Part shown: positions 1 through 64,000 of the stretch, piece after piece | Layout: every line of letters begins with the position of its first letter | Position numbering within the stretch: position 1 is the first letter of the stretch | From: a virus | Lineage: Duplodnaviria > Heunggongvirae > Uroviricota > Caudoviricetes | Reading direction: 5' to 3' (one strand) | DNA: 64,000 nucleotides | Virus record (IMG/VR): IMGVR_UViG_3300044623_001231 | Position numbers and translations under genes: made by a program | Notes under the pieces: model-generated | Database searches by the model: none | Seen by the model: the letters and a program-made list of their open reading frames with translations, nothing else | What the model was told of the DNA's origin: nothing

Positions 1-990
1 TTTTGGTGGAGTTCAAGCCCATTTTTGCATGCCGGGGTTCATTTTCGTCTATGGTCAAACGAAATCCAAATCGCTCCCAACGGGATATTAATTTTCAGCA
101 GTATCAGAATAGGTTCTCTCCCACCCACCAGCCCTTAAAGATACGAAGAATTTCTCACATTTCCAAATAAAGTTATCAACAGCCAATTGTGGATAAATAA
201 AGTTATCAACACTCATAAGCCATTGAGGATGAGCCCGTTATGAAATTCTTTGTTCATAACTTTATTTTGCTATGTGAAATATTTTTTGTATCTTTGTACC
301 CTTTTAGCCCCGTTTTTAGCTATCGCCAGGGTTTGTCACCATTGGCTTGGGATTCCGTAATGGGATTGGGATGGGATTGCTCGGAGAAGTGTGGTAAAAC
401 CATAGGGAGAAAAGCTAGGAGCTAAACACATCCCCCCTTAAGCTTCTCAACCCGGTTGATAGGTTGCTTTTCCACATCCTCTTTTCAACAATGTGGTAAG
501 TGGTGGGAATTTGTGGGAGAAAGTGGTAAGGATTCATTGACATTAGGTGTTAATACCTCTTTATATCAAAATCAAGGAGCCCCTTTGGGTGGGGCTTTCG
601 GTGTAGTTAAATTTTCGGGGGTATCACAATAGCGATTTGAGAGTGGTGTAGCTTGAGTGTGTAAGGGTTTCGTTAGCCCTCTATCTCTTCTACTAGTATT
701 TCCTTTATCTTATCTATCTTCTCTCTTACTTCTTCCATTTCTTCTTTTCCTTCTACTATCTCTTCTATTTCCATTAGGGTGAATAGTATCTTTAATAAGA
801 CCTTTTGGTTTTGATTTGTTTTCATCTGAGTGGGGTGTTAGTGAGTTAGTACTTCCCTTATATATAGGGAGTTCTTTTGATTTTTGTTTATTCTCTATAC
901 GTTATGTATCTATACTACTACTATTACTATTCTTAGCTGATTTATTTTTATCATTGGTTTCACAGCTCCAGTTTGGATTGGACATTAAAA

Positions 991-1013
991 AACCCACCTT
1001 TTCGGGGTGGGTT
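991..1013 (-). terminator. rho-independent-type hairpin (AACCCACC / GGTGGGTT) followed by a T-run on the minus strand, downstream of the 1023-1217 ORF
   Basis: perfect 8-bp inverted repeat with a 7-nt loop, seen directly in the sequence. Confidence 0.6.
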
Positions 1014-1022
1014 AGGATTCGT

Positions 1023-1217
1023 TTAAATATCCGTTTCATTCTTATAGTGATTTTCATAATAATCTTCACTCATTAGAATTCCACCTATCATTTGGTTTAT
1101 AACCACAGCTTCATTCCAGCTATTATATTTGTAGACATTTGTATCCTTTACAATTACCCAATTTTTTTGTTGAGTAATATCCCGCCTATCCATCCAATTC
1201 CATTCGTTACTACTCAT
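1023..1217 (-). CDS. hypothetical small protein
   Basis: ORF track; followed by a terminator. Confidence 0.4.
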   Translation of the reverse strand: MSSNEWNWMDRRDITQQKNWVIVKDTNVYKYNSWNEAVVINQMIGGILMSEDYYENHYKNETDI

Positions 1218-1942
1218 TATAATGTTCGATTCATATTTTCAATTAATTCCATAAACCCCCATTGAAATTTCCTTCCAGAGTACATATGAATATAGGAGTT
1301 CATTCTACCTAGTCCAAAATCCTTCCATCCTTCACCATTTGCTAGTAACTTAAGCGATAGCTGCTCCATTATCAATTCCGGCAGTACTAACCGATTCCCA
1401 GTTTCCCTTGATTTTTTGAAATAGAATTCCTTAATAGCATAGAATGTATCCATATACAATTTCATATGCTCAGGGTTCTTAAACGATAGTAACCCTACGT
1501 TATGAGCTCCATCCCATATTGGACTCCAATGTGGAAAAATCTCTTTGATTCCCCATTCATCAAATACTTGAATATTATTTGCATAGTACTTATCCCCAAT
1601 TTCACCATCGTTAAAATCATATAGTACATCGTAACTATCAGGTATGATAAGTGGTTCTGCTAAAAACACATCCCCATCCATATGAATAAAATCACCGGTT
1701 TCTCTTTTCATTGCTTCAAACTTCGGTTCGCACCATAGGTAATTCTCAGTATTCTTTTCCAAAAACTTCACTTCATTTACAAAATTCCCCAATTCGTTAG
1801 CTCCCCTTTCATCCGTATAAAGTGTAATTGGATGAAATCTTCTAGCCATTTTGATTGAACATTGAAACAATTCCAATTGCCCTTTGATATAAGGTTCACC
1901 AAATCCGTTTGGTGTTGTTGTTAAGGTTTGTACTATTCTCAT
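1217..1942 (-). CDS. hypothetical protein (241 aa)
   Basis: long ORF; start overlaps the stop of the upstream small ORF (ATGA). Confidence 0.6.
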   Translation of the reverse strand: MRIVQTLTTTPNGFGEPYIKGQLELFQCSIKMARRFHPITLYTDERGANELGNFVNEVKFLEKNTENYLWCEPKFEAMKRETGDFIHMDGDVFLAEPLIIPDSYDVLYDFNDGEIGDKYYANNIQVFDEWGIKEIFPHWSPIWDGAHNVGLLSFKNPEHMKLYMDTFYAIKEFYFKKSRETGNRLVLPELIMEQLSLKLLANGEGWKDFGLGRMNSYIHMYSGRKFQWGFMELIENMNRTL

Positions 1943-2073
1943 TCTATTGGTTCTTTACATTGTGGACATACAGTTGGTGTTTTTGTATAGAATACGTTAC
2001 CGCATTTCTTACAAACTTTCATTTCATCATCACGCCATTCCAAATCTGGGTATCCTATATCTGAATTATTCAT
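1939..2073 (-). CDS. small zinc-ribbon protein (CxxC ... CxxC), 44 aa (or 27 aa from the internal ATG at 2022)
   Basis: read from the DNA: MNNSDIGYPDLEWRDDEMKVCKKCGNVFYTKTPTVCPQCKEPIE; stop overlaps the next start; below the 60-aa track cutoff. Confidence 0.45.
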   Translation of the reverse strand: MNNSDIGYPDLEWRDDEMKVCKKCGNVFYTKTPTVCPQCKEPIE

Positions 2074-3079
2074 TGTTAATAATATACTTTTTCACAAATT
2101 CAACCCCATTGTTGATTTGTAGTTCAAATTTATCCAATCTTACCTTCATTATATCCTTAGCTTTTGGTATCTCACCTTGCCTCATTTTCAAAGTTGCATC
2201 CTTTACCTTAGATAATCCATCCACATCAATCAGTTTTATATTCGATTGAGTTCCAATCAGCGGGTCCACATTTTGTGGTACTGATAAATCGATTATAACT
2301 TTGGTACCTTCCACATCATTAAAATTTATGATATGATAGTCCGCATTGGTTGCTACTATAATGATATCAGCCAATTTAATATACCTTTGGAGGCTTGAAT
2401 ATCTATCACTTTTTACATCCAATTGTTTTGCTATCTTATCTGATAACGATTCAGTTCGATTCAATAACGTAATTTCGTTGGTATCCAATTCCGTAATGAT
2501 ATTTCTCATTGTGGCTCTACCCATCTTACCAGCACCAATTACCAAAATCGTTTTGTTCTGAATATCGGTTACATTTTCCTTAATATATTCAACAGCTGCG
2601 TTTGATACTGATACTGAACCCTCTGATATTTTAGTTTCTGAACGTATTGTTTTAGCTATCGATTGTGCAAAGTTGGTTATCTTTTCAAAATACCCACCCA
2701 ACTTAGCTGAAATACCTGCCATTCTAAGTGCATCCTTAATCTGACCAGCCACTTCATAATCACCCAATAACTGAGAGTCCATTCCAGATGCAACTTCTAC
2801 TAAATGTTCAAAACATTCCCTATCATTAATGTAATATGCTTCTCTTTTGAATAGTTCCATATCACCATCACCTACCAAAAGTTTCAAAAGTTCATCCTCT
2901 GGTTGGTCAAATGAATAGATTTCAGTTCTATTACAAGTTGAAATGATAAAAAAATGAAATAATCCGCTATTAGAATACCTTTCTAAAATAGCAGATTCAG
3001 TTAGTGCAAATTTACTTCTTACAGATAACTCAGTTTTTTTATAACTAATACCAACACAATTTAGTGGTTTAAATATCAT
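2066..3079 (-). CDS. hemA: glutamyl-tRNA reductase (HemA/GluTR) homolog
   Basis: STCNRTEIY active-site Cys motif; NADPH Rossmann VIGAGKMG; 337 aa. Confidence 0.7.
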   Translation of the reverse strand: MIFKPLNCVGISYKKTELSVRSKFALTESAILERYSNSGLFHFFIISTCNRTEIYSFDQPEDELLKLLVGDGDMELFKREAYYINDRECFEHLVEVASGMDSQLLGDYEVAGQIKDALRMAGISAKLGGYFEKITNFAQSIAKTIRSETKISEGSVSVSNAAVEYIKENVTDIQNKTILVIGAGKMGRATMRNIITELDTNEITLLNRTESLSDKIAKQLDVKSDRYSSLQRYIKLADIIIVATNADYHIINFNDVEGTKVIIDLSVPQNVDPLIGTQSNIKLIDVDGLSKVKDATLKMRQGEIPKAKDIMKVRLDKFELQINNGVEFVKKYIINNE

Positions 3080-3315
3080 TCTTCATTAAGGTATTTGATA
3101 AGATTAATAATTGTAATTGTGAAAAAAACCGGCCATACAATAACCATCAAAGCTCTTTCAAAATTATTAAATTGTAATTCATCATCACCTCCTCTTGATA
3201 GGAGCCAATCATAAAACATAGTAAATCCAAATCCTAAAACTAAATATATTAAAATTTCTTGTCCATATTGTAACATCATAACTAATACTTTTTTGTTAAA
3301 TTTTCCACATCCCAC
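3076..3315 (-). CDS. small membrane protein
   Basis: hydrophobic 79-aa ORF, 4-nt overlap. Confidence 0.45.
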   Translation of the reverse strand: MGCGKFNKKVLVMMLQYGQEILIYLVLGFGFTMFYDWLLSRGGDDELQFNNFERALMVIVWPVFFTITIINLIKYLNEE

Positions 3316-3473
3316 ATTTGTTGTGAGATTTCAATTTTTCTTTCTAATTGTATAATAGCTTCTTTTTGAGCTTGAATATACTCCTGCATTAAATAAATTT
3401 GGTGTTTTAATCTACCATTTTCTTCATCCAATTCCCGTTTATCTTTGAAGTATTTTTTAATTTTTTCTATCAT
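3282..3473 (-). CDS. hypothetical coiled-coil protein
   Basis: ORF track. Confidence 0.35.
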   Translation of the reverse strand: MIEKIKKYFKDKRELDEENGRLKHQIYLMQEYIQAQKEAIIQLERKIEISQQMWDVENLTKKY

Positions 3474-4547
3474 TTATAGTAAGTGAGGTTTGCCTTCAGT
3501 TAATCCGGCGTTAGTTACTTGAACCCATTTTGGGCTGAATTCAGATATTGAATTTGCACCACCATAAGATAGTGCCGATTTTACTCCATCCAATAATCCA
3601 TTTATTACATATTTTACTCCACCTTTATAAGGTATAATAGTTGATTCACCTTCTACGTTTCTAGCTGCCTGTCCATGTGATACCTTAGTTTCTAATGATG
3701 CTGAACCTCTATAACGTTTATACAATCCGTTTCCTTTTTCAATAATTTGACCGGGTGATTCATCAGTTCCAGCAATTAGTGAACCAATCATAACACAATC
3801 TGCTCCAACCGCTAACGCTTTAGCAATATCACCACTTCCTCTAATTCCACCATCAGCCATAATTGGTACATTTGATATCGTAGCGATATCCTCAATACAA
3901 CTTACATTTGGTACACCAAACCCAGTTTTGATTCGAGTAGTACAAAGTGAACCTCCACCAATTCCAACTCTCAATCCATCTGCCCCAGCTGATTCTAATG
4001 CTACAGCTGCCTCAGCAGTTGCGATATTACCCGCAATGATATCCACCTTTTCAAATAGTGGATTTTGTTTACACCATACAATCATATCGATTACATTTTG
4101 GTGATGTCCATGCGCTACATCGATAACCAAAATATTGGCACCAGCTTCTACCAATTTAGTAGCTCTTACCTTATCTTCTCCCTGAACACCAATTGCAGCC
4201 ATAATTGGAATTTGTTTAATTTCAGCATGCCAATCATCATACATAATTCCCCAATCTTCATATGGACCACCAAACCCATCACCATAGATTTTATAGCTTA
4301 ACATTTTAATTTGTTTAGCTTGCTCTTCAATTGACATAAATCGGTGAATACATCCAACACCTCCCATTAGAAACATTTTGAATGCCATATCTAATTCACA
4401 CACCGTATCCATTGGGGATGCTACTAATGGATTCATTAATCCATATCGTCTACTTACCAATGTATTTAGATTAATGTTTTGGCGGGAGTTTACGTTTGAA
4501 TACGCTGGTACCAATTGGATATCATCGTATGTAAGTGATTGTTTCAT
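3474..4547 (-). CDS. guaC: GMP reductase (IMPDH/GMPR family, no CBS insert)
   Basis: GSLCTTRIKTGFGVP catalytic-Cys loop; MADGGIR; 357 aa aligns with GuaC. Confidence 0.8.
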   Translation of the reverse strand: MKQSLTYDDIQLVPAYSNVNSRQNINLNTLVSRRYGLMNPLVASPMDTVCELDMAFKMFLMGGVGCIHRFMSIEEQAKQIKMLSYKIYGDGFGGPYEDWGIMYDDWHAEIKQIPIMAAIGVQGEDKVRATKLVEAGANILVIDVAHGHHQNVIDMIVWCKQNPLFEKVDIIAGNIATAEAAVALESAGADGLRVGIGGGSLCTTRIKTGFGVPNVSCIEDIATISNVPIMADGGIRGSGDIAKALAVGADCVMIGSLIAGTDESPGQIIEKGNGLYKRYRGSASLETKVSHGQAARNVEGESTIIPYKGGVKYVINGLLDGVKSALSYGGANSISEFSPKWVQVTNAGLTEGKPHLL

Positions 4548-4562
4548 GTAACTTTTTGGTTT

Positions 4563-4772
4563 TTATTTTGTTTGATAAACTAAGGTATCCAATTCAGTAA
4601 TAGGAGCGTTCATAAGTTTTCTATAAACTCTACATCCAAATTTCTTACGGGTTGATGCAGATTCACTATCCGCATATCGTTGTGCTATAAATTGAGAATC
4701 ACAAACTGCTACTAAGTAACAACGTCCGTTTAAATCACCACCCTCATATGCTAATATTACAAATGTTTCCAT
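4563..4772 (-). CDS. hypothetical protein
   Basis: ORF with a short-leader promoter (TTCGTATATTTGTATAAATAAAATAAGTT-ATG) directly upstream. Confidence 0.5.
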   Translation of the reverse strand: METFVILAYEGGDLNGRCYLVAVCDSQFIAQRYADSESASTRKKFGCRVYRKLMNAPITELDTLVYQTK

Positions 4773-4814
4773 AACTTATTTTATTTATACAAATATACGA
4801 AAAATTATCGATAT
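4773..4814 (-). promoter_or_regulatory. Bacteroidetes-type -7 element (TATATTTG) with a leader of about 12 nt; short-leader promoter class
   Basis: motif ataacttattttatttatacaaatatacgaa recurs at 29265, 29916 and 32794. Confidence 0.55.
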
Positions 4815-6527
4815 CTACAAGCTTTTCGATAAAATTTCTTCAACAATTTGAATATCTTCGGGATAATCAACTGCATGGGATTGGTTATCTAACATAACCA
4901 TTTTAATTTTATGCCCCATCTCTAAAAATCTAATGATTTCAATATCCTCATCATATTCTAATGGAGTTTTTTTACCAAAACTACTAAATTCTTTAAGGTG
5001 CTCTCTATTAAATGCGTATATACATACCTGCTTTTTGGGATGGTTACCATTACCTGTTTTGGTTCCGGGTATTGGATTCCTAGACATATAGATTAACTCA
5101 TCATTTAAATTGGTAATTACTTTTGGTATTTTCTTATCCTCTACATTTTCATGTTTGTTTAAATAAGACATACAATTTACAATATGGTTTGGATATTTCA
5201 ACTTAGCTTGAATTACCTTATCAATATCAGTTGGGTCCAATAATGGTTCATCACCTTGGATATTTATAATAATATCAGCATCAATTTCCATTGTTGCTTC
5301 AGCAACTCTATCAGTTCCAGTTAAACAAGAATCTGAAGTTAATATTACATTATATCCATAGCTGTTAACTAAATCTACAATTTCTTCATTTTCAGTTGCT
5401 ATATACACATTTTCAATTCCAACTGAATTCTTAGCTATTTCAGCAACCCAAATAATCATTTCTTTATTTTGGATTTTTGCTAATGGTTTTCCTGGGAATC
5501 TTGAAGATTTGTATCTTGCTGGAATAACAACTGCTATTTTTGGTTTTAATGTTTTTTCAATCTTTGAATAATCGTAAGTTTCTGAATTTTCAATATCCAA
5601 TAAAATATTCTCTATTCTATTTGGATTTAAAAATGAAGATTGTAATGTTTGTGGATATAATGGATGAATGTGCTTCATTCCACTTATCATATAATTGTGA
5701 GTAAATCCCCAATTGTGAGTTATATGTAATGGAATCATCCAATCCGTTAAAACTTTATGAAGTGGTGATGAATTATATAATTTGAATTTGTATTGCAAAT
5801 ATGTAACTAATTGTTCGGTCTTTACGTTTCCAACACCCCTACCCATTCCTAATAATGTACCATCCAACCACACTACACCTTCCTCTAAAGCAGATATACA
5901 ATTAGCGAATGCTAATCCAATGTTATCATGTGTATGAATACCAATATCACATCCAAATTCTTTAAAAATTTTAACAATTTCTTTTACTTTACTTGGTTCA
6001 ACATTACCATATGAATCAGCAAAATATAATGCTATTGGATTAACATTTACTAATTTACTAAAATCTCGCATTTCATCATCCGATAACATAGAAATACTCA
6101 TCAAATTTATCATCAAATCATATCCTTTATTTTTTATATGATTTGCAATTCCAATTGAGTGGGTTATTTCAGAATGTTTTATTGCCAATCTACAAATTGA
6201 AAATGGTGAATCGGATTTTTGATGAATAATATTATCAATCAATGCAAAATCAATAGAATCTCCTTTAATAAAATCTTTAGCATCAATCATAAATGCTAAT
6301 TTAGAATTTAGTGGTAATCTATATTCTAATATTTCCCAAATAAATCTATCATTACATTTTCTAAATTGCCCACCTTTTAGTGGTGATTTATAACCAATCT
6401 CAATAACATCCACACCAGACGTATCCAATGAAAATACTAAATCTTTAACCATTTTTGGTTCAAAATTCCAATTGGTATAGTATCCACCATCTCTTAAAGT
6501 ACAATCTAAAATTTTAACCTTTTTCAT
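4815..6527 (-). CDS. bifunctional DRE-TIM (HMGL-like) aldolase / CMP-Kdo-type cytidylyltransferase
   Basis: N-terminal KILDCTLRDGG and GIHTHDN (His-x-His); C-terminal IAVVIPARYKSSRFPGKPL (KdsB/NeuA signature). Confidence 0.7.
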   Translation of the reverse strand: MKKVKILDCTLRDGGYYTNWNFEPKMVKDLVFSLDTSGVDVIEIGYKSPLKGGQFRKCNDRFIWEILEYRLPLNSKLAFMIDAKDFIKGDSIDFALIDNIIHQKSDSPFSICRLAIKHSEITHSIGIANHIKNKGYDLMINLMSISMLSDDEMRDFSKLVNVNPIALYFADSYGNVEPSKVKEIVKIFKEFGCDIGIHTHDNIGLAFANCISALEEGVVWLDGTLLGMGRGVGNVKTEQLVTYLQYKFKLYNSSPLHKVLTDWMIPLHITHNWGFTHNYMISGMKHIHPLYPQTLQSSFLNPNRIENILLDIENSETYDYSKIEKTLKPKIAVVIPARYKSSRFPGKPLAKIQNKEMIIWVAEIAKNSVGIENVYIATENEEIVDLVNSYGYNVILTSDSCLTGTDRVAEATMEIDADIIINIQGDEPLLDPTDIDKVIQAKLKYPNHIVNCMSYLNKHENVEDKKIPKVITNLNDELIYMSRNPIPGTKTGNGNHPKKQVCIYAFNREHLKEFSSFGKKTPLEYDEDIEIIRFLEMGHKIKMVMLDNQSHAVDYPEDIQIVEEILSKSL

Positions 6528-6531
6528 AAAT

Positions 6532-6915
6532 TTATTTTATATACTTTATGTGTTCTAATGTATCTGTCCAATTTTTAAAAGTAAATCCTTTATCATCCAC
6601 ATAAACAAATGCGTTTGGTTTACCCCAAACTACATCCGAAATGTATTGTTTAAAATTATAAGATTCCAACCAATCCCAAATTAACTCAGTTCCTGTTTTA
6701 TCATTAATCAATGGTCTGTTTGGGTTTGATTTGCAACTGAATATTACTATTTTATAATTATCACTTAGATACTTCAACGCAGTTTCAGTTCCTTCCATTG
6801 GTTCACCATATATAGTACCATCAAAAAATCCTTTAGAATCATTATGAATTACTCCATCAAAATCTAATGCAACTACCTTTTTAGATTTTTCCAAAAACTC
6901 AGCAAAATCTCCCAT
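6532..6915 (-). CDS. HAD-superfamily phosphatase (KdsC/GmhB-like)
   Basis: motif I ALDFDGVI; 127 aa. Confidence 0.6.
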   Translation of the reverse strand: MGDFAEFLEKSKKVVALDFDGVIHNDSKGFFDGTIYGEPMEGTETALKYLSDNYKIVIFSCKSNPNRPLINDKTGTELIWDWLESYNFKQYISDVVWGKPNAFVYVDDKGFTFKNWTDTLEHIKYIK

Positions 6916-7509
6916 TTATATTAAAGTTATGTTTGAAATATTTTTAAGTATATTAAACTCATAATTAATATTATGAGCCGGTCCAACTATACCCGCTTTC
7001 TTAGCTTCTGCAACTTCATCATATGTGGGGTCATAATAGTGACCTGTTTTATTTCCATCAAACCCAATCAAATGAACATTTTTATTAAAAAATAAAGATA
7101 AATTTAATGCTAATGAGGTTCCAGATGTTAACCTAGCAGTTGATTCATTCATATATGGATGCGAAACATTTAATAATCGAGTGTTGGGTTGTATATGTAA
7201 AATTTCTCTTTTACTGTTACCACGTATTTCCGATGTAGTAAATAACTGAGTTTTGTTTACATATTTTTCAAAATTAGGTAGCATGTATTTTGTATGTGGT
7301 AATGTAAAATCACTACAATGGAAAGATATTGCTGATACTTTTGTTCCAACATCACCCTCATACCCTTCTATTTGAAAATCATTAAACCTAATTACACATT
7401 CATACGAATCTATAAATTCCCCTTGATTATCCATTTTACCATTACCAACTAATAGTACAGTATCTGGAAAACTTTTAAATAAAGATTGTACCGAATCGTA
7501 TTTTTGCAT
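6916..7509 (-). CDS. putative sialyltransferase-like glycosyltransferase (GT29 L-motif-like)
   Basis: LLVGNGKMDNQGEFIDSYECVIRFND resembles sialyl-motif L CAVVGNSG...DFVLRMN. Confidence 0.45.
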   Translation of the reverse strand: MQKYDSVQSLFKSFPDTVLLVGNGKMDNQGEFIDSYECVIRFNDFQIEGYEGDVGTKVSAISFHCSDFTLPHTKYMLPNFEKYVNKTQLFTTSEIRGNSKREILHIQPNTRLLNVSHPYMNESTARLTSGTSLALNLSLFFNKNVHLIGFDGNKTGHYYDPTYDEVAEAKKAGIVGPAHNINYEFNILKNISNITLI

Positions 7510-7517
7510 ATCCGATA

Positions 7518-7925
7518 TTATTTAAACCATCCGATTTTCTTTCCTTCTTTTTTACGTCTATCGTATTCCTCAACTGAACCCGGATATCTAAATGCCCATA
7601 CCCCAATCAATATGAATGTAAATGCTGCATATCCAACAATTCTAAGTGGAACTGTAAAGTACATTGATATAAGTGAAATACTCATTACAATTACCATCAT
7701 AATTCTACCTTTGTTTGGATACACCCTTTTGGTTTCCCAATTGGTTAGGTATTTTCCAAAGATTTTGTGTTCATGCAACCACTTATCCAATTCAGGAGAT
7801 GATTTTGAGAATGCCCAAGCGGCCAAAAGTGCGAAGAAAGTTGTAGGTACACCCGGAGTAATCACTCCAATGTATGCACAACCTACGAATAAAAGCCCCA
7901 AGGCTCTCCATAACCATTTTTTCAT
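7518..7925 (-). CDS. DUF454/YbaN-family inner-membrane protein
   Basis: MKKWLWRALGLLFVGCAYIGVITPGVPTTFFALLAAWAFSKSSP matches the YbaN N-terminus. Confidence 0.55.
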   Translation of the reverse strand: MKKWLWRALGLLFVGCAYIGVITPGVPTTFFALLAAWAFSKSSPELDKWLHEHKIFGKYLTNWETKRVYPNKGRIMMVIVMSISLISMYFTVPLRIVGYAAFTFILIGVWAFRYPGSVEEYDRRKKEGKKIGWFK

Positions 7926-7930
7926 ATAAA

Positions 7931-8113
7931 TTATCGTTTAAGTATAAGTACTAATGCTAAAATAAATAGAACTATTCCAATTGGTATCCAAAGAGGAGCA
8001 GTTACCCACCACCAAGACCAATCAATATAGTTTGTTAATTTTAAAGTCATAAAGATTAGGAATAATATCATACCCAATCCGATTCCGTTGCTGTTATTAT
8101 TTGAATTTGCCAT
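7931..8113 (-). CDS. small membrane protein (possible holin/spanin-class)
   Basis: 60 aa, two hydrophobic segments, adjacent to the endolysin. Confidence 0.4.
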   Translation of the reverse strand: MANSNNNSNGIGLGMILFLIFMTLKLTNYIDWSWWWVTAPLWIPIGIVLFILALVLILKR

Positions 8114-8114
8114 T

Positions 8115-8681
8115 TTAATTAAAATATTGTTTTAAATTATTAGTTTCGATAGTTTTCTTTAATACTTCAACATATCTTTTATCCGAAGCGTAACTATTAG
8201 AAAGGTATTGGTAGTATTCTGCTTCAGTATTTATTGTTGCCAAATACCTACATTGGTAAAATGCGTAATCATAAACTGATTCTCGCCAACTTTGATAAAA
8301 TGCGTGATTGTTCTGAGTTCCACCAGCAGTAGTTACTCTCTGCTTAGCTTCTTTCATTCCAAATAGGTTATGGTTTTCTTTGAAAATATTACTTTTCCAC
8401 TTACCAGTTTCAATCATAGACTGAGCCATTACAATATGTGGAAACTTAACGTTTAATTCCTTTAAAAGTTCAACCAATTTATCTTCACTAAATTTATTTT
8501 GCTCAGCGGTCATATTCAATACAATCAATTCCTTTTCATAATTTTCCAATGATTGAATTTTAGCATACCTACCAATTGTAAATGAAATAGCTACTAAACT
8601 AATACAAGTTAGTATAACCATTTTAACTGTTTTCAAATCTTTTTTGAATACTAAGTTTGTTCTATCGTACTTATAAATCAT
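8115..8681 (-). CDS. endolysin, glucosaminidase (FlgJ-type) domain with N-terminal signal anchor
   Basis: AQSMIETGKWKS...NLFGMK glucosaminidase motif; N-terminal TM segment. Confidence 0.65.
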   Translation of the reverse strand: MIYKYDRTNLVFKKDLKTVKMVILTCISLVAISFTIGRYAKIQSLENYEKELIVLNMTAEQNKFSEDKLVELLKELNVKFPHIVMAQSMIETGKWKSNIFKENHNLFGMKEAKQRVTTAGGTQNNHAFYQSWRESVYDYAFYQCRYLATINTEAEYYQYLSNSYASDKRYVEVLKKTIETNNLKQYFN

Positions 8682-8684
8682 AAT

Positions 8685-8936
8685 TTATTTTTTTAATTTA
8701 CCATTAATGTACTGAGTTCTTAATGATTTAGCCTCAATGTATTGAGTTCGTAATTCGTTAAGAACTTCAGCTTGAATTTCATCATAATAACCTTTAGTTT
8801 CAATATCGGTTATCATTTCCCTTACCGTTTGAACTGTACTTGTCCAATCTTCCATTTGTTCATCACGCAACCATTCATCCAAATCAAATAAGAATTTAGA
8901 TTGCTTTCTATCTAAAAAAATGGTTTTTTTACTCAT
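8685..8936 (-). CDS. hypothetical protein
   Basis: ORF track. Confidence 0.45.
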   Translation of the reverse strand: MSKKTIFLDRKQSKFLFDLDEWLRDEQMEDWTSTVQTVREMITDIETKGYYDEIQAEVLNELRTQYIEAKSLRTQYINGKLKK

Positions 8937-9034
8937 TAATTTTTAATAATTCACATAACTTATTATAGGTTGCCTGCCCAGATGAACTCAACCTATCATA
9001 ATCCCATCCCAACTCTTCAATTAAATCTTTAATA

Positions 9035-9328
9035 TCAGCTAACATAACATAACTTATTTGCTATTAGTAAAATCGTTTCCTCATCTTCTTTAGTAAGTCT
9101 CCAACTATTACCTAATAGTTTAGATACAGCTTCATCAAATGCATCACCATCGATTGAATTATTTGTTTCCGATAACCCTTTTGGAGTGAACCCCTCACTA
9201 TAAAGTTCATCTACCAACTCCATTGCTTCAGCCAATTTTAATTTCTCAGCTTCTAATTTGTTTTTTTCATTTTCCCAAAACTTTTGTTTTTCTTCTTGGG
9301 ATAGAGTTTTCCATTCTTCTAATTTCAT
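9035..9328 (-). CDS. hypothetical acidic protein
   Basis: ORF track. Confidence 0.45.
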   Translation of the reverse strand: MKLEEWKTLSQEEKQKFWENEKNKLEAEKLKLAEAMELVDELYSEGFTPKGLSETNNSIDGDAFDEAVSKLLGNSWRLTKEDEETILLIANKLCYVS

Positions 9329-9345
9329 AATTTATATTTTAAAGG

Positions 9346-9804
9346 TTACCAACTTGCGTTATATTCAAAATCATCCGCTATCTCATCAGTCAAAATATCT
9401 TCTAAATACACAATAGTATTTAAGATACTCTTAAAGTACCATTCATCATATTCAGTTCCACCAAAGAAAAATCCACTAGATGATGGTAGTAATGTACTAG
9501 CTAAATCATTATCAGCTTCAACTTGTTTACATACATCCAATAACTCTTCTAATTTTTCTCTGCTTACATAAGAAGATTGACACTCATCAATTCCATTCTG
9601 AACATTCTGAACGAACCAATTGTGGATTTGATTTGCCTTTCGCCAATATGCAACCTCTTCAACAATAAACTTAACACGCTCCGGCTTGATTCTTTCATCA
9701 ACTTTACCACCGGTTTTAACTTCCACATCCATACGGTGTTCTGGTTTGTAATAATCACCACTACGAACATAACTCTTTTTGTACAAATAACTGTCTAGTC
9801 CCAT
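9346..9804 (-). CDS. hypothetical protein
   Basis: ORF track. Confidence 0.5.
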   Translation of the reverse strand: MGLDSYLYKKSYVRSGDYYKPEHRMDVEVKTGGKVDERIKPERVKFIVEEVAYWRKANQIHNWFVQNVQNGIDECQSSYVSREKLEELLDVCKQVEADNDLASTLLPSSSGFFFGGTEYDEWYFKSILNTIVYLEDILTDEIADDFEYNASW

Positions 9805-9810
9805 AACTTT

Positions 9811-10008
9811 TTATTTTAATGCGTTTAATAATTTTTTATAATCTATACCAATAACACCCAACAGACCCATAGTTCCGGCCATAACTGCAACTGCCATCTC
9901 ATTTAAAGGTCCTGCAAAGTGGATGTAGTTCTGAATTGTTCCGTTCATTATACCATAGAAGATATAAAATGAACATACTGCGATTAAAATTGCTTGATAA
10001 TTTTTCAT
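9811..10008 (-). CDS. small membrane protein
   Basis: 65 aa hydrophobic; full promoter cassette upstream. Confidence 0.5.
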   Translation of the reverse strand: MKNYQAILIAVCSFYIFYGIMNGTIQNYIHFAGPLNEMAVAVMAGTMGLLGVIGIDYKKLLNALK

Positions 10009-10100
10009 ATTTTAGGGTTTTAATTAATTACTCTCTTAATTACTTGTCTAATATACAACAAATATTCGATATAAACAAGCTTTTTTGTCATTATTTTGTA
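10009..10100 (-). promoter_or_regulatory. full promoter-leader cassette (TTG...TAnnTTTG plus conserved 5'UTR ...TAAGAGATAATTAAACCCTAAAA)
   Basis: one of at least 11 near-identical roughly 90-110-bp cassettes. Confidence 0.6.
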
Positions 10101-10465
10101 ATTAAACTCACTTTAATATCTTCAAGTAAGTCCAATTGGTTACGAAATACATCCTTTTCGAATGCCTCTCTATCAATATCCATAGATTCCTGTACCCTAT
10201 TTATTAGAATAGTACTAAAATTGGATGAAATTGAACGTTCAAATGAGAATTTGTGGTTAGTAATAGCTATGTAAAAATCATTAATAACTATATAGTATTC
10301 CATTCGTCTATTACTAACATAGTACTTACCAACGGTAGGTGCCATCATAAAATCGGTATCTTCTTGCTCACACATTAGGTTTACAATATCCGAAAGTAAT
10401 TGTTCGGTTTCACCTAATTTATAAGGTGGTTTAATAATATTTTTTATTTTGGTTATAATATTCAT
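10091..10465 (-). CDS. hypothetical protein
   Basis: ORF track. Confidence 0.5.
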   Translation of the reverse strand: MNIITKIKNIIKPPYKLGETEQLLSDIVNLMCEQEDTDFMMAPTVGKYYVSNRRMEYYIVINDFYIAITNHKFSFERSISSNFSTILINRVQESMDIDREAFEKDVFRNQLDLLEDIKVSLITK

Positions 10466-10477
10466 AGGGATTTTGGT

Positions 10478-10735
10478 TTAAATGTAACAATTTACATTGG
10501 TTAATGCTAATAATTTAATGACTCTAAGGTTATCCATATCAGCCCTACTAACTGCCTCAACCAATTTGTTATCACAAACTGCTTCAACAAATCCTCCACC
10601 ACTCATAACACCATCTCTATGCATCATAATGGAAACCATTATATCCACATTGTGGTTTGAAACCTCAACTTGCCAGTCTTTAGCGAACTGAATAGCTGCA
10701 TTTTTGTACTTTTCTCTTAATTCTAAATAATCCAT
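10478..10735 (-). CDS. hypothetical protein
   Basis: ORF track; cassette upstream. Confidence 0.5.
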   Translation of the reverse strand: MDYLELREKYKNAAIQFAKDWQVEVSNHNVDIMVSIMMHRDGVMSGGGFVEAVCDNKLVEAVSRADMDNLRVIKLLALTNVNCYI

Positions 10736-10821
10736 TTTTTTACGTTTTAGGGGTTTAATTATTAATTCTCAATCTTTATATTCAAATATACGAAATCTTC
10801 CTGATATAACCAAGCTTTTGG
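10736..10821 (-). promoter_or_regulatory. full promoter-leader cassette
   Basis: ttttaggggtttaatt ... caaatatacgaa ... gatataaccaagctttt. Confidence 0.6.
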
Positions 10822-11613
10822 TTAATTATTTTCATACACACTAAATGGTGAATTCATTGGGATAATGAACTTATTGTTGGAAGTGTCAATTTTGTTTCTA
10901 ACTTTTTTGAATTTCAATCCAACTATAACGTTTTGCTCATCCAAATATCTCATATCATATGCATCACCATCAATTACATCATATCCACTCCATTTAGTTG
11001 GTAATTGTTTACCTTCAAATACCATAGCTACCCTACCTTTACCTTCCCTTAGTAGATTTACACAATCAATCATATTATACCCTGAAAATGAGTAGGTTAA
11101 ATCGTAATTAGAGTACTTTTCTAGCAATCTAAATCGTTTTGATACCTTTGTGTAATCATAGAAAGAAACATCAGGAAACCACTCCAAAATGTTCTTATTA
11201 TCCAATTTAAAGGTAGTTGGGTCTAAATCTGAGGTTCCATTCAATCTAACTGAGAATCGTAATCCACTACGTTCAGCTTTCTCTTTTTCTTTACCAATTT
11301 CATAGATTAACCAACCCATAAAAAATTCCCTGTCCTCAAAGAATAGTTTTGTTTTTTTGATGCGGGCCTGATTAATTTGGTTCTTATGGATATCGATTTT
11401 ATTCCTACCAGACTCATTCAAACAAGCAGCGGTACATTCATCCGTTCTCATTGGACAAACCTCATATCCACTTGACTTAGCGGGTGCTAAGTATATAATG
11501 TAGGTTGATTCATTATACTTTAATCCTTTAGCCATCTTAGAAGATGAATTAACACTACCAAGATAACTTAATCCGGTTAGTTTCTTTGCTTGAGATAAAT
11601 TTTGAAATTTCAT
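10822..11613 (-). CDS. hypothetical protein (263 aa)
   Basis: ORF track. Confidence 0.55.
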   Translation of the reverse strand: MKFQNLSQAKKLTGLSYLGSVNSSSKMAKGLKYNESTYIIYLAPAKSSGYEVCPMRTDECTAACLNESGRNKIDIHKNQINQARIKKTKLFFEDREFFMGWLIYEIGKEKEKAERSGLRFSVRLNGTSDLDPTTFKLDNKNILEWFPDVSFYDYTKVSKRFRLLEKYSNYDLTYSFSGYNMIDCVNLLREGKGRVAMVFEGKQLPTKWSGYDVIDGDAYDMRYLDEQNVIVGLKFKKVRNKIDTSNNKFIIPMNSPFSVYENN

Positions 11614-11641
11614 TTACTATTAATTTTAGGGGTTTAATTGA

Positions 11642-11857
11642 TTATCTATATAATGTTACAATACTACCGAAGTAACTATCAAATACCTCAAGTAGGTTTT
11701 CATAATCACCACTCCTCATTTCAGAACAAATTTCTTCAGAATTCATTCCTAATTGTTTTGCCAGATTTGATGCGGTTCCCAATAAGTAAAAAGCGTTACC
11801 CTGTGGACCGGTTAAATCAATTGTAATTCCTGTTTGTTTTGGTTTTTCTAAAATCAT
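11642..11857 (-). CDS. hypothetical protein
   Basis: ORF track. Confidence 0.4.
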   Translation of the reverse strand: MILEKPKQTGITIDLTGPQGNAFYLLGTASNLAKQLGMNSEEICSEMRSGDYENLLEVFDSYFGSIVTLYR

Positions 11858-11877
11858 AACTTTATTTTTTTTAATTA

Positions 11878-12222
11878 TTAAATACCTTGCTCTCTGCGTA
11901 AATCATACTCTTCCTTTTCAGCTTCCGAATACTCAACAACCTTTAAGTAAGGTTGAAAATCAGTTTCGTAATAACCTCGAAATCCAGCGAAGAATAACAT
12001 CTCATCGATGAACAATTTTCGAACGTAAGTCATATCGGATGAACCAAATCCCTGGTCTTCCGGCCAATCGGAATATTCATTGGCAACTATCTCCAATGAA
12101 TTAAAAACAGCATCAGCATAAGTGAATCCGTTTTTAGAAGGGAATCCTTTTCTGATAACATCGTAACCTTCTACTAATGAAGAGGTTTCGTGAACAAAAG
12201 CTAAATTAAATGGTAAACTCAT
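11878..12222 (-). CDS. hypothetical protein
   Basis: ORF track; cassette upstream. Confidence 0.5.
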   Translation of the reverse strand: MSLPFNLAFVHETSSLVEGYDVIRKGFPSKNGFTYADAVFNSLEIVANEYSDWPEDQGFGSSDMTYVRKLFIDEMLFFAGFRGYYETDFQPYLKVVEYSEAEKEEYDLRREQGI

Positions 12223-12335
12223 ATTTTTAGGGTTTTAAGGTTTTAAGTATCTCTCAATCTTTATACTCAAATATAGGAAATTAATTTGGATTGCACAAGC
12301 CTTTTGCCAATTATTTTCAAAAAAAGTTATTAACA
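12223..12335 (-). promoter_or_regulatory. full promoter-leader cassette
   Basis: includes the upstream element CAAGCCTTTTGCCAATTATTTTCAAAAAAAGTTATTAACA. Confidence 0.6.
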
Positions 12336-12350
12336 TTTTGGCATAAAAAA

Positions 12351-12375
12351 TAACTCATTGAAAATCAATGAGTTA
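12351..12375 (-). terminator. AT-rich hairpin (TAACTCATTG / CAATGAGTTA) plus a T-run on the minus strand
   Basis: perfect 10-bp inverted repeat. Confidence 0.55.
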
Positions 12376-12395
12376 TAAATTACTTATAATTTGTC

Positions 12396-12542
12396 TTACT
12401 TAGATTTTGATTTAGTTTGGTCCTCAATTACCAAAGAATCATACTCTTGTTGGAGTTTCTGAATCTCAGCTTTGTTAGCCTTTTTATCCTTGCTTAACTT
12501 TAATTTTAGTATTTTTTCAGTAATTTCTTGATTGCGTTCCAT
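12396..12542 (-). CDS. small basic protein (48 aa)
   Basis: read from the DNA: MERNQEITEKILKLKLSKDKKANKAEIQKLQQEYDSLVIEDQTKSKSK. Confidence 0.4.
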   Translation of the reverse strand: MERNQEITEKILKLKLSKDKKANKAEIQKLQQEYDSLVIEDQTKSKSK

Positions 12543-12546
12543 AGGT

Positions 12547-13125
12547 TTAAATATAATTTTCTGGATTAAGTTTCATATCTTCAATAACATCAATATGAGA
12601 TTGTTTATGCATTTCTAAAATATCATGCATCTCATCATATAACTTTTGTCTAGCTTCCTCACCAGCCTCTTCATCATCTCCCCAAAAAACATCAGTATCA
12701 TATTCATCGATATCTACAAATTCAGTATCATCATATTCCTCTGATGTGTAATATACTCCAGCAAAGTTATAACCTTCATCTTCAAATGTGTTGTGAACAA
12801 TTACATCTGATTTAATTTTTCTTAGATTATCTGCAAATCTTTCAATCCAACCATTAATCGGGTCCCATGCTGATGTAACTCTAACAACGGGTTCGTCTGG
12901 TGAATCATCTTCAATAGAACCATATAACCATTTAGCACCAGTATTATCACAATACCAATTCCTATCATATTCCAATGGTGTATCATCTCCAAATACTCTT
13001 TTAGTAAGTGCTTCGGTTTGAACATCCCACTCACCATCTTCGGTTTGAAATACTCTTTTAATTTCTGCAAGAACATCTTCGTTTGAGTTCTGAATAACAA
13101 TGTAATTTTCTATATTATTTGCCAT
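12547..13125 (-). CDS. highly acidic protein (DNA-mimic / anti-restriction candidate)
   Basis: 192 aa with long D/E-rich stretches. Confidence 0.5.
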   Translation of the reverse strand: MANNIENYIVIQNSNEDVLAEIKRVFQTEDGEWDVQTEALTKRVFGDDTPLEYDRNWYCDNTGAKWLYGSIEDDSPDEPVVRVTSAWDPINGWIERFADNLRKIKSDVIVHNTFEDEGYNFAGVYYTSEEYDDTEFVDIDEYDTDVFWGDDEEAGEEARQKLYDEMHDILEMHKQSHIDVIEDMKLNPENYI

Positions 13126-13131
13126 AACTTA

Positions 13132-13701
13132 TTATTTATTTAAAAATCCTATTACTTTTTCTTTAATCCCACTTTGTTTGATACCTTCATTACTTCTAGC
13201 AGTTAGTACAAAGTTATCAAGTCCATGTCCTTGATTGTATTCCGGACTCATATTAAGGTCATCTATTGCAACCCATGTTTCAATTTCAGAATTTAATTCC
13301 AAATACTTTTCAATCTCCAATATTCTTTTTTTACTATACCAACCCTTCCAACTGAAAAGTGCATCGGATTCTGAATCCCAATCACCTAAATTTGGTGTGA
13401 ATGCTAACGGTCTTTTACTAATACCTTGCTCAATATAGTAATCACCCAACTCTTCTAATGTAGCATGTAATTTCCAATCCGAACTAACAATTATTTCAGC
13501 ACCAGTTTCCTCAAGTACTTCATTCAATACCTTAATAGCTTTTTCATCGAAATTATCCAACCTTACATTCACCGGGGCTTCTTTTTGAATTAAAGATGAG
13601 TTTGGATTATCCGAACGATACTTACTCCATTTCTTACTTCTACCTCCCCAATTGTTAGAGAGGCAAATTACACCATCATTATCTAAAAATATAACTTTCA
13701 T
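13132..13701 (-). CDS. HAD-superfamily phosphatase (polynucleotide 3'-phosphatase or GmhB-like)
   Basis: motif I MKVIFLDNDGVI; late AIDDL motif. Confidence 0.55.
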   Translation of the reverse strand: MKVIFLDNDGVICLSNNWGGRSKKWSKYRSDNPNSSLIQKEAPVNVRLDNFDEKAIKVLNEVLEETGAEIIVSSDWKLHATLEELGDYYIEQGISKRPLAFTPNLGDWDSESDALFSWKGWYSKKRILEIEKYLELNSEIETWVAIDDLNMSPEYNQGHGLDNFVLTARSNEGIKQSGIKEKVIGFLNK

Positions 13702-14186
13702 TATTTCATTTTTTTAATACTATCCAACAATTCGGGATATTCCAATAGTAATTTTGGATTATTTTTCAAAGTTTGAATTGTAATATCATTCTTTAACTTA
13801 GTAGTACTCCAACCATGTGCTCTTGATGTGAATATAACTTTAGGTGTTAAGTTATCACCGGTAAATCGTTTACCAATATAATCCTCACCCAATATTCTAA
13901 CATCAGGTTTAAAAAACTCAATTAATTGTATAAGCTCTTCTTCAGTTTGATAAGTATAAACCGCATCAACTGATTCTAATTCCATTAAAGTATTATATCT
14001 TTCAGCACGAGGTACAACGGGTGTATATTTATTAGCCCTATCAATAGATGGGTCATTTTGTAGAAACACCATAAAGTAATCACAATGCTTTTTTGCAGTT
14101 TGAAAGGTGTAAACGTAACCTGGATGAATGATATCGAAGTTACCTGCGGTAAATCCTACTATCTTTTGTTCTCCGTTTATAATCAT
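13701..14186 (-). CDS. HIGH-motif nucleotidyltransferase (RfaE domain II / cytidylyltransferase-like)
   Basis: GFTAGNFDIIHPGYV (GxFDxxHxGH). Confidence 0.6.
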   Translation of the reverse strand: MIINGEQKIVGFTAGNFDIIHPGYVYTFQTAKKHCDYFMVFLQNDPSIDRANKYTPVVPRAERYNTLMELESVDAVYTYQTEEELIQLIEFFKPDVRILGEDYIGKRFTGDNLTPKVIFTSRAHGWSTTKLKNDITIQTLKNNPKLLLEYPELLDSIKKMK

Positions 14187-14187
14187 T

Positions 14188-14337
14188 TTATTCTTTGTTT
14201 ATAATCTCCCACTTAAAAGGAGGTCTATTTCTTTGATACTCACGCATTGACCAATCAATATCATCAGTTTTTAATGTTATTAATTCTGGTTGTGGGTTGT
14301 TATAATCCAACCAAGTGATTTTAATAATGTAATTCAT
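14188..14337 (-). CDS. small protein (49 aa)
   Basis: read from the DNA: MNYIIKITWLDYNNPQPELITLKTDDIDWSMREYQRNRPPFKWEIINKE; stop 1 nt before the next ATG. Confidence 0.4.
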   Translation of the reverse strand: MNYIIKITWLDYNNPQPELITLKTDDIDWSMREYQRNRPPFKWEIINKE

Positions 14338-14482
14338 ACTTTAAAATTTACCCCATTGGGATTTATGTCTATTTTCTTCAGCTATCTTAAAACCCAACCA
14401 AATATCCTTAAAGAATGATTTGATATTATTAATTATTTTGTTCATATTACAAATATACTAATTATTTTTTAATTATCCAAAT

Positions 14483-14827
14483 TTATTTCCAAAATATCTG
14501 TATTCCTATTAATATTGCTGCTAAAATCAATGATATACCTGTTTTTGCATTAATACCCTCATTCATAAATATAAATGTGAGAATAGCAAACGTAATCATC
14601 CCACCAGCTTGCCCTATAAATCTTCCCGGCCATAATTGCCCATCAAAGTGTTCAGCAACCAAAGAAGTTCCTTTAATAAAAATGTAAGATATTAAGGTCC
14701 CACCCATTAGAGATATTAAGAATGGATTACGTTTGAACCAAGGCCAAACGAATTGCCCATTGGTTTGTATCCAAATTATACATTGGGCTATTGTAAATAA
14801 TATAACTCCCCAAATTAGGTTTTTCAT
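14483..14827 (-). CDS. membrane protein (4 TM)
   Basis: ORF track, hydrophobic. Confidence 0.5.
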   Translation of the reverse strand: MKNLIWGVILFTIAQCIIWIQTNGQFVWPWFKRNPFLISLMGGTLISYIFIKGTSLVAEHFDGQLWPGRFIGQAGGMITFAILTFIFMNEGINAKTGISLILAAILIGIQIFWK

Positions 14828-14836
14828 ACAATCATT

Positions 14837-15148
14837 TTATTTATGAGATGAAAACCCTTTTATGGTACGGCCATCTTTTTCCAATTTAGTTTCGATATCT
14901 TCTAATCGTTTATCAAAATCATCCAAAGATGTATTGATATTATTTAGTGCGGAATTTATATCTGTAAATCCTTTATTAACATCATCTACTATTGTATAAT
15001 CATTTTCTTCTAATTCTTCCAATTTTCCACCATTGACTGGTATTTTGGGTTTAGATGTTCTAACAATTAAAATGGTTAACATTACTATTGGTGCAAATAT
15101 TAATAATACTATAAATATTGCTACGATTGTATTGAATATTTCTATCAT
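14837..15148 (-). CDS. membrane-anchored coiled-coil protein
   Basis: ORF track. Confidence 0.5.
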   Translation of the reverse strand: MIEIFNTIVAIFIVLLIFAPIVMLTILIVRTSKPKIPVNGGKLEELEENDYTIVDDVNKGFTDINSALNNINTSLDDFDKRLEDIETKLEKDGRTIKGFSSHK

Positions 15149-15152
15149 GCTT

Positions 15153-15764
15153 TTAAGTTATAAATTCAGTATCTTTCTTTAAGTCAACATAGACTCCTTT
15201 ATAAATACCTTCATTAAATTTATTAATAACCTTTTCAACCAACATTGTTGGAGTACCTGTTATTTGGTACAATCCATCCATTAGTTTAATGACATCTCTA
15301 GTTGAATCTATTGGATTAATTGGTGTAATTGTTTCTACTTCCAGTACACCATCTATATATTTTTGAAATTTTAAATAATTTTTAATTATTAACATATTAT
15401 CACTGTTAATTTCAACAACTACACCCTTTGATAAATCTCTGAATGTGTTCCATAAATACCAATTAACACATTTTAAATCAACTAATATTCTATTCTTAAA
15501 TGCCAATCTATATCCATCATCTAAAATTTCTTTCAATTTAGGTAAATCGGGACTATCAGATACCAAACAAACATCAGCATCCCAAGTTTTAGGATTTGAT
15601 GGGTTGTTTAAATACTCAGCAAATCCACCAGCTAAATAAACTTCATATTCAGATAAATCATGCAGCTCTGATAGTTCTTTGTACCACATAGTTAATGTGT
15701 ACAACTCAGGTCTACCCCACACAAGGGTAGTTGTTAAATTATCAAATCTACAAAAAAAATCCAT
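15153..15764 (-). CDS. hypothetical protein, possible minimal Pol-beta-type nucleotidyltransferase
   Basis: YLAGGFAEYL...WDADV resembles the GG...DxD NTase motif (weak). Confidence 0.4.
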   Translation of the reverse strand: MDFFCRFDNLTTTLVWGRPELYTLTMWYKELSELHDLSEYEVYLAGGFAEYLNNPSNPKTWDADVCLVSDSPDLPKLKEILDDGYRLAFKNRILVDLKCVNWYLWNTFRDLSKGVVVEINSDNMLIIKNYLKFQKYIDGVLEVETITPINPIDSTRDVIKLMDGLYQITGTPTMLVEKVINKFNEGIYKGVYVDLKKDTEFIT

Positions 15765-15925
15765 TATCTATTTTTAATACCTTTGTTTTTACCGGCAATT
15801 ATAGATTCTAATTTATCAGTTAGTTTTTCAATAGTATCTGAATTTCCTTGATTACCTTTCAGTTTCTCAGTTTTAATTGTATTGGTAAGTAAATTAATCA
15901 CTTCCTCTTTTTTCTTATCGTTCAT
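15764..15925 (-). CDS. small protein (53 aa)
   Basis: read from the DNA: MNDKKKEEVINLLTNTIKTEKLKGNQ...; TAATG overlap with the downstream gene. Confidence 0.35.
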   Translation of the reverse strand: MNDKKKEEVINLLTNTIKTEKLKGNQGNSDTIEKLTDKLESIIAGKNKGIKNR

Positions 15926-16220
15926 ACAGTTTGTTTAAATATTCAAATACTTTTTCTGAAAATAATGTATTGTACACATCACTTCCTATTTCAGATGCTT
16001 CAACTATGATACCTGATTTTGCATAATTCAATGCATATGCGATATCGTATTGTGAATATATTGGTTTTGCTCTATCAAGCTCTTCATTAATCATATTGAT
16101 AAAATCATCTGATTTTAACCACTCATCATACTCAGCATCTCTTAAATCAGCATTGTAAATATATCCTTCCAATTCTTCCTCTGGAATACTATTAATCATA
16201 AATTCTTTTGTTCTACCCAT
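15915..16220 (-). CDS. hypothetical protein
   Basis: ORF track. Confidence 0.5.
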   Translation of the reverse strand: MGRTKEFMINSIPEEELEGYIYNADLRDAEYDEWLKSDDFINMINEELDRAKPIYSQYDIAYALNYAKSGIIVEASEIGSDVYNTLFSEKVFEYLNKLYER

Positions 16221-16258
16221 TTTTATTAATTGTTATGTTATACTCTAATATACAAATT

Positions 16259-16996
16259 TTATACTTTTTCGTTTGTTGGTTTTAACCACATACCATCTTT
16301 AAATATTAGGTTTAAAAAACCAGGGATGATTTCATCTACATCCATAAGTAATCTAAGACTTTTTGGTGTATCATATTTCATCATCTTCATTAACTCTTCT
16401 CTAATTCTTTCACCACTAACAGTTTGTTCTAATTTCTTTAGGATGTTAGGTTGTTTCATTGCTTCCCAAATATCATCACTCATAACAAAATCCTTTGTGA
16501 TTGTAAATCTTAATGCTCTTAGAATTCTCAAAGGGTCATCCATCATAGTTTGTTTAGCTGGTAATGGAGTTCTTAATAAACCTATTTTTAAATCATCAAT
16601 TCCACCAAATATATCTATAAGGTTTCCATCAATATCCTCAGCCATAGCGTTTAATGTAAAATCTCTTCTAAGTAAATCATCTTCCAATGTTCCCAATTCT
16701 AAGATTGGTCTACGAGTTCCCTCAACATATCCAACTTCCTTTCTTGCCATTACGAAATCAGCAACCATCCCAGAGTATTTATGTTCTTTTGGGAACTTAG
16801 CTCTGATAGTAAAACACTCAGGTGTACTTAGGAATATTTCAAAATCATTTACAGTCATCCAATCTGTCATTATTTGAAATCCACTCTCTACAGTCCAATC
16901 TAAGTTGTCCAAAACAAATGTGAAGTCAATATCTTTTGTATCAACCCCTAACAACCTATCTCTAACACAACCCCCTACTTTGAATATCTTTGGCAT
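16259..16996 (-). CDS. cca: tRNA nucleotidyltransferase (CCA-adding, poly(A)-polymerase head domain), minimal
   Basis: MPKIFKVGGCVRDRLLGVDTKDIDF head-domain signature. Confidence 0.7.
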   Translation of the reverse strand: MPKIFKVGGCVRDRLLGVDTKDIDFTFVLDNLDWTVESGFQIMTDWMTVNDFEIFLSTPECFTIRAKFPKEHKYSGMVADFVMARKEVGYVEGTRRPILELGTLEDDLLRRDFTLNAMAEDIDGNLIDIFGGIDDLKIGLLRTPLPAKQTMMDDPLRILRALRFTITKDFVMSDDIWEAMKQPNILKKLEQTVSGERIREELMKMMKYDTPKSLRLLMDVDEIIPGFLNLIFKDGMWLKPTNEKV

Positions 16997-17096
16997 AACC
17001 TATCTTTTTTATTACATAGTAAATATACAAAATATAATTGATATATCCTAATATTTTAAAAGAAAAAGAGCAACTATTTTAGCTGCTCTTTATCAA

Positions 17097-18242
17097 TTAG
17101 TGAGAATCTCCCACATCATTTTTCTCTCCATAAATAAGGTAGTCAGGGTTTATAACCTTAGCTACTTTATTACGTTCACCTGTATGGTATTTGATTACAA
17201 TTCCTTCATGTGGAACCTTAGTACCTTCAATCATATTTTTAAATACGAATTTATCTTGCACCTCTTGCGACCAATTTCCAAAATGTAATATTTCAACATA
17301 AGGTAATTGTAATATATCTTTAATCATCAATTTAGAATTGATAGGACTTAAATACTCACCATTCTCCTTTACATCGAATCCTACAAACTCCATTTCTGTC
17401 AAACCATAATCATAGTTCTTTTGAATTCCGGCCCCATAGATTTCTCCATAGATTGTGATTCCATCTCCAATTTCTGGTTCCATTGAATTACTTTTAACGT
17501 ATTCCCATAACCTCTTTTTGATTTCATATTTATCCGCAATTTGGTACCAAACATTGGTATCATAGAAACCTTGAGAATCCGAACCCTTTTCTACATTATG
17601 TGAACCAACTACAAATTCATACCCAATCCACTTATCAGCAAACCCAATGAACTTCTTAACCTTATCCCAAAATGATAATTTAAGTTTCTTAACAATACCA
17701 TATCTAGCATTAGTACCATGTATCTTACGAGTAATTTCAACGGTATCTTCTTCAGTAAACATTCCATCCACATTTTTTAGGTTTGGGAATTTATAGTAGA
17801 TGTGGAAGTTTGGATTGTCTTGGTATCTAATCTTTCTACCTCCGGCTAATTGGATTTGTTTAACTGGTGGTTCGTATTTAGTAATTCCTAAGAATTCCAT
17901 ACAATCATCACCTTCGCCTAAATCAAAATCACCCATAGTAACTCTACCACGTAGGTATTTCATTGGGATAATTAAACATTCAGAATAAACACCTCTTAAT
18001 TTTACAGTCCTAACTCTATTACCTTTACGAAGATAGTTAGTTACACCCATCTCTTCAGAAAGTTCTTCAGGTATAACCGCATCAGTTGTAGCAATGATTG
18101 TTTCATCACCAATAGTAAACTCTCCCTTCTTAGTGATTGCATTCCAACCACCAGCAACTACCAATTCGATGTTATCAGCACCCTCAATTGGATTTACTTC
18201 TTTGATTTTTGCTATGTAGCAAACTGAATTTTCGTTTTTCAT
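17097..18242 (-). CDS. RNA ligase, Rnl2 family
   Basis: motif I KIHGTN; GEIYGAGIQKNYDY matches Rnl2 GEFAGPGIQKNVDY. Confidence 0.7.
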   Translation of the reverse strand: MKNENSVCYIAKIKEVNPIEGADNIELVVAGGWNAITKKGEFTIGDETIIATTDAVIPEELSEEMGVTNYLRKGNRVRTVKLRGVYSECLIIPMKYLRGRVTMGDFDLGEGDDCMEFLGITKYEPPVKQIQLAGGRKIRYQDNPNFHIYYKFPNLKNVDGMFTEEDTVEITRKIHGTNARYGIVKKLKLSFWDKVKKFIGFADKWIGYEFVVGSHNVEKGSDSQGFYDTNVWYQIADKYEIKKRLWEYVKSNSMEPEIGDGITIYGEIYGAGIQKNYDYGLTEMEFVGFDVKENGEYLSPINSKLMIKDILQLPYVEILHFGNWSQEVQDKFVFKNMIEGTKVPHEGIVIKYHTGERNKVAKVINPDYLIYGEKNDVGDSH

Positions 18243-18245
18243 TTC

Positions 18246-18659
18246 TTATAATTTTATTTCAAATCTATTTCTCATTCTTTCAACTGCTTCAGTTGGAACA
18301 CCATGTTGGTTTACACCACCATGTCTATTCTCAACTACTAATGAGTAAACCTGATATCCATAGGTTTTTGCTAAGGTAAAATATATATCCATCTCCCATT
18401 TTTGAGTAAAAGTGTTAGATACTACTATTTTTCTATAAAATTGGTCATTAACTAATGAATCCTTCATATAAGTTTCTACTGTATTTCTACAAAACTCATG
18501 TGCATCTTTTAGTTTAGAACCATCGAAGTTATAGTTACCTTCCTTATCATAAAAATACTTATCAGCTTCACATACTAAGAAATCACTTTCTACTATTGAA
18601 TTTGCTAATGTTGATTTACCACTACCTGGCAATCCTCTTAATAAAAATAATTCTTTCAT
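18246..18659 (-). CDS. polynucleotide kinase-like P-loop kinase
   Basis: GLPGSGKSTLA Walker A; 137 aa; adjacent to the RNA ligase. Confidence 0.6.
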   Translation of the reverse strand: MKELFLLRGLPGSGKSTLANSIVESDFLVCEADKYFYDKEGNYNFDGSKLKDAHEFCRNTVETYMKDSLVNDQFYRKIVVSNTFTQKWEMDIYFTLAKTYGYQVYSLVVENRHGGVNQHGVPTEAVERMRNRFEIKL

Positions 18660-18662
18660 AAC

Positions 18663-19325
18663 TTACTTTTTATAGTTTTCTACAATTGTATGATGGTCTT
18701 TATCTAAAAATCCATCAATAGGTTGTTTATCTAATATTCTAACAATATCACTCATACTAATTGGTGATAAGTTGTTACCATCTACACCAACATCCATAAC
18801 TTTACCTCTACCAACTCTTCGGTTAGGTGGTAAGTGAACGTGTCCATGTAAGTGAGGAACTCCCTTACCTAAACCATCCCAACTTGCTATTGGGTAGTGC
18901 ATACACACAAAATGAGTTCCATCATGTTTACCACTACCATCGGGCCATTTGATACTCAAATCTAAATATTGATGAACTGAACTGAATATCTCAGCGATAC
19001 CATCTCTATTGTTAGCTATGTGGTGGTCGTGGTTACCTAATACTAAGTGAATGTTTTGACAAACAATTCGGTTTCTAAATTCAGCGATTGAATCAAATCC
19101 ACCAAAAGACCAGTCACCTAAGTGAATTAAGATATCATCTTGTCCAACTACTGCATTGATATTATTAACTAATACGGCATTCATTTGGTTCAATGTATCG
19201 AAATCTCTGAAATGGTTTGCACCAGCTCTATCCCATTGTGTTGTTCCTTTACAAATGTTAGCATGGTTATAGTGGGTATCACTTGTGAACCATACTTTTT
19301 GTCCTTTATTTAGTAATATCTTCAT
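18663..19325 (-). CDS. calcineurin-like metallophosphoesterase (2',3'-cyclic phosphodiesterase / 3'-phosphatase candidate)
   Basis: GDWSFGG and LGNHDHH motifs. Confidence 0.65.
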   Translation of the reverse strand: MKILLNKGQKVWFTSDTHYNHANICKGTTQWDRAGANHFRDFDTLNQMNAVLVNNINAVVGQDDILIHLGDWSFGGFDSIAEFRNRIVCQNIHLVLGNHDHHIANNRDGIAEIFSSVHQYLDLSIKWPDGSGKHDGTHFVCMHYPIASWDGLGKGVPHLHGHVHLPPNRRVGRGKVMDVGVDGNNLSPISMSDIVRILDKQPIDGFLDKDHHTIVENYKK

Positions 19326-19327
19326 AA

Positions 19328-19474
19328 CTATCTATCTTTTAATCGTTTGAATACTGCTTTTATGTTTGGTTCTTCTAATTTAAGTTTCAAAGATTGCCAT
19401 TTTGATTCTAAGAAATCATTGTACTCTTTCTCAGTTTTGAAACCCATTCTTTTCCAGTCCATTGTAGTTTTCAT
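19328..19474 (-). CDS. small protein (48 aa)
   Basis: read from the DNA: MKTTMDWKRMGFKTEKEYNDFLESKWQSLKLKLEEPNIKAVFKRLKDR. Confidence 0.35.
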   Translation of the reverse strand: MKTTMDWKRMGFKTEKEYNDFLESKWQSLKLKLEEPNIKAVFKRLKDR

Positions 19475-19553
19475 ATCTCTTAATCTTATACTCAAATGTA
19501 GTAAAAATTATTGACATATACAAGCTTTTTGCCGATTATTTTCAAAAAAGTTA
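19475..19553 (-). promoter_or_regulatory. promoter-leader cassette (leader truncated before the AAACCCCTAAAA block)
   Basis: atctcttaatcttatactcaaatgtag...caagctttttgccgattattttcaaaaaagttactaac. Confidence 0.5.
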
Positions 19554-19970
19554 CTAACTTCTATACCTTAAATCATTTTGCCTGTAAACACTTAATACTG
19601 AACCCTGTCCATGTGTTATTGCGAACTGATAACCATAATAATCATAGATAGTTGATGGGAAATTCTCAGTTAAACTATCTATTGGTTCAATTTCAGTTCC
19701 ATAATTTTGAGCCAATTCCCACATCAAATCCATAATATGTAATGGTTTATCTGAATATGTATTATAATGCCTTTCATCGTACTTACTTTGTTTCTCTAAA
19801 ACATCCAGCATTAAGTAATCAAATGTAGAATCATCACAAACACCATATCTTTGTAATAGTTTATTTGCTCTTTCCAATTGGATTCTATCCTTTAAGGCAA
19901 GTTTAGTAAAATAATCTACCATTGCCTTTTCACCTTCTGGACTTTTCATATATACCAATACGTCTTTCAT
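19554..19970 (-). CDS. hypothetical protein
   Basis: ORF track. Confidence 0.5.
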   Translation of the reverse strand: MKDVLVYMKSPEGEKAMVDYFTKLALKDRIQLERANKLLQRYGVCDDSTFDYLMLDVLEKQSKYDERHYNTYSDKPLHIMDLMWELAQNYGTEIEPIDSLTENFPSTIYDYYGYQFAITHGQGSVLSVYRQNDLRYRS

Positions 19971-19973
19971 AAG

Positions 19974-20588
19974 TTATAATGAATTAGGATAGTAAAGTAA
20001 TGTTGGATTTTTCTTTTGAATATCCGGTATCTCCTTACCACGTTCTTTTATTTGTTTATTAAATTCCATAACATCAAATCGTTTGGTAATCAAATGAACT
20101 CCATTTTTTGTTGGAATCTTTGTGATTATCTTACCACCATCATTTGGCTTAACCATCTCAATGATATTTGAAATCATATTTTGTATATGTTGTGATGTAG
20201 TATCAACATCAACAATCCATCTCTTCTCTTGTGTTTTTATTTGTCCAACAACTGAATCGAATAATCCCTTTTGATTATGGTTACCATTCTGAATACGTTG
20301 TGCCAAATCAACCATCATACTAAGTGATACATCAAAGTGATTTTGTTTCTGAACGTGAATGTAAGCTCTTGCCTTAAACATCTCACACATTTGAACAATC
20401 TCATCCCATCTACGGTCCAAATGGTCAATACTCTCAATACAATAAGTTTTGATTGTCCTTACTGATTGATGATTATCTCTTTCTCCTTCAGGTTGGTCCT
20501 TCTTTCGTTTGAAAACATATAACATATAAAAGTCACCCCGCTTTTCAAAGTTCAATAATGGCTTAATTAATTCTAAATTGTTTATCAT
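19974..20588 (-). CDS. hypothetical protein
   Basis: ORF track. Confidence 0.5.
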   Translation of the reverse strand: MINNLELIKPLLNFEKRGDFYMLYVFKRKKDQPEGERDNHQSVRTIKTYCIESIDHLDRRWDEIVQMCEMFKARAYIHVQKQNHFDVSLSMMVDLAQRIQNGNHNQKGLFDSVVGQIKTQEKRWIVDVDTTSQHIQNMISNIIEMVKPNDGGKIITKIPTKNGVHLITKRFDVMEFNKQIKERGKEIPDIQKKNPTLLYYPNSL

Positions 20589-20592
20589 AACT

Positions 20593-20943
20593 CTAAATTA
20601 AATGTAATAATATATAAGAAAGTTTATATCCAGCAAACGCACCTAATGCAGATGGAATTGGGAATACAATAAGTTGTCCGAAATCGGTAACATATTTAGG
20701 TCGATTTACAATCTTACCCATAAAAAAGTAATAAACTAAATATCCAATGAATACTGCTATATCAGTTCTAGTTGCGATAAATACAACTAACATTGCTCCT
20801 AAGAATCCAAAGATAAAGTTATCTCTAACACCTTCCCATATTTCTTGTGTGGTGCAATCTTTCCATTCCTTAATAATCTTTTTATACTTACTCATATCAA
20901 TTAATTTTAAGTCAAATATACAAAAAAAAATCGATATCTCCAA
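20593..20943 (-). CDS. membrane protein
   Basis: ORF track. Confidence 0.45.
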   Translation of the reverse strand: MEISIFFCIFDLKLIDMSKYKKIIKEWKDCTTQEIWEGVRDNFIFGFLGAMLVVFIATRTDIAVFIGYLVYYFFMGKIVNRPKYVTDFGQLIVFPIPSALGAFAGYKLSYILLHLI

Positions 20944-20981
20944 AGAAATACCGATTTATTTTTAATTAATTTTAACCAGTT

Positions 20982-21368
20982 TTATCCGTTGTGATTATGT
21001 ATATCAGATTCTTTAAAAATAAGGAATAAACCCATTGCTAATAGTATAGCTGATAGGATAATTCTATAAGGTGATTGAATCATAGCTCCATTCACACATT
21101 GTAACGAAAACAAACCAGCGGTATATATAGCTGTACTTTGTGGATACAATGCGTTGATGCGTTTAAATGTATTGGTTAACGAAAACCATAGTACACCCAA
21201 TAACAATATAACTCCAACAAATATTAGTGCCGGTAGATTTAACCCAACCCCAACTGCAATAACCATAACAGTTATTAGGGATAGAAATAAAGCTAACAGG
21301 TTTCTTAGAAAAAAAGTGGTACCACTAATTGTACCATTGAACTGAAAATACTTTTTGATTGCGTTCAT
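20982..21368 (-). CDS. membrane protein (4 TM)
   Basis: ORF track. Confidence 0.5.
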   Translation of the reverse strand: MNAIKKYFQFNGTISGTTFFLRNLLALFLSLITVMVIAVGVGLNLPALIFVGVILLLGVLWFSLTNTFKRINALYPQSTAIYTAGLFSLQCVNGAMIQSPYRIILSAILLAMGLFLIFKESDIHNHNG

Positions 21369-21597
21369 TTATTTGGATAGGAATTTATTAATGAGGTGTG
21401 GGTTTGAATCAGTAATCAAAAGATAACCAGGTTTCAAAGAAGGTTGAATTTCGTTGATGGTGGGCGACAGTTGACTCTAAAATGGTTGAATGTTGTGTAT
21501 CTTTCGTTATCGTAATCGTTCATCCGCTATGTGCCTCATAGTTGGCTTGTAAGATTATATTAAGAAAACTTCATCTCCCCCATTCCCTCAATATCTT

Positions 21598-22026
21598 TTA
21601 GATATTCGTATTTGAATTATGAATATCTAATTCGTTTTGAAGTTTCTCAACGTGCTCTTCGTATTGTTTAATGACTGCATCACGTTCGATTACATTCATT
21701 TCCACCTCTTTTACAGATACAACACTACCATATCTTTCAGTTTGTTTACCCTCAGAAACATCCATCTTTTTTAATTCTTTGATGATTCCTTTGATTTCCG
21801 CCATTTGGAAGATTTTATCATACACCGGAGCGTTTGCTCTATGTAATCTTGCTTTCAATTGAACCAACTCATCGGTTAATTCAGCAATATCCTCTAATTT
21901 TTTCTTCACACTATATCTACGAGGATTCCCCTCTTCAATAGAGTTTTGTGTTTGTAGGATTCTATAACACTCTTTAATTTCTGCCACCAACTTATTTTTG
22001 GCTTTAAGGGCTTGCTTTACGTTCAT
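21598..22026 (-). CDS. hypothetical coiled-coil protein
   Basis: ORF track. Confidence 0.5.
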   Translation of the reverse strand: MNVKQALKAKNKLVAEIKECYRILQTQNSIEEGNPRRYSVKKKLEDIAELTDELVQLKARLHRANAPVYDKIFQMAEIKGIIKELKKMDVSEGKQTERYGSVVSVKEVEMNVIERDAVIKQYEEHVEKLQNELDIHNSNTNI

Positions 22027-22042
22027 TTTTTTATGATTTTAT

Positions 22043-22426
22043 TTATTGGTTTCTATACATTTTTACAAAATCCTCCAAATCGGATTGAACTTTGTTAATC
22101 CTATCGAATGCGGCTTTAACCTCCACACCTGATACAATCTTATCTCTGAATTTATTTTCTAATTCATCAATTGTTCTTTTTAATAATTCGATTTGAGATA
22201 TTGTAAACTTTACTTCATCTGTTGATATCTTATTAACTCTATTAATCTCACCATCTATACGTTGATTAACTAACCTATCTCTGGATGATATTTCCCTATC
22301 CAATTCATCAATTAAATCCTCCAATTGGTTGATTTCTTTTTGTAATTTTCTACCTTTATAAAAGCTAAAACCAAATAGACCTATTGAAAATCCAAAACTC
22401 AGTAAAATTAAATTTGTGTAATCCAT
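22043..22426 (-). CDS. membrane-anchored coiled-coil protein
   Basis: ORF track. Confidence 0.5.
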   Translation of the reverse strand: MDYTNLILLSFGFSIGLFGFSFYKGRKLQKEINQLEDLIDELDREISSRDRLVNQRIDGEINRVNKISTDEVKFTISQIELLKRTIDELENKFRDKIVSGVEVKAAFDRINKVQSDLEDFVKMYRNQ

Positions 22427-22455
22427 GCTATCTTAAATTAAATTATTAATATTTT

Positions 22456-22541
22456 GCGGAAAGAGTAGGATTCGAACCCACGATACCTTTCAGTATGCCG
22501 GTTTTCAAGACCGGTGCAATCGACCAACTCTGCCATCTTTC
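22456..22541 (-). tRNA. tRNA-Ser(TGA), class II
   Basis: hand-folded: anticodon stem CCGGT/ACCGG, loop CTTGAAA, long variable arm, T-loop GGTTCGAATCC. Confidence 0.8.
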
Positions 22542-22548
22542 CTCTTTT

Positions 22549-22620
22549 GTAGTCCCACCGGGAATCGAACCCGACTTTTCAGGATGAAAACCTGATGACC
22601 TAACCGATAGTCGATAGGAC
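22549..22620 (-). tRNA. tRNA-Glu(TTC)
   Basis: anticodon stem TCAGG/CCTGA, loop TTTTCAT; acceptor with 2 GU pairs. Confidence 0.75.
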
Positions 22621-22760
22621 CATATAAATGTGAGCCAAACTTATGTACTTAGTGGGTGTACTCCGTTTATACTACTCTCACATTCAAATCAGTAGTGTGA
22701 TGTTAATGGTTGAAAGATATTTACCTTCCTTTCGGCCTACCATCGTGGCCCATGCGTTTG

Positions 22761-22836
22761 TGGAGCGAATAGCAGGAATCGAACCTGCATCTCCAACTTG
22801 GAAGGATGGAGTAATAAGCCATTATACGATATTCGC
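22761..22836 (-). tRNA. tRNA-Gly(TCC), CCA encoded
   Basis: acceptor GCGAATA/TATTCGC, loop CTTCCAA. Confidence 0.75.
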
Positions 22837-23791
22837 TTATATACGATGAGAATACTCGTTTTAATGAACCAGCTTTATAAGGGTTATTGGTTGCCTTAAT
22901 TTCCACTTCCTTTTGAGAAGTACCAATTCAATGTGGGTAAGTAATGTCCTACCACTCATAAAGTTACAAACTACTCTCTTTGTAGTCCACCTCTTCGAAT
23001 CTGCCGACCCGATTAACACCTCGCGATGCTAGAAGTTTTTCGAAAGAATCACATTTCCCTTGAGAGGATTTGTGGCAGGGAACAGCTCCCTACTATGTAC
23101 ACACCTTTCGTCTGCAACTGGTAACCTCTTTCTCTAGTTTGTTTTTTGATTTTGCGTCAATAGGCAAATTGAGTTTTGGTTTGTAGATAAATTCAAGTAG
23201 TGGATTACCACTAGCTCCGCCCCATTTTGAAGAACGGAATACTATACTACTCGATACGTTATCTCTAACGTCATACTTTAAGATTACTTCAGTACCCACT
23301 CTTTGGTGAGAGGTAGGTAAGGATGATAACAACACCACTTGTACTTCATCATACCTTTCGGTTTTAAGTAACCTTTAATATTGAATCACGCAATGATAAG
23401 GAGAGATTAAGTCCTCACTTCTTGCATTAATTCTATGGGTTATTTTTATTGGTGTTCCCACCTCAACTGAAGTATCTACAATACCCCAGTCATCATTCCA
23501 TTTCGCTACGGAGTTACCCTCACTACATTCAGGAACAATGATATCCCACTTGCCTACTCAAGCTCCATCCGAAGATGAAACCGCAAACCCCTCTAAACCA
23601 AAGAGATTCACTTTATCCTACTTTCGTAGTTTATTTAACGACCATAGGCGGCCGTTATACACTATGTAGAACAAGTCTACTATGTGCAATATTTTCAATA
23701 CTTTCAAAGAACTAATTTTCTTTTTCAAAGATACGAATAATTTTTCAATTATCCTAATCTTTTTTTAATTATTTTTCAATAATTTATTTAG

Positions 23792-23864
23792 TTGCGGGAG
23801 AGGGAATCGAACCCCCGACCTCAAGGTTATGAGCCTTGCGAGCTACCGCTGCTACTATCCCGCT
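23792..23864 (-). tRNA. tRNA-Met(CAT), initiator-like
   Basis: loop CTCATAA; 3' end CCCGCAAC with a 1:72 mismatch and A73, as in bacterial tRNA-fMet. Confidence 0.7.
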
Positions 23865-23966
23865 ATATATGTTTAAGAACTTAATTTTCAACTTCTATGT
23901 ATATAAGTATATACAAATATACCAAAACGTAAAAAAAATCGAAAAATAATTTAATTTTTTTATTGT

Positions 23967-24040
23967 GGACCAGAATGGATTCGAACCATTGACCTACGCA
24001 TTATGAGTGCGGTGCTCTAACCAACTGAGCTACAAGTCCA
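23967..24040 (-). tRNA. tRNA-Met(CAT), elongator-like (or Ile2)
   Basis: GTAGCTCAGTTGGTTAGAGCAC ... CTCATAA; resembles elongator Met. Confidence 0.7.
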
Positions 24041-24174
24041 AAACGAGAGAGGGTTCGGGTCTTTCAAGGTTTCTGATTAAGTGCAATGAGTGACGTCTTT
24101 CTACTATAAACCTTTTTTCGAAAATTAATACACTCTACCTCTTAATTACAGCTTCACTCCCTCTCTATTTTTTA

Positions 24175-24360
24175 CTACTTTGCGTCTGCTTCAGTAGTAA
24201 TTTCTGCTACAGTTGAATCAGTTGCGATTACAGCTGATGAATCCGTTGCTACTGCAGTTGAGTCTGTTGTTGACGTTTCTGTGTTTGATTGTTTGTTTCC
24301 ACAAGATGCCATAACTACCGTTACTGCTACTACTGTTAAAATTGCCATTACTTTTTTCAT
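24175..24360 (-). CDS. small lipoprotein (lipobox VMASC) with an S/T/A/D-rich tail
   Basis: MKKVMAILTVVAVTVVMASC signal; internal start of the tracked ORF. Confidence 0.45.
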   Translation of the reverse strand: MKKVMAILTVVAVTVVMASCGNKQSNTETSTTDSTAVATDSSAVIATDSTVAEITTEADAK

Positions 24361-24418
24361 AACTTTTGTTTTAATTGTTTTAAATTGATAAATAAACATA
24401 GGAACCTACCTATATTTG

Positions 24419-24513
24419 TAATCATAATTGGATTCGAACCAATTCCAGCTTTACAATAAAGAACCTTTCGATTCAACCTTTGTGAGGTGCCGCCAACCAA
24501 TGGCCTTATGATT
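24419..24513 (-). ncRNA. atypical tRNA-like element (95 nt)
   Basis: perfect 7-8-bp acceptor (AATCATA(A)) and perfect T-arm ATTGG-TTCGAAT-CCAAT, but no canonical anticodon arm could be folded. Confidence 0.45.
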
Positions 24514-24581
24514 ATTTAAATGAACTATACAAATATACGAAATGTTTTTCACAATTCCAAATATTTTTTCATTTATTTTTG

Positions 24582-24655
24582 TGGAGGATATCGGAGTCGA
24601 ACCGATGACCCCCTGCGTGCAAGGCAGGTGCTCTAGCCAGCTGAGCTAATCCCCC
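24582..24655 (-). tRNA. tRNA-Ala(TGC)
   Basis: G3:U70 identity pair, loop CTTGCAC. Confidence 0.8.
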
Positions 24656-24752
24656 ATTAATCACATCGTACCGGCATTCTGGTTCTCGCTAACAGAAATT
24701 CCATCTCATTTAACCCAGTCTGTGCGATGTGGGTACCGGAGGATGTGATTTG

Positions 24753-24831
24753 TAGTCAGAGCCGGATTCGAACCGGATAAGCAACCACTTTATTGGATTC
24801 GGGAACCGTCCCTCATTACGCCCATCTGACC
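24753..24831 (-). ncRNA. atypical tRNA-like element (79 nt) with an extra GGGACGGTTCCC hairpin
   Basis: acceptor GGTCAGA/TCTGACT and T-loop TTCGAAT present; D/anticodon region non-canonical. Confidence 0.4.
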
Positions 24832-24906
24832 ATTTTAAACATCCAGTCTGACCTTCCAGACAGTACAAGTCGGTATTAATTTCACGTGCCGTTTTGTAGT
24901 GAATGT

Positions 24907-25149
24907 TTAATATCCTATTTGTTCTTTAATCTCCCATTGCTTTTCAATAGAAATTCTTTCAATTCTCTCTACTGGTACAAACCCATCCAATCCCTTATCT
25001 TTAACATCTTCAAAATGTTCGATAGTATCTAAACGAAATCCGAACTTATATCTGATGTATTGGAACTTTTCACCATCCCAATATGCAGTATGGTTATTTC
25101 TGCAAAATCCATTGTACCAACCTTCTTTCATTTCAATTTTTGGTATCAT
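24907..25149 (-). CDS. hypothetical protein embedded in the tRNA array
   Basis: ORF track, 80 aa. Confidence 0.45.
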   Translation of the reverse strand: MIPKIEMKEGWYNGFCRNNHTAYWDGEKFQYIRYKFGFRLDTIEHFEDVKDKGLDGFVPVERIERISIEKQWEIKEQIGY

Positions 25150-25163
25150 ACTTTTTGTTTTAG

Positions 25164-25237
25164 TGAACCCATCAGGAATCGAACCTGAAACCTACACATT
25201 AGAAGTGTGTTGCTCTATCCAATTGAGCTATGGGTCC
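25164..25237 (-). tRNA. tRNA-Arg(TCT)
   Basis: anticodon stem ACACA/TGTGT, loop CTTCTAA. Confidence 0.8.
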
Positions 25238-25451
25238 AAATTCACACTCTATTTTATCCAACTACAAGTGTGGTGGTTGTCCCCATAGCGGGCCCATTGG
25301 GCCTTTGATTGGGTTAGGAATAAACCAATTAAACTCTTTCGGAGCAGATGGTTAATCTGGATAGAGCCTTTCCCTATCAGAAGTCCCATATGGCCATCAC
25401 ACCACTTCTCATCATATTGGACATACTATCCGTTGTATGTTACGGAACGTG

Positions 25452-25523
25452 CGGTCTCACCGGGAATCGAACCCGGCATACCGCCGTGACAGGGCGGCGT
25501 TATAGCCGATTAACTATGGGACC
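25452..25523 (-). tRNA. tRNA-Asp(GTC)
   Basis: anticodon stem CCGCC/GGCGG, loop CTGTCAC, G73. Confidence 0.8.
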
Positions 25524-25609
25524 AAAAGTGATAGGTGACCCTCCTATCGTGAAATGATATATCATTTCTTTTCTTTATAGAATCCGAAGATACTGTAGGA
25601 ACATTTTTG

Positions 25610-25682
25610 AGCCTCCGGTCGGGCTCGAACCAACCACCTGCTGATTACAAATCAGCTGCTCTACCAAATGAGCTACGGAGGC
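25610..25682 (-). tRNA. tRNA-Thr(TGT)
   Basis: perfect acceptor GCCTCCG, loop TTTGTAA. Confidence 0.8.
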
Positions 25683-25843
25683 AAAATTAGGAAAGCTACC
25701 TGATATCTTTACAGCCGAATTAGGTACGGATTTCTACATTTAGAATGTTCCTCAAATTCAAACCCCTTTTATGTCCGTACTATGTGGAGGATAAAAAACC
25801 ACATTAGTTGATAAAAAATGAATTCTTCACCTCTTTCCTATTG

Positions 25844-25929
25844 TACCGATGGGCGGACTCGAACCGCCACGAGCATTACTACCCAAGGGATTTTAAGTCC
25901 CTCGTGTCTACCATTTCACCACATCGGCA
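25844..25929 (-). tRNA. tRNA-Leu(TAA), class II
   Basis: anticodon stem AGGGA/TCCCT, loop CTTAAAA, long variable arm. Confidence 0.8.
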
Positions 25930-26045
25930 TTTTAGATTTTCAACATGTCAAAGAACAAAACTGTCTCTCTTTTACTATGTAAAGATACAACATAATTTTG
26001 AATTATACAAGCTTTTTTAAAAACTTTTATAATTTTTGTGGAGGT

Positions 26046-26070
26046 GGCGAGAGTCGAACTCGCGTCCAAA
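26046..26070 (-). other. orphan tRNA 3' half (T-arm GCGAG-TTCGACT-CTCGC plus acceptor CACCTCC-A) with no matching 5' half within 100 nt
   Basis: shares the CACCUCCA 3' end with tRNA-Phe; pseudo-tRNA, split tRNA or recombination scar. Confidence 0.4.
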
Positions 26071-26488
26071 TACGGATTTAATAAACATCATTCACAAGCT
26101 TAGTACATTTTTCTTAATGTACAAAATAGATAAAGATTTATACATTCATTATCATTAATGTTTCCAACTCGATTTCGGGTTCAGTTGGGTTCCACCTGAG
26201 TTCACATTCTATTTTAAGTCCCACGATGTGTGCGGGAGGGATTATGCTGCTACAGCGTAATCGGCACCAACGAAAGACATAGCATCTTCGAAGGTCATTG
26301 TAGATAATTCTACTGCGTTTATTGTTCGATAGGTATTTACGGATTTCCATCTAACCCGGCTTGCAACTTACCAATTCATCGTACCTGTCAAAACCAGGCA
26401 CCCCCATAAATCAAAGAACTTATCTTTTTTGATACTTCAAATATACAAAATCTTTTTGGTATTTCCAAATTTAATTTCAATTATTTTG

Positions 26489-26562
26489 TGACCCCGAATG
26501 GATTCGAACCATTGACTCCCTCATTAAAAGTGAGGTGCTCTAACCAACTGAGCTACGAGGTC
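26489..26562 (-). tRNA. tRNA-Lys(TTT)
   Basis: anticodon stem CCTCA/TGAGG, loop CTTTTAA. Confidence 0.8.
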
Positions 26563-26568
26563 ATTCTG

Positions 26569-26638
26569 AGGTTAAGGTTGGAATCGAACCAACTCCGTAG
26601 ATTTTGCAGACCTACCGGCCTCCAAGACCATCCTAACC
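26569..26638 (-). tRNA. tRNA-Cys(GCA)
   Basis: loop CTGCAAA, short D-loop, 70 nt. Confidence 0.7.
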
Positions 26639-26642
26639 ATTC

Positions 26643-27095
26643 CTATCTACAAGTGTAATCTGCTGCCCTTGTTGCGATTTGCATATCAGGTTTAAGATTA
26701 ACTTCATATCCTAATGAGTTTGCCCAACCCTTTGTAGATTGTACTAACTTAGAAGAGTAATGCTTTTCATTTAAGTTGTAATCTAAATCAATCTGAATAG
26801 TTACACCTAAGTTACTCCTTAACCATTCAGCCACTTCAATAGAATATTCAGTTTCTTTCCACAATCTTGTCCACTTATCTAAAATCTTATCTACTTTTAG
26901 TTTGTGATTAATATAGTGTACACCTGTATTACCATACCTATACGCAATTACAATTGAATATGATGTACAATCTGATAAGTTTTGAGAATCACACCCAATA
27001 TGAATATCCGCATGTGGACATTCTTTTAATATATCAATCGTATGTTGTACGATATCTACCACTTCCCCATTTACTTTTCTAAAAACTTTTACCAT
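26643..27095 (-). CDS. hypothetical protein (possible RNase H-like fold) inside the tRNA array
   Basis: 150-aa ORF flanked by tRNA-Cys and tRNA-Phe. Confidence 0.5.
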   Translation of the reverse strand: MVKVFRKVNGEVVDIVQHTIDILKECPHADIHIGCDSQNLSDCTSYSIVIAYRYGNTGVHYINHKLKVDKILDKWTRLWKETEYSIEVAEWLRSNLGVTIQIDLDYNLNEKHYSSKLVQSTKGWANSLGYEVNLKPDMQIATRAADYTCR

Positions 27096-27121
27096 TACTA
27101 TTAATATTAATTATTAAATTG

Positions 27122-27194
27122 TGGAGGTGAGTGGAATCGAACCACTTCCTCTGGATTTTCAGTCCAGCGCTTCTACCAAGTTAGCTTCACCTCC
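27122..27194 (-). tRNA. tRNA-Phe(GAA)
   Basis: perfect acceptor GGAGGTG/CACCTCC, loop CTGAAAA. Confidence 0.85.
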
Positions 27195-27199
27195 TTTTG

Positions 27200-27270
27200 C
27201 ACGGGTAGAAAGATTCGAACTTCCATCTAAGCTTTTGGAGAGCCGTATGCTACCATTGCACCATACCCGT
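27200..27270 (-). tRNA. tRNA-Trp(CCA)
   Basis: loop CTCCAAA, G73. Confidence 0.7.
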
Positions 27271-27276
27271 ATTTTG

Positions 27277-27348
27277 TACACTTAGAGAGATTCGAACTCC
27301 CATTATCCGGTTCGTAGCCGGAGGTTCTATCCGTTGAACTATAAGTGC
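27277..27348 (-). tRNA. tRNA-Arg(ACG)
   Basis: anticodon stem TCCGG/CCGGA, loop CTACGAA. Confidence 0.8.
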
Positions 27349-27352
27349 ATTG

Positions 27353-27434
27353 TACCCAAGGAGAGACTCGAACTCTCAAGCCTTTCGGCCACGGTTTCTA
27401 AGACCGCTGTGTCTACCAATTCCACCACTCGGGC
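27353..27434 (-). tRNA. tRNA-Leu(TAG), class II
   Basis: loop CTTAGAA, variable arm GGCCGAAAGGC. Confidence 0.75.
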
Positions 27435-27441
27435 ATTGTTG

Positions 27442-27515
27442 GGTGATTAATGGGATTCGAACCCATCCTATCAGAATCACAATCTGACGTGCTAACCGCT
27501 AACACTATAAACACC
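27442..27515 (-). tRNA. tRNA-His(GTG) with encoded G-1:C73
   Basis: anticodon stem TCAGA/TCTGA, loop TTGTGAT; extra 5' G pairs with C73. Confidence 0.8.
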
Positions 27516-27572
27516 ATGTTGTGTATAATATATTATCCATTTACCCCATATATCTGAGTTTTATATAATATA

Positions 27573-27643
27573 TTGTACATTGTTGTGTGTATGAGGTTCG
27601 AACTCATTTGGTCATCCTTATGAGAGATAACTCTTTTCCACTA
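27573..27643 (-). tRNA. third CAT-anticodon tRNA (Ile2/Met candidate) with a weak D-arm
   Basis: loop CTCATAA in a GU-rich stem; T-arm ATGAG-TTCGAAC-CTCAT. Confidence 0.45.
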
Positions 27644-27840
27644 AGCCACACAATTTAAAAGAAGTATAACCAGAATTTTGTGTAAACCTATCATTTGTCT
27701 TTTTGCCCCAACCTTGTCCGAATTGCTCACCTTCATAGACTATTTTGGGTTGCATCCTCAGTAGTAAAACGAATTTCTTCTCCTACTTTAAGCAATGATG
27801 TTCTGAGTTTCCTCTCCGTAGAGCGATAGGAACTTCTTTG

Positions 27841-27928
27841 CGGAGAGTATAGGATTCGAACCTATGGAACCCTTACGAGTTCAACACCTTAGCAGGGTGC
27901 CGCTTTAAACCAACTCAGCCAACTATCC
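27841..27928 (-). tRNA. tRNA-Ser(GCT), class II
   Basis: loop CTGCTAA, long variable arm. Confidence 0.75.
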
Positions 27929-27933
27929 AATTG

Positions 27934-28007
27934 TTGGTAATATAGGAATCGAACCTATAACCTTTCGCGTATCAGGCGAATGCTCTAACCAATTGAGCTA
28001 ATTACCA
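27934..28007 (-). tRNA. tRNA-Ile(GAT)
   Basis: anticodon stem TTCGC/GCGAA, loop CTGATAC. Confidence 0.8.
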
Positions 28008-28085
28008 ATAAGTTGCAGGATATCGCTTAACCTGCGGTGTTGATATCATTACACACCTTTGATGTTACCACCAGCGATTTTTTTG

Positions 28086-28169
28086 TGGGAGCAGAAGGAT
28101 TCGAACCTACTACCTATGCGGGTTACCAGATTTACAGTCTGGCGCCTAACCAATTCGTGCGTTACTCCC
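28086..28169 (-). tRNA. tRNA-Tyr(GTA), class II
   Basis: anticodon stem CCAGA/TCTGG, loop CTGTAAA. Confidence 0.8.
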
Positions 28170-28275
28170 AATGGCGTTCCATATTACTCACATCTGATAA
28201 CCATATTGGGTTACCCACTTAATCTTACAACAGCTTTAAACTGAGAGATTGTAAGAATGTGTATGGAACATTTTG

Positions 28276-28349
28276 TAGAAGATATAGGATTCGAACCTAT
28301 GACCCTTTGGATGTAAACCAAATGCTCTAACCAACTGAGCTAATCTTCT
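28276..28349 (-). tRNA. tRNA-Val(TAC)
   Basis: anticodon stem TTTGG/CCAAA, loop TTTACAT. Confidence 0.8.
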
Positions 28350-28354
28350 ATTTG

Positions 28355-28430
28355 TCTAGATGGTAGGATTCGAACCTACGTGCTCTCGCGTCCAAGGCGA
28401 GCGAGAAAAACCTGACTCCTCTACATCTAG
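28355..28430 (-). tRNA. tRNA-Pro(TGG)
   Basis: anticodon stem CTCGC/GCGAG, loop CTTGGAC, 11-nt D-loop. Confidence 0.75.
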
Positions 28431-28436
28431 TTATTG

Positions 28437-28507
28437 TTATCCCTCGAGGACTCGAACCTCGACTGCCTGAATCAAAGTCAGGTGTCCTGCCATTAGACCA
28501 AAGGATA
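28437..28507 (-). tRNA. tRNA-Gln(TTG)
   Basis: anticodon stem CCTGA/TCAGG, loop CTTTGAT. Confidence 0.8.
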
Positions 28508-28544
28508 ATTTGTGTTACCAATATTTCAAAGAACTATACTTTTG

Positions 28545-28616
28545 CGGGGAGGGAGAATTTCGAAATCTCGACCTGATGATTAACAGTCATCTGCTCTTCC
28601 TCTGAGCTACCACCCC
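28545..28616 (-). tRNA. tRNA-Asn(GTT)
   Basis: anticodon stem GATGA/TCATC, loop CTGTTAA. Confidence 0.75.
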
Positions 28617-28630
28617 AATAAATTAAAAAA

Positions 28631-28659
28631 CCCCTAACTAAATTTTCATCAGTTAGGGG
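28631..28659 (-). terminator. intrinsic terminator (9-bp stem CCCCTAACT / AGTTAGGGG) plus T6 on the minus strand, separating the protein genes from the tRNA array
   Basis: perfect inverted repeat seen in the sequence. Confidence 0.7.
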
Positions 28660-28695
28660 TTCTTAAATACTTTACTATTTAATCTCTACATTATA

Positions 28696-28821
28696 TCATT
28701 CAAATATAATATCCCCTAACTTTGTATACGGTAATCTATTATCCGATTTGCGAATCGCACAATTACCAACCCAACTAAACGTTGATTGATTAAGGCCCAT
28801 ATGTTGTATTAGAGTTTTCAT
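28696..28821 (-). CDS. small protein (41 aa, start at the internal Met)
   Basis: the promoter -7 element lies inside the longer tracked ORF, so the downstream ATG is used. Confidence 0.35.
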   Translation of the reverse strand: MKTLIQHMGLNQSTFSWVGNCAIRKSDNRLPYTKLGDIIFE

Positions 28822-28928
28822 TTTTATGAATGTTATATGTTTATATATATTGTGTTTTTTATTTAACGTTGTAAATATACGAATAATATTTGAATTAAAC
28901 AAGCTTTTTTTTATTTTTTTTTATTTTT

Positions 28929-29264
28929 CTACAAAACTTCGGTTAAAATTCTCCATTCTTTTAGCGTATTACCATCAAATGTAACCTCTACTGGTTTATT
29001 TTTGAGTTTATCTACACTATCTACTTTAGCTTCTTTTAAGAGTTTAGAAACGTATCTCATTGTTTCATCATATGATTTACTTCTGTCCTCTTCAGTCCAT
29101 TTAGTATGTTCAGTACATTTGATTTGTTCAGAATCCCAATTTCCTTTGAAATCACCAACTCCCCAACCACCATCACCCAATGTGAAACTGATACCTAACA
29201 TACATCCCTGATATCCACCAAGTCCAAATGAAACTGCTTCTATTTTTCCTAGTCTCTTTTCCAT
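28929..29264 (-). CDS. hypothetical protein
   Basis: ORF track; short-leader promoter upstream. Confidence 0.5.
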   Translation of the reverse strand: MEKRLGKIEAVSFGLGGYQGCMLGISFTLGDGGWGVGDFKGNWDSEQIKCTEHTKWTEEDRSKSYDETMRYVSKLLKEAKVDSVDKLKNKPVEVTFDGNTLKEWRILTEVL

Positions 29265-29315
29265 AACTTATTTTATTTATACAAATATACGAATAATATT
29301 TGAATTAAACAAGCT

Positions 29316-29915
29316 TTATTTAATATTAATATTCCAACTGATTGAAATACGTGGTACTTCGGTTGAAGTGTACTCTAAAGTCCCATGCATTAACCACGAT
29401 GGGAAAGATATAAGTAAACCTTCTTTTGGTTGGATATGTAATTGAGGTGCCAACTCCTGATTTGTATTATTTGGTAATAACTTAACCAATGTGTTTATCG
29501 GTGAATCTATAACAAACTCACCACCTTTATCATTTTCCAAATCAACATACAATACGGCTGAGAACCCATTCGATGGTTGCCCAGCTCCCAAATGGTCATG
29601 CATCTCTTGATAACATCCCTTAGTTCCAATCGTCATCCAACAATCATCTACTGAAAATTTGGTTGTAGTAAATTCACCATCTACTAAATACTGAGATGTG
29701 TGATGTAATATCAAATCCTGCAAATAATCAGGGTAGAACTTCCGTTCAACTTCACAAAATATGTTTGTTCTCGTATTACACTTCCATTGGTTTGTATTAA
29801 ACAAATCATCATTTTCCTTTATGTACTTATACACATCTGCTTTCAATCGATGATGTAATTCCGCATCAATTCTGTCAAAGTATATTGGTGTTGGGAATAG
29901 GTTTTGTATTGGCAT
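29316..29915 (-). CDS. putative 2OG-Fe(II)-oxygenase-superfamily / cupin hydroxylase
   Basis: HDHLG ... WLMHGT His-x-Asp ... His arrangement (weak). Confidence 0.4.
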   Translation of the reverse strand: MPIQNLFPTPIYFDRIDAELHHRLKADVYKYIKENDDLFNTNQWKCNTRTNIFCEVERKFYPDYLQDLILHHTSQYLVDGEFTTTKFSVDDCWMTIGTKGCYQEMHDHLGAGQPSNGFSAVLYVDLENDKGGEFVIDSPINTLVKLLPNNTNQELAPQLHIQPKEGLLISFPSWLMHGTLEYTSTEVPRISISWNINIK

Positions 29916-29971
29916 AACTTATTTTATTTATACAAATATACAAAAATTAATTCACATATCCAAATAAAAAA

Positions 29972-29994
29972 CCCAACTTTTTTTAGGAGTTGGG
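29972..29994 (-). terminator. intrinsic terminator (CCCAACT / AGTTGGG) flanked by A/T runs
   Basis: inverted repeat with T-run. Confidence 0.65.
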
Positions 29995-30016
29995 TTTTTA
30001 AAAATGATTTGATAAT

Positions 30017-30301
30017 TTATTTTGTTTTTAATTCATTTATTGCATCTTCAACATACTTATCTCTTTGTTGTTGTAGATATTCAATTCGGTCTAATAGAAT
30101 TTGTTTATCTTCTTTATCAGTTTGTTGGATATATGTTTTTTGCTCTTCGTATAGTTTTTGCCAATATGCAACCCTCTCTTCCATCATTCTACCTTGATAC
30201 CATATAATTCCTATCATAAGTACAATAGTAAATGATTGCTCTTTTAACTTAGAAAAGAATGTATCTGTAAATCCAGATATTGGACTGGTTGATTCTTTCA
30301 T
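30017..30301 (-). CDS. membrane-anchored coiled-coil protein
   Basis: ORF track. Confidence 0.5.
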   Translation of the reverse strand: MKESTSPISGFTDTFFSKLKEQSFTIVLMIGIIWYQGRMMEERVAYWQKLYEEQKTYIQQTDKEDKQILLDRIEYLQQQRDKYVEDAINELKTK

Positions 30302-30312
30302 ATTATATAGTT

Positions 30313-30876
30313 TTATTTATACACAATGTAAGTGTTTGTGTCTTTACCATTAAATGGTTGATTTATTGGATAATATATAAAACCACCTTCATTAACAAAT
30401 GGTAGGTACATTGAGTTTAATGTATTAATTATATCATCATTTATTTTTCGCCACCAAATATCCATTACTACAATATCATACATTTTTGTAGGTTGGAATG
30501 TATATATATCACCCTCTATAATATTAACATTTGAACCCAATGCATCCAATTCTCTATTAATATCAATAATATCAGTATTAATTTCAATTACATCAATAGT
30601 GGTGCAAAAATCCTGCACCACGAATGGTATTACACCAAGTCCTAATCCACCAATTAAGATTGAAGTAAATTCCTTATCTAATAATTCAGGTGAATATTCC
30701 GTAATATAATTTGGTACATCATCTAATAATAGTTTACCATCTGGATTTATTAATTCTAAATAATTAAAATCATTATTCATTTGTATTTTGTATCCATTTT
30801 TTTCTATAACTGATGTTAATGATTTACCAAGTACACCCTCAATTTGATTATCTAATAATAATTGTTTATTTATCAT
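30313..30876 (-). CDS. class I SAM-methyltransferase / spermidine-synthase-like fold protein
   Basis: ILIGGLGLGV ... IDVIEIN ... VNIIEGDI ... YDIVVMDIW. Confidence 0.5.
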   Translation of the reverse strand: MINKQLLLDNQIEGVLGKSLTSVIEKNGYKIQMNNDFNYLELINPDGKLLLDDVPNYITEYSPELLDKEFTSILIGGLGLGVIPFVVQDFCTTIDVIEINTDIIDINRELDALGSNVNIIEGDIYTFQPTKMYDIVVMDIWWRKINDDIINTLNSMYLPFVNEGGFIYYPINQPFNGKDTNTYIVYK

Positions 30877-30888
30877 TTTTTACTTAGT

Positions 30889-31422
30889 TTAAATGAATGG
30901 GTCTTGTCTTGTCTGTATCAAATAATCACCATCTGGTACTTGTACAGTGAAAGTAAGCGACATGTCGGAATCATACTGGAAATCGACATAATTAAAATTG
31001 TCAGAAGTTACAACAATTTCACAATAATCGGGGGTTTTTAAGGCTTCAAAAACCTGTACCAGAATAACATCAGATGGATTAGCGGTGAAATTTCCAATTT
31101 TTACCTGTGGTAGAGCAGCTGGATTATTAACTACAATTGAACCATTTTTGTATATTCGCATGCCCCCTCCAGTTGGCCCCCCTCTAAAGTGTTCCCAATA
31201 TATATTTTGTGATGTAACAAGTGGTAAAGCTGAATGGTTATATTTACGCCACTCTGACATTGCTGCTGGGTTGGCTCCATTTGGTCTAAAAGTGCTGTTT
31301 ACATTAATAGTAGCATATGTTCCATTCTCTGCTGCATCCAATGATATTTGAGCAGTGGCTGAACGTCCTAATTCTGTATTAATTGCAGACATTGCTATTT
31401 GTCCTGATGCTGGTATTGTCAT
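30889..31422 (-). CDS. hypothetical protein (possible virion/structural)
   Basis: ORF track. Confidence 0.5.
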   Translation of the reverse strand: MTIPASGQIAMSAINTELGRSATAQISLDAAENGTYATINVNSTFRPNGANPAAMSEWRKYNHSALPLVTSQNIYWEHFRGGPTGGGMRIYKNGSIVVNNPAALPQVKIGNFTANPSDVILVQVFEALKTPDYCEIVVTSDNFNYVDFQYDSDMSLTFTVQVPDGDYLIQTRQDPFI

Positions 31423-31517
31423 ATTTACTTATAAATTGATTATACTAAAAACAAAAAATCCCATATTATATGTTTAGTATAAATATGAGATTTCTTTGTT
31501 TTATGAATATAACGATG

Positions 31518-32450
31518 TTAGTTCATTCCTTTGTACAATTGAGGTGCTGTTCCATAAACAGGTAACTTACCATCCCATTTGTTAATCCACTCTAATTGTA
31601 ATAACAATGGTGTTAATGTAACTTGCTTCATTCTATTTGCTTCAGCTTCAGCTTTTGCTGCGGTTAACATTGCCTGAGCGTTACCATTTGCGGTTGCTAC
31701 TTTGATTTTTGCCTGTGCTTCTGCGGTTTTAACTTCATTCTCTGCTCTCAGTGCTGATTGAACTGCGTTGTTCTTAGCTTCAATTGAACGTTTGAATGTT
31801 TCAGGATATATTAAGTTAGATGTGAATTGATTGATAACAAATCCCTCTTTTAATAACTGAGCATCTAACAATCTACGAACTTCAATTTCGAATATTGCTC
31901 TATTACTAATCAACTCATCAGCCGTATATTTATTGGTTGCCAAACGGAATGCATCATACACTGCCGTTTTTAAGAAACCTTCTTCAATATCTTCCAATGG
32001 TCTACGATACTTAGCGAAGATTGCCGGAACTTTATCCCTTTGTACTGAATAGTTCATAATTGGTGATACTGAAAATTCAGAACCATCTTTTGAGTTTACA
32101 ATAAATGAATTGTCAACATCTTCAGTTTTCTTATACTCTTTGTGCTGAATGAATGTTGGAAACTCATACACCTTAGTTGTGATTGGATTGTAAAATACCA
32201 TACCAGTAACTGCCGTTACATCATCAACTCCTTTGTTATCACCATACTGATTAACTTTTACACCAACGTGCCCAGCATCAATTCTTTCACACGATTGTGA
32301 TAATACTGCTAATCCAATAAATACTCCTACTCCGATTAAAATTCTCTTTACCATTTGTTTAATTTTTAATTGTTTATTTAATTTTTCTTGTTCTATTAAT
32401 TGTTCTTGTTCTGGTGATAATCTATTACCCCATCTGTCATAACTTGCCAT
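31518..32450 (-). CDS. SPFH/band-7 (prohibitin/HflKC-like) membrane protein
   Basis: N-terminal TM, SPFH core, C-terminal Ala-rich coiled coil AEAQAKIKVATANGNAQAMLTAAKAEAEAN. Confidence 0.7.
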   Translation of the reverse strand: MASYDRWGNRLSPEQEQLIEQEKLNKQLKIKQMVKRILIGVGVFIGLAVLSQSCERIDAGHVGVKVNQYGDNKGVDDVTAVTGMVFYNPITTKVYEFPTFIQHKEYKKTEDVDNSFIVNSKDGSEFSVSPIMNYSVQRDKVPAIFAKYRRPLEDIEEGFLKTAVYDAFRLATNKYTADELISNRAIFEIEVRRLLDAQLLKEGFVINQFTSNLIYPETFKRSIEAKNNAVQSALRAENEVKTAEAQAKIKVATANGNAQAMLTAAKAEAEANRMKQVTLTPLLLQLEWINKWDGKLPVYGTAPQLYKGMN

Positions 32451-32451
32451 A

Positions 32452-32793
32452 TTATTTTGTTGGTTTTGGTTTAGATGTTTTCACAGTTGTACTGTGTGGT
32501 GGTAACGGATGTTCCGATTTAGTTACCTTTGGTTTACGTTTTGTTTTAGGTTTAGCGGCCATCTTAGCAGCTTCCTTTAATTCCTCTTTATCAACCAGTC
32601 CACCTTCATTTGATGTTATTAACTCTTTTAATTCCAATAAACCCCAGAATGATAATAATACTAAACCCACAAATCCTACGATGTTTAAAAGGGTATTAGC
32701 TGCTGTTAGTGCTGGAAAGATTCCATATGTTACCAATAAAAATATTGTAATAAAGGTAACGATTTGTTTTTGGTATTGCTTTAACTTATTCAT
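32452..32793 (-). CDS. membrane protein with a Lys/Pro-rich tail
   Basis: ORF track. Confidence 0.5.
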   Translation of the reverse strand: MNKLKQYQKQIVTFITIFLLVTYGIFPALTAANTLLNIVGFVGLVLLSFWGLLELKELITSNEGGLVDKEELKEAAKMAAKPKTKRKPKVTKSEHPLPPHSTTVKTSKPKPTK

Positions 32794-32844
32794 AATTTTA
32801 TTTTTATTTATACAAATATACGAAATTAATTCGATATATCCTAA

Positions 32845-33234
32845 TTATTTATATTTTAATTTAACTCTATCTGAAATAGGAATGGGTTCGTTGCTTTCAT
32901 CAATCCTTACAAATTTAATGTTAGTTGATAGGATTATGGTTTGCTGACCCGAATATACATTATGTGCTCTAGCTTCTAACATTAGAGTTAAAGAAGTATT
33001 CCCTATCTCCTTTACTCTTCCATATATTTTTAGAAGTTGCCCTTCTTTAGCGGGTCTTTTAAATAAACACTCATCAATTTTTACAGTCACTATTCTGGGT
33101 GTATCACATACTTCCATTGCCATAGCGGCACCAGCAGCATCAATCCATGCTAAAAGTTTGCCACCAAATAGATTTGCATGAAACCCCAAATCAGCTTTCT
33201 TAATTGGATGGGTTGATATTAGTTGCATTTCCAT
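32845..33234 (-). CDS. hotdog-fold acyl-CoA thioesterase (YciA/4HBT-like)
   Basis: HANLFGGKLLAWIDAAG motif. Confidence 0.65.
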   Translation of the reverse strand: MEMQLISTHPIKKADLGFHANLFGGKLLAWIDAAGAAMAMEVCDTPRIVTVKIDECLFKRPAKEGQLLKIYGRVKEIGNTSLTLMLEARAHNVYSGQQTIILSTNIKFVRIDESNEPIPISDRVKLKYK

Positions 33235-33461
33235 TAATCGAAACTTATATTTTCATCGTTCATAAATTCGTTGAGTTTACTTCTAGCCGTTTCATATGCT
33301 TTGTAAGCATCCTCACTATATTCAGCATCTGACATATATTTGTATTGTGCTCGTAACCATTGGTCCATTTCCCAAAGTACTGAGTGCATTGATGCCCCCT
33401 GAATTGCCATTTGGAATTCATGTTCATCATCGGGTAAATTGAATTGTAATTTTGCTTTCAT
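33234..33461 (-). CDS. hypothetical protein
   Basis: ORF track. Confidence 0.45.
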   Translation of the reverse strand: MKAKLQFNLPDDEHEFQMAIQGASMHSVLWEMDQWLRAQYKYMSDAEYSEDAYKAYETARSKLNEFMNDENISFD

Positions 33462-33471
33462 TTAAATTTTA

Positions 33472-33660
33472 TTATAAGGAGTGTCCTAATTTCTGATGTA
33501 TTGATTTCATATGTTTACATGGTGTGTATCTATTGAATGAACGAGCTGAACATTCACAATTGGTAATTTTCCAATCGGTTACTGTAACATTATAGTAGGA
33601 TAACTTTCCAGTCTTTTTATTCCTACTTCCCATTTCTCTATATTGCCAAGTCATACTCAT
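33472..33660 (-). CDS. SWIM-type zinc-finger mini-protein
   Basis: CECSARSFNRYTPCKHMKSIH (CxC...CxH). Confidence 0.5.
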   Translation of the reverse strand: MSMTWQYREMGSRNKKTGKLSYYNVTVTDWKITNCECSARSFNRYTPCKHMKSIHQKLGHSL

Positions 33661-33661
33661 A

Positions 33662-34006
33662 TTAATCGAACCACTGTCTGCGGTTGGTTTTTAAGTTTTT
33701 AATACCTTCATCCCTATACTTAGGGTCATCTCCTAATTTCTCAGCTGCTTCAGCTATCCTACGAGCTATCTCATCATCACCTTCTTTTCCAATTTCTTTA
33801 GCTCTCTTCAATTCCTTATCAGTTAATTCACCACCTTTGGATAAAGAGGCAAAGTTCTTTGTGTGATATTGACCTAATGGTTTAGTGAATTGTTTTAAAT
33901 AGGCTGCCTTCTCATCCAAATATTGTAAAAAGGAATCGAAGTTTTCCTTAGCCAACTCATCAAGTTGGGTTTGGGTTAGTTCGTTTTCGGGATTAAAAAG
34001 CTGCAT
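33662..34006 (-). CDS. hypothetical protein
   Basis: ORF track. Confidence 0.5.
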   Translation of the reverse strand: MQLFNPENELTQTQLDELAKENFDSFLQYLDEKAAYLKQFTKPLGQYHTKNFASLSKGGELTDKELKRAKEIGKEGDDEIARRIAEAAEKLGDDPKYRDEGIKNLKTNRRQWFD

Positions 34007-34289
34007 CTTGCGCCATTATGAATCCAATACTATCTAACTCCTCTTTAACTTTCTTAACTCCACCACCAATCATCAACTCAGCTCCGATAGCATCAATGGT
34101 TAATTGAGCCTTCATAGCGTTAATGAACTTTTTACCTTTAACACCTAATCGAACTGGTGCTTTTTCAATTTCAACTAATGATGGAAACTTCTCATTTCCA
34201 GCAGGAACTATTACACAATTCTTATAACGAACAGTTGATTCTAATGGTTCCGTACTTAATGTGATTACTTTACTTTTCATATTTTTCAA
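33993..34289 (-). CDS. hypothetical protein
   Basis: ORF track; full cassette upstream. Confidence 0.5.
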   Translation of the reverse strand: MKNMKSKVITLSTEPLESTVRYKNCVIVPAGNEKFPSLVEIEKAPVRLGVKGKKFINAMKAQLTIDAIGAELMIGGGVKKVKEELDSIGFIMAQDAAF

Positions 34290-34391
34290 TTTTAGGGGTT
34301 TAATTATCTCTTAATCTTATAACCAAATATAAGTAAAATAATTGAGACCTACAAGCCTTTTTTCAATTATTTTCAAAAAAGTTATCAACAT
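34290..34391 (-). promoter_or_regulatory. full promoter-leader cassette
   Basis: CTTG-N20-TATATTTG, leader GTTATAAGATTAAGAGATAATTAAACCCCTAAAA. Confidence 0.6.
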
Positions 34392-34601
34392 TTATTTGTT
34401 AATAACTTGGGCATCATCTACTTTATCACATAAATAAAACAGCCCATCCTTACCTTTTAGTATTTTTTCACAATGGTAAGCTTCACATATTTCTTTTGAT
34501 GTGAATTTCTGCATTACCTTCTCAAACTTTTCTCCTTTAAATGTTCGTTTTACAACAAACATCTCATTACCCATATGGATAAATTGTCTATTGTAAAACA
34601 T
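34392..34601 (-). CDS. hypothetical protein
   Basis: ORF track. Confidence 0.45.
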   Translation of the reverse strand: MFYNRQFIHMGNEMFVVKRTFKGEKFEKVMQKFTSKEICEAYHCEKILKGKDGLFYLCDKVDDAQVINK

Positions 34602-34795
34602 TAATCGTATCTTTTAAATCCATAAACCTCTTTACGAGTGGCCATGTCAATTAATGATTTAATTTCAGTTTCTCTAGCTGAAATCATACCTCCGGTCATT
34701 TGCAATAATTCCAAATCCCATTCTTTATCCACCCAACGCATGAATAACTTTGTTAGAATCTTTGATTCAATCTTTTGTATTAATTTTTGTATCAT
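34601..34795 (-). CDS. hypothetical protein (internal-Met start, coupled TAAtATG)
   Basis: the tracked ORF overlaps the upstream gene by 70 nt; a downstream ATG gives stop-start coupling. Confidence 0.4.
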   Translation of the reverse strand: MIQKLIQKIESKILTKLFMRWVDKEWDLELLQMTGGMISARETEIKSLIDMATRKEVYGFKRYD

Positions 34796-34796
34796 A

Positions 34797-35210
34797 TTAC
34801 ATAAACATTTTATAGTTATTTTCCTCAGCGTATGCTGCAACTTCATATGGGTGGTTTGAATATTCATAACCCATATTATAATACCTACTCATCCAACAGG
34901 GTGATTGTAAATAATGTTGATATTCGTGAATGATTGTCCTTACCAAATCTCTCCTATTTTTTACATTATCAATTACAATAGTAAGTGTATTATCCATACT
35001 CTCATACCAACCTTTCAATTCTTTATCCTCTTCAGATTTTGACTTTGTAGTTGAACCATAAAATTCCAAATCATCATCGGCCCAAATTTCATCCGATTTT
35101 ATAATTTCCAAATAAGGTAAAGTTGATTGAAAATTACTATATCCATAGTGTTTAGCAACCTTTTTTAACTTACTATTAATAAACTTTTCCAACTCCTTAG
35201 TTAATATCAT
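34797..35210 (-). CDS. HExxH zinc-metallopeptidase-like protein (SprT/WLM-like)
   Basis: TIIHEYQHY motif. Confidence 0.45.
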   Translation of the reverse strand: MILTKELEKFINSKLKKVAKHYGYSNFQSTLPYLEIIKSDEIWADDDLEFYGSTTKSKSEEDKELKGWYESMDNTLTIVIDNVKNRRDLVRTIIHEYQHYLQSPCWMSRYYNMGYEYSNHPYEVAAYAEENNYKMFM

Positions 35211-35262
35211 ATCTCTTAATTATATGTCTAATATACGAATAATATTTGGTATTTCCAAATTT

Positions 35263-35763
35263 TTAACAACAAATTAAGTGATTTTTAACCCTTTTTTTCT
35301 GAATTTTACCCATAAGAATCTGATATTCTTTGGTTTCCATCACATAGTTTAAATCTATCGTTGTAGCGTAATAGGAATCGCTTCCTGATGATTTCCAATC
35401 GGATTCCATTAGATAGGTGTGTATAAAGAACCACTTAAGGTCAGCCCCAGAATCATCGTAGGATACCAATAGGTAGTCCGATTCCCTCTTAGAAAACTCA
35501 CCACCCCTCCAAATATGGGTAGTTTTAGCGGTTTTAATCTCCAATGCGGTACCTTTCACATAAAGGTCAGGTTCACCATCGGAAAATGGGGATATTACCT
35601 CAGGAACCACCTTAGAAAATGATGCTTCTAACATATTGGATATCAGTTCCGATTTCAACTTAGTAGATAGGGAACCATAATCCACAACAGATTTGAAAAT
35701 TTTGAATCTGTTATTAGCTTCCTCAACAACCTGTGGTAAATAACTTAAAATATACTCTCTCAT
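35263..35763 (-). CDS. hypothetical protein
   Basis: ORF track. Confidence 0.5.
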   Translation of the reverse strand: MREYILSYLPQVVEEANNRFKIFKSVVDYGSLSTKLKSELISNMLEASFSKVVPEVISPFSDGEPDLYVKGTALEIKTAKTTHIWRGGEFSKRESDYLLVSYDDSGADLKWFFIHTYLMESDWKSSGSDSYYATTIDLNYVMETKEYQILMGKIQKKRVKNHLICC

Positions 35764-35767
35764 AGAT

Positions 35768-36160
35768 TTAAACGTAATAGGTTAACAATGCAATTTCCCT
35801 TTCCTTACCCCATTCTTCTTTGTTAATGAAAATACCCAATTCATTAGCCAGATTTAACCCCCTATCCCATGCATCAACTTCATTCATAAACTGATACATA
35901 TTGAATTTGGTAGGTTGTTCACAATCATCAACATTTTTATAGTGGTTAGCACTATACTTACCATGTGGTTGTAAAAAGTGACCAGCTTCATGTAAAAGTG
36001 CATACAATCCGTTTTTATTTAGATTATATCTCCTATGAATGTAAATTTTAGCATTATCAGAATTACCAATGTAACAGGTACTATTTGATAGTTCAACTGA
36101 TATTGATTGGTTTTTAAGAAAATTAACAACTTTTTGAAAATTGTTAGGGAATTGGTTCAT
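35768..36160 (-). CDS. ImmA/IrrE-family (DUF955) metallopeptidase-like protein
   Basis: YALLHEAGHFLQPHG (HExxH...H); the start may instead be at 36208. Confidence 0.5.
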   Translation of the reverse strand: MNQFPNNFQKVVNFLKNQSISVELSNSTCYIGNSDNAKIYIHRRYNLNKNGLYALLHEAGHFLQPHGKYSANHYKNVDDCEQPTKFNMYQFMNEVDAWDRGLNLANELGIFINKEEWGKEREIALLTYYV

Positions 36161-36161
36161 A

Positions 36162-36470
36162 TTATAGGTATTTAGGTCCGTACATACCATATTTAGCAGT
36201 TCCATCAAAGATATTACCTCTACTATGTTTAGCAGCGGCTCTCCAACTAGCAGGTTTCATTAAATCACCTTTTTTGATTGGAGCTCCTAAGTGTTCACCA
36301 TCAACCATTGATACGAACCCCCAAACAGTGGTTCCATGCATCATTTTAATAAATTTACTACCTTTATTGGGTAATATTGGAGTCCAAGCTTTGTGAGTAA
36401 AGGTATTGTTCCACTCAGTTTCTAACTCAGTATTAACATTTTCTAACCAGATTTCGAATTTTGTTTTCAT
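36162..36470 (-). CDS. hypothetical protein
   Basis: ORF track; cassette upstream. Confidence 0.5.
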   Translation of the reverse strand: MKTKFEIWLENVNTELETEWNNTFTHKAWTPILPNKGSKFIKMMHGTTVWGFVSMVDGEHLGAPIKKGDLMKPASWRAAAKHSRGNIFDGTAKYGMYGPKYL

Positions 36471-36553
36471 TTTATTAGTTTTAGGGGTTTAATTATCTCT
36501 TATTACTCTGTAAACATACGAATAATTCCTGATATAAACAAGACATTTCGTAA
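36471..36553 (-). promoter_or_regulatory. full promoter-leader cassette
   Basis: variant -7 TATGTTTA. Confidence 0.55.
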
Positions 36554-36925
36554 TTATTTTTTAACAAATGAACGTTCACAACTACCTGTTTTACAAATAA
36601 ACCAATTCCAATTTTCATTAGATACGAACCTATCCCAATTTGAACCTTTAACAAAATGACCTACACTTTTATCATAGGTACATACATCAATCTCTTTTAA
36701 ACATCTACGGATTGATGAATAATATCCGCTACTCTTATATCCTAACATATCCTCAATAACATCCACCCACTTTGGTTTTGGATTATTATTAATTACTTTG
36801 ATAAGGGATGGATATACCCTAATTAAGAACTTTTTGTTCTCTGAATCATAGCCAACTTTTTTCTCAAATACTTCGTTAAATTTCTCTTTGTTCATAATTT
36901 TTAATTTTAGGGGTTTAATTATCAT
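36554..36925 (-). CDS. Cys-rich hypothetical protein
   Basis: ORF track. Confidence 0.5.
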   Translation of the reverse strand: MIIKPLKLKIMNKEKFNEVFEKKVGYDSENKKFLIRVYPSLIKVINNNPKPKWVDVIEDMLGYKSSGYYSSIRRCLKEIDVCTYDKSVGHFVKGSNWDRFVSNENWNWFICKTGSCERSFVKK

Positions 36926-37015
36926 CTCTTATTACTATGTAAACCTACGAATAATTCCTGATATAAACAAGCCTTTTGCCAATTATTTTTCAACTTTTTT
37001 ATAACGTGTTGATAA
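36926..37015 (-). promoter_or_regulatory. full promoter-leader cassette
   Basis: near-duplicate of the 36471-36553 cassette. Confidence 0.55.
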
Positions 37016-37032
37016 TCAATGGCACAAAAAAT

Positions 37033-37053
37033 CCCCAACCTTACGGGGTTGGG
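37033..37053 (-). terminator. intrinsic terminator (CCCCAACC / GGTTGGGG plus T6) after groEL
   Basis: 8-bp perfect stem. Confidence 0.7.
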
Positions 37054-37105
37054 GTTCTTGTTAGGTCCAGTCACTTTAAATTACGACAGGATTCCTATAT
37101 AAGTA

Positions 37106-38713
<1,608 letters not shown>

Positions 38714-39010
38714 TTATAATTTCATTAATAAATCCGAATCTCTAACAAGGTTATAACTAACCCCACCTAACTTAATTTTCTCACCAGGAGTTCCATTTGA
38801 TATTAATACTTTATCACCTTCATTTACTGATAATTTAATCCACTCACCACCTTGTGATGGGTATCCATCACTAACTGCAATTACAACTGCTTCCACAACT
38901 GTTTGAGTTGATTGATTTAAGATGATACCACCAGATGATTTTTTATCTGAAGTATCTTCTAATTTTAAGAGAACTCTATCTCCTAATGGTTTTCCTACAT
39001 TTTCTGCCAT
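38714..39010 (-). CDS. groS: co-chaperonin GroES (Cpn10)
   Basis: PLGDRVLLKLED...SGGIIL mobile-loop region; operonic with groEL. Confidence 0.85.
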   Translation of the reverse strand: MAENVGKPLGDRVLLKLEDTSDKKSSGGIILNQSTQTVVEAVVIAVSDGYPSQGGEWIKLSVNEGDKVLISNGTPGEKIKLGGVSYNLVRDSDLLMKL

Positions 39011-39015
39011 AATCT

Positions 39016-39276
39016 TTATTTGTTTTTATAATCATTTATTAAATCTCTGAAGATAGCACATAATTCGTACTCTTCAACTTGTTCATTATATTTCATAAGA
39101 AGTTCCACCCAATCAATACCAAACCCCTTAACCAATTCGAATGGGTCTGTACCATTCCTATGGTAAGCTTTGATGAATGTTTGAGTTATTCGATGTAAAT
39201 CATTATCTTTAGGCATATTTCCAAATGCTTCAAAAAATTCATTTACCGAAAATCTTCCTCCCTCCAATGCTCTCAT
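39016..39276 (-). CDS. hypothetical protein
   Basis: ORF track. Confidence 0.45.
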   Translation of the reverse strand: MRALEGGRFSVNEFFEAFGNMPKDNDLHRITQTFIKAYHRNGTDPFELVKGFGIDWVELLMKYNEQVEEYELCAIFRDLINDYKNK

Positions 39277-39317
39277 ATGCGTTAATTTTATATTTCTACA
39301 AATATACGAAAAATATT

Positions 39318-39632
39318 TTAATCTACCAAACTATTTTTAAGTTTTAGTAATTCTGCACATCTTTCGTAATATTCATCACCCTCATATGCCTTTAACAATT
39401 TTTCAACTGTATCATACAACTCTTCTTTTGTAATCAATAGATTAGTTACAATATCCATACCATTTGAATCTTTGTCATCAAATGAGTAGATTCGCATGAT
39501 TGAAAATGACATTTTGTCAGATTTTGCGAAATCAAATACATTCTCATACAATAATTGGTTGATTGTATCCCTATTTAATTCTACCCATTTTAATATGGAA
39601 TCGTTGTTAAGATATAGTTTTTTGGTTTTCAA
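39318..39632 (-). CDS. hypothetical protein
   Basis: ORF track. Confidence 0.5.
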   Translation of the reverse strand: MKTKKLYLNNDSILKWVELNRDTINQLLYENVFDFAKSDKMSFSIMRIYSFDDKDSNGMDIVTNLLITKEELYDTVEKLLKAYEGDEYYERCAELLKLKNSLVD

Positions 39633-39637
39633 TATTT

Positions 39638-40279
39638 TTATATTTCTGGAAATAGTACTTTTTGCATAAAGTAGGTAGCCCTCTCTTCTCCAATTTCCGT
39701 TTTCAATGCACCAAATGTACGAGGATTATCAGCTTGGTGTCTACAATATATGTTTTGGTTTTCTATAATAATTCTCAACTCATTTGAATCGGATGTAATA
39801 TCTACTTCACTTCTTAATTGTTCAATATATCGTTGAAATACCCCCCAAGCAGTTTCAAATATTTTCTCATATTCATCTTCAGTAGGTCTTACTGCTATGA
39901 ATTGTTCCGAAAATACCGATGCCCAATAAGGTAACTTTCTATCGGTGTTCCATTCAGTATTATGCCAATCTTCATCATAAAGGACTGGGGAACAATCTAT
40001 AAATGCTCCACTTATCTTTCCACTATTAGTACCACCAACTACATCAAATCCAAAGATTGGTGCTTTTGAGTTCTTATGTGGGAAACAAGTGATGTGACAA
40101 ACTGCAAGTGAACCTACAAAGTATCTCTCTACGTGAGCTAATCTGAAAATTGGTGATTCGTATCGGTAGTTCTCCCAACCATAATCATCAGTATGGAGTT
40201 CTTTAACCCCATCGATTGATTCGATGAGGTTTTTAAACTTCTCACTATGATATGTTATACGTTCTACTAAATCGTACAT
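39638..40279 (-). CDS. ferredoxin-dependent bilin reductase (FDBR/HY2 family)-like protein
   Basis: 13-nt overlap with the heme oxygenase gene; CHITCFPHK ... IFGFDVVGG ... IDCSP resembles the FDBR His / DxSP motifs. Confidence 0.45.
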   Translation of the reverse strand: MYDLVERITYHSEKFKNLIESIDGVKELHTDDYGWENYRYESPIFRLAHVERYFVGSLAVCHITCFPHKNSKAPIFGFDVVGGTNSGKISGAFIDCSPVLYDEDWHNTEWNTDRKLPYWASVFSEQFIAVRPTEDEYEKIFETAWGVFQRYIEQLRSEVDITSDSNELRIIIENQNIYCRHQADNPRTFGALKTEIGEERATYFMQKVLFPEI

Positions 40280-40779
40280 TTTTCTAATTCTTTAAAGATT
40301 TCAATCATAAAATCAAATCCTGCATTTACCTCATCTGCCCATTCATCTTTTTGAATAGCTCTGATTGAACCAGCACATTCCATCATATTTTCAAAATCAT
40401 ACATTTTACCTTGACCGGGTGTTTTCTCTTTCATCATCTGTCCACCAAACATAATTGCTAAGTAGTTAAGATAGATATGAGCATTTGCCTCATCTTGTGT
40501 TAATCCTTTTAGATATTGAATATATGATTCGGTTGCTGAATCAGGTGAAACATCTGATACACCTAAGTATCCCAAATCCTCACTTACAGCTGATACTCTC
40601 TTTAATCCCTCATTTGGAAATTCAAAGTTGTTTTCCAATGTTGAAAAGATTGCTAATTGTGATTTAAGATACTCACCATATTGAGATGCGGTTAATCTAC
40701 CACTAAACATCAATCCGTTGAATGGCATTCTTTCAGCCAATTTGTGCTTTTCAGCAGTTGCTTCTTTTAAAGGTAACAT
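40267..40779 (-). CDS. heme oxygenase (HO-1 family, short)
   Basis: LKEATAEKHKLAE and AHIYLNYLAIMFGGQMMKEK align with HO-1 LKEATKEVHTQAE / [20 protein letters not shown]. Confidence 0.6.
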   Translation of the reverse strand: MLPLKEATAEKHKLAERMPFNGLMFSGRLTASQYGEYLKSQLAIFSTLENNFEFPNEGLKRVSAVSEDLGYLGVSDVSPDSATESYIQYLKGLTQDEANAHIYLNYLAIMFGGQMMKEKTPGQGKMYDFENMMECAGSIRAIQKDEWADEVNAGFDFMIEIFKELEKCTI

Positions 40780-40780
40780 A

Positions 40781-40951
40781 TTATTTATCTTCAGTTAAAA
40801 ATGTTAAAACTATATATGGTATTACTGCTGCCGGTCCTAAGACAACTAATAACGCTCTCCATAAAATTGGGTCTACTTTAGTGTGGTAACCCAAACCACC
40901 ACAAATACCACTTAGGAATTTGTTCTTACTACTTCTATAAAATTTTCTCAT
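40781..40951 (-). CDS. PspC-domain mini-protein (56 aa)
   Basis: read from the DNA: MRKFYRSSKNKFLSGICGGLGYHTKVDPILWRALLVVLG...; LSGVCGG PspC signature. Confidence 0.5.
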   Translation of the reverse strand: MRKFYRSSKNKFLSGICGGLGYHTKVDPILWRALLVVLGPAAVIPYIVLTFLTEDK

Positions 40952-40961
40952 AATTTTGTTT

Positions 40962-41177
40962 TTATTTGTTATTTAATTTACCATCATCAAGTTGGGAATC
41001 TAAATTCCCAGCGTCTTGGTATGCATCGTATAATAATTCCAATGCTTTTTCAATTTTTGTTTGTATATCCGGATTAACTTCCGTAAGTGGATGATTTAAT
41101 ATATGTTCATCAATTGTACAACATACTACATGAAGTCTATCCATTAATTCCAAATAGTGTCCATCGTTTATTTCCAT
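40962..41177 (-). CDS. hypothetical protein
   Basis: ORF track. Confidence 0.45.
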   Translation of the reverse strand: MEINDGHYLELMDRLHVVCCTIDEHILNHPLTEVNPDIQTKIEKALELLYDAYQDAGNLDSQLDDGKLNNK

Positions 41178-41410
41178 AAGTTTGTAATTTCAATTATTAT
41201 TTCTGTTTTGTTTTTATGTAATACATAACCACTCCATCTGTTATCCATTCTACATACCCTATTAAAGTTAAATACTTCAATTTCGTTACCATCATACCAA
41301 CCAGTAATTGAGTTTGGCTGATAATCTATTCCTAAGCTTTGTATTTTATCTTCTAAATATAATTTACGAACTTTGGATTCTAAATCATATACCGATATAT
41401 GAATTGTCAT
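41168..41410 (-). CDS. hypothetical protein
   Basis: ORF track. Confidence 0.45.
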   Translation of the reverse strand: MTIHISVYDLESKVRKLYLEDKIQSLGIDYQPNSITGWYDGNEIEVFNFNRVCRMDNRWSGYVLHKNKTEIIIEITNLWK

Positions 41411-41416
41411 TTTAAT

Positions 41417-41563
41417 TTATTTTTTAAAAATATCGGATAGTTTTTTACCTTCTTTTATAATTCTACCCGTTTGTTCATCCATCTCAGGTGCTTTCCACAT
41501 ATGGTAAGCGATAAATAAAAAATTAACTATCGTACAAATTCCAATAATTTTAAATATAATCAT
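41417..41563 (-). CDS. small membrane protein (48 aa)
   Basis: read from the DNA: MIIFKIIGICTIVNFLFIAYHMWKAPEMDEQTGR... Confidence 0.35.
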   Translation of the reverse strand: MIIFKIIGICTIVNFLFIAYHMWKAPEMDEQTGRIIKEGKKLSDIFKK

Positions 41564-41590
41564 TATTTATGCTTTAATTGTTGGTTTTAA

Positions 41591-42151
41591 TTATACTGCA
41601 GCGTATCTTAGTAAACATCCTATAAATCCATTTGGTCTATATTCTTCAGGATTATCTAATACTTTTTCTAAACGCTCTATTAAACTTTGTTTCAGCATCT
41701 CCTCATTGTTGTTAGTTGGAAAATCTTGTGCAAATTCAGGTGACCAAGTTAACGTGATACTTTGTGTAGGTTCGAATGTTTCTGGATTATATACAATAGG
41801 ACCAAAAACACAACCATCTTTTACTGGTTTATATATTTCCATCGGGTCATACATTTTTGGAGTAAACATTATAGTGTAAACATACCCTACTTTACCCATA
41901 TAAGGTGGTTCTTCAACATCTGACATTTTGTGAGTTTTCATAACAACTGCCTTTTCTCCATCTTCAGTCAAACCAGCTGGTAGGTCCATCCATACTATCT
42001 TATCAAATCCTAAAGACTTGATTAATTCTGATTCTACTTGAATACGTTGTTCTTCAGTTAATTTAATAATAAATTCACTATCGAAGTATCCATAAGTTTT
42101 ATCTGCATCTCCGCAGATTGATAATAATTTTTCTGTTAAATTTGATTTCAT
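41591..42151 (-). CDS. hypothetical protein
   Basis: ORF track. Confidence 0.5.
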   Translation of the reverse strand: MKSNLTEKLLSICGDADKTYGYFDSEFIIKLTEEQRIQVESELIKSLGFDKIVWMDLPAGLTEDGEKAVVMKTHKMSDVEEPPYMGKVGYVYTIMFTPKMYDPMEIYKPVKDGCVFGPIVYNPETFEPTQSITLTWSPEFAQDFPTNNNEEMLKQSLIERLEKVLDNPEEYRPNGFIGCLLRYAAV

Positions 42152-42156
42152 AATTT

Positions 42157-43260
42157 TTAATTTGATAATGGTGCTTTGATTGCTGGATGTGATTGATAAT
42201 TTTCAATTTCAAATTGCGCAATACTTTGGTATTCTATATCTATTCCTGTTATAGGACAAGGATTGAATTTTAGCGTAGGTAACTCAAATGGTTTTCTACT
42301 AATTTGTTCTTTTGCTTGTTCAATGTGATTTAAATACAAATGTGTATCACCTAAATTTCCAATCAATTCATCAGGTATCATATTTACTTCTTTAGCAATG
42401 ATTTCTAATAACAATCCATAAGATGCTATGTTGAATGGTAAACCTAAGAATGTATCTACTGAGCGTTGATTCCACATTAATGAGATTGCTCGAGTTGGAA
42501 TACCCCAATCGTTCATTAATATCTCATTTGTATCAACATGAGCTGCAAACTTAGATTCTGGTCTTTGACCTAAACATACACCTATTCTCTCTTCATGGCT
42601 CAACTCTCTCGTATAAACTTGAAATCCATAATGACAAGGTGGAAGAACCATTTGGTCTAATTCACCTACATTCCAAGCATTAACCATTAATCGTCTTGAG
42701 TCTGGATTTGTTTTAAGGTCATTGATTAGGTTTTGTATTTGGTCTACACCACCTTTGTTAATCTCACCCGCTTCATGTGCCCACTTCCTCCATTGCTTAC
42801 CATAAATTGGTCCTAATTCACCGTATCTACTAGCAAACTCATCATCTAATTTAATTGTATATATAAATTCTTCTTGAGTCAAAAGTCTTATTTCATCCCC
42901 TACAACAAGTAGTAGTCTGTCATAAATCATATCATCTAAATCCCCAATGTCAGATTTTAACCACATCTTATCAACAGTATCAACGTAGTTTTTATAGGCA
43001 TCACCATTCCAAATGTTACAACCATTATCAACCAAATACTTAATATTAGTATCACCCTTCAAAAACCATAGTAATTCAGTTACAATAGTTTTAAATGGCA
43101 TCTTCTTAGTTGTTAGAAGTGGAAATCCATCTTTCATATTGTGTCTGATAGTATAACCAAATATTGACTTTGTGCCAGTACCAGTTCTATCTTTCTTATC
43201 AATACCATAATCTAAAATGGTTTGAAGTAAATCCTGATATTGTTTATCTATTTTATTCAT
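42157..43260 (-). CDS. thymidylate-synthase-family enzyme with an insertion of about 60 aa (ThyA or dNMP hydroxymethylase)
   Basis: DRTGTGT ... FPLLTTKK, catalytic LPPCH, PFNIASY; 367 aa is longer than typical ThyA. Confidence 0.7.
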   Translation of the reverse strand: MNKIDKQYQDLLQTILDYGIDKKDRTGTGTKSIFGYTIRHNMKDGFPLLTTKKMPFKTIVTELLWFLKGDTNIKYLVDNGCNIWNGDAYKNYVDTVDKMWLKSDIGDLDDMIYDRLLLVVGDEIRLLTQEEFIYTIKLDDEFASRYGELGPIYGKQWRKWAHEAGEINKGGVDQIQNLINDLKTNPDSRRLMVNAWNVGELDQMVLPPCHYGFQVYTRELSHEERIGVCLGQRPESKFAAHVDTNEILMNDWGIPTRAISLMWNQRSVDTFLGLPFNIASYGLLLEIIAKEVNMIPDELIGNLGDTHLYLNHIEQAKEQISRKPFELPTLKFNPCPITGIDIEYQSIAQFEIENYQSHPAIKAPLSN

Positions 43261-43266
43261 ATCTTT

Positions 43267-43527
43267 CTATTCTTTTGTTGGTATTGTCCAAATATGAATT
43301 GGAGTAAAATCACCTAAGTATGCTGATAGTACGTTAAACTCAACCCACTCAACAGCTTCCTCAAATGTCATATTTTCTTTATTCTCATCATAAACTAAGC
43401 ATTCCATTTTATAGATATCATATATAACTCTACCACTATCGGAAATTCCAACAATAGCTTCATCCATATCATCCCATATATATGCGTCTGGGTTTACCTC
43501 ATTAATTTTTTCTCTATTATAACTCAT
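43267..43527 (-). CDS. hypothetical protein
   Basis: ORF track. Confidence 0.45.
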   Translation of the reverse strand: MSYNREKINEVNPDAYIWDDMDEAIVGISDSGRVIYDIYKMECLVYDENKENMTFEEAVEWVEFNVLSAYLGDFTPIHIWTIPTKE

Positions 43528-43530
43528 AGT

Positions 43531-43812
43531 TTATTTTTTATTTGGTGTTTGTTTAGCTTTTTCTCTTTTACGTTTTTCATCCAACTTAGCGAACGCATCA
43601 TGTAACTCACCCAACTTACCTTTTTTCTCTAATGCTGCCTGCTTTTGTGCATCTTTATATGCTTTATCCCAACCAGCTGGATATTTAATCTCAACAGAAA
43701 CAGGTCCATTTGTAGTTCTATCTAAATCATACTTCCAAATAGATATACAACCATCATCATCTTTATAGATACGTTCAAATTTACGAGGTTGGTTTGTTGC
43801 ACTTATTGCCAT
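43531..43812 (-). CDS. hypothetical protein
   Basis: ORF track. Confidence 0.45.
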   Translation of the reverse strand: MAISATNQPRKFERIYKDDDGCISIWKYDLDRTTNGPVSVEIKYPAGWDKAYKDAQKQAALEKKGKLGELHDAFAKLDEKRKREKAKQTPNKK

Positions 43813-43822
43813 ATTCTAATTT

Positions 43823-44482
43823 TTAATCCCACCAGCCCCTCATATCCGAACCATCAAACCATTCGTTCCATGTATCAGTTTTTAACATTTCTTCAGCTGA
43901 TTTTGTAGTTTTGAATTTTTTATATCCATTTATATCCTGTCCTTCGAAGATTTTCCAAAGTTCTTTCCACTCTTGCGCTTCTAACTTTCTAGCTCTATCA
44001 AAAACTTTACGATTGTGTTTCTTTTCTGATGGAGTTTCATTATCTACTAATACATAAAGTTTTTCATTATTTTCTCCAAATGGATTATCAGTAGTTTCAC
44101 CAGTTTCTTCAAATTGCCAATCTCTCATATAAAGAACCCCCAATTCCCCTTCAGCCATATCGATGTATTTATCATCGTTAATGTTTTTAAGAATTTGGAT
44201 TGCTCTTTGCATTTTGGCAATCTTCTTATCACGTGATTCTCTAACCTCTATACCATCATGCATCTTTGCTTCCATTATTTCTAATGAAGTTTGTAATGCC
44301 TCTAATGTGAATCGGTAATCATACCATCTATGGTTCCATAACATTTTACGGAATCTATAAATGTTTTTAAAAAATACCGGTATCTTATAACGAACTACTT
44401 CGTAAGTTTTATACCACCAACTTTCATGTCTAATCAGAGTTTTTAAGCTATCTCCAAAACTATCTGCAAATCCTACTTTCAT
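43823..44482 (-). CDS. hypothetical protein
   Basis: ORF track. Confidence 0.5.
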   Translation of the reverse strand: MKVGFADSFGDSLKTLIRHESWWYKTYEVVRYKIPVFFKNIYRFRKMLWNHRWYDYRFTLEALQTSLEIMEAKMHDGIEVRESRDKKIAKMQRAIQILKNINDDKYIDMAEGELGVLYMRDWQFEETGETTDNPFGENNEKLYVLVDNETPSEKKHNRKVFDRARKLEAQEWKELWKIFEGQDINGYKKFKTTKSAEEMLKTDTWNEWFDGSDMRGWWD

Positions 44483-44485
44483 AAT

Positions 44486-44740
44486 TTATTTTATTAATTC
44501 AAATACGTGCCATACAAAGTATCCATCAATGTATGTTTCAATATATTTCATACCTTCATCAATATCCCAACCAGTACCCACAATGCAAATGTGTCTTTCT
44601 TCTACTTTCTCTTTAGGATTTACTACGGCCCAAAGACATGGAAATTCACCATGCAATTTAACTGTTAGGATTTCAGCACCTTTAGGTAATTTTAAAGTGC
44701 AGTCTTGTGAAGTTACCGGATATTTATAAATTGTTTTCAT
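44486..44740 (-). CDS. hypothetical protein
   Basis: ORF track. Confidence 0.45.
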   Translation of the reverse strand: MKTIYKYPVTSQDCTLKLPKGAEILTVKLHGEFPCLWAVVNPKEKVEERHICIVGTGWDIDEGMKYIETYIDGYFVWHVFELIK

Positions 44741-44743
44741 ATT

Positions 44744-45154
44744 TTATACTGTATGTTCTATTTGTACTCTTACACAATTTTGTGGTAATCTACTAACGTG
44801 TCTATAATTGTTAATGTATCCCATCATATTTGCTGAACCAATTGCGTTTGCTGAATGTATTACAACATCAACAACAGCATGTCCGTCCAACCATTGATTA
44901 ACCAACCATTTAGTGCAATCCATTCCAGTCTTTTCCTTAATATTATCATAGTTTAATTCATAATTGTGATATACATTCTTATGCCACTCTGCCATTGCAG
45001 TATCTCCTAAATCGTGGTCCAATGAAATCAAGTCAATATTTTCCAATCCAATGTAAGTAACTGTATCAATAAATTGTTCATAGTTTCTAACAACTACCCA
45101 AGATTCTTTATCTACTGGAGTTCTTACATCATCTAAGTAAATTCTTTTTTTCAT
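44744..45154 (-). CDS. hypothetical protein (LDDVR ... SLDHDLGD motif, receiver-like?)
   Basis: ORF track; motif seen but family not recognised. Confidence 0.45.
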   Translation of the reverse strand: MKKRIYLDDVRTPVDKESWVVVRNYEQFIDTVTYIGLENIDLISLDHDLGDTAMAEWHKNVYHNYELNYDNIKEKTGMDCTKWLVNQWLDGHAVVDVVIHSANAIGSANMMGYINNYRHVSRLPQNCVRVQIEHTV

Positions 45155-45165
45155 AATTTAATTTT

Positions 45166-45372
45166 TTATCTTACGATATTAAATGAGTTAATCTTATTAC
45201 AATTTGTACATACGATGGTATCAATTCTACCCCTTACACAACTATCATGCTCCCAAAGTTCAACTAATGTGGGTGTAGAACATCCACATTTATCATCTTG
45301 AACTGAACTTTTACCATTCCAATGTTTAAGTTGTGGGTCAACAGACCACTCTTCTTTTAATTTACTTACCAT
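45166..45372 (-). CDS. Cys-rich zinc-ribbon-like protein (internal-Met start)
   Basis: CGC ... CxxC ... CTNC; coupled to the upstream stop. Confidence 0.4.
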   Translation of the reverse strand: MVSKLKEEWSVDPQLKHWNGKSSVQDDKCGCSTPTLVELWEHDSCVRGRIDTIVCTNCNKINSFNIVR

Positions 45373-45373
45373 A

Positions 45374-45718
45374 TTAATAACCAATAAAAAATACATCCAA
45401 CTTAGGTGCAAATCCATCTGAAACAATATCATCATAGATATCATTCAACCAATAGTTTTGAGCCATATCCAAATCATTCATAGTTTCATTATAGATATCC
45501 TCAAATGAATACCCATCACCGAATCCATGTGCACATACCGATTTTGATATTTCACGAAGTGATTTTTCATCACCATCTTTAAAGATTTCAAATAGTGCTT
45601 TTTCAATGTTTTGTTTAACAATTTCAGCTACCTTATCATTATGGTCATACATTTCTTTTGACCAAGGTTTGGTGATTTCGATACCATACTTAAACTGATT
45701 TTGTTTCCTTGCTGCCAT
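45374..45718 (-). CDS. hypothetical protein
   Basis: ORF track. Confidence 0.5.
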   Translation of the reverse strand: MAARKQNQFKYGIEITKPWSKEMYDHNDKVAEIVKQNIEKALFEIFKDGDEKSLREISKSVCAHGFGDGYSFEDIYNETMNDLDMAQNYWLNDIYDDIVSDGFAPKLDVFFIGY

Positions 45719-45760
45719 ATATTTTAGAGTTTTAAGTTATTAATAATCAAATATACGAAA

Positions 45761-46309
45761 TTAATTTGGAATATCCAAATATTTTAGTATGTTTTTTAAA
45801 GTATCATCGTTAACATCTACATAAATAAATGGAATATGGTGTTTAATTAGGGTATTTTCTATCTCCAAATCCAGCATTTTGGATTCATTCAATGATTGGT
45901 ACCTTTCCTTTTCATTATACCCACCCTCAGAACGTTTTAGAACGATATTAAGCGTATCATATTGATTATGAATGTCTAACACCATTTTATCAAATGAATC
46001 ACCATACAGCGTTGCTGGGTACTCAGTACCTTTATATACTGATTTATATACCAATGATAATACAATTGGTGAATCCAATATAATATAGTCAACCTTCCCA
46101 TAACTCTTAACAATTCCCCTATGTTGGTTTGCAAGTACATACAATTGGTCTTTGATAGCAGAATGATTCTCATCCCATGCCAATACTTTTGGAAACTCAT
46201 ATGGATTATCACAACTTATGTGTTTCTTTTTTAACTTATATGTAAGACCATTGGCAATGGATGATTTCCCAATACCAGGTCCTCCAAATAGATTTACTAT
46301 TTTACTCAT
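45761..46309 (-). CDS. P-loop (d)NMP-kinase-like protein
   Basis: Walker A FGGPGIGKSS. Confidence 0.55.
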   Translation of the reverse strand: MSKIVNLFGGPGIGKSSIANGLTYKLKKKHISCDNPYEFPKVLAWDENHSAIKDQLYVLANQHRGIVKSYGKVDYIILDSPIVLSLVYKSVYKGTEYPATLYGDSFDKMVLDIHNQYDTLNIVLKRSEGGYNEKERYQSLNESKMLDLEIENTLIKHHIPFIYVDVNDDTLKNILKYLDIPN

Positions 46310-47157
46310 AGGGATTGTATGTATGAATGTAATTTATCAGATGGACTCCAACCTAATCGATTTAAAGTATCATAGTTTTCTCTTAAAGTTGAACGATAAT
46401 TTCCAGCTTGGTCTGGGATATGTACTTTTTGGATTTCACCAAATCTTTCTACCATCATATCATAAATTTCATTTATAGAATAGTTAACACCAGTTCCCAA
46501 TTCCCAAGCATCATCATGCTTTTCTGAACCCATACCAACTCTATACAATCCATCAACAATATCTTCAACGTGAGTGAAATCTCTGCGTTGGTCACCATCA
46601 CCAACTATTGTAAATGGTAATCCATTTTGAAGTTGATATCTCCAAATTCCAATTACAGCTGCCCATTTACCATCTACTAATTCATTTGGACCATAGACAT
46701 TATAGAATCTACAAATTTCAAAATCACAACCATAAGCAGTTTTGTACATCTTTAAGATATCCTCACCAATCTTCTTATCAGTTGCGTATGGTGAAGTTTG
46801 AGGGTTACACCAACGAGATGATGAACCTGCGTAAACTACCTTTACATTATTTTCTTTAGCCCATTCAGCTACCATTTGTGTACCACCCGCATTTACCCTA
46901 AATGTTTCCATTGGGTCATCAAATGATGGTTGGATTCTACTTAGTGCAGCAAGATGGTAACATAAATCAAAGTTATCACCTTTCCAATACATCAAATGTT
47001 CTATATCACCATACACATAATTACATCCTTCAATTTCATACTCCTTCAATCCAGTTGAAAGGTCATCCAATGAAACTACATGATGTCCTTCGGATAGTAA
47101 TCGTTTAATTAAGTTTGAACCGATGAAGCCGTTCCCGCCTGTTACTAATACTTTCAT
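46306..47157 (-). CDS. NAD-dependent epimerase/dehydratase (extended SDR)
   Basis: MKVLVTGGNGFIGSNL Rossmann; YxxxK region. Confidence 0.7.
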   Translation of the reverse strand: MKVLVTGGNGFIGSNLIKRLLSEGHHVVSLDDLSTGLKEYEIEGCNYVYGDIEHLMYWKGDNFDLCYHLAALSRIQPSFDDPMETFRVNAGGTQMVAEWAKENNVKVVYAGSSSRWCNPQTSPYATDKKIGEDILKMYKTAYGCDFEICRFYNVYGPNELVDGKWAAVIGIWRYQLQNGLPFTIVGDGDQRRDFTHVEDIVDGLYRVGMGSEKHDDAWELGTGVNYSINEIYDMMVERFGEIQKVHIPDQAGNYRSTLRENYDTLNRLGWSPSDKLHSYIQSL

Positions 47158-47161
47158 AATT

Positions 47162-48517
47162 TTAATTGTCTAAATAAATCCAATCGGAATGTTTATCCGA
47201 TTTTAGTTTCTGTCTTACTCTTTCAGATGAGATACCAAAATGGTTACCAGCATCTTCCATTGAATAGAATTCAATTCCATCACAACTTATAACTGGTATT
47301 TCTAATCTAATATTATTATCCCACATATCCATCATTTCACCATAGGTAATATCATTACTATCCACCCGTTTCCAATGTCTATATTTGGGATTGTTTGATT
47401 CAATATAATTTCTAGCAATTTGTTCGGTGAAATCTCCACCAATTAAATCTGCTATTTGTTTTGGGTTCTCAAACGGAACTCCATCTACTTCGTATTTTAT
47501 ATGTGGGTTGGTTTCTTCACCAATGATTTGCCACTCTTTGTAAGATGATTTAGTACTTCTACATCTTCTCTCTACTTCAGATGCAACTAACTTATCTGCA
47601 TCCACATCAATTGCCGCATGTCTAAATGATAGGTATTCCTTCCCATCTACTTTACACATAGGTTCACCACCTTCAATCTCAATAGTTGCGATATCAGGGT
47701 TTCCTTTTACAAAAATTAGAATGTTTTGATGAACTGATGGTATTTTACGATTTCTATCAAAGTAAGTTTTACCAACTCGTGAAGCTTGGTGTTGAGAATT
47801 GAATAGAATCATATCATTATAGAATTCCATTCCAGCTGATTCCAACATATCTATGGTTTTACGAACCAAACCTCTATATCTACCTTTAGAATACTTACCA
47901 GTTACGGATGGTTCTCTAACTTCAGATACTACAATCCCAAAGAATCGGTTATCTTTTAGTTTTTGAACTGATTTTAGGAGTATTGATTCATATACTTTAT
48001 CAAATGAATCCACATCCATATTGGAAATATCATTCACATCATCAGTATAAATCTCCAAATCGTAGTAAGGTGGGCATGTAAATACAAAATCAAATGATTC
48101 ATCGGCTACCTTGTCCAATTCCTCATTCGAATCACCATTAATCCATAAGGGTTTTTTTGATTGCTCTTTGTTGGCTTTTACTTGTGATTTGGATAAATCA
48201 ATTCCAACGTATCTTCGGTTCATCTCTTCACATACGATACCTCTCACACTACCACCAGCGAATGGGTCTAATACCATTCCACCTTTGGGTGAGAACCAAT
48301 CGTACATCAATTCACAAAGTACTGGGTCAAATACGGAAACTGAATTGGGTGTATCCCAAAAGATAGTTTTGGATTGAGTATCCTCTCTACCTAATTCAGA
48401 TTGGATACCATAATTAGTAATCCAATATTCCTTTCTTTGCTTCCATTCCTTTGTTCTAGTATCTAATACTGAAAAGGGTGTAAACATATAACATATTTTA
48501 TAAACACAAAGATACAA
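47162..48517 (-). CDS. DNA methyltransferase (N6_N4_Mtase family) with a C-terminal extension
   Basis: DPFAGGSVRG (motif I) and FTCPPYYD (motif IV, (D/N/S)PPY-like). Confidence 0.65.
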   Translation of the reverse strand: MYLCVYKICYMFTPFSVLDTRTKEWKQRKEYWITNYGIQSELGREDTQSKTIFWDTPNSVSVFDPVLCELMYDWFSPKGGMVLDPFAGGSVRGIVCEEMNRRYVGIDLSKSQVKANKEQSKKPLWINGDSNEELDKVADESFDFVFTCPPYYDLEIYTDDVNDISNMDVDSFDKVYESILLKSVQKLKDNRFFGIVVSEVREPSVTGKYSKGRYRGLVRKTIDMLESAGMEFYNDMILFNSQHQASRVGKTYFDRNRKIPSVHQNILIFVKGNPDIATIEIEGGEPMCKVDGKEYLSFRHAAIDVDADKLVASEVERRCRSTKSSYKEWQIIGEETNPHIKYEVDGVPFENPKQIADLIGGDFTEQIARNYIESNNPKYRHWKRVDSNDITYGEMMDMWDNNIRLEIPVISCDGIEFYSMEDAGNHFGISSERVRQKLKSDKHSDWIYLDN

Positions 48518-48569
48518 AAAAAGCTTGGTATATCCAAGCTTTTCTTTAATTATTTTTTATTAGGTGATA

Positions 48570-49019
48570 TTATTCACCATCAACCACAACTTCAGTTGTA
48601 GTTTCAGTTGTTGGAGCTGCTGTTGGTGCAGGTTCCATCGGACCAGCCGGAGTCACACTTCCAGATGTAGGTGACCAAGGTAAATCAGTTTCACCAACTT
48701 CTTTAATAGCGTATTCTTTTTGGTTGATTTGCTTTAAGATTTGTTCATTGATGTGAGCCATATAATTAGTTGGTGCACTACCAGATACTATATTTTGAAT
48801 CCAACCTAATACAACTTCTTCAGTAAGTTGCTCATAAGGAATAAATCCCGCCTCATCAGCATCAGGAATATCCAATGGAGTTGCTCCACTAAATGTACCT
48901 TCAGTACCATTTTCATTAGTACCAATTAATTTCCATTGGGTTCCAATTACTAAATCAGTTAAATCAGCAGTATCTTGCTTTTTTAAACCCGTTAATTTCC
49001 ATTCGTATGTTAATGCCAT
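48570..49019 (-). CDS. hypothetical protein
   Basis: ORF track. Confidence 0.5.
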   Translation of the reverse strand: MALTYEWKLTGLKKQDTADLTDLVIGTQWKLIGTNENGTEGTFSGATPLDIPDADEAGFIPYEQLTEEVVLGWIQNIVSGSAPTNYMAHINEQILKQINQKEYAIKEVGETDLPWSPTSGSVTPAGPMEPAPTAAPTTETTTEVVVDGE

Positions 49020-49079
49020 AATAAATCTTTTTTTGTTTTCTTATTATAAATATATATCTTTTTTGTTTTCGCTATTTTT

Positions 49080-49679
49080 TTAGTGAATATGTTTAACTTC
49101 ATGCCCTTCCCAACCTTTAGTTGGTTTTGAATTAGGAAAATCAAAACATTTCCACTTCTTTTGTTTTGAAAAATAGATATGTTTAACCATTGATGTTGGA
49201 ACATGTCCTCCGGTTGGTAGGACTTTATGTCCTTTTCCAAATACCAACTCAACTTTAACTTTTAGTTTTTCGGTATCATCCCATTTTCTTTCCTGCTCTT
49301 CTAACATTCTCCACTCACCTCTATTCATATATTGGTCTTGTAGTGCACAATTCAAATATGAAAACGTTTGTTTTAAATTTTCTATATTATCAGAAAATGT
49401 AGCTGCTGGTGCTAAGTGACCCTTATCATATACATTTGTACGATAATCATTAGCATCTGATGTATGTACATCCTTTTCAGTATAAAAATCCATAGAACCT
49501 CTATTCACATTTGTAGCTCTATTAGTTGATTCATATGTTAACCAAAGTGGTTGTTCGAATACCTCTGAATATAGTACTTCAAATATTGGGGTTTTTACCT
49601 TAACTTCATGTCGGTGAGAATCACCTGTAAATGAAAATAATATTAAAATAAATGGGATAAATAAACTTAATCTTTTCAT
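49080..49679 (-). CDS. secreted DNA/RNA non-specific endonuclease (NucA family)
   Basis: signal peptide MKRLSLFIPFILILFSF; active-site YDKGHLAP (DRGH-type). Confidence 0.65.
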   Translation of the reverse strand: MKRLSLFIPFILILFSFTGDSHRHEVKVKTPIFEVLYSEVFEQPLWLTYESTNRATNVNRGSMDFYTEKDVHTSDANDYRTNVYDKGHLAPAATFSDNIENLKQTFSYLNCALQDQYMNRGEWRMLEEQERKWDDTEKLKVKVELVFGKGHKVLPTGGHVPTSMVKHIYFSKQKKWKCFDFPNSKPTKGWEGHEVKHIH

Positions 49680-49682
49680 TTC

Positions 49683-50540
49683 TTATTTTGCTAGTTTCTT
49701 TTCATTATATGAATCTACGAATTTCTCCATCAACTCAGCCGGTATTGGTTCGTTAGCCAATTTCTCAGCAATCATCTGAGCGAATTTCTCCATATATACA
49801 TCTTCATTCTCTTCTTCATCTCCAGCAAATATTGCCGCTTTACCTACTCCTTTTAAAATCGTTTCACCTACTACGTGAGGAATAAACTCCATAGCAACGT
49901 GTTGACCGAATGCAGCAGCTCCGTGTGCTAATCCACCGGTTGCAGCTCCAAATAGAGCAGTTGTTACAACTTTAATAGCTACTGCTTTTAAAGCCTTCTT
50001 TTGGTGGTCATTCATCTCTTCACCTTTAAATAGTGATTTAACTGCACCACCTGCAGTTTTGAATTCTTCTACTTCACCTTTAGCGCCCTTTTTAACAGCT
50101 TCCCAAGCTCCTTTAGCTTTATCTGAAATTGCGTGTCCCCAACTTCTTCTTTCCTTAGAACCTCCTTTATGTGAATCAGATTTAAAGAATTCTTTTTCTT
50201 CTTTGGCCCATCCTTTGATTTTATCACTAATTCTACCAACTGCTTCCTTAGCCTTAGCAGCCAATCCCTTTTCGTAATCGGTTTTCTCAGCCGGTTCCTT
50301 TGTAGGTTCTTCGGCCGCTTTTGGAGTTTCTCCTCCAGCTTTCTTATCAGCTGGTTTATCAAATATATTTACTTTAGGTTTAGGAGGTGCACCAGCATCT
50401 CCCTTTTCAGGTTCTTCATAATCGCCGGATTTAATTGCAGCATCTCTGGTTTCTCTTGAACCAAAGTTTACTACCTTACCCGTTTTTGTTGATTTTGCTA
50501 CGAAGCTTTCTTCGTTCAACAAGTCCATTAATTTTATCAT
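49683..50540 (-). CDS. Lys/Ala/Glu-rich low-complexity protein
   Basis: ORF track; compositional bias. Confidence 0.5.
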   Translation of the reverse strand: MIKLMDLLNEESFVAKSTKTGKVVNFGSRETRDAAIKSGDYEEPEKGDAGAPPKPKVNIFDKPADKKAGGETPKAAEEPTKEPAEKTDYEKGLAAKAKEAVGRISDKIKGWAKEEKEFFKSDSHKGGSKERRSWGHAISDKAKGAWEAVKKGAKGEVEEFKTAGGAVKSLFKGEEMNDHQKKALKAVAIKVVTTALFGAATGGLAHGAAAFGQHVAMEFIPHVVGETILKGVGKAAIFAGDEEENEDVYMEKFAQMIAEKLANEPIPAELMEKFVDSYNEKKLAK

Positions 50541-51289
50541 TTCTTAATCAGATTAGATTTTTTTAATATTCTAGCAGTTGCTACCCATTTTTTTCCAATT
50601 GGATTATAAAGTGGTTTTCTTAAGAACGCATCTACTGCTTGTTGTACTGGTCTATTTACCGGTTTGTAAACGGTATTATCTACAATTACAAAGTTACCAC
50701 TAAACATACCTTGGAATGCTCCTAAGTTATTTTGACAATCTTTCCAAATTTTGGTTACCAACTCATCCGATAGAACTCTATCTCGGTTTTTATTTCTTTC
50801 CAATGCTACTTCCAATGATGTATTTACAAACACCATTGAACAATCATATCCTAATGATTCAGCATGTTCCATTTTCTTTTTAATCTTAGATACCTCATCT
50901 CCGGTTCCATCGATAATCATACCCAATCTACCAGCTTCATAAAAAGCTCTTTGTTTATCGGTAATCGCTTTTGCTTTTCCTCTAATTGAATTATCTCCCT
51001 TAGTGATTAAATCCCAAAGTTCCGGGTCATTCTTTTCAATGTTACCCAACTCCTTCATATCAATACCATTATCTTTAAGACCCTTCTCAAATGCAGTATC
51101 AGAATTTACTAATTTCAATCCACCAGCAGATACCGATGAAAATGCAGATTTACCCACTCCAAATATCTCTTTAGCAGTAAATGATTTCCCACTTCCAGGT
51201 CCTCCTGCCATAAATACACATTTTAAGATTCCCGGGTCATCAACACCCTCACTTAGAATCCCTTTAATTATTTCCTTTAAACTTATCAT
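50537..51289 (-). CDS. P-loop kinase-like protein
   Basis: FMAGGPGSGKSF Walker A; N-terminal MISLKEII shared with the next gene. Confidence 0.55.
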   Translation of the reverse strand: MISLKEIIKGILSEGVDDPGILKCVFMAGGPGSGKSFTAKEIFGVGKSAFSSVSAGGLKLVNSDTAFEKGLKDNGIDMKELGNIEKNDPELWDLITKGDNSIRGKAKAITDKQRAFYEAGRLGMIIDGTGDEVSKIKKKMEHAESLGYDCSMVFVNTSLEVALERNKNRDRVLSDELVTKIWKDCQNNLGAFQGMFSGNFVIVDNTVYKPVNRPVQQAVDAFLRKPLYNPIGKKWVATARILKKSNLIKK

Positions 51290-51702
51290 TATCTTATTTT
51301 ATTTAAATTCTTTACTATTGAGGTTACTTCACTATTATCAAAATTATGTTCCGATGATATTTGTGACCGGTTTATGGTTTTCCATATCGGAGTTCCATTT
51401 ATAGTGATATCGGATAGTATATCGTTTTTACTTCTACATCCGTTATAATCACAATACTTCCCACCATACAAAACACAAACGTGAACCATCGCTTTCGTTT
51501 CCGGTTCTATTATAGCTACATACTTACCTCTATTTCCTAAATACTTATTCAGACCATCAGCAAATGTATAACATCCTCCACTCATATACCAATCTGTCCA
51601 ATTGGTATCTTTTCTATATTGTTCTAATGTATCATCTAAATCCGATACACTTATCACAACCTCATTTAGTACTTCATAGATAATTTCTTTTAAACTTATC
51701 AT
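51289..51702 (-). CDS. hypothetical protein (paralogous N-terminus MISLKEII)
   Basis: ORF track. Confidence 0.5.
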   Translation of the reverse strand: MISLKEIIYEVLNEVVISVSDLDDTLEQYRKDTNWTDWYMSGGCYTFADGLNKYLGNRGKYVAIIEPETKAMVHVCVLYGGKYCDYNGCRSKNDILSDITINGTPIWKTINRSQISSEHNFDNSEVTSIVKNLNKIR

Positions 51703-51703
51703 A

Positions 51704-52474
51704 TTAATACTTTTTAATTTGCTTATAATCTAATATAGATATTGGTTTTACAATTATTTCGTTCCAAAGTGAGGTTTTGTTCTCAGTACAATTCACTAAA
51801 TCCGTACATAGATTATTCTCATTATCCGGGTATGAAAAACGGAATAAGTTAGCTGCCCGATTTCCTCTATCAGTTGCAAATGATTTTACATCTGATTTAA
51901 ATGCGGCTACTAACTCTCCTCTTATCTTTACCAATATATTACTCTCCGGTCTAAAGAACTCCTTTGCTTGGGTAGTAAACGTTGATATAGAAAAACTATA
52001 CCCACTTCGGATACTATCTGCAAGGTTTCTGAATCCCTCCTCAGATGTCCAATGGTACGTTACCACCTCAGAACCTACGTTACCATAAGTATCCTTAGTA
52101 AACGATTTATCCAATAGAATATAAGGTTCAATTGCTCCTCTACTATTAAAGAACGCAATCCTATCATTGTTTATGTTCTTTATATAATCCCCAAACTCAT
52201 CTCTGATTCCCCATATCCTATGGTTTACAAAATCTTCAATAAAGTCTAAAACGTTTTTCTTGGTCAAATCCCCATACAAATCGGTTTCAACCCATAGTTG
52301 ATATCCAAAATAAGTATCTATAAGTTCCATCATCTTCGGGTCCGTAGGTAAAACCCCACCCCTAGTATCGGAACCACCCTTTTGTAGGTCTAAAAAACGC
52401 TTAGAGATACGTTCCCACTCTCCAATAGTGTGGAACGAATCCTCCGGTTTTTGATATCCTCTTACTTTGTACAT
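51704..52474 (-). CDS. hypothetical protein
   Basis: ORF track. Confidence 0.55.
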   Translation of the reverse strand: MYKVRGYQKPEDSFHTIGEWERISKRFLDLQKGGSDTRGGVLPTDPKMMELIDTYFGYQLWVETDLYGDLTKKNVLDFIEDFVNHRIWGIRDEFGDYIKNINNDRIAFFNSRGAIEPYILLDKSFTKDTYGNVGSEVVTYHWTSEEGFRNLADSIRSGYSFSISTFTTQAKEFFRPESNILVKIRGELVAAFKSDVKSFATDRGNRAANLFRFSYPDNENNLCTDLVNCTENKTSLWNEIIVKPISILDYKQIKKY

Positions 52475-52602
52475 AGACTCGAAATTGGGTTGTTACTTAA
52501 CTCCCCTATAAATATGGATAATTTCCATTTTTGGTTGCTTCCCATATCCCTTCCCCAGCTTCTAATGTAAGAGATACTAACCTCTTCCAAAACCTTTTTA
52601 GT

Positions 52603-52812
52603 TTATCCCTCATATGGTATCTCCATCTGCCTATCTACTAAAGTTCGTTCGGTTTCACCACTTTGACGGGAGTATATCGTTTTTCCCTTATCCGGGGATT
52701 CAAAGATTTTCTCCCCAGTTGTGGATTCTCTCCAATACGCTCTACGGATAACATTTCCCAACTCAGCATCGTTTGGGTATTTGTTGATTAACTCTATAAT
52801 TTTATTGTCCAT
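52603..52812 (-). CDS. hypothetical protein
   Basis: ORF track. Confidence 0.4.
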   Translation of the reverse strand: MDNKIIELINKYPNDAELGNVIRRAYWRESTTGEKIFESPDKGKTIYSRQSGETERTLVDRQMEIPYEG

Positions 52813-53012
52813 CCTTTTAAAAAATTTATTCTTAAGTAATACAATGTACTACATATCCCCTTATCCTTAAACTCCTTATACGTCTTTAACTTCTCATCGG
52901 TTTGAAGTAAATCCCTTTCCCATTTTGGTTGTATTCCCAAGCGGCTTTGTATTTCGTATATAAATCTTTCTAATCTACTACGTTGTGGATTCGGATGTGC
53001 GGAGTTATTCAT
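52794..53012 (-). CDS. hypothetical protein (internal-Met start)
   Basis: ORF track, trimmed. Confidence 0.35.
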   Translation of the reverse strand: MNNSAHPNPQRSRLERFIYEIQSRLGIQPKWERDLLQTDEKLKTYKEFKDKGICSTLYYLRINFLKGWTIKL

Positions 53013-53261
53013 ATAGTAATAAGTGTAAGGATAGCTAAATGTAATATTCAAATATAAGTATAAATATAACAAAACTATCAAAAAAATTAAGGTTGCGACT
53101 CACCCCCCACCGAATCGATGAAAAGGAGGTATCCCCTTAATCCCAATAACTAAATTTCATCTACACCATCTACATGCGTATCTCCATACTCATCATCGGT
53201 GTGGGGTTCGTTATTCCACTCTTCATTAAAATACTTAAAAGTTGGATATTTGATTTCCATC

Positions 53262-53456
53262 TTAAAATATATTAATTACAATTTTTGCTATTTGATTTTG
53301 TGATACCCGAATGGGTACTATTGTATCCCCTGTTATAGGGTTGATTAGAAGTCTACCATCGTTCAACATTTTGTTTTGGGCCGCTGTAAGTGATTCCAAT
53401 ATCTTTTTAGTGATAAGTGGGTCTTGTACTTCTGCCTCTGATAGTAAACCAAACAT
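53262..53456 (-). CDS. hypothetical protein
   Basis: ORF track. Confidence 0.45.
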   Translation of the reverse strand: MFGLLSEAEVQDPLITKKILESLTAAQNKMLNDGRLLINPITGDTIVPIRVSQNQIAKIVINIF

Positions 53457-53467
53457 AATCTATTCTC

Positions 53468-53743
53468 CTAATAAGATAATTTAACCCCTACAATGCATTC
53501 TACCAATCCTTCGTACTTTGAATCAATTGGTGTGATTGATGTTATAATCCATTTTGATTTTTGAAAATTAAGTACTCCTCCTACCGATAATACCGGTCCA
53601 CCTTCAAAGTCAAACATTACCGTTTCACCGGAATCATTTGTTGATGTTCTTTGAAATTGAGATTCCCCAGTAATCCTAAGTCTATTGGTATCTAATTTTT
53701 CGATAACTCTCTCTAATCCGTATCTGCTTTTAATCATTTCCAT
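53468..53743 (-). CDS. hypothetical protein
   Basis: ORF track. Confidence 0.45.
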   Translation of the reverse strand: MEMIKSRYGLERVIEKLDTNRLRITGESQFQRTSTNDSGETVMFDFEGGPVLSVGGVLNFQKSKWIITSITPIDSKYEGLVECIVGVKLSY

Positions 53744-53754
53744 ATCAATAAGTA

Positions 53755-53931
53755 TTATAGTTGATATTCTTTTAGTTTTTCATTATAAATAGTATCCAAA
53801 GATTCAATTAAATCCTTGTCATCATACATATTACTAAAATTATTTATTAATTTTTTCACACTTCCATTTGCCATTGCAGCGTATTGTGCAGTTTTAATTG
53901 TATTTAGTACTTTAAAGTATGCTTCTTTCAT
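53755..53931 (-). CDS. small protein (58 aa)
   Basis: read from the DNA: MKEAYFKVLNTIKTAQYAAMANGSVKKLINNFSNMYDDK...; ATGA overlap with the upstream gene. Confidence 0.4.
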   Translation of the reverse strand: MKEAYFKVLNTIKTAQYAAMANGSVKKLINNFSNMYDDKDLIESLDTIYNEKLKEYQL

Positions 53932-54389
53932 ATGATTCCTCTAATTTGTAATTCTGATTTAGTGTAACCAAGCTTACATTGTTTTTTATACCACCAATAT
54001 AAATCTTCAGTAGTACCCTTACCCCGCTTTCTTTCCATAGCCTTCTCCCATAAATCCTTTTCGAATTCTTCGGCTAATGCTCTTTGTAATTCTCGCAATC
54101 GTTTATTCTCATCAGTATTACCTACTTCATCTAACTTAAGAGCTTTTACTCTTTTAATTCTACCAGCATACAATGCCTCCATCTCTAATTGAGCTGGGTC
54201 TGAAATAAGTGCATTCTTTTTAGTCAATTCATAAGCTTCAATCGCAAGTTCTCTATTATACTTTGCCTCATCAAAATAAGGTGAAACTTCAAAATCACCA
54301 TTTTGAATCCTTCGGAGTAATGGAGCTGATTTTGGTAGTGGCTTCTTTCTAAGTTTAGATGTGTACCAACGGAATTTATTATATGCCAT
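53928..54389 (-). CDS. hypothetical protein
   Basis: ORF track. Confidence 0.5.
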   Translation of the reverse strand: MAYNKFRWYTSKLRKKPLPKSAPLLRRIQNGDFEVSPYFDEAKYNRELAIEAYELTKKNALISDPAQLEMEALYAGRIKRVKALKLDEVGNTDENKRLRELQRALAEEFEKDLWEKAMERKRGKGTTEDLYWWYKKQCKLGYTKSELQIRGII

Positions 54390-54390
54390 A

Positions 54391-54696
54391 TTACAATTTT
54401 TGGATTTGTTCTAATATATCAGTAACTTCTGTTTCTGATAAATACCCAATAACATCATCTGTAATTGGAGTATCATATGTCAAATCACCATCAGTACCTA
54501 ATACTGCTAATTCATATTTTCCCCTATCACCACCATAGGTATATGGGGTCTTAACTACACTAGCACCATATCCATTTTCAAATATGATACGACTCATCAC
54601 ACCTCCCATTCCGGCAGTATGTGGTTTAAATTCTAAATCTTTGAATGTTTTCATCTTTATCTTTTTTACGAATGCTTGTATATTATAGTAATTCAT
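54391..54696 (-). CDS. hypothetical protein
   Basis: ORF track. Confidence 0.5.
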   Translation of the reverse strand: MNYYNIQAFVKKIKMKTFKDLEFKPHTAGMGGVMSRIIFENGYGASVVKTPYTYGGDRGKYELAVLGTDGDLTYDTPITDDVIGYLSETEVTDILEQIQKL

Positions 54697-54728
54697 ATTT
54701 CAAATATACAAAAAATAATTCAAATAAC

Positions 54729-54869
54729 CTAATTTCTTTCCAAAATCTTTTTTAATTGTGATTCTTTCAATAGTTTCTTTGGTTCTTGTTTTTTGGATTT
54801 GTCCTCTTCCAATGGAATTCGATAGTTCTTTACTAACTTTTCCATCCAATCTTTGGTGTCTTTACTCAT
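54729..54869 (-). CDS. small basic protein (about 46 aa)
   Basis: read from the DNA: M(SM)SKDTKDWMEKLVKNYRIPLEEDKSKKQEPKK... Confidence 0.3.
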   Translation of the reverse strand: MSKDTKDWMEKLVKNYRIPLEEDKSKKQEPKKLLKESQLKKILERN

Positions 54870-55956
54870 ACTCATTTCTATTTATTTTTATAACATAAGG
54901 AAATCGGGGAATTCCATCCGGTGTTAGGTTAAAGTACTTAACAGTTGCTTCTTTACCTATCAAGGAATCTTTGTTTTCTAAAATCTCAGCTGTTTCAGCA
55001 AATGTCCCCTTTACATTTGATTTGAATCGCTTTCCATCTTTGGTATTAAATACCATATATCCACAAGTGCCGGTTCGGTTACCCTCACCTTCACATATAT
55101 CTAAAATCGTATATTCCTCATCTACAAAGGATTTATGCTTCAAAAGGTACTTACTTCGTTTATTCTCATAAAGTCCACCAGTACGAAGCATTTGCCCCTC
55201 ATAACCCTGCTCAACATATTTACCATACAAATCCATAACACCAGCCTCATCCCTAACAGGGTGGGTTGTTACAAACTCACAAGTAGATGGTAACTTAACA
55301 CCATACAATGCTTTGAATCTTTCAACAAATTCACCACCATGTGATGGGAAATCATAGATATGGTATTTGATTACTTTTTTACATTCCTCTAAATCAGATG
55401 GAGTTGGCTTTGTTTTTTTCACCAACGATACAATCTTATTGAAATCATTAGCGAACTTATCAGCGTACAATTCTCCATCAAATATTAGATTTGGATTCTC
55501 ATCAAACAAATATTTCATTGATTCAAAAATGTGAGGTGCTGATACAATTGGTTTACCATTCCTACTAAACATACCATCTTTGGTAAGGATACATCGGATA
55601 CCATCTAATTTTGGTTGAGAGAATATTGGGTATTCAATTTTATCTTTGTAATCTTCCCACTTGGCCGCCAACATAGGTTCAAAGTATTGTTTAGTATCAA
55701 TGTTATTAATACTTTCAAAATAACCACTCTCTAACTTTTTAGTTCTCTTAGCTATTGCTTCTTTAAGAGCTTGTTCGTTATCAGTAGTACCATTTGCTTT
55801 ACCTTCATTTTTACCATACACAACTGTCCATGTGTTTGTGGTAATTACTCCACCACATTGTCCACTATGAGTTCTGTATTTATTATCGGATACTTCAATT
55901 GTCCACTCTTGAGTTGCACCTGTCTTAGTTTTTTTGTAAATCGTTTCTAATTTCAT
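54862..55956 (-). CDS. ATP-dependent DNA ligase
   Basis: motif I KLDGIRC (KxDG), adenylation/OB arrangement, 364 aa. Confidence 0.75.
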   Translation of the reverse strand: MKLETIYKKTKTGATQEWTIEVSDNKYRTHSGQCGGVITTNTWTVVYGKNEGKANGTTDNEQALKEAIAKRTKKLESGYFESINNIDTKQYFEPMLAAKWEDYKDKIEYPIFSQPKLDGIRCILTKDGMFSRNGKPIVSAPHIFESMKYLFDENPNLIFDGELYADKFANDFNKIVSLVKKTKPTPSDLEECKKVIKYHIYDFPSHGGEFVERFKALYGVKLPSTCEFVTTHPVRDEAGVMDLYGKYVEQGYEGQMLRTGGLYENKRSKYLLKHKSFVDEEYTILDICEGEGNRTGTCGYMVFNTKDGKRFKSNVKGTFAETAEILENKDSLIGKEATVKYFNLTPDGIPRFPYVIKINRNEYE

Positions 55957-56288
55957 CGTAATATGAATTTTAATACATTGTATTTTATTTTGTGGAATTT
56001 ATTGAATGTTCGAGGTGACCATACTTTGTGGTCTTGCAACTCATCCAATTGCTTTGCTAAAGTATTCCTTAAAAAGAACAAATCACCCTCCCATCTAAAT
56101 CTAAATCGGTTTGTGTAATTTGGTAAGAAACATAAAAATTTAAATAAATAATAAGAATGCAATCCCTTTGTTATTTTCAGAATTTCAACACCCCATTGTT
56201 CATAAGGTCCGTTGATGTATATATTAAGTAATTTTATATTTAAATTGAACTTTCGCATTTTCCAATCTATTGTTTGGAGTATTTTCAT
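55953..56288 (-). CDS. hypothetical protein
   Basis: ORF track. Confidence 0.45.
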   Translation of the reverse strand: MKILQTIDWKMRKFNLNIKLLNIYINGPYEQWGVEILKITKGLHSYYLFKFLCFLPNYTNRFRFRWEGDLFFLRNTLAKQLDELQDHKVWSPRTFNKFHKIKYNVLKFILR

Positions 56289-56320
56289 AGTTAATCTTTT
56301 TTTTTGAATTTAGAGATTCA

Positions 56321-56337
56321 GGGGGGTATTACCCCCC
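56321..56337 (-). other. GC hairpin GGGGGGT-ATT-ACCCCCC (possible terminator or structural element) downstream of the AAA ATPase gene
   Basis: 7-bp perfect stem in an AT-rich context. Confidence 0.45.
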
Positions 56338-56360
56338 ATCTCATTTATAATTGATTAACC

Positions 56361-57569
56361 TTAGAACATTGGGATTTCATCTACTAACTCTTCTTTTTGT
56401 TCGGTAAAAAGAGCTTCTGCTGATGTATCTTTAACATATTTTTGAACCAGTTGTTTCACATAAGTTCTTTCAGAATCTACACCACCATCATTAGAGAAGA
56501 ATGGGAAGATTGAAATTTCAGCTGATTCGAATAAATCGAATCCATCATAAATTAATCCAGCCATTTCAACACTAGCTCTCGTCGATACCATAGCGGTAAC
56601 TTTACCAGAATCACTCATCGATTGAGTTCGAGTGTGGTGAGCGATTTCAGCGATTGCTTTCAAATCATAATCATTAACCTCAGGGAACATAAACTTTAAC
56701 AATCCAAATTCCTGCTCATCATTTAGAACATCCATTTCGATAGTTACGAAACGGTCTAAGATAGCCCTATCGATTACCCTAGTCGAAGTATATTCAGAAC
56801 CTATGTTAGCGGTAGCGATAAAGGTAACACCTTCAGCCACTTTAACAATTGGTGAACCTTCAGCCTCATCCAAACGTAAGTAACGTTGTCCACCATCTAA
56901 AACGGTCATCAAAATGTTCCAAGCATCAGGGTGAGCTCTACTCAACTCATCTAATAGAATCACAGCGTTTGGAGTTTTAATTGCTTTAACGAATGCCGAT
57001 TCAGCGAAGAAAGTTCCTTTGTTTTTATCAAAGTGAGTATTACCAATCAAAGTAGCACGAGGGTCTTGCGTTGCTCCTAAGTTGAAGTAGAAATCAGGTC
57101 GGTCAAGTGCTTTAACCAATGCTTTAGCTGCCATTGTTTTACCACAACCAGCAGGTCCAGTCATCATAATGTTTTTAGCTCTAACAGCTGAACGAACTAA
57201 GTATTTCCACTTTAGAGGTGTCATCACCAATTCAATTGGTTTCAAATCAATTGAACTATTGTGAATGAAATCTTTGATTGCGTTATGGTCACCTTTATCT
57301 TCAAATTGAACACCACCATTATCGGTATTCATTGGGGAAACTAAGTTATTATAAACTTCCATTCCCACTTTTCGGAAAACCTTCTTACCATTCTTTTGAA
57401 CGAATGCCTGAAGAGCCAATCCCTGCTCAAATGCATCTTTACGAGTACCGGTTCCGATACCCATTGTACCAACTTTTTGACCTTTAGTGTCAATTAACTT
57501 AAATGAGTTACCAAAAGCTTCTACTTTGTAAACCTCATTTCCTACGAATCCAATTTTTAAATCTTTCAT
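56361..57569 (-). CDS. MoxR/CobS-like AAA+ ATPase
   Basis: Walker A MTGPAGCGKT; Walker B VILLDE; pairs with the downstream VWA protein. Confidence 0.7.
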   Translation of the reverse strand: MKDLKIGFVGNEVYKVEAFGNSFKLIDTKGQKVGTMGIGTGTRKDAFEQGLALQAFVQKNGKKVFRKVGMEVYNNLVSPMNTDNGGVQFEDKGDHNAIKDFIHNSSIDLKPIELVMTPLKWKYLVRSAVRAKNIMMTGPAGCGKTMAAKALVKALDRPDFYFNLGATQDPRATLIGNTHFDKNKGTFFAESAFVKAIKTPNAVILLDELSRAHPDAWNILMTVLDGGQRYLRLDEAEGSPIVKVAEGVTFIATANIGSEYTSTRVIDRAILDRFVTIEMDVLNDEQEFGLLKFMFPEVNDYDLKAIAEIAHHTRTQSMSDSGKVTAMVSTRASVEMAGLIYDGFDLFESAEISIFPFFSNDGGVDSERTYVKQLVQKYVKDTSAEALFTEQKEELVDEIPMF

Positions 57570-57674
57570 TTTTATTTATTTTAGGGTTTTAATTAATTAC
57601 TCTCTCAATTACCTGTCTAATATACGAACAATTTCTGATATAAACAAGCTTTTTGCCAATTATTTTTGCTTTTT
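57570..57674 (-). promoter_or_regulatory. full promoter-leader cassette
   Basis: ttttagggttttaatt ... ctaatatacgaa ... gatataaacaagctttttgccaattattttt. Confidence 0.6.
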
Positions 57675-57899
57675 TTAATAATAAAATCGACTATAATAAC
57701 CTAATGTACCAGTATCCGAATCTGCGTTGTCTATAAACCCAAATCCTTTGTAATTATTGGTATTGAATAGGATTCTTTCAATGGTGGTGGCAATGCCAGC
57801 CTTAAATGCCACTGTAGCGAACTCATCGGTTCGTTTTAGTTGTTCATTAGCCCAATCCAACATAGTACTAACTTCAATCGTTTTTTTACTTTTAGCCAT
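57675..57899 (-). CDS. hypothetical protein
   Basis: ORF track between two cassettes. Confidence 0.5.
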   Translation of the reverse strand: MAKSKKTIEVSTMLDWANEQLKRTDEFATVAFKAGIATTIERILFNTNNYKGFGFIDNADSDTGTLGYYSRFYY

Positions 57900-58021
57900 A
57901 ATTTAGGGGTTTTTTAAGTGATTTAATCTATCTATCAATCTTATACTCAAATATACAAAAAAGACTTGAGATAAACAAGCCTTTTTCTAATTATTTTCAA
58001 TAAAGTTATTAACAATTTGAA
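57900..58021 (-). promoter_or_regulatory. full promoter-leader cassette
   Basis: includes the upstream element ...aattattttcaataaagttattaaca. Confidence 0.6.
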
Positions 58022-60139
58022 TTATTTTGTTAAGAACAACTCATTTATTGTTTTAGTTATTTGAGCCACATTTGTTACATCGATTTTCTTAGCTCCCTTA
58101 CCATACATCTTCTTAAATCCTCGAGATGGTTCGGTTGTATTTGACCACTCATCTACAAAGTAAGAAAGAGTTTTAATTCCCATTCCTTCGATTTGTTTAA
58201 CCATTTTACGAGTGTGTTCGAATGCCGGTTCACCACTATATCGGAAAGAACCACCTTCAAAGTAAGGTTCACCATCTGAGATGTTTAGGAAGTAAGAATC
58301 CATATCGTTATTAGAACCTAAGAAATTCTTCATAATTGCCTCAAAACATAATCCCTCAGGAGTAGTACCACCAGCTCTAAGTGCCGGAAACATTTGTTTT
58401 ACCTTTGAGAACTTATCAATACGAGAATCGTAAGCCATAACCACATATGGTGAATTACCATGTGTAGTTCTGAATGAAACCTGAATTGATAGGTTTTGAA
58501 TCATATCAACTGCTTTACAAAGTGCAACCACATTGGTTAAGGTATTAACCCATTTAGAACCACCCATTGAACCACTAGCATCAATTGAGATATGTAGGTT
58601 AGCTTTTTTGTAAGAATCGGTTTCCATATATTGGAACACATTTTCATTACCAAATCCTAATGATGAAATCATTCGTTTATCAATACTACCATTCTTTTGG
58701 CGATTGAACACCGTAGAACGGTCCTCACCTCTAACCTGAAGTTTCTTTCCTAATATAGTTCCAATTCGAATTCCATTTTGAACTTCAGTCTCATAATGCA
58801 TTTTAATCAATCCAGTCTCTTCAGGTTTGTACCAATTGTTATCAGTCATTGGGAACATTTGATTTTCAAATAATGATTTGGTAAGTTTCTTAACTACTAT
58901 ACAAGTTGTACCCTTTCGAGAGTTACCCCAACCATCATTAACACCAGCACCAACTGAAGTAATTTCTGAACCACTTTCCTCAATTGCGTTAACATTATTT
59001 GCTTCAGTTCGAGTGATAGATTTTTTACGAATTTCACCTCTCATAAACTCTTTCTGCTTTTGAATTTTCTTTTTAAGGAGGTTTTTTTGGTTATCACTAA
59101 GAGTTAATTTATTTGATTCCTTACCACCTTCAGTTGATTCAGTTGCTTCACCACGCTCAACACCTTCAGGCATTTCAATTTCCATAGAAGAACCACCAGT
59201 TGGTTTACTATCCATATCACCCGTCATTGGAGATGAACCATCCAATGAATCCATTAAATCATCAAATTCAGAATCACTCATTTCACGTGATTCATTTGAA
59301 CTACCATTACCATTTCCATTTTGATTTTGATTTTCTTCAGAATCACCCTGTCCACCAGTACCCTCACCTTCACCATCAGATAATGATGGTAAGTTATTTA
59401 GAATAATTTGAAAAACTTCCATAGCCACATTAAATGTATCTAAGGTAGATTTCAATCGGTTAATAGTACCTAAACCAATTGTTTTATAGATTTCGGTGAA
59501 ACCCGGTAAAGCGTTAAGGTTTGTATTTTTGTTGTGAATGTTAATGATTCGGAACATATAAGAATCAATTGTTGATTCAGTATATTCATCTGAAGTTAAT
59601 CCCTTATCAATTAATGGGTCATTAAAGTATTTATCGTACATTGAACGATAGTAATCTCTATAACCCGGAGCGGAGGTAAAAACGTAGTAATCAATTCTAC
59701 GGTCCTCAACCACATTCCAAATATCTTTGATAGTTGAAATTGGATTAGTAATACCTTTTTTGATTGCCCCATCTTTAATATGAGATGGAACCAAATTGTA
59801 AATATCACCTAATGTTTTAAAATCTGAAAGTTTAATGTGAGAACCTTCGTGCAATGCTAATCCAACAGCCACATCAAAATCCTTAGGGTCTACGATTTGT
59901 GAACCAATTACCACAGTCTTACCATCGGTATAGGAATCACCACGTGTACTAAATTTAACAGGAATTGAATCGTTGGTAACGATATTAACGAAGTTGGAGA
60001 TAGCTCGTTTAGAAGCGGCTAATTTGTAAAGGTCATGTGATTTACGTTCCACATCATTCATTTGATTAACAATGATGTCATCATCTTCCCAGTCCTTTAA
60101 CCAATAAGAAGAATTTCCGTACTTTTTAAATTTACTCAT
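58022..60139 (-). CDS. CobT-like von Willebrand factor A (VWA) domain protein with an acidic low-complexity linker
   Basis: C-terminal VWA (DASGSMGG MIDAS-like), 705 aa; partner of the AAA ATPase. Confidence 0.65.
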   Translation of the reverse strand: MSKFKKYGNSSYWLKDWEDDDIIVNQMNDVERKSHDLYKLAASKRAISNFVNIVTNDSIPVKFSTRGDSYTDGKTVVIGSQIVDPKDFDVAVGLALHEGSHIKLSDFKTLGDIYNLVPSHIKDGAIKKGITNPISTIKDIWNVVEDRRIDYYVFTSAPGYRDYYRSMYDKYFNDPLIDKGLTSDEYTESTIDSYMFRIINIHNKNTNLNALPGFTEIYKTIGLGTINRLKSTLDTFNVAMEVFQIILNNLPSLSDGEGEGTGGQGDSEENQNQNGNGNGSSNESREMSDSEFDDLMDSLDGSSPMTGDMDSKPTGGSSMEIEMPEGVERGEATESTEGGKESNKLTLSDNQKNLLKKKIQKQKEFMRGEIRKKSITRTEANNVNAIEESGSEITSVGAGVNDGWGNSRKGTTCIVVKKLTKSLFENQMFPMTDNNWYKPEETGLIKMHYETEVQNGIRIGTILGKKLQVRGEDRSTVFNRQKNGSIDKRMISSLGFGNENVFQYMETDSYKKANLHISIDASGSMGGSKWVNTLTNVVALCKAVDMIQNLSIQVSFRTTHGNSPYVVMAYDSRIDKFSKVKQMFPALRAGGTTPEGLCFEAIMKNFLGSNNDMDSYFLNISDGEPYFEGGSFRYSGEPAFEHTRKMVKQIEGMGIKTLSYFVDEWSNTTEPSRGFKKMYGKGAKKIDVTNVAQITKTINELFLTK

Positions 60140-60223
60140 ATTTTTAGGGTTTTAATTAATTTATCTCTTAATCTTATACTCAAATATACGACAAATACCT
60201 GAGATATCCAAATAAAATTGAAG
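60140..60223 (-). promoter_or_regulatory. promoter-leader cassette
   Basis: ttttagggttttaattaatttatctcttaatcttatactcaaatatacgac. Confidence 0.55.
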
Positions 60224-60364
60224 TTATTTTTGATAAAATTTATCAATCTCTAATTTGGCTTGTTTTAGTGTCTTTTTAGCTTTGGTTTTTTTACCACTAA
60301 AAAGTAGTTCCATCGACTCGATTAACAATCGTCTGTGGGTTGGAAGGGTGTTTTTTGGTTTCAT
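60224..60364 (-). CDS. small basic protein (46 aa)
   Basis: read from the DNA: MKPKNTLPTHRRLLIESMELLFSGKKTKAKKTLKQAKLEIDKFYQK; flanked by cassettes. Confidence 0.4.
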   Translation of the reverse strand: MKPKNTLPTHRRLLIESMELLFSGKKTKAKKTLKQAKLEIDKFYQK

Positions 60365-60445
60365 ATATTAGGGGTTTGATTAATTACTCTCTCAATTACC
60401 TGTCTAATATACGAATAATATTTGATATAAACAAGGGTTTTCTTA
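60365..60445 (-). promoter_or_regulatory. full promoter-leader cassette
   Basis: near-identical to the 57570-57674 cassette. Confidence 0.6.
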
Positions 60446-60462
60446 AAAATCTTACGATTTTC

Positions 60463-60621
60463 TTAAAAATCTTCCTCAAATGTAGATGGAAAATCTGAAT
60501 CTAAGTCTGCTAATAGAAATAATAACTCTTTTCTAGCATCCTCTACCTGTTTCCACTCTTCATATGATATTGCCTCCTCTAAACCATCAATAATATCTTG
60601 AATTCTTTCACTTATATCCAT
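60463..60621 (-). CDS. small acidic protein (52 aa)
   Basis: read from the DNA: MDISERIQDIIDGLEEAISYEEWKQVEDARKELLFLLADLDSDFPSTFEEDF. Confidence 0.4.
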   Translation of the reverse strand: MDISERIQDIIDGLEEAISYEEWKQVEDARKELLFLLADLDSDFPSTFEEDF

Positions 60622-60668
60622 AATAATGTTTTTATTTATATGGGTTTAAATATAAGATATTTGAAAAA

Positions 60669-61355
60669 TTAGTGATTTGCAACTTTTGAGTAGATATATG
60701 GACCTGTTTTTGGCCCCCATATTTGAGTTCCAGAATCATCCCAACCCCTCTCCCAACTAATAACTTCGTGTTGGTATATTACAAACTCAGTTGTAGTGTA
60801 GGTTGCTCCCTTAAATGAGCCTTTACAATCCGATTCATTGGTACTACCTCTAAATGCCCCTAAGTTATCTTTGTATATCTTTATATCACACCCCACTTTA
60901 TATGGTAGGTCATAGATGGCAAGTGCCTTTAGTTTGTTGGTATCAACTTTAAATGTTATATCATCTAAATTAAACTTACCAGACGCAACTTTGGTATCAG
61001 TTAGTACATTCCAAAAATCAACTTCATTTGGTATTGAGAATATGTTTAAACCAATGTAATAATCATCAATTTGGTATATTGCGTATATACGTTGTCTATA
61101 TGGATAGTACTTACCCTCAATTAGTTCACCTTGCTGAGTATAGATTAGAGTCGCTTCATCATGTGTATCATACTCTACAGTCCTTACTAATACATCACCT
61201 CTGGTGGTATCAATGGTTGAATGGTATTTAGTTGAAAACCTACCTGTAATTGAATGTATGTACTTATCAAAATCAAGTGAGTCCAATTTGGTTTGAGAAT
61301 ATCCAAATATTGGTAGTAATACTACGGAAATGGTTATAAAAATAAACTTTTTCAT
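60669..61355 (-). CDS. secreted hypothetical protein (signal peptide)
   Basis: MKKFIFITISVVLLPIFGYSQ signal. Confidence 0.55.
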   Translation of the reverse strand: MKKFIFITISVVLLPIFGYSQTKLDSLDFDKYIHSITGRFSTKYHSTIDTTRGDVLVRTVEYDTHDEATLIYTQQGELIEGKYYPYRQRIYAIYQIDDYYIGLNIFSIPNEVDFWNVLTDTKVASGKFNLDDITFKVDTNKLKALAIYDLPYKVGCDIKIYKDNLGAFRGSTNESDCKGSFKGATYTTTEFVIYQHEVISWERGWDDSGTQIWGPKTGPYIYSKVANH

Positions 61356-62845
61356 ATTTTGAATTTTTCTTTAATATTTGCTTTGTAGAATAAATCTTTT
61401 TGTGGTTCCAGTTCCATAAAATCCGATTGTAAAATCTCTTCATTTATATCAACACCATTACAATATACTTCATCCTCAGTTCCTCTGGATGTTCTTGTGA
61501 TTGTTATGTTATTAACCATAAATCTAATTGGAACGTTTATTTTGTTCATATGAATATGCAACATATGCTCATGTGGAACCAAATAATACCCTTCAGTTAA
61601 ATAATTCATTATGAAAAAATAGCACGTTGAATAATAATCCATCATCTTTGGTGAACCATATGCAAATAGGTCCGATATACCCTCCGATTTATCGTGATTA
61701 TTTAACCTAACCCTACCATGTGGTAAATTTAACATATCATTAATGGATATATCTAAATTATCATCAAAATAAGTATCAGTTCTAGCTCTTATTACAATAT
61801 CATAATCAATACCCAAATCCTTTGTTAATAAATTTGCTCTCCAAATTTTGTACCACATACTCATTGTACCAAAGTTCACACAGGAATCTCTTAAAAAATA
61901 CAATAATGAAGTTGGTGGTTCAATACCAATTCTTAGAATAGATAAGGTAGATTCATTAAATGAATTATAATTTTCAACCTCCACCTTCTTAACATTGTAT
62001 ATCCTATGAAAGTTTTCAATAGTATCACCACATTCAGTATTATAAGTGTCCCAGAATGAACCATATACATCAATGTCATACTTCTTAATCAATTCACCCC
62101 AATACTCCTTAGTTCTATCTAAATCTCTTATTTCACCAGAGAAACACAATGCTATCTTTGGCTTATGTAAACTGTTAGTTTGTTTTTTTGTGTTCATTTC
62201 TGATTTATTAAATGAATATCCGAAATAATCCAAGTCAGATTTCCATAATTTTGTTAATCTCTCAATTTGGTCATCTCTATATGTTATAACGTTATCAACC
62301 TTTGGTTGTGTGAATTCAAGCGATATTGGTAAATTTATTGTTTCTGAGAATTTAGCTAAATCCTCATTAATATATTCACTCCTTATTATAATACTATTAT
62401 CATCAAATAACCAATTACCATTGATATCCTTTAATTGTGAAAACATTGAGTTACGAAATGCGGGTGCATGAAATACAATAGATTTATTTAGATAGATATC
62501 CACAAATTTTTGGAAATCATCAACTGAATTTATATCAGCTAGATTATAATGAGTCTTTAGATTAGCCCAGTTTTCTTTATAATAATCTACCAAAATATTA
62601 AATGGATTTCTAATAGTTGTAATAAATACATCATTTGGACTTAACTTAAATGTAGCTACATCTCTAAATATATTAGGTGTTTGTTGTGGGTAATCCCAAT
62701 CTTGCCAACCTTTTATTTTAGTAGGATAGTTCCAACTATGTCCTGCTGAATGTATTTTGTATTCATTGGCTCTTTTGCCATGAAATAAATTTTCAAATAA
62801 CCCAAAATCGGATGCTGGTATTTTTATGTAAACGTAATTTATCAT
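61352..62845 (-). CDS. large hypothetical two-domain protein (sulfotransferase/glycosyltransferase-like?)
   Basis: 497 aa; N-terminal YIKIP...HG...K resembles sulfotransferase motifs (weak). Confidence 0.5.
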   Translation of the reverse strand: MINYVYIKIPASDFGLFENLFHGKRANEYKIHSAGHSWNYPTKIKGWQDWDYPQQTPNIFRDVATFKLSPNDVFITTIRNPFNILVDYYKENWANLKTHYNLADINSVDDFQKFVDIYLNKSIVFHAPAFRNSMFSQLKDINGNWLFDDNSIIIRSEYINEDLAKFSETINLPISLEFTQPKVDNVITYRDDQIERLTKLWKSDLDYFGYSFNKSEMNTKKQTNSLHKPKIALCFSGEIRDLDRTKEYWGELIKKYDIDVYGSFWDTYNTECGDTIENFHRIYNVKKVEVENYNSFNESTLSILRIGIEPPTSLLYFLRDSCVNFGTMSMWYKIWRANLLTKDLGIDYDIVIRARTDTYFDDNLDISINDMLNLPHGRVRLNNHDKSEGISDLFAYGSPKMMDYYSTCYFFIMNYLTEGYYLVPHEHMLHIHMNKINVPIRFMVNNITITRTSRGTEDEVYCNGVDINEEILQSDFMELEPQKDLFYKANIKEKFKI

Positions 62846-63162
62846 AGTAAATATTTATCACCCTCTACACAAGGGAATTTAATAACTGTTGTTGTTGTAT
62901 TATCTAAAACTTTAAAATCAGTAGATTCACCGGGTTCGATTGTAATTACATCACCCTTTGTATAAACAGTACCATTCATACGAACCAATCCTTGTGTTAT
63001 AATTGTTATTTCAGTTGCAACTTTGTGATAATGGGCTACTTCATAATCCCCTGTTTTATATTCCTTAACAGCTACCTCAAAATCGTTCGTTTTGAAAAGA
63101 GATGGGTTGAAGTTTCCAACTACCCATCCTTTAAAAAAATCATTTAATTTATCTACTTTCAT
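62842..63162 (-). CDS. cupin-domain protein (sugar isomerase-like)
   Basis: HYHKVATEITIITQG ... GDVITIEPGE cupin motifs. Confidence 0.55.
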   Translation of the reverse strand: MKVDKLNDFFKGWVVGNFNPSLFKTNDFEVAVKEYKTGDYEVAHYHKVATEITIITQGLVRMNGTVYTKGDVITIEPGESTDFKVLDNTTTTVIKFPCVEGDKYLL

Positions 63163-63548
63163 TATAAATAATCTTGCATTAATAAGTTAGCAACTATATA
63201 GTTTGTAGATGCCATTGGAATTGAATCCAAATTAGAAATATCAAACCAAGTTACATCAATATGTTCTTTTGCTTTTGCTCCACTACCATCATTATCATCT
63301 TTGGTAAGTTCTACATTATAGAACCAAACATCATATGGATGTTCTTGTACGCTGGTATAAAATTCACCAACTTTAACAATTGCATCTAATTCCTCTATCC
63401 ACTCCCTTTCAAGAGCTTGTTTATCAATTTCACCAACTTCCACCTTTCCACCAGGAAATTCCCAATGCCCATCAGGTTTCAATCCTAATAACACATATGG
63501 TGTGTTATCAATATACTTAATACAAATCCCCGCTACTACTTTTTTCAT
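63162..63548 (-). CDS. Nudix hydrolase
   Basis: Nudix box GGKVEVGEIDKQALEREWIEELDA. Confidence 0.7.
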   Translation of the reverse strand: MKKVVAGICIKYIDNTPYVLLGLKPDGHWEFPGGKVEVGEIDKQALEREWIEELDAIVKVGEFYTSVQEHPYDVWFYNVELTKDDNDGSGAKAKEHIDVTWFDISNLDSIPMASTNYIVANLLMQDYL

Positions 63549-63987
63549 CTTTGTAATTTTTTATATAATCCGAACAAACTCCTTTACATTCTGAAATATC
63601 ATCATTATGAATTTCAGGCATTACTGCAATACTATTTTTAACAGGTTGTTTTCCTGGATACACCCACATATAACCATGTGATGTTAATGTCATTGTATCT
63701 TCTTCATGCCAAAAGTAATTGAATCCACCAATCATATTAAACCACTCTATTGCTTCTACATTTTTACAATGTATCCACAACTTAGAATGTCTTTCGTTTA
63801 ACCAGTGTTGTGAGATTCCATATTGTGGTTCATCATGTCCTAATAAAAGAACACCTTCTATCATCCACACATCAATTTCAACATCATATCCAGCATTAAG
63901 TGCTTCATCTATATAATCAGGTCTATTTTCAACATCCGTTAATTTACCTTCTAAATTTCCCCTATGTGATATTAGTATCATTTCCAT
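63517..63987 (-). CDS. glycerophosphodiester-phosphodiesterase-like (GDPD fold) protein
   Basis: ISHRG ... DVEIDVW ... GHDEP pattern. Confidence 0.45.
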   Translation of the reverse strand: MEMILISHRGNLEGKLTDVENRPDYIDEALNAGYDVEIDVWMIEGVLLLGHDEPQYGISQHWLNERHSKLWIHCKNVEAIEWFNMIGGFNYFWHEEDTMTLTSHGYMWVYPGKQPVKNSIAVMPEIHNDDISECKGVCSDYIKNYKDEKSSSGDLY

Positions 63988-64000
63988 TTGTTATAAGGCA

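What the first reader, a model, noticed from the sequence alone, without database searches (positions are those of the whole stretch)
24419..27643. Non-canonical tRNA-like elements embedded among the canonical tRNAs
Four elements have textbook T-arms (GGTTCGAATCC) and well-paired acceptor stems but no canonical anticodon or D arms. (a) 24419-24513 is 95 nt with a perfect 8-bp acceptor and has the size of tRNA-Sec. (b) 24753-24831 is 79 nt with an extra GGGACGGUUCCC hairpin and a TTCCCGAATCC pseudo-T-loop. (c) 26046-26070 is an orphan 3' half whose CACCUCCA end is identical to tRNA-Phe. (d) 27573-27643 is a CAT tRNA with a degenerate D-arm. They could be decoys for host anticodon nucleases, processing signals for RNase P/Z, split or intron-containing tRNAs, or decaying pseudogenes.
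Basis: seen in the sequence. Interest (0 to 1): 0.7.

Follow-up and report, generated by a model that had tools for sequence, protein, structure and literature searches.

The report
Phage tRNA look-alikes without anticodons
Within a large phage's cluster of tRNA genes, two conserved RNA genes keep the upper half of a tRNA but have lost the anticodon, a third is an oddly built methionine-type tRNA, and the fourth "element" is just the end of a tmRNA gene; so the phage appears to make tRNA mimics whose job is still unknown.

Summary
All four elements exist, on the minus strand, inside a 6-kb island of 25 tRNAs, a tmRNA and a GOLLD RNA.

- **(c)** is not an orphan. It is the 3' end of a full tmRNA (26036-26405; Rfam 115 bits).
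- **(d)** (27583-27652) is a conserved tRNA with an invariant CUCAUAA anticodon loop and an unusual build: 3-bp D stem, 7-bp anticodon stem, 3-nt variable loop. Seven of its base pairs show compensatory changes.
- **(a)** (24419-24513) belongs to a family of 31 distinct sequences in uncultured phages. 99.3% of cells are paired and 10 pairs show compensatory changes. It looks derived from tRNA-Ser but has only a 3-bp anticodon-stem remnant, a variable 6-7-nt loop with C33, and an extra hairpin.
- **(b)** (24753-24831) belongs to a 6-sequence family that looks derived from tRNA-Leu. A near-invariant 25-nt motif replaces the D and anticodon arms.

Both (a) and (b) have the N73-CAA trailer that follows 22 of the island's 26 tRNA/tmRNA genes. 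They are not tRNA-Sec and not decaying pseudogenes, and an intron model is not conserved. They lack the anticodon loop that anticodon nucleases cut.

I read (a) and (b) as non-decoding tRNA mimics matured like tRNAs. Their function is untested; a decoy for proteins that recognise tRNA shape is my leading guess. Neither is in Rfam, and neither matched any GenBank phage record.

The parts
24419..24513 (-). Element (a): 95-nt anticodon-less tRNA-like RNA that looks derived from tRNA-Ser (class II)
   Evidence: Covariance model R1 scores it 113.9 bits, against 30 bits or less for ordinary tRNAs. The family has 38 copies and 31 distinct sequences, with 99.3% of cells paired and 10 pairs showing compensatory changes. 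Its best match among the window's tRNAs is tRNA-Ser(gct).
24492..24504 (-). (a) D arm: GCCA-UUGGU-UGGC
   Evidence: The outer D-stem pair takes the forms UA, GC, AU and CG across the family. The loop keeps GG.
24476..24488 (-). (a) remnant of the anticodon arm: ACC-UCACAAA-GGU
   Evidence: The stem is an invariant 3 bp. The loop varies in sequence and length: UCCCCAA in 27 copies, UCACAAA in 5, and six other forms of 6-7 nt. Position 33 is C.
24461..24474 (-). (a) variable-arm hairpin: GAAUC-GAAA-GGUUC
   Evidence: It aligns with the variable arm of the window's tRNA-Ser(gct). Stem pairing is kept while length varies from 14 to 22 nt and one pair covaries.
24450..24460 (-). (a) extra hairpin (C)UUUA-UUG-UAAA(G), between the variable arm and the T arm
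   Evidence: It has no counterpart in tRNA-Ser. 94.6% of cells are paired, and the following linker is near-invariant: AAAGC in all 31, with the remaining CUGRA positions varying in a few.
24427..24443 (-). (a) T arm: AUUGG-UUCGAAU-CCAAU
   Evidence: Three of the five stem pairs covary once members found with a D-arm pattern are included.
24416..24418 (-). CAA trailer after the discriminator A24419 of (a)
   Evidence: The same N73-CAA trailer follows 22 of the window's 26 tRNA/tmRNA genes.
24753..24831 (-). Element (b): 79-nt tRNA-like RNA that looks derived from tRNA-Leu, without an anticodon loop
   Evidence: The family has six distinct sequences: window (identical to L063), L011, L061, L001, L002 and L004. 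Acceptor, P1 and T stems are 100% paired, with 5 pairs showing compensatory changes. Its best match among the window's tRNAs is tRNA-Leu(taa). In L016 a genuine tRNA-Leu(taa) occupies the same position.
24795..24819 (-). (b) near-invariant motif GUAAUGAGGGACGGUUCCCGAAUCC, which includes hairpin P1 (24801-24812)
   Evidence: The motif is conserved in all six family members, although their acceptor and T stems differ and three of them carry a longer insert of 37 to 59 nt.
   Evidence: ARAGORN calls a tmRNA with tag peptide AVELSTMTFEDAMSFVGADYAVAA*. Rfam RF00023 scores 115.2 bits. The 5' GGGGGUG pairs with the 3' CACCUCC and gives G3.U70.
27583..27652 (-). Element (d): 70-nt non-canonical tRNA with anticodon CAU at 27620-27622
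   Evidence: Seven distinct sequences are 100% paired, with 7 pairs showing compensatory changes. The CUCAUAA loop is invariant. A further homologue lies in the 642-kb uncultured phage LR756502.1.
27611..27631 (-). (d) anticodon arm with a 7-bp stem: GUUAUCU-CUCAUAA-GGAUGAC
   Evidence: Three of the seven pairs show compensatory changes, and two U.G pairs are invariant.
27633..27645 (-). (d) reduced D arm: CUU-AGUGGAA-AAG (3-bp stem)
   Evidence: It is near-invariant: 12 of 13 positions are identical in all homologues including LR756502.1, and the one varying position is a D-loop U/A.

Best explanation
The island is transcribed on the minus strand. It carries genuine tRNAs, a tmRNA, and several RNA genes that use the tRNA fold only in part.

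Elements (a) and (b) are old duplicates of class II tRNA genes: the best matches are tRNA-Ser for (a) and tRNA-Leu(UAA) for (b). Both have been remodelled. They keep what the tRNA maturation machinery and shape-reading proteins recognise: a 7-bp acceptor stem, a T arm with a UUCGAAU loop, for (a) a D loop with GG, and the same N73-CAA trailer as the real tRNAs. The anticodon stem-loop has been replaced by short, conserved hairpins. They therefore cannot read codons.

Inferred steps:
1. They are cut out of the island transcript by RNase P and the 3' processing enzymes, and receive CCA, like their neighbours.
2. They accumulate as stable RNAs of about 79-95 nt.
3. They act as tRNA mimics that bind or titrate a protein recognising the tRNA body (elbow, acceptor or variable arm). 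Candidates are a host tRNA-directed defence nuclease or toxin, or a tRNA-processing enzyme.

Element (d) is a working decoder with anticodon CAU (Met or Ile2). Its 3-bp D stem, single linker nucleotide (A) and 7-bp anticodon stem stack to 11 layers, one more than the canonical 4 + 1 + 5. Element (c) is simply the tmRNA.

Shown here: the sequences, the folds, conservation with compensatory changes, the resemblance to tRNA-Ser and tRNA-Leu, the loss of an anticodon, and the shared trailer. Inferred: expression, processing, and the mimic or decoy function.
For: (a):
- 31 distinct sequences; 99.3% of 805 cells paired; 10 pairs with changes on both sides; 0 of 500 shuffles reach the observed covariation score; versions with partners slid by 1-3 columns pair only 25-50%.
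- Model R1 separates members (90-126 bits) from every ordinary tRNA (30 bits or less).
- The anticodon-loop position is the most variable part, with indels and C33. ARAGORN at default settings of 31.
- It always lies on the tRNA strand inside tRNA arrays, in some loci 0-2 nt from neighbouring tRNAs.
- No conserved neighbouring ORF was found.

(b):
- Six distinct sequences, 100% paired, 5 pairs with compensatory changes, and a near-invariant 25-nt internal motif.

Origin and processing:
- Best window matches are tRNA-Ser(gct) for (a) and tRNA-Leu(taa) for (b); in L016 a real tRNA-Leu(taa) sits where (b) sits.
- The N73-CAA trailer follows 22 of the 26 tRNA/tmRNA genes and also (a), (b) and (d).

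(d):
- 100% paired, 7 pairs with compensatory changes, invariant CUCAUAA loop; also present in LR756502.1.

(c):
- tmRNA by two methods.

Plausibility of a decoy that does not involve the anticodon:
- Septu and retron-Eco7 cleave the variable loop of class II tRNA-Tyr, and phage tRNA copies counteract them (PMC13096335).
Against: - There are no expression, end-mapping or binding data for any of these RNAs, so every functional step is inference.
- The sequences are related by descent, so counts of compensatory cells are not independent events.
- Members of (a) were retrieved with exact patterns in the T arm or D arm. This inflates the apparent invariance of those parts.
- (b) rests on six sequences in two subtypes.
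- Most (a) members carry the loop UCCCCAA. It could be read as a 7-nt loop with anticodon CCC, A37 and A38, so decoding is not strictly excluded for that lineage.
- No partner protein was identified.
- The host is unknown.
Confidence: 0.6

Rival explanations
1. Processing punctuation only. (a) and (b) are kept purely as RNase P / RNase Z recognition modules that cut the long island transcript into its tRNAs, other small RNAs and short mRNAs. The excised RNA itself has no function.
For: They keep exactly the parts that RNase P and RNase Z need: acceptor, T arm and the CAA trailer. The island also holds non-tRNA structured spacers and small ORFs that need releasing. In the window, (a) sits 20 nt upstream of a small lipoprotein-like ORF.
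Against: Canonical tRNAs already flank most units at 4-6-nt spacing, and (a) directly abuts tRNAs in several relatives, so extra punctuation is redundant. The non-tRNA parts are the best-conserved parts: the 25-nt motif of (b), and in (a) the extra hairpin, its linker and the GCACC...GGUUG segment. The downstream ORF of the window is absent from all 47 other (a) loci.
Confidence: 0.15
2. Unusual but decoding tRNAs. (a) would be a class II tRNA read with anticodon CCC (ACA in the window), perhaps charged independently of its anticodon by SerRS, causing recoding or mistranslation as proposed for allo-tRNAs. (b) would be a similarly exotic decoder.
For: 27 of 38 copies of (a) have a 7-nt loop, UCCCCAA, with A37 and A38. 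SerRS and LeuRS do not read the anticodon (established knowledge). Allo-tRNAs with odd anticodons and class II bodies exist, including in phages (PMC5389517).
Against: - Position 33 is C, not U.
- The stem is 3 bp, flanked by invariant C.U and G.G mismatches.
- Loop length changes between 6 and 7 nt, and the would-be anticodon differs between clades (CCC, ACA, UCC).
- The discriminator is A, G or U rather than the G73 of the window's tRNA-Ser genes.
- (b) has a 4-nt loop where the anticodon loop was.
- Rfam tRNA gives 16 bits for (a) and nothing for (b).
Confidence: 0.08
3. Selfish or recombination-driven tRNA-derived repeats. The elements spread and shuffle within tRNA arrays because of their shared acceptor and T-arm sequences, without benefit to the phage.
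For: Flanks of (a) differ completely between loci. Many non-canonical elements share one 'chassis', AGUCAGG...ACAGGUUCGAAUCCUGUCCUGACU, with at least 20 unrelated middle parts and up to five per locus. About half of the (a) members carry that chassis and the rest another. A second copy of the 5' acceptor strand lies about 22 nt upstream of (b) and of several relatives.
Against: Compensatory changes preserve every helix, and the internal parts stay conserved across chassis types. This indicates selection on the RNA itself. There is only one copy of (a) per locus.
Confidence: 0.08
4. Decaying tRNA pseudogenes left by duplication within the array.
For: Both look like damaged copies of tRNA-Ser and tRNA-Leu, and standard tRNA finders reject them.
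Against: 99.3% and 100% of stem cells remain paired, with 10 and 5 pairs showing compensatory changes. (a) is 83-90% identical across loci whose flanks cannot be aligned.
Confidence: 0.04
5. Intron-containing, split, or selenocysteine tRNAs.
For: With introns allowed, ARAGORN models (a) as tRNA-Ser(cga) with a 13-nt intron. (a) is 95 nt long, with an apparent 8-bp acceptor.
Against: The intron model is found in 1 of 31 family members, and the other relaxed calls disagree with each other. Bacterial tRNA introns are group I introns of hundreds of nt (established knowledge). There is no UCA anticodon, no 6-bp D stem and no Rfam tRNA-Sec hit at E up to 10. The 8th pair is not conserved.
Confidence: 0.02

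Closest known systems
Stable RNAs 'species 1 and 2' (RNA C and RNA D) of the phage T4 tRNA gene cluster (my own knowledge; not checked here)
   Same: They are small stable non-tRNA RNAs encoded among phage tRNA genes, co-transcribed and matured with them, and their function is still unknown.
   Different: No sequence relationship was tested. The T4 RNAs are not known to be class II tRNA derivatives lacking only the anticodon arm. The present families were found only in uncultured phages.
tRNA-Other of Bacillus cereus, a pseudo-tRNA or tRNA-like small RNA (mentioned in PMC5389517)
   Same: It is a tRNA-derived RNA with a non-standard anticodon region, thought to act outside normal decoding.
   Different: It is chromosomal and a class I tRNA derivative that retains an anticodon-like loop and is aminoacylated. 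(a) and (b) are phage-borne class II derivatives, and their charging is unknown.
Allo-tRNAs and other tRNAs with novel cloverleaves (8/4 and 9/3) (PMC5389517)
   Same: They have class II, Ser-like bodies, also occur in phage tRNA clusters and polycistrons, carry unusual anticodon regions, and have been proposed to be regulatory RNAs.
   Different: Allo-tRNAs have 8/4 or 9/3 acceptor/T configurations and a proper 7-nt anticodon loop. (a) is 7/5 with a 3-bp stem remnant.
Bacterial Y RNA-like YrlA (Rfam RF02553; PMC4201824)
   Same: It is a non-coding RNA containing a tRNA-like domain with T-arm and D-arm mimicry, also found in phages.
   Different: YrlA has a long Ro-binding helix instead of a free acceptor end. 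Rfam gives no YrlA hit on (a) or (b).
tRNA-Pyl and mitochondrial tRNA-Ser(UCN) architecture (my own knowledge), as a comparison for (d)
   Same: They have an extended anticodon stem, a 3-nt variable loop and a shortened connector and D region, yet are fully functional decoders.
   Different: (d) has a 7-bp rather than 6-bp anticodon stem, a 3-bp D stem, and canonical GG and UUCGAAC loops. Its anticodon is CAU.
Phage-encoded tmRNA (Rfam RF00023), for (c)
   Same: It gives a full-length match, has a tag reading frame and carries the G3.U70 alanine identity pair.
   Different: Nothing unusual was seen apart from a long predicted tag of 24 residues.

Membership tests
Canonical decoding tRNA (Rfam RF00005) | Score at or above the family's gathering threshold of 29 bits | tested here: not met
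   (a) gives a 16-bit partial hit, (b) gives no hit at E up to 10, and (d) gives 24.7 bits.
Canonical decoding tRNA (Rfam RF00005) | 7-bp acceptor stem and T arm with a T-loop consensus | tested here: met
   (a) is 7/5 and (b) is 7/4 plus a mismatch. (d) has 6 Watson-Crick pairs plus a 7:66 mismatch, with a 5-bp T stem. All are supported by covariation.
Canonical decoding tRNA (Rfam RF00005) | 5-bp anticodon stem closing a 7-nt loop with U33, a conserved anticodon and a purine at 37 | tested here: not met
   (a) has a 3-bp stem, C33, and a loop of 6-7 nt that varies in sequence. (b) has a 4-nt loop. (d) meets the loop criteria (invariant CUCAUAA) but has a 7-bp stem.
tRNA-Sec (Rfam RF01852) | UCA anticodon, 8/5 (bacterial) acceptor/T configuration, 6-bp D stem | tested here: not met
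   There is no UCA in register in most members, and the D stem is 4 bp. The -1:73 '8th pair' is U-A in most members, C.A or A.A in others, and U.G or U.U where the discriminator varies. No Rfam hit was found at E up to 10.
tmRNA (Rfam RF00023), element (c) | Full-length covariance-model match above the gathering score, a tag reading frame, and a tRNA-Ala-like acceptor with G3.U70 | tested here: met
   115.2 bits against 47, covering model positions 1-374. ARAGORN predicts a tag peptide. GGGGGUG pairs with CACCUCC.
Allo-tRNA (8/4 or 9/3 cloverleaf) | 12-bp acceptor/T branch split 8/4 or 9/3 | tested here: not met
   The covariation-supported structure of (a) is 7/5. An 8/4 reading using A9-U65 cannot be excluded by covariation, because those columns are near-invariant (the T-stem partner varies in 4 of 31), but nothing requires it.
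Intron-containing tRNA | The same exon junction and anticodon recovered across homologues | tested here: not met
   The ARAGORN intron model Ser(cga)i(30,13) appears in 1 of 31 members; others give Ile(tat), His(atg) or nothing.
Decaying pseudogene | Stem-disrupting substitutions accumulate, and conservation is no higher than in the flanks | tested here: not met
   Cells are 99.3%, 100% and 100% paired with compensatory changes. The flanks of (a) cannot be aligned.
tRNA mimic matured by RNase P / RNase Z / CCA-adding enzyme | Discrete 5' and 3' ends at +1 and N73, with CCA added after transcription | not testable with these tools
   Only indirect evidence is available: the shared N73-CAA trailer and placement within tRNA arrays.
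Decoy for tRNA-targeting defence systems | Binds or is cleaved by a host nuclease or toxin and rescues infection | not testable with these tools
   Precedent exists only for full phage tRNAs countering Septu and retron-Eco7 (PMC13096335).

The most novel reading that the evidence does not exclude
(a) and (b) are the local representatives of a large, undescribed superfamily of 'tRNA-scaffolded' small RNAs in uncultured phage contigs of up to ~320 kb. A constant tRNA upper half carries interchangeable, family-specific cargo domains in place of the anticodon and variable arms. This upper half is often the same chassis: AGUCAGG-UGGCGGAAUUGGUAGACGC ... ACAGGUUCGAAUCCUGU-CCUGACU-A. Up to five different cargoes occur per locus. 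The scaffold would give RNase P / RNase Z maturation, CCA addition and tRNA-like stability, and possibly anticodon-independent charging by LeuRS or SerRS. The cargo would target distinct host factors, for example tRNA-directed immune nucleases or toxins.
Probability: 0.2. Interest if true: 0.85.

Novelty: new variant of a known kind. Interest (0 to 1): 0.6.

Why it matters
Phage tRNA clusters are usually explained by codon supply or by replacing tRNAs that host defences destroy. Here, part of such a cluster is occupied by conserved RNAs that keep the tRNA shape but cannot decode. This points to a second use of the tRNA fold by phages: mimicry of tRNA towards processing enzymes, synthetases or immune nucleases.

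The families are absent from Rfam, and (a) and (b) matched no GenBank phage record. Standard tRNA finders either miss them or, in relatives, mislabel them with improbable anticodons. Phage tRNA inventories and codon-usage arguments based on those calls are therefore affected.

The alignments and the covariance model for (a) made here give concrete candidates for RNA-seq, in-vitro processing and charging tests, and anti-defence assays.

Tried and rejected
- **tRNA-Sec reading of (a):** rejected.
- **ARAGORN intron and relaxed models:** inconsistent across the family.
- **A conserved protein partner next to (a):** tblastn of seven island ORFs against 72 loci gave no co-occurrence. The lipoprotein-like ORF just downstream of (a) is unique to the window.
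- **Promoter evidence:** sigma-70-like sites upstream of (a) are no more frequent than in shuffles (3 against 3.2). A Bacteroidota-type TTG-N19-TAnnTTTG pattern is not enriched (3 against 1.9). I therefore make no claim about an own promoter or about the host.
- **(a) in cellular genomes:** 0 hits for its T-arm pattern in GTDB species genomes.
- **(a) and (b) in 50,697 GenBank phages:** no match. The 6.3-kb island matched only through ordinary tRNAs and GOLLD.
- **Metagenome scan for (b):** 13 hits, of which only 2 were true homologues; the rest were chance matches of the 19-mer.
- **Literature searches** for tRNA-like or decoy RNAs in phage tRNA arrays: no description of these families.
- **CACCUCC in the (a) hairpin of most members** equals the anti-Shine-Dalgarno core. 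I treat this as a post-hoc coincidence: it is partly inherited from the tRNA-Ser anticodon stem and is not kept in the window's own copy (CACCUCA).
- **Thermodynamic z-scores** of the single sequences are unremarkable: (a) -1.2, (b) 0.0, (d) -0.9. The case rests on comparative data.

Full report
**Setting**

ARAGORN finds 25 tRNA genes and one tmRNA gene between 22456 and 28616, all on the minus strand. Rfam confirms 24 tRNAs above threshold and a tmRNA at 26036-26405 (115.2 bits against a gathering score of 47). It also finds a GOLLD RNA at 22843-23254 (257 bits).

Elsewhere the window encodes phage-type proteins, including a GroEL and a DNA methyltransferase. Related contigs in IMG/VR reach 270-322 kb. 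The window therefore comes from a large phage, probably a jumbo phage to judge from its relatives, and the finding lies in its tRNA/ncRNA island. The host is unknown.

**Element (c)**

26046-26070 is the T arm and 3' acceptor strand of the tmRNA. Its partner strand GGGGGUG lies at 26399-26405, about 360 nt upstream on the RNA, and pairs with CACCUCC to give the G3.U70 alanine identity pair. The shared CACCUCCA end with tRNA-Phe is real but is only acceptor-stem similarity. This part of the finding is explained and ordinary.

**Element (d)**

The true span is 27583-27652. ARAGORN calls it tRNA-Met(CAU), while Rfam tRNA gives 24.7 bits, below the threshold of 29.

Seven IMG/VR relatives carry it, usually just upstream of tRNA-His or tRNA-Ser, and ARAGORN misses it in every one of them. 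I proposed the following structure:
- six Watson-Crick acceptor pairs plus a non-Watson-Crick 7:66 pair;
- a 3-bp D stem, CUU/AAG, with the loop AGUGGAA;
- a 7-bp anticodon stem;
- the loop CUCAUAA;
- a 3-nt variable loop;
- a 5-bp T stem.

On this structure 100% of 147 cells are paired and 7 pairs show changes on both sides. No shuffle reaches the observed covariation score, and versions with slid partners pair only 35-49%. The anticodon loop is invariant.

A further homologue lies in the published 642-kb uncultured phage LR756502.1. It has new compensatory acceptor changes and the same D arm and loop, though its anticodon stem has two mismatches.

The trailer register (A73 followed by CAA, as in the other genes) fixes the acceptor register. 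A 3-bp D stem, a single linker nucleotide (A) and a 7-bp anticodon stem give 11 stacked layers, one more than the canonical 4 + 1 + 5. I therefore read (d) as a working decoder with an architecture close in length to the canonical one. It is one of three CAU tRNAs in the window. I could not tell whether it accepts Met or, after lysidine modification, Ile.

**Element (a)**

The coordinates 24419-24513 are exact. The RNA reads:

AAUCAUA-AG-GCCA-UUGGU-UGGC-G-GC-ACC-UCACAAA-GGU-U-GAAUC-GAAA-GGUUC-UUUA-UUG-UAAA-G-CUGGA-AUUGG-UUCGAAU-CCAAU-UAUGAUU-A.

Three pattern scans of IMG/VR retrieved 47 loci. The scans used a D-arm 20-mer, a T-arm 26-mer, and a D-arm/anticodon-stem pattern. A covariance model built from 16 sequences scores family members at 90-126 bits and every ordinary tRNA at 30 bits or less. 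There is one copy per locus.

On the 31 distinct sequences:
- 99.3% of 805 cells are paired;
- 10 pairs show changes on both sides;
- the outer D-stem pair occurs as UA, GC, AU and CG;
- the T stem covaries once members are no longer selected by their T arm;
- 0 of 500 shuffles reach the observed covariation score, and slid versions pair 25-50%.

The best match among the window's own tRNAs is tRNA-Ser(gct). The D arm, the 5' anticodon strand GCACC and the variable-arm hairpin all align to it. What has changed is the decoding end:
- only ACC/GGU still pairs;
- C.U and G.G mismatches are invariant;
- the loop differs between clades in sequence and length: UCCCCAA in 27 copies, UCACAAA in 5 (the window's type), and UCCCCAG, UCCCCA, CCUCAA, CCCCCAA, UCCCAA and UCUCCAA once each;
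- position 33 is C.

An extra hairpin, CUUUA-NNN-UAAAG, and a largely conserved linker (AAAGC invariant, CUGRA nearly so) sit between the variable arm and the T arm.

ARAGORN at default settings calls none of the 31. With introns allowed it proposes Ser(cga) for the window copy only, and unrelated identities for a few others. There is no tRNA-Sec signature.

The element always lies on the tRNA strand of an array, in some loci 0-2 nt from neighbouring tRNAs, and its flanks are otherwise unrelated. No ORF of the window's island co-occurs with it. The lipoprotein-like ORF 20 nt downstream in the window is unique to the window.

**Element (b)**

The coordinates 24753-24831 are exact. The best window match is tRNA-Leu(taa), and in relative L016 a genuine tRNA-Leu(taa) follows the same 80-aa ORF at the same place.

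Compared with tRNA-Leu, the 3' half of the D arm is missing. The anticodon loop CUUAAAA is replaced so that GGGA now pairs with a new UCCC across a CGGU loop.

Homologues are:
- an identical metagenome contig (L063);
- L011 and L061;
- three longer variants (L001, L002, L004), which have a different acceptor (AGUCGAC/GUCGACU) and T stem (CGGG/CCCG) and a longer insert of 37 to 59 nt, but the same motif GUAAUGNGGGANGGU(N)CCCRAAYCC.

Acceptor, P1 and T stems are 100% paired in the six sequences, and 5 pairs show changes on both sides. The sample is small, but the combination of covarying stems with a near-invariant internal motif is not what a decaying gene shows.

**Common features and the wider picture**

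Twenty-two of the window's 26 tRNA/tmRNA genes, and also (a), (b) and (d), are followed by N73-CAA. This suggests one common 3' maturation route.

In the related loci, a simple scan for a canonical T arm plus a perfect 7-bp acceptor found 85 distinct sequences that ARAGORN does not call in the same register, against 579 hits that coincide with its calls. Some of the 85 are shifted-register hits that overlap genuine tRNAs. Many of them share one upper half, AGUCAGG-UGGCGGAAU(U)GGUAGACGC ... ACAGGUUCGAAUCCUGU-CCUGACU-A, with at least 20 unrelated middle parts of 25-80 nt. Up to five occur per locus.

About half of the (a) family uses this same acceptor and T arm, while the window's clade uses another. 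The acceptor of (b), GGUCAGA/UCUGACU, is a close variant. The lower half of (a) is thus conserved across different upper halves. This argues that both halves are under selection, and that the modules recombine.

**Interpretation**

What is shown:
- three conserved, structured RNA gene families of tRNA origin; two of them lack an anticodon and one has a remodelled but intact decoding arm;
- one mis-read tmRNA end.

What is inferred for (a) and (b):
- they are transcribed with the island;
- they are released by RNase P and 3' processing, and receive CCA;
- they function as non-decoding tRNA mimics.

My leading mechanistic guess is titration of a protein that reads the tRNA body rather than the anticodon. 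Defence systems that cut the variable loop of class II tRNA-Tyr, and are countered by phage tRNA copies, provide a precedent for tRNA-body targeting (PMC13096335). Toxins that attack the acceptor end of tRNAs are another possibility (my own knowledge).

The alternatives, with evidence in the structured fields, are a pure processing-punctuation role, exotic decoding (anticodon CCC with C33), selfish array repeats, pseudogenes, and intron or Sec models.

**Comparison with known families**

The nearest known cases are:
- the unexplained stable RNAs C and D in the T4 tRNA cluster (my own knowledge);
- the pseudo-tRNA tRNA-Other of B. cereus, and allo-tRNAs (PMC5389517);
- YrlA.

None shares the defining anatomy, and Rfam 15 has no family matching (a) or (b). 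A survey of IMG/VR structured RNAs mentions tRNA-like candidates in general terms only (PMC10690425).

(a) and (b) have no match in 50,697 GenBank phage records. The T-arm pattern of (a) is absent from GTDB genomes.

**Verdict**

Of the offered interpretations, 'conserved odd arms' holds. 'Sec', 'orphan half', 'intron' and 'pseudogene' do not. 'Decoy' survives only in a form that does not involve anticodon nucleases.

Novelty: new families and an unusual variant of the known theme of tRNA-derived non-decoding RNAs. Interest: moderate to high (0.6), limited by the complete lack of functional data.

Noticed in passing
window 22843-23254 (-), plus 23255-23790 (-): A full GOLLD RNA (Rfam RF02032, 257 bits) sits inside the tRNA island. 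The 536 nt just upstream on the RNA strand are strongly structured (z = -6.7) and conserved in 9 related loci. They are probably the variable 5' half of GOLLD.
   Followed up: partly
window 28170-28274 (-): The 105-nt spacer between tRNA-Tyr and tRNA-Val is a conserved structured RNA. It has 33 predicted pairs, 9 with compensatory changes in 8 sequences, and occurs in 10 related loci. It has no Rfam match.
   Followed up: partly
window 24656-24751 (-): The 96-nt spacer between (b) and tRNA-Ala folds into a long hairpin-like structure (28 pairs). It recurs at 88% identity in L001, L002 and L004, where it is wedged between tRNA-Arg and tRNA-Leu with 4-nt gaps. It therefore looks like an independent RNA module rather than a spacer.
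   Followed up: partly
window 24040-24174 (-); 27515-27581 (-); 25524-25608 (-): Further inter-tRNA segments are conserved in 8, 5 and 3 related loci respectively at 72-96% identity. Their nature was not examined.
   Followed up: no
window, all tRNA/tmRNA 3' ends from 22456 to 28616: 22 of 26 genes are followed by the discriminator plus CAA, rather than an encoded CCA or a random trailer. This is an unusually uniform 3' trailer and hints at a specific maturation signal.
   Followed up: partly
related loci, e.g. L065, L045, L079, L027, L009; window (b) 24753-24831: A superfamily of tRNA-like elements of 73-128 nt shares a constant upper half (AGUCAGG-UGGCGGAAUUGGUAGACGC ... ACAGGUUCGAAUCCUGU-CCUGACU-A) with at least 20 unrelated middle parts, up to five per locus. 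ARAGORN misses them or labels them with improbable anticodons such as Tyr(ata), Thr(agt), Ile(aat) and Phe(aaa).
   Followed up: partly
window 24846-24853 (-), about 15-22 nt upstream of (b); also L023-L025, L045, L031: A second copy of the 5' acceptor strand (GGUCAGAC) lies about 22 nt upstream of the element, in the window and in several unrelated chassis elements. It might form an alternative pairing with the 3' acceptor strand, or be a recombination scar. It remains unexplained.
   Followed up: no
window 24907-25149 (-): An 80-aa ORF with no Pfam match is embedded in the tRNA arrays of 25 related IMG/VR contigs at 67-88% identity, although the surrounding tRNA order is heavily rearranged.
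   Followed up: partly
window 26643-27095 (-): A 150-aa ORF between tRNA-Cys and tRNA-Phe matches Pfam RNaseH_like PF04308 (E = 2e-17). It is a possible nuclease gene inside the tRNA island and occurs in 4 of the 25 loci that carry the 80-aa ORF.
   Followed up: no
relatives, e.g. L031, L045 and L026, downstream of (a): Class II-like tRNAs with a CAU anticodon and a long variable arm occur there, for example GCGAUGC...GGUCUCAUGAGCC...GUAUUGGUAGAUAUACCCAACAG.... This is another non-standard tRNA type in these arrays.
   Followed up: no
window 37106-38707 (-): A phage-encoded GroEL chaperonin (PHROG 5725, E = 5e-168).
   Followed up: no

Follow-up and report, generated by a model that had tools for sequence, protein, structure and literature searches.

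The window analysed here, a 64,000-nt stretch of DNA, comes from a phage of approximately 270 kb whose promoters are of the Bacteroidota type. Its minus strand, on which all features described below lie, carries 25 tRNA genes, a GOLLD RNA located by Rfam scan in the same array (22843-23254), and three long blocks. A preliminary description of this DNA had singled out these blocks, drawn at 25238-25450, 25683-25840 and 26075-26480, as anomalous spacers between tRNAs, and ARAGORN gene calls bear this out: the spacers are where they were said to be, on the strand of the tRNAs, and ten other tRNA junctions in the array measure only 3-7 nt. Block 1 lies between tRNA-Arg(UCU) (25163-25237) and tRNA-Asp(GUC) (25451-25523), block 2 between tRNA-Thr (25609-25682) and tRNA-Leu(UAA) (25843-25928), and block 3 before tRNA-Lys (26488-26562). 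An 85-nt spacer that separates tRNA-Thr from tRNA-Asp (25524-25608) has no homologue in approximately 90 loci and receives no tRNA-like call from ARAGORN at relaxed settings.

The GC-rich stems that had first drawn attention to blocks 1 and 2 exist, although not quite where they were placed. The hairpin GGCCC-AUU-GGGCC, put at about 25285, is at 25291-25303, and the stem GTACGGA/TCCGTAC, put at about 25700, pairs 25724-25730 with 25774-25780 and encloses exactly the 43 nt described. The named stems alone are not beyond chance, as a perfect stem at least as long as the longest in the spacer arose in 135 of 500 dinucleotide shuffles of block 2 and in 491 of 500 of block 1. Folding, one of the checks proposed for these spacers, gave z-scores of only -2.25 and -1.33 for the two blocks. 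What argues for structure is comparison with relatives, which are designated below by locus number.

Judged by its sequence, most of block 3 is an intact tmRNA gene (26036-26405), called by both Rfam (RF00023) and ARAGORN. The Rfam match scores 115.2 bits (gathering threshold 47, E = 3.3e-45) and runs over model positions 1-374 of 374. The acceptor stem, which resembles that of tRNA-Ala, is formed by GGGGGUG (5′) and CACCUCC (3′), a G3-U pair included, the T arm is GCGAG-UUCGACU-CUCGC, and both the acceptor and T stems show compensatory changes relative to L003, L005 and L034. There is also a pseudoknot before the resume codon. The tag reading frame (26242-26316), 24 codons and a stop, lacks an AUG start and translates as AVELSTMTFEDAMSFVGADYAVAA, the same tag that ARAGORN reports, with a hydrophobic, alanine-rich C-terminus that finishes with YAVAA and then the stop. 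The tags of relatives read GEEKSSFTFEDAMAFVGAEYAVAA, GREISNFTFEDAMAFVGAEYALAA or GREISNFTFEDAMAFVGAEYAVAA, and the C-terminal two thirds of the tag is kept in five of them. The window tmRNA ends in ACAA and those of relatives in ACCA, so the window molecule would require a CCA-adding enzyme, which the phage encodes (PF01743, near the tmRNA). Once charged with alanine, it would be expected to rescue stalled ribosomes and to add its 24-residue tag. tmRNAs have been reported from huge phages (Al-Shayeb et al. 2020, PMC7162821). Block 3 has in common with known tmRNAs (ssrA, RF00023), those of huge phages included, the acceptor, T arm, pseudoknot, tag and full-length model match, whereas its tag is long, at 24 residues, and contains a block specific to this phage lineage, TFEDAM(S/A)FVGA(D/E)YA(V/L)AA.

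Block 3 had previously been read as a possible intron or insertion that split a tRNA, on account of an orphan tRNA 3′ half at its edge. That half is real, in that a T arm and acceptor 3′ strand at 26038-26075 stand without an adjacent 5′ half, but they belong to the tmRNA, and the matching acceptor 5′ strand lies 360 nt upstream at 26399-26405. Together with the end-to-end model match and the conserved tag frame, this position already contradicts a split tRNA, the chance of which we put at practically nil. As originally drawn, block 3 stops 39 nt short of the tmRNA 3′ end, leaving out 26036-26074, and takes in the tmRNA promoter.

The putative promoter, TTTG followed by 20 nt and TATATTTG, occupies 26438-26469, upstream of the tmRNA, from whose 5′ end 32 nt separate it. 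The pattern TTTG-N17-23-TANNTTTG has 15 matches against 4.8 expected, and TTTGG...GTATATTTG is common to eight minus-strand promoter-like sites. L029 has the 77-nt promoter spacer at 87% identity, directly before its tRNA-Leu(UAA). Between the tmRNA and tRNA-Leu(UAA), the window has a further conserved spacer (25929-26035), which L034 and L035 match at 87-88% identity over 99 nt and L003 at 73%; it shows no significant fold (z = -1.0) and possibly contains a second, weaker promoter. Blocks 1 and 2 have no internal promoter-like or convincing terminator-like site.

Block 1 is, by model match and covariation, a member of a conserved, structured RNA family without a match in Rfam, which we call family A. 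The window copy is a long form of 213 nt (25238-25450), recognized by model R1 (107.4 bits, E = 3e-28, at 25331-25451) and by BLAST (79 nt at 83.5% identity with L009, E = 1e-17), and its 3′ domain is common to L026, L022, L070, L011 and L018. Members were collected by exact-pattern scans, which returned 17 stretches from IMG/VR and 43 from metagenomes, including 6 chance matches among the latter, and yielded 37 distinct core sequences from viral and metagenomic contigs. These pseudoknotted RNAs measure 155-240 nt and have six to seven helices; the family is defined by its core, by helices P1, Pa, Pb, Pc and P3, and by a P3 loop that pairs to a strand further downstream. All family A helices are complementary in the window copy, from which the optional helix P4 is absent, as it is from L026 and L053. 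The conserved core (25360-25428) consists of UAGUAUGUCCAAUAUGAUGAGAAGU, hairpin Pb and AUGGGACUUCUGAUAGGGAAAGGCUCUAUC, and most of its columns are invariant among the 37 distinct sequences.

Several elements of this fold change in a compensatory manner. The loop of hairpin P3 (25345-25359), AACC at 25350-25353, pairs with GGUU at 25323-25326 to form the pseudoknot; the consensus here is GACU/AGUC, six sequences have AACU/AGUU, and the window combination represents two compensated pairs. Helix P5 (25282-25313) is variable in length and carries at its tip the hairpin seen earlier, which in RNA sense is GGCCC-AAU-GGGCC, while its base covaries as CCCA/UGGG, CCCG/CGGG, CCUA/UAGG and CUUUAC/GUAAAG. 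Covariation is also found in the terminal hairpin P6 (25244-25271), which is ACACU/AGUGU in the window and L022 and ACACC/GGUGU in other members. Helices Pa, Pb and Pc covary as well; for Pc, which is otherwise invariant, compensated changes come from a second, divergent family A copy in L026. Overall, 97.2% of pair cells are paired, compared with 30-42% in slid controls, and 19 of 40 pairs (104 cells) are compensated, a level that none of 500 shuffles reaches. The most conserved nucleotides never vary, so pairing among them is outside the reach of covariation. A kissing interaction is possible between AUCA in the P1 loop and UGAU in the Pb loop; it is 95.9% paired with one compensated case, a result reached by 37 of 500 shuffles.

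The genomic setting of family A is closely tied to tRNAs. Directly 3′ of a tRNA or of a tRNA-like T arm and acceptor strand, as recognized by a T-loop pattern, lie 33 of 43 copies, and all 33 start one base after the discriminator with a fixed junction of discriminator, C and ACG. The 5′ neighbour varies by phage and may be tRNA-Asp, as in the window, an odd tRNA-like gene, a minihelix or no tRNA. Approximately ten copies have no recognizable preceding T arm, and therefore tRNA-linked formation of the 5′ end is not universal. Most copies end a few nucleotides before the next tRNA or tRNA-like gene, which in the window is the directly downstream tRNA-Arg(UCU); the L011 copy ends at a terminator. 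No conserved protein partner emerged when the ORFs lying up to 5 kb from each of 32 family A copies were clustered, the best cluster covering 8 of approximately 30 loci, and the conserved single-stranded motifs have no antisense targets within the window.

An Rfam scan, also among the proposed checks, identified block 3 but left blocks 1 and 2 unmatched. Against the 4227 models of Rfam 15, block 1 gave nothing at E ≤ 1 and, at E ≤ 10, only chance-level matches of 7.5-19.9 bits. Family A had no BLAST match in 50,697 GenBank phage records, and its pattern, run over GTDB with one genome per species, returned four chance matches, none passing the model. Its novelty is judged against these three collections (Rfam 15, GenBank phages and GTDB).

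Block 2 is, as covariance models and synteny indicate, a member of a second conserved, structured family that Rfam does not match, here called family B. Rfam 15 (4227 models) gave nothing for it at E ≤ 1 and three matches at E ≤ 10, of 10.7-16.2 bits against gathering thresholds of 48-51. Initial BLAST and nhmmer searches found no homologue of block 2, and homology emerged from direct and covariance-model comparison of the syntenic spacers after tRNA-Leu(UAA). A model built from block 2 alone finds L035 (E = 3.7e-7) and L034 (E = 3e-4), both at the syntenic site, and the iterated model adds L092 (E = 1.2e-6), L004 (E = 0.011), L146 (115 bits) and L147 (88 bits). The seven other family B sequences, at E values of 4.6e-23 to 0.011, are all syntenic, and nothing else in 577 kb reaches E ≤ 1. 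Two degenerate family B patterns scanned over IMG/VR gave chance or coding matches only, none passing model R3. The family now comprises 8 distinct sequences from five phage lineages, each directly 3′ of tRNA-Leu(UAA).

The window copy of family B, the seed of models R2 and R3, is 160 nt long (25683-25842) and closed by a terminal stem, P1; the family is further defined by hairpins P2 and P3, the long-range helix P4, its place 3′ of tRNA-Leu(UAA), and the motifs GAGGAACA, CGGCU and CAGGUAG, the first of which is replaced by GGGGGACA in L003 and L004. P1 (5′ strand 25833-25840, 3′ strand 25688-25695) is an 8-bp stem separated by 2 nt from tRNA-Leu on its 5′ side and by 5 nt from tRNA-Thr on its 3′ side; 2 of 500 shuffles have an equal stem, and compensatory changes among the family members affect 6 of the 8 pairs. 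P4 is the long-range stem already noticed in block 2, and it proves to be a real helix that covaries in 8 sequences. Its strands, GUACGGA (5′, 25774-25780) and UCCGUAC (3′, 25724-25730) in the window, become GUAUGAUG/CAUCAUAC in L092, GUAUGAGU/ACUCAUAC in L034 and UACAGGUC/GACCUGUA in L004, with 4 of 7 pairs compensated. A pseudoknot can form between 25762-25766 and the loop (25788-25792) of hairpin P3 (25782-25804). The P3 stem and pseudoknot are complementary throughout with differing letters (AUCCU/GGGGU, UAUCC/GGAUG, ACCCC/GGGGU, AUCCCA/UGGGAU, UUAUCU/AGAUAA and, in L147, UACCC/GGGUA), and the same holds for P1 and P4 in every sequence checked. In an alignment fitted to the model, which favours structure, 95.1% of pair cells are paired, compared with 39-56% in slid controls, and compensation is seen at 12 of 28 pairs, a level that 0 of 500 shuffles reach. 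A shuffle test of the family B architecture discriminated poorly and mis-scored two real sequences, and we do not count it as evidence.

Comparison with relatives also bears on how these genes are inherited. The closest relative of the window phage is L029, whose RNaseH-like protein is 93% identical, and L029 has no tmRNA, no family A and no family B. Thus, none of the three elements is essential to this phage group, and all three behave as movable cassettes. This gain and loss between close relatives suggests that the RNA genes are shuffled like the tRNAs themselves. Other contigs of the window phage are 99.96-100% identical over the compared region and are uninformative on variation. An IMG/VR search with the RNaseH-like protein found no close relatives; those used here were obtained through a protein database and contig look-ups. 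By BLAST against GenBank phages, the array as a whole has only tRNA-level matches and one match in the GOLLD region.

The preliminary description had set against its own reading the alternative that the spacers are variable junk in related genomes, which here means non-functional, fast-evolving spacer DNA with chance hairpins. Variability holds for presence, since L029 lacks all three elements, but not for sequence and structure, which are conserved wherever the elements occur. The chance-level stems and weak z-scores fit such a null. However, identity per column in the family A core is 86% across phages in which the neighbouring RNaseH-like proteins share only approximately 60%, and the models match at syntenic sites only. 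The numbers of compensated pairs in both families, unmatched in 500 shuffles, already contradict this scarcely credible reading. The same description had also suggested that blocks 1 and 2 could be small RNAs or processing elements, and both indeed belong to conserved families with compensatory changes in most helices.

Hardly more credible is the idea that the blocks act as DNA, for example as targets of recombination or endonucleases, or that they encode micro-proteins. The blocks are cassette-like, GIY-YIG and HNH homing-endonuclease-like genes lie near the arrays of L009 and L092, and a 46-codon ORF overlaps block 1. The spacers had been described as lacking ORFs; short ORFs do occur, but none is conserved, as a 1-nt difference in Pb length shifts the frame between family A members and large insertions break it as well. 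Substitutions in the stems are compensatory rather than synonymous. Moreover, G-U is the commonest pair at two family A positions, where the other strand would give A-C mismatches, and frequent G-U pairs on the tRNA-sense strand only indicate that this is the RNA strand of blocks 1 and 2.

Our results support a model, to which we assign a probability of roughly 75%, in which this part of the tRNA operon holds three non-tRNA RNA genes that are co-transcribed with the tRNAs, released by tRNA processing and active in trans. The tmRNA and families A and B would be transcribed together with the tRNAs from the promoter at 26438-26469, perhaps aided by the weaker one before tRNA-Leu. RNase P and a 3′ tRNA-end nuclease of the RNase Z type, in trimming the neighbouring tRNAs, would leave discrete, stable RNAs, with tRNA-Asp(GUC) probably serving as a flanking processing signal for family A. 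Release of this kind is suggested by block borders that coincide with tRNA ends and by the lack of internal promoters and terminators in blocks 1 and 2. Once free, the RNAs may act during infection as folded molecules that bind protein or RNA, rather than as antisense RNAs.

The position of both families beside tRNAs could also mean that blocks 1 and 2 act in cis within the tRNA precursor, as structured leaders or trailers with a part in guiding, timing or protecting the processing of the adjoining tRNAs, family B being, for example, the 3′ trailer of tRNA-Leu(UAA). The occurrence of family B solely in that position, in 8 of 8 sequences, agrees with such a role, as does the fixed junction with the 3′ end of a tRNA or tRNA-like gene that approximately three quarters of the family A copies show. 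However, the gene before family A changes from phage to phage and need not be a tRNA, most tRNAs of the array are processed with spacers of 3-7 nt and no such element, and the tRNA-Leu(UAA) of L029 manages without family B. Multi-helix pseudoknots with many invariant unpaired bases also exceed the needs of a processing signal, and we consider a purely cis-acting role unlikely.

Less likely again, and by a wide measure improbable, is that one or both RNAs are self-cleaving ribozymes that free themselves and the neighbouring tRNA from the precursor. Both folds are compact and pseudoknotted with invariant junction nucleotides, the family A 5′ junction is fixed beside a tRNA 3′ end, and the phage has genes for an RNA ligase, a kinase-like protein and a phosphoesterase in addition to the CCA-adding enzyme, a set that could repair cyclic-phosphate ends. 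Nonetheless, no Rfam ribozyme family was matched even at E ≤ 10, the hammerhead included, the topology is unlike that of HDV-like ribozymes, and the family A 5′ end is a simple local hairpin. Hammerhead-like strings (AUGAUGAG and CUGAUAG) vary or differ at hammerhead-invariant positions: in the family A alignment the first motif is AUGAUGA or ACGAUGA, in which C3 is A and U4 varies, and the second, CUGAUAG, is wrong at G8 and A9.

Release followed by action in trans, the reading we favour, has parallels in known systems. The tRNA cluster of phage T4 includes the species 1 and 2 RNAs (rnaC and rnaD), non-tRNA molecules of approximately 120-140 nt that are made from the same precursors and whose function is still unknown. 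These are the nearest analogue to the arrangement of families A and B among phage tRNA genes; the likeness is one of arrangement, since the GenBank phage records in which family A had no match should include T4, and families A and B are larger, pseudoknotted and found in uncultured phages with Bacteroidota-type signals. Functional RNAs that tRNA-processing enzymes free from tRNA precursors include the E. coli 3′ETS-leuZ sponge and RtT RNA, plant tRNA-snoRNA dicistrons and MALAT1-mascRNA. By analogy, the ends of families A and B would be made in the same way, with a flanking tRNA or tRNA-like fold recruiting RNase P or RNase Z, although all of these are either eukaryotic RNAs or short linear sponges, unlike families A and B. 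GOLLD (RF02032) and ROOL (Kretsch et al. 2025, PMC12286853), two highly structured RNAs that are associated with phages, typically lie next to tRNA genes and have no known function, measure 400-800 nt and form multimeric cages. In contrast, families A and B measure 140-240 nt and have no sequence or model similarity to them.

Resemblances to other RNA classes were followed up and set aside. AUGAUGA and CUGA strings in the family A core are reminiscent of Box C/D small RNAs, and the sole sub-threshold Rfam matches are to C/D snoRNA models. This resemblance is superficial: the scores are 7.5-13.5 bits against gathering thresholds of 40-50, and a Box C/D kink-turn is incompatible with the covarying helices Pa (32-35 with 66-69) and Pc (76-82 with 88-94). 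A tRNA, tRNA-like RNA or intron-containing tRNA in blocks 1 and 2 is countered by the lack of any ARAGORN call at a relaxed threshold with introns allowed and of any match to RF00005. The only regional match to Y RNA/YrlA overlaps true tRNAs at 26526-26603 (23.8 bits against 69), and the ten longest ORFs of the window contain no TROVE (Ro60) domain. RNase P RNA, SRP RNA, 6S RNA, Y RNA, pistol, hatchet and HDV-like ribozymes, anticodon-loop mimicry and micro-ORFs were likewise rejected, either for want of a model match or because topology or frame was inconsistent.

These findings have implications for how phage tRNA arrays are read. Such arrays are usually annotated as tRNAs and empty spacers, and yet each long spacer examined here is an RNA gene, two of the three holding families absent from Rfam 15. 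Two well-supported structured RNAs thereby join the small set of phage RNAs clustered with tRNAs (T4 species 1 and 2, GOLLD and ROOL), and unassigned gaps of more than 100 nt in phage tRNA arrays deserve comparative scanning. With sizes of 160-210 nt and defined borders, both RNAs are practical targets for studies of expression, processing, structure and binding. A more speculative proposal, which we hold only tentatively and think less probable than not being so, is that families A and B are founders of new functional RNA classes, spread by phages as cassettes in tRNA arrays and possibly acting as ribozymes, or as decoys or scaffolds with an effect on host translation or on tRNA-targeting defence. 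If so, the array would be a dense non-coding island that combines its 25 tRNAs with the tmRNA, GOLLD, families A and B, at least one more family with a pseudoknot (28008-28084) and atypical tRNA-like genes.

On good comparative sequence evidence, the three long spacers in the tRNA array are three RNA genes with defined folds and strand, one of them known and the other two representing new structured RNA families. The window, with a G+C content of ~32% and all its long ORFs on the minus strand, occurs unchanged within a 270,754-bp metagenomic contig (JGI 3300042460). Other contigs from the same phage are 99.96-100% identical across the compared region, so variation within the population is uninformative. 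ARAGORN places 25 tRNA genes and one tmRNA at 22456-28616, all on the minus strand. The spacers described earlier (block 1, 25238-25450; block 2, 25683-25842; block 3, 26075-26480) are present as positioned, in an array where ten other tRNA junctions measure just 3-7 nt. The two stems named in the preliminary description also exist, GGCCC-AUU-GGGCC at 25291-25303 and GTACGGA (25724-25730) with TCCGTAC (25774-25780), enclosing 43 nt. Taken singly they are unremarkable: equal or longer perfect stems arose in 491 of 500 dinucleotide shuffles of block 1 and in 135 of 500 of block 2, and the folding z-scores of the blocks are -2.25 and -1.33. The sole single-sequence signal, picked post hoc, is an 8-bp stem linking both ends of block 2 (2 of 500 shuffles).

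Block 3 had been proposed as a possible split tRNA, a reading that fails because an intact tmRNA gene accounts for most of the block. RF00023 matches 26036-26405 (minus) end to end, with 115.2 bits (gathering score 47). The apparent orphan tRNA 3' half corresponds to this tmRNA's T arm together with the 3' strand of its acceptor stem. The tag called by ARAGORN, AVELSTMTFEDAMSFVGADYAVAA, was confirmed by translating 26242-26316, and a G3-U pair is present in the acceptor stem. In related phages a tmRNA occupies the corresponding position and encodes the tag GEEKSSFTFEDAMAFVGAEYAVAA, GREISNFTFEDAMAFVGAEYALAA or GREISNFTFEDAMAFVGAEYAVAA; the acceptor and T stems show compensated changes from one of these phages to another. 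The window tmRNA ends in ...CUCCACAA (26036-26039, minus) and those of all relatives in ...CUCCACCA; thus the 3' CCA is not fully encoded in the window. The rest of the block (26406-26487) contains a promoter consensus at 26438-26469 (minus). Large phages with tmRNAs have been described before (PMC7162821). This one is an ordinary member of its family with a long, lineage-specific tag.

Against the 4227 models of Rfam 15, blocks 1 and 2 gave nothing beyond chance level even at E<=10, and the RNAs that they encode, here families A and B, lie outside every described family tested. The suggestion that these blocks are candidate small RNAs or processing elements is borne out, each belonging to a conserved structured family with covariation in relatives. 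We reached relatives through the YkuK gene inside the array. Block 1 is 83.5% identical over 79 nt (E=1e-17) to a spacer in L009 and L010, contig stretches whose YkuK proteins are just 61% identical to that of the window. Exact-pattern scans from the conserved core gave 17 IMG/VR and 43 metagenome stretches, six being chance matches in coding DNA. In an alignment of 37 distinct cores (mean column identity 86%), the derived structure has 97.2% of cells paired, against 30-42% with the partners slid, and two-sided changes at 19 of 40 pairs (104 cells), a level reached by none of 500 shuffles. The fold consists of a 5' hairpin (P1), a helix Pa around both an invariant 12-nt strand and hairpin Pb, helix Pc, helix P3, and an optional P4. 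The P3 loop pairs with a downstream strand in a pseudoknot, as GACU/AGUC in most members, AACU/AGUU in six and AACC/GGUU in the window. Long forms, found in the window and in six other stretches (L026, L053, L022, L070, L011 and L018), share a 3' domain in which the variable helix P5 and the hairpin P6 both covary; the tip of P5 in the window is the GGCCC hairpin. Searching with the covariance model gave 107 bits (E=3e-28) for the window copy and revealed in L026 a second, divergent copy with compensated changes in Pc, which is otherwise invariant. Two positions have G-U as their commonest pair, which assigns the RNA to the tRNA strand. A C/D-box RNA was rejected for family A: the relevant strings give just 7.5-13.5-bit matches, and the covarying helices contradict it.

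For block 2, initial BLAST and nhmmer searches gave no match, but related arrays carry a 140-176-nt spacer directly after tRNA-Leu(UAA), with the short motifs and layout of block 2. A first model, built from the window sequence alone and a proposed structure, matched two related stretches, L035 (E=3.7e-7) and L034 (E=3e-4), exactly at this site. A second model from these three sequences matched L092 (E=1.2e-6), L004 and L003 (both E=0.011) and nothing further at E<=1 in 577 kb; it later matched L146 (115 bits) and L147 (88 bits), the pairings in L147 being checked by eye. Across eight distinct sequences, 95.1% of cells are paired, against 39-56% when slid, in an alignment fitted to the model and thus favouring the structure; in this same model-fitted alignment, 12 of 28 pairs are compensated, which none of 500 shuffles reach. 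An independent check covered five sequences: in each of them the terminal stem P1, hairpin P3, the long-range P4 and the contact of the P3 loop with the interior use differing letters yet remain fully complementary. P4 is the previously noted GUACGGA...UCCGUAC stem.

Family A is scattered over freshwater and marine viral contigs. It had no match in 50,697 GenBank phage records, and none of its four exact-pattern matches in GTDB (one genome per species) passed the model. Of the window's own relatives, L009 and L010 alone carry it; it is absent from L003, L004, L029, L031, L034, L092, L095, L146 and L147, and family B is so far limited to relatives with a tmRNA. The closest relative, L029 (YkuK 93% identical), lacks all three elements: 8 nt separate tRNA-Asp from tRNA-Arg, tRNA-Gly(UCC) occupies the would-be place of family B, and the tmRNA promoter spacer runs straight into tRNA-Leu. 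Variability in related genomes, raised earlier as grounds for doubt, therefore holds for presence but not for the family members, which are conserved and covary. This pattern of presence and absence indicates that the three elements behave as cassettes in a mosaic array.

A transcript from the 26438-26469 promoter would carry tmRNA, tRNA-Leu, family B, tRNA-Thr, tRNA-Asp, family A and tRNA-Arg, and the conserved spacer 25929-26035 may hold a second, weaker one. Blocks 1 and 2 contain no promoter-like sites; terminator-like matches, none of them within either block, are no more frequent than shuffles predict. The family B terminal stem begins 2 nt past tRNA-Leu and stops 5 nt short of tRNA-Thr. 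Family A begins one base past the tRNA-Asp discriminator, a register kept behind a tRNA or tRNA-like T arm in 33 of 43 copies, and most copies stop a few nt short of the next tRNA or tRNA-like gene (in L011, at a terminator). Borders placed at tRNA ends suggest that RNase P and a 3' tRNA-end nuclease would free both RNAs as discrete molecules with paired ends. Our best guess, held with low confidence, is that the RNAs then act in trans as folded binding modules; a function limited to the maturation of tRNA precursors is less likely, as is self-cleavage. Family A copies have no consistent protein-gene neighbour, and no antisense target was found within the window. Like the T4 species 1 and 2 RNAs and GOLLD/ROOL, families A and B are phage RNAs housed among tRNA genes, and in their predicted release they resemble other tRNA-linked RNAs, for example 3'ETS-leuZ or the plant tRNA-snoRNA dicistrons.

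The promoter pattern occurs 15 times in the window against 4.8 expected. Eight minus-strand sites (14450, 20913, 24530, 26438, 29933, 39299, 45748 and 60181) share TTTGG...GTATATTTG with ~19 nt between, a strong consensus of the Bacteroidota -33/-7 promoter type. This consensus and the T9SS sorting domains found in relatives (L009) point to a Bacteroidota host. Within the array lies the YkuK/DUF458 RNaseH-like gene (26643-27095, minus; PF04308, E=2e-17). Outside phages, its nearest homologues belong to Flavobacteriaceae and other Bacteroidota; tRNA-Cys follows it immediately in every relative examined, and tRNA-Phe lies directly upstream in most, the window included. Adjoining the array at 16259-19325 (minus) are RNA repair and tRNA maturation genes for a CCA-adding enzyme (PF01743), an RNA ligase (PF09414 plus OB domain), an AAA_33 kinase-like protein and a Metallophos phosphoesterase. 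Inside the array, a full-length GOLLD RNA occupies 22843-23254 (minus; RF02032, 257 bits, gathering score 150), and the 535 nt upstream, up to tRNA-Met (~23790), are likely its variable 5' half. LR756502.1, a 642-kb uncultured phage, is 64% identical to this GOLLD region.

Several further elements were seen in the array. One of ~70 nt between tRNA-Ile and tRNA-Tyr (28008-28084, minus) had no Rfam match; it recurs in L003 (6488-6557; 97% identity), L009 (12580-12633) and L084-L091, and is present in eight IMG/VR contigs. It consists of AAAAAAUCGY, a variable covarying hairpin, AAGGUGUGUAAUGAUAUCAACACC and then RCAGGUUAAGCGAURUCCUGY, and its UCGY/RCGA pairing can form a pseudoknot. Two minus-strand spacers, 24040-24174 (88% identical to L003, 83% to L029-L032) and 27655-27839 (77-87% identical to L003, L004 and L034-L036, which have a 43-nt insertion), are far better conserved than the neighbouring proteins and are probably further RNA genes.

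An atypical tRNA-like gene at 24418-24505 (minus), with a promoter consensus just upstream (24530-24561), was called only under relaxed ARAGORN settings, as a tRNA with a 4-nt anticodon or an intron. Its nhmmer match in the more distant relatives L006-L008 directly adjoins the 3' side of a TROVE (Ro60-like) gene, which makes a Y-RNA-like molecule a possibility; at 12108-15669 these relatives have the TROVE gene and a freshwater-1 RNA (RF02979, 76 bits) near tRNA arrays. A second such gene, 24752-24840 (minus; GGUCAGAUGGGCGUAAUGAGGG...CCGGUUCGAAUCCGGCUCUGACUACA), has homologues directly 3' of family A copies in L026 (3152-3241) and L079 (from 11208). Paralogous tRNA-like genes, found in L009 (12715-13290) and at many family A loci (L011, L013, L015, L018, L025, L028 and others), usually flank family A. 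All have an AGUCAGG/CCUGACU acceptor stem, A as the discriminator and a D arm of type II, and in place of an anticodon arm they have inserts that differ greatly in length. In their putative identity elements they resemble tRNA-Leu, a tRNA whose charging does not depend on the anticodon being recognised.

Follow-up and report, generated by a model that had tools for sequence, protein, structure and literature searches.

A jumbo phage that most probably infects Bacteroidota carries adjacent genes for a heme oxygenase (HO) and a ferredoxin-dependent bilin reductase (FDBR), in an order (HO, then FDBR) observed in at least 80 loci. The two proteins are likely to act as an auxiliary metabolic pair that converts heme, by way of biliverdin, to phycocyanobilin (PCB). 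The genes lie in a 64,000-nt stretch of viral DNA (IMG/VR record IMGVR_UViG_3300044623_001231), hereafter the window, and identical genes are found on contigs of at least 270 kb, the size of a jumbo phage. Why phages of non-photosynthetic bacteria carry genes for breaking down heme and forming bilins is an acknowledged question; the authors who described the cassette of phage CB_2 call its biological role “still enigmatic” (PMC11480375). With the locus described here, the phenomenon reaches a third group of hosts (probably Flavobacteriia) and a widespread jumbo-phage lineage. The locus also makes available a PcyA-type enzyme outside any phycobilisome setting, and an abundant, previously uncharacterised HO subfamily that lacks the canonical catalytic Asp.

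Gene structure and recurrence of the locus

The open reading frames (ORFs) delimited in a preliminary description of this DNA are exact in their coordinates, and all are on the minus strand (Table 1). The same is true of the 13-nt overlap that it reported between the HO and FDBR genes (40267-40279), which places the FDBR start inside the 3ʹ end of the HO gene, and of the coupling of a PspC gene directly 5ʹ of HO, where just one base lies between the PspC stop and the HO ATG. The HO protein has the N-terminus MLPLKEATAEKH and contains AHIYLNYL; CHITCFPHK and IDCSP are both present in the FDBR. Judged by their profile scores, all three family assignments (PspC, HO and FDBR) are far beyond chance.

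Table 1. Features of the locus and related genes in the window
Feature	Positions	Strand	Description
Glutamyl-tRNA reductase (HemA/GtrR)	2066-3079	-	337 aa; Pfam, NCBIfam, PDB
Promoter-like site TTTGGTAGAT...CGTATATTTG	39299-39330	-	22 nt ahead of the following gene; putative downstream limit of the unit
104-aa ORF, no assigned function	39318-39632	-	begins 5 nt past the FDBR stop; no profile match
FDBR	39638-40279	-	213 aa; PcyA-type active site; Pfam PF05996
HO	40267-40779	-	170 aa, compact; HO-1/HmuO fold; Pfam PF01126
PspC-domain mini-protein	40781-40951	-	56 aa; ORF list and Pfam PF04024
Promoter motif copy, TTTGGATAT-N14-GTATATTTG	45748-45779	-	exact match; nearest upstream copy of the repeated motif
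CpeT/CpcT-family protein	60669-61355	-	228 aa; T-type bilin lyase fold; Pfam PF06206

The PspC-HO-FDBR order recurs on independent metagenome contigs. More than 100 contigs encode an identical FDBR protein; Tara, Baltic and lake data contain relatives. HO and FDBR genes are found together in 82 of the 94 FDBR-bearing loci that we fetched; in all 82, the HO gene is upstream on the same strand, and mostly the two genes overlap. No bilin acceptor was recognised near the operon, where the neighbouring ORFs of 104 (39318-39632), 86, 71, 80 and 186 aa have no match in Pfam, PHROG or NCBIfam.

Heme oxygenase

The HO protein matches the Pfam Heme_oxygenase profile PF01126 with an E-value of 2e-12 (47.8 bits, cutoff 23), and its best phmmer match in the PDB is 5KZL (1.8e-7). 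An AF2 model (pLDDT 95.0) adopts the all-alpha HO fold. Foldseek matched this model to HmuO, Synechocystis HO-1 and rat and human HO-1 with TMq values of 0.82-0.85, and to HmuO, HO-1 and HO-2 with a probability of 1.00. Hence, profile and predicted fold agree with the earlier assignment of the protein to the HO-1 type.

The fold is shared with the canonical enzymes (human and rat HO-1, HmuO, Synechocystis HO-1), as are several residues of the heme pocket. In alignments, His12 and Glu16 correspond to the proximal residues His25 and Glu29, Tyr103 corresponds to Tyr134, and Gly112-Gly113 of the distal helix to Gly143-Gly144; these equivalents are invariant in the family alignment. The proximal His and heme pocket, which the preliminary description singled out for checking, are therefore present as far as His12/Glu16 and the Gly-Gly pair are concerned, but it overlooked the loss of the distal network around Asp140. 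Tyr58, Arg136, Gly139, Asp140 and Asn210, which form the distal hydrogen-bond network, are all absent from the alignments of this protein: Phe45 replaces Tyr58, Asn105 replaces Arg136, Met158 replaces Asn210, and Ala108-Ile109 stands where canonical enzymes have Gly139-Asp140. This five-position replacement is conserved across the HO subfamily. The protein is also shorter than the canonical HO-1 family (170 versus ~210-230 aa), and the counterpart of the propionate-binding helix with Lys179/Arg183 is shortened in the alignment.

Can an HO without this network cleave heme to biliverdin? The network of Tyr58, Arg136, Asp140 and Asn210 is needed for O2 activation in HO-1 and HmuO. D140 mutants of HO-1 turn into peroxidases, and oxygenase activity is lost in HO-1 D140 and HmuO D136 variants; the PDB entries for such variants, 1WNV, 1WNW and 1WNX, are among the matches of our HO. 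Conversely, HemO of Neisseria and Pseudomonas has the canonical HO fold and no equivalent of Asp140, yet is active. The HO-like protein might not be a canonical biliverdin-forming oxygenase, and instead merely bind heme or biliverdin or pass it on, or have a different chemistry or regiospecificity, in which case the FDBR substrate would be a different one or would be made by the host. The joint replacement of five distal-pocket positions, the shortened propionate-binding segment and the inactivity of the D140 and D136 variants are all consistent with this reading, as is the retention of Gly-Asp in the proven Mosig/PcyX-type phage HOs; in the fetched loci, the Asp-less HO type is always partnered by an FDBR of the Glu76 type and never by one of the PcyX type. 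Nonetheless, we regard the reading as quite unlikely, given the invariant proximal His/Glu, Tyr134 and Gly143-Gly144 equivalents within an entire fold (TM 0.84), the active Asp-less HemO proteins, and the strict coupling to an FDBR, the known substrates of which are biliverdin-type bilins only. Moreover, we found 1126 homologues of the HO, and the distal-helix motif YLNYLAIMFGGQ is invariant in 48 of the 48 that were aligned, and this points to catalysis as a conserved function.

Bilin reductase

The preliminary description had proposed an FDBR from short motifs, and by profile and predicted structure the 213-aa protein is a true member of this family. It matches Pfam PF05996 (Fe_bilin_red) with an E-value of 4.5e-23 (82.5 bits, cutoff 31), and PDB matches include PcyX (5OWG, 2.7e-18) and Nostoc PcyA (1.1e-17). 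The AF2 model (pLDDT 94.4) is an alpha/beta/alpha sandwich that Foldseek aligned to PcyA 2G18 with a TMq of 0.84; PebA, PebB, PebS, HY2 and RCCR were matched too.

Glu51, His62 and Asp79 are equivalent to the triad Glu76/His88/Asp105 of Synechocystis PcyA, and these equivalents are invariant in 59 homologues. PcyA activity strictly requires the triad (PMC13446030), and Glu76 is PcyA-specific and needed for 18-vinyl reduction (PMC10151467). The fold, the triad and residues Arg149, Gln216 and Asn219 are common to our FDBR and to PcyA of cyanobacteria and cyanophages (Synechocystis 2D1E, Nostoc 2G18, P-SSM4 pcyA). In contrast, sequence identity to these proteins is only 25-32% (25-28% for cyanophage PcyA), and the window protein is ~35 residues shorter; furthermore, pcyA in cyanophages has no HO gene coupled to it, and the host context there is that of phycobilisomes. 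PcyX, which makes phycoerythrobilin, has Asp at the Glu76 position (PcyX Asp55), Met86 and His221, a signature found in 5OWG and Mosig; our FDBR has Glu, Val and Arg. The presence of the PcyA triad and the absence of the PcyX signature together predict PCB as the product.

This prediction is made uncertain by the score of 95.4 bits against the NCBIfam PcyA equivalog NF002760, which is below the cutoff of 206, and by the residue that aligns with Asp220, which is Pro both here and in PcyX. FDBR regiospecificity can be switched by single substitutions (PMC13446030). The pair could be active and yet make phycoerythrobilin, like PcyX, or phytochromobilin or a two-electron product; this would fit the placement of the protein in a neighbor-joining tree, in a metagenomic clade apart from those of cyanobacterial PcyA and PcyX, and its identity of merely 25-33% to any characterised FDBR. 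We consider such a product unlikely, since the equivalents of Glu76, His88 and Asp105 are all invariant and the FDBR of CB_2, which is without the PcyX-specific Asp, has been shown to be a true PcyA (PMC11480375).

Comparison with published phage cassettes

The preliminary description named cyanophages as the phages from which HO-FDBR pairs are known, but such pairs are not limited to them: publications since 2016 have reported cassettes from phages that infect heterotrophs, namely those with PcyX, that of the Mosig pelagiphage and that of CB_2 (PMC11480375). A pair in a non-cyanophage is accordingly less surprising than it had seemed. As in these cassettes, the HO gene in the window is directly upstream of the FDBR gene on the same strand of a phage genome.

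The PhiHemO-PcyX cassettes known from marine phages such as Pelagibacter phage Mosig EXVC030M (Ledermann et al. 2016, 2018; PDB 5OWG), also belong to phages with a heterotrophic host. Mosig is the best phage-database match for HO and FDBR alike (32-33% identity), and its genes have the same order with a 14-nt overlap. Mosig differs in being a T4-like 141-kb Kyanoviridae phage, and its HO retains Gly139-Asp140, Tyr58 and Arg136.

The freshwater phage CB_2, likewise large and with a host that is not photosynthetic, has an HO and a PcyA-type FDBR that lacks the PcyX-specific Asp. Its vHemO yields biliverdin IX-alpha and its FDBR, without Asp55, yields PCB (Wegner et al. 2024, PMC11480375; a related source is Chen et al. 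2020, bioRxiv 10.1101/2020.02.13.942896). The CB_2 genome also encodes a 5-aminolevulinate-forming enzyme. However, the predicted CB_2 host is an alphaproteobacterial methanotroph, whereas that of the window phage is probably one of the Bacteroidota, and the enzyme that feeds the pathway differs, being AlaS (Shemin route) in CB_2 and a glutamyl-tRNA reductase (C5 route) in the window phage. A Pfam search for a 5-aminolevulinate synthase (valaS), which such cassettes may have as a third gene, found no aminotransferase among window ORFs of at least 337 aa. None of three signature peptides of the window HO and FDBR occurs in the supplementary files of PMC11480375 that were searched, and literature searches on bilin reductase, phage and Bacteroidetes, and on heme oxygenase and jumbo phage, found nothing. 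The window pair is the Bacteroidota-phage counterpart of the vHemO-vPcyA/X (plus vAlaS) cassettes, a known system in a new host group.

Tetrapyrrole-related genes elsewhere in the window

The glutamyl-tRNA reductase matches Pfam GlutR_N (6.9e-31) and Shikimate_DH (2.6e-24), NCBIfam TIGR01035 (225.7 bits, cutoff 209.55, profile positions 3-334 of 416) and PDB entry 1GPJ (3.8e-33). The catalytic Cys motif STCNRTE is kept, and the C-terminal dimerisation domain is missing. The phage also has a tRNA-Glu and a CobS-like AAA_5 protein. Matches to the reductase in the phage database (Staphylococcus, Listeria, Acinetobacter; short or unannotated) are most likely host DNA, and we did not take them as precedents. 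In a JGI metagenome scan, its relatives had at most 45% identity and are presumably cellular HemA.

The CpeT-like protein matches Pfam PF06206 over positions 6-181 of 181 (E-value 9.4e-22, 78 bits, cutoff 21), and its only PDB relatives are CRL (6LIX, 1.2e-9) and CpcT (4O4O, 3.9e-4). It has an N-terminal signal peptide, which argues against the role of a cytosolic lyase, and the predicted +1 position is an invariant Gln in an alignment of 21 homologues. A Gln at +1 after the signal peptide is the Bacteroidetes Q-rule (PMC5837995). The protein is possibly an exported one that binds a bilin or another tetrapyrrole.

Neither single proteins nor alignments, used as queries, retrieved relatives of the CpeT-like protein or the glutamyl-tRNA reductase from IMG/VR. 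A related phage contig, L100, encodes GroES/GroEL, a CpeT-like protein and a 56%-identical glutamyl-tRNA reductase, with no HO or FDBR gene within the 20 kb fetched; co-occurrence of CpeT-like and HO-FDBR genes is thus not general. A Cys-motif regex applied to all ORFs of the window found no ferredoxin, nor was a cytosolic bilin acceptor recognised in those ORFs that were scanned.

Phage identity, host and transcription

The motif TTTGGATAT-N14-GTATATTTG has 18 matches in the window (17 on the gene strand), against 0.43 expected. It is of the Bacteroidetes -33/-7 type, not of the sigma-70 or T4-late type. Scans around the operon for sigma-70-type promoters and intrinsic terminators did no better than on shuffled sequence, and on the gene strand, the stretch from the site at 45748-45779 to position 39330 has no intrinsic terminator. 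This upstream site probably starts a transcription unit of ~6.4 kb, the extent of which we infer, with the genes for ThyA, PspC, HO and FDBR. The long same-strand unit appears to be driven by a promoter of the host-sigma-A type.

Several independent lines agree with the motif in pointing to Bacteroidota. A Shine-Dalgarno core precedes only 4 of the 108 window genes; 13 of the 108 proteins have a match in Flavobacterium phage immuto (identity as high as 81.6%); Flavobacterium phages are the only megablast matches in the phage collection; one member of the 90% cluster of the HO was binned in a Cryomorphaceae metagenome-assembled genome (MAG); and the CpeT-like protein has the Q-rule Gln. The host is most probably a member of the Flavobacteriia or of another Bacteroidota lineage. 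The preliminary description was thus well founded in its Bacteroidetes-type promoter and host, and in holding that the phage is not a cyanophage.

If it were a cyanophage, HO, PcyA, CpeT/CpcT and glutamyl-tRNA reductase would serve phycobilisome maintenance. Cyanobacteria, with their C5 pathway and PCB, have all four functions; in the literature searched, CpeT in phages was reported solely from cyanophages, of which P-SSM4 has both cpeT and pcyA; and a Kyano_Gp96 Pfam domain adjoins the CpeT-like gene in a relative (L096). Cyanobacteria, too, use few Shine-Dalgarno sites. Nonetheless, a cyanophage is highly improbable. Only 2 of the 108 proteins match P-SSM4, and weakly, against the 13 for the Flavobacterium phage, and the ORFs scanned yielded no photosynthesis gene. 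Cyanophage CpeT is cytosolic with 147 aa, and its alignment with the signal-peptide-bearing window protein is confined to a local stretch of 66 residues (24% identity, E-value 2e-4). The promoter type, the low identity to cyanophage PcyA and the Cryomorphaceae bin argue in the same direction.

The phage also has 25 tRNAs, a tmRNA, a GOLLD RNA, GroES/GroEL, ThyA and ligases. A genome_contigs scan of species-representative genomes gave no host link. The scan found just three distant FDBR loci (32% identity), from records labelled Pirellulales, “Bacteroidetes bacterium” and Spirosomataceae; that of Spirosomataceae has only a 126-aa ORF, an apparent fragment, and the “Bacteroidetes bacterium” locus looks alike. 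As a Bacteroidota marker, we considered a 995-aa ORF of L100 (a called gene of 1093 aa that has CarboxypepD_reg and OMP barrel domains) and dropped it, since it has no NCBIfam SusC match.

Proposed pathway and its significance

What would the two enzymes do in the infected cell? We infer their activities, product and electron donor, like the host, from the features described above. The compact HO would bind host heme through His12 and cleave it to biliverdin IX-alpha, with release of Fe2+ and CO. The translationally coupled FDBR would then take the biliverdin and, with electrons from host ferredoxin, carry out a PcyA-type four-electron reduction to PCB by means of Asp79 (Asp105), Glu51 (Glu76) and His62 (His88); by clearing biliverdin, it would make HO turnover possible. 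Removal of heme would free iron and relieve heme feedback, and the phage glutamyl-tRNA reductase would feed the pathway. Presence of this reductase in the same genome supports the idea of a phage hold on tetrapyrrole flux at the start of the pathway as well as at its end; it mirrors the published vAlaS by the C5 route, and would fit a C5-using host. The most likely physiological role is to regulate tetrapyrrole flux within the infected cell, and use of the bilin for signalling or in a photoreceptor is possible.

A more ambitious proposal is a full tetrapyrrole programme in heterotrophic Bacteroidota, with a C5 push from glutamyl-tRNA reductase and tRNA-Glu, the Asp140-less HO, and PCB as the ligand of a bilin-binding protein of phage or host, for example the CpeT-like protein or a photoreceptor of the host. 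This would link infection to light or redox state, beyond mere iron recycling. We consider this very doubtful.

Other genes of the transcript

The PspC peptide matches Pfam PF04024 (E-value 2.2e-14, 53.4 bits, cutoff 25) and scores 37 bits against the NCBIfam PspC equivalog, under the cutoff of 104; it consists of the 56-aa N-terminal membrane domain alone. The 104-aa ORF, the final gene ahead of the next promoter-like site, has homologues 3ʹ of the FDBR gene in two loci (L003 and L004) at 48-50% identity and, weakly, in L020-L022. The preliminary description had counted PspC as part of the operon. It is indeed adjacent here, but it is restricted to the nearest relatives, occurring upstream of HO in L001, L003 and L004 only and missing from L005-L009 and the IMG/VR loci. 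By this distribution, the PspC peptide is a lineage-specific passenger of the putative transcript and not a conserved component of the cassette.

A conserved heme oxygenase-bilin reductase gene pair

Heme oxygenase (HO), ferredoxin-dependent bilin reductase (FDBR) and the PspC-domain peptide lie where the preliminary description placed them, and their families are confirmed by Pfam. The FDBR start overlaps the HO stop by 13 nt, the PspC stop and the HO ATG are one base apart, and the PHROGs family of the FDBR is a “ferredoxin oxidoreductase” AMG. The exact FDBR protein occurs in 105 contigs, among them a 270,754-bp JGI contig with the gene order of the window. ENA, JGI and Tara contigs whose FDBRs are 61-70% identical share the neighbourhood ThyA ... 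HO-FDBR ... GroES-GroEL; a more distant relative at 48% identity, locus L007, keeps the overlapping pair and not the neighbourhood. Apart from the window's own contig, only the two nearest clades have PspC upstream of HO (L001, L003 and L004 in all); in the other fetched loci its position is occupied by SHMT, ThyA or unrelated ORFs. It is a lineage-specific insertion outside the conserved HO-FDBR pair. Downstream of the FDBR is an unannotated 104-aa ORF with patchy conservation. No gene-strand terminator was found between the two flanking copies of a repeated promoter-like motif, and the pair is probably on a ~6.4-kb transcript that also carries ThyA, an operon extent that we infer.

Features of the window and of related phage contig L100
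Feature	Coordinates	Strand	Details
Glutamyl-tRNA reductase HemA/GtrR	2066-3079	-	337 aa; NCBIfam hemA equivalog 225.7 bits (cutoff 209.55)
IMPDH/GMP-reductase family enzyme	3474-4547	-	E 8e-101
HMGL-like + CMP-sugar cytidylyltransferase fusion	4815-6527	-	570 aa
GT29 sialyltransferase-family protein	6916-7509	-	
HAD_SAK_2 domain protein	13132-13701	-	
PolyA_pol/CCA-adding-type nucleotidyltransferase	16259-16996	-	
RNA ligase	17097-18242	-	
AAA_33 kinase-like protein	18246-18659	-	
Metallophosphoesterase	18663-19325	-	
tRNA array	22456-28616	-	25 genes, most amino acids
GOLLD RNA, full-length	22843-23254	-	Inside tRNA array; Rfam RF02032, 257 bits (gathering score 150)
tmRNA	26036-26405		Within tRNA array; Rfam 115 bits
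Promoter-like motif, examples	29933-29964, 45748-45779, 60181-60212	-	
Promoter-like motif, copies flanking HO-FDBR	45748-45779, 39299-39330	-	
FDBR	39638-40279	-	213 aa; Pfam Fe_bilin_red E 4.5e-23, above curated cutoff
HO	40267-40779	-	170 aa; Pfam Heme_oxygenase E 2e-12, above curated cutoff
PspC-domain peptide	40781-40951	-	56 aa; Pfam PspC E 2.2e-14, above curated cutoff
CobS/MoxR-like AAA_5 ATPase	56361-57569	-	PHROG “porphyrin biosynthesis”
CpeT/CpcT-family protein (T-type bilin lyase fold)	60669-61355	-	Pfam PF06206 E 9.4e-22
TonB-dependent-receptor-like gene	L100 17607-20594	-	1093 aa as called (995-aa ORF in locus); CarboxypepD_reg and OMP beta-barrel domains

A PcyA-type reductase

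Among solved structures, the FDBR is closest to phage PcyX (5OWG, 2.7e-18) and to PcyA from Nostoc and Synechocystis (1e-17 to 1e-14). An AlphaFold model from a 59-sequence alignment (pLDDT 94.4) resembles PcyA most closely (TMq 0.84), followed by PebA, PebB, PcyX, PebS, HY2 and RCCR. Therefore, the suggested bilin-reductase identity, which a missing FDBR fold would have undone, holds. In Synechocystis PcyA numbering, which was verified on the fragment printed by HMMER, its residues include His74, Glu76, His88, Asp105, Ser114, Arg149, Gln216 and Asn219, and the Glu76/His88/Asp105 triad is invariant in the 59-sequence family alignment. Glu76 is PcyA-specific and required for 18-vinyl reduction; PcyX has Asp at this position and yields PEB (PMC10151467; PMC13446030). 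At positions 76/86/221, PcyX (Mosig, 5OWG) has Asp/Met/His whereas the window FDBR has Glu/Val/Arg, but both have Pro at the Asp220 position. The score against the NCBIfam PcyA equivalog is 95 bits, below the cutoff of 206. A rough neighbour-joining tree, built on 50%-identity representatives, places the window clade within a large Glu-His-Asp radiation of short (~200-225 aa) metagenomic FDBRs, apart from both the cyanobacterial/cyanophage PcyA clade and the PcyX/Mosig clade. Weighing Glu76 and the triad against the separate clade, the sub-cutoff score and the Pro at 220, we call the protein PcyA-type though not a curated PcyA, and predict phycocyanobilin as its product.

Several FDBR homologues (P0282, P0289, P0296, P0311, P0324 and P0329) are 380-410 aa long, and their FDBR domain lies in the N-terminal ~200 residues. 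These may be fusions, for example with HO or another partner.

A heme oxygenase subfamily that lacks the distal Asp

Superposed along the entire target, the AlphaFold model of HO (pLDDT 95.0) gives TMq 0.82-0.85 with HmuO, Synechocystis HO-1, and rat and human HO-1 and HO-2; the modelled fold is complete but compact. By alignment, proximal His25 and Glu29 (His12 and Glu16 in the window HO), Tyr134 (Tyr103) and Gly143-Gly144 (Gly112-Gly113) are kept, but the distal hydrogen-bond network differs at five sites: Tyr58 by Phe45, Arg136 by Asn105, Gly139 by Ala108, Asp140 by Ile109 and Asn210 by Met158. The region that corresponds to the Lys179/Arg183 helix in the alignment is shorter. The motif YLNYLAIMFGGQ is invariant in all 48 aligned homologues (1126 were found). 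Asp140 has an important part in oxygen activation by HO-1, as does Asp136 in HmuO, and the loss of Asp140 is the main uncertainty regarding HO function. Nonetheless, the strict coupling of HO to the FDBR argues that the predicted enzyme still makes biliverdin.

Distal-pocket sites and position 76 were tabulated in all fetched loci, among them L001-L009, and L015-L094 from IMG/VR. PcyX-type (Asp76) FDBRs are always accompanied by canonical HOs (Tyr58, Arg136, Gly-Asp). The partner of a Glu76-type FDBR is a canonical HO at 13 loci, a Phe/Asn/Ala-Ile or Ala-Leu HO at 26, and a Gly-Trp or Gly-Met HO at nine; the partners of the Gln76-type FDBRs (n=4) are Gly-Trp or Gly-Tyr HOs. In these loci, the Asp-less classes (Phe/Asn/Ala-Ile or Ala-Leu; Gly-Trp, Gly-Tyr or Gly-Met) are seen with Glu76- or Gln76-type FDBRs alone. 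On these counts, the Asp-less HO subfamily is widespread, strongly conserved and tied specifically to PcyA-type reductases.

Host of the phage

The window has a G+C content of 33%. A highly conserved 32-nt promoter-like motif, TTTGGATAT-N14-GTATATTTG, is matched 18 times in the window (expected, 0.43), with 17 matches on the gene strand, and usually lies 17-41 nt 5ʹ of a start codon. It fits the Bacteroidetes promoter type (-33 TTTG / -7 TAnnTTTG). A Shine-Dalgarno core precedes only 4 of the 108 window genes and, together with the motif, this near absence points to Bacteroidota-type expression signals. By megablast against a phage collection, the window matches only Flavobacterium phages vB_FspM_immuto. 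Thirteen of its 108 proteins match the first 150 kb of immuto, with identity up to 81.6%, and several of these are phage-only hypothetical proteins; in a like-for-like comparison, cyanophage P-SSM4 (first 150 kb) gave only two weak matches. The deposited sequences of a Baltic Cryomorphaceae MAG include a member of the HO 90% cluster. At its predicted +1 site, the window's sole clear Sec substrate carries an invariant Gln, and a +1 Gln after the signal peptide is the Bacteroidetes Q-rule (PMC5837995). Thus, several independent lines of evidence support, indirectly, the Bacteroidetes host that had been proposed from promoter architecture.

Relation to known cassettes

The pairing of HO with a bilin reductase outside cyanophages, initially regarded as a surprise, is not new: cassettes in phages of heterotrophs were published between 2016 and 2024. 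PcyX with PhiHemO has been found in marine viral metagenomes, and freshwater megaphages of methanotrophs have ho1 and pcyX-like genes. The cultured pelagiphage Mosig carries PcyX and PhiHemO in the same overlapping order and is the best phage-database match (32% identity). For the freshwater phage CB_2, there is biochemical proof that vHemO makes BV IX-alpha and that the FDBR is a true PcyA; a third cassette gene, valaS, has been described, and possible roles listed for the catabolic pair are iron supply, phytochrome chromophore and BBAG ligands (PMC11480375). Three signature peptides from the window HO and FDBR are all absent from the examined supplementary files of that paper, and a literature search for bilin reductase, phage and Bacteroidetes found no report. 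Hence, the kind of cassette is already known, and the lineage and host group of the window appear to be undescribed. The pair is a further case of a known phage auxiliary-gene class, in a new host group. Two features merit experiment: the Asp140-less HO subfamily, and the PcyA-type triad in a non-photosynthetic context.

Other tetrapyrrole-related genes

Glutamyl-tRNA reductase (GluTR) is a notable genomic neighbour of the pair. The phage protein has the catalytic Cys motif STCNRTE, matches PDB 1GPJ (3.8e-33) and lacks the C-terminal dimerisation domain. Related phage contig L100 has a 56% identical copy (13923-14927), and the window phage also encodes tRNA-Glu. It has been argued that phages would prefer AlaS, since the C5 route needs two enzymes (PMC11480375). 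In the literature searched, “glutamyl-tRNA reductase”, “phage” and “auxiliary metabolic” occur together only in two versions of the CB_2 work, and no genuine phage precedent for GluTR was found. Phage GluTR appears to be a C5-pathway equivalent of the AlaS described in phages. The AAA_5 ATPase is 87% identical in relatives L095 and L098.

The CpeT-like protein has PDB relatives CRL and CpcT, and carries a signal peptide followed by the invariant +1 Gln. Its gene overlaps by 4 nt a 497-aa ORF without known function (61352-62845); L095 and L098 have the gene in a syntenic position, and L100 carries it too. In the literature searched, the only phages with this family are cyanophages. The 20 kb fetched of L100 include the CpeT-like gene and neither HO nor FDBR; given this and the signal peptide, it is doubtful that the protein partners directly with the cytosolic bilin pathway.

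Further genes

L100 ends with the 1093-aa gene, which has no NCBIfam match and lies beyond phage-like genes, including one for an AAA_28 protein 81% identical to that of the window; the 1093-aa gene may belong to the phage or reflect a chimeric assembly. The window genes include those for GroES/GroEL, ThyA, DNA and RNA ligases and a CobS-like AAA+ protein. Sialic-acid-type sugar genes occupy 4815-7509 (-), and an RNA-repair-like gene set (13132-19325, -) adjoins the tRNA array. The tmRNA is predicted to encode an unusually long tag peptide with the ending ADYAVAA.
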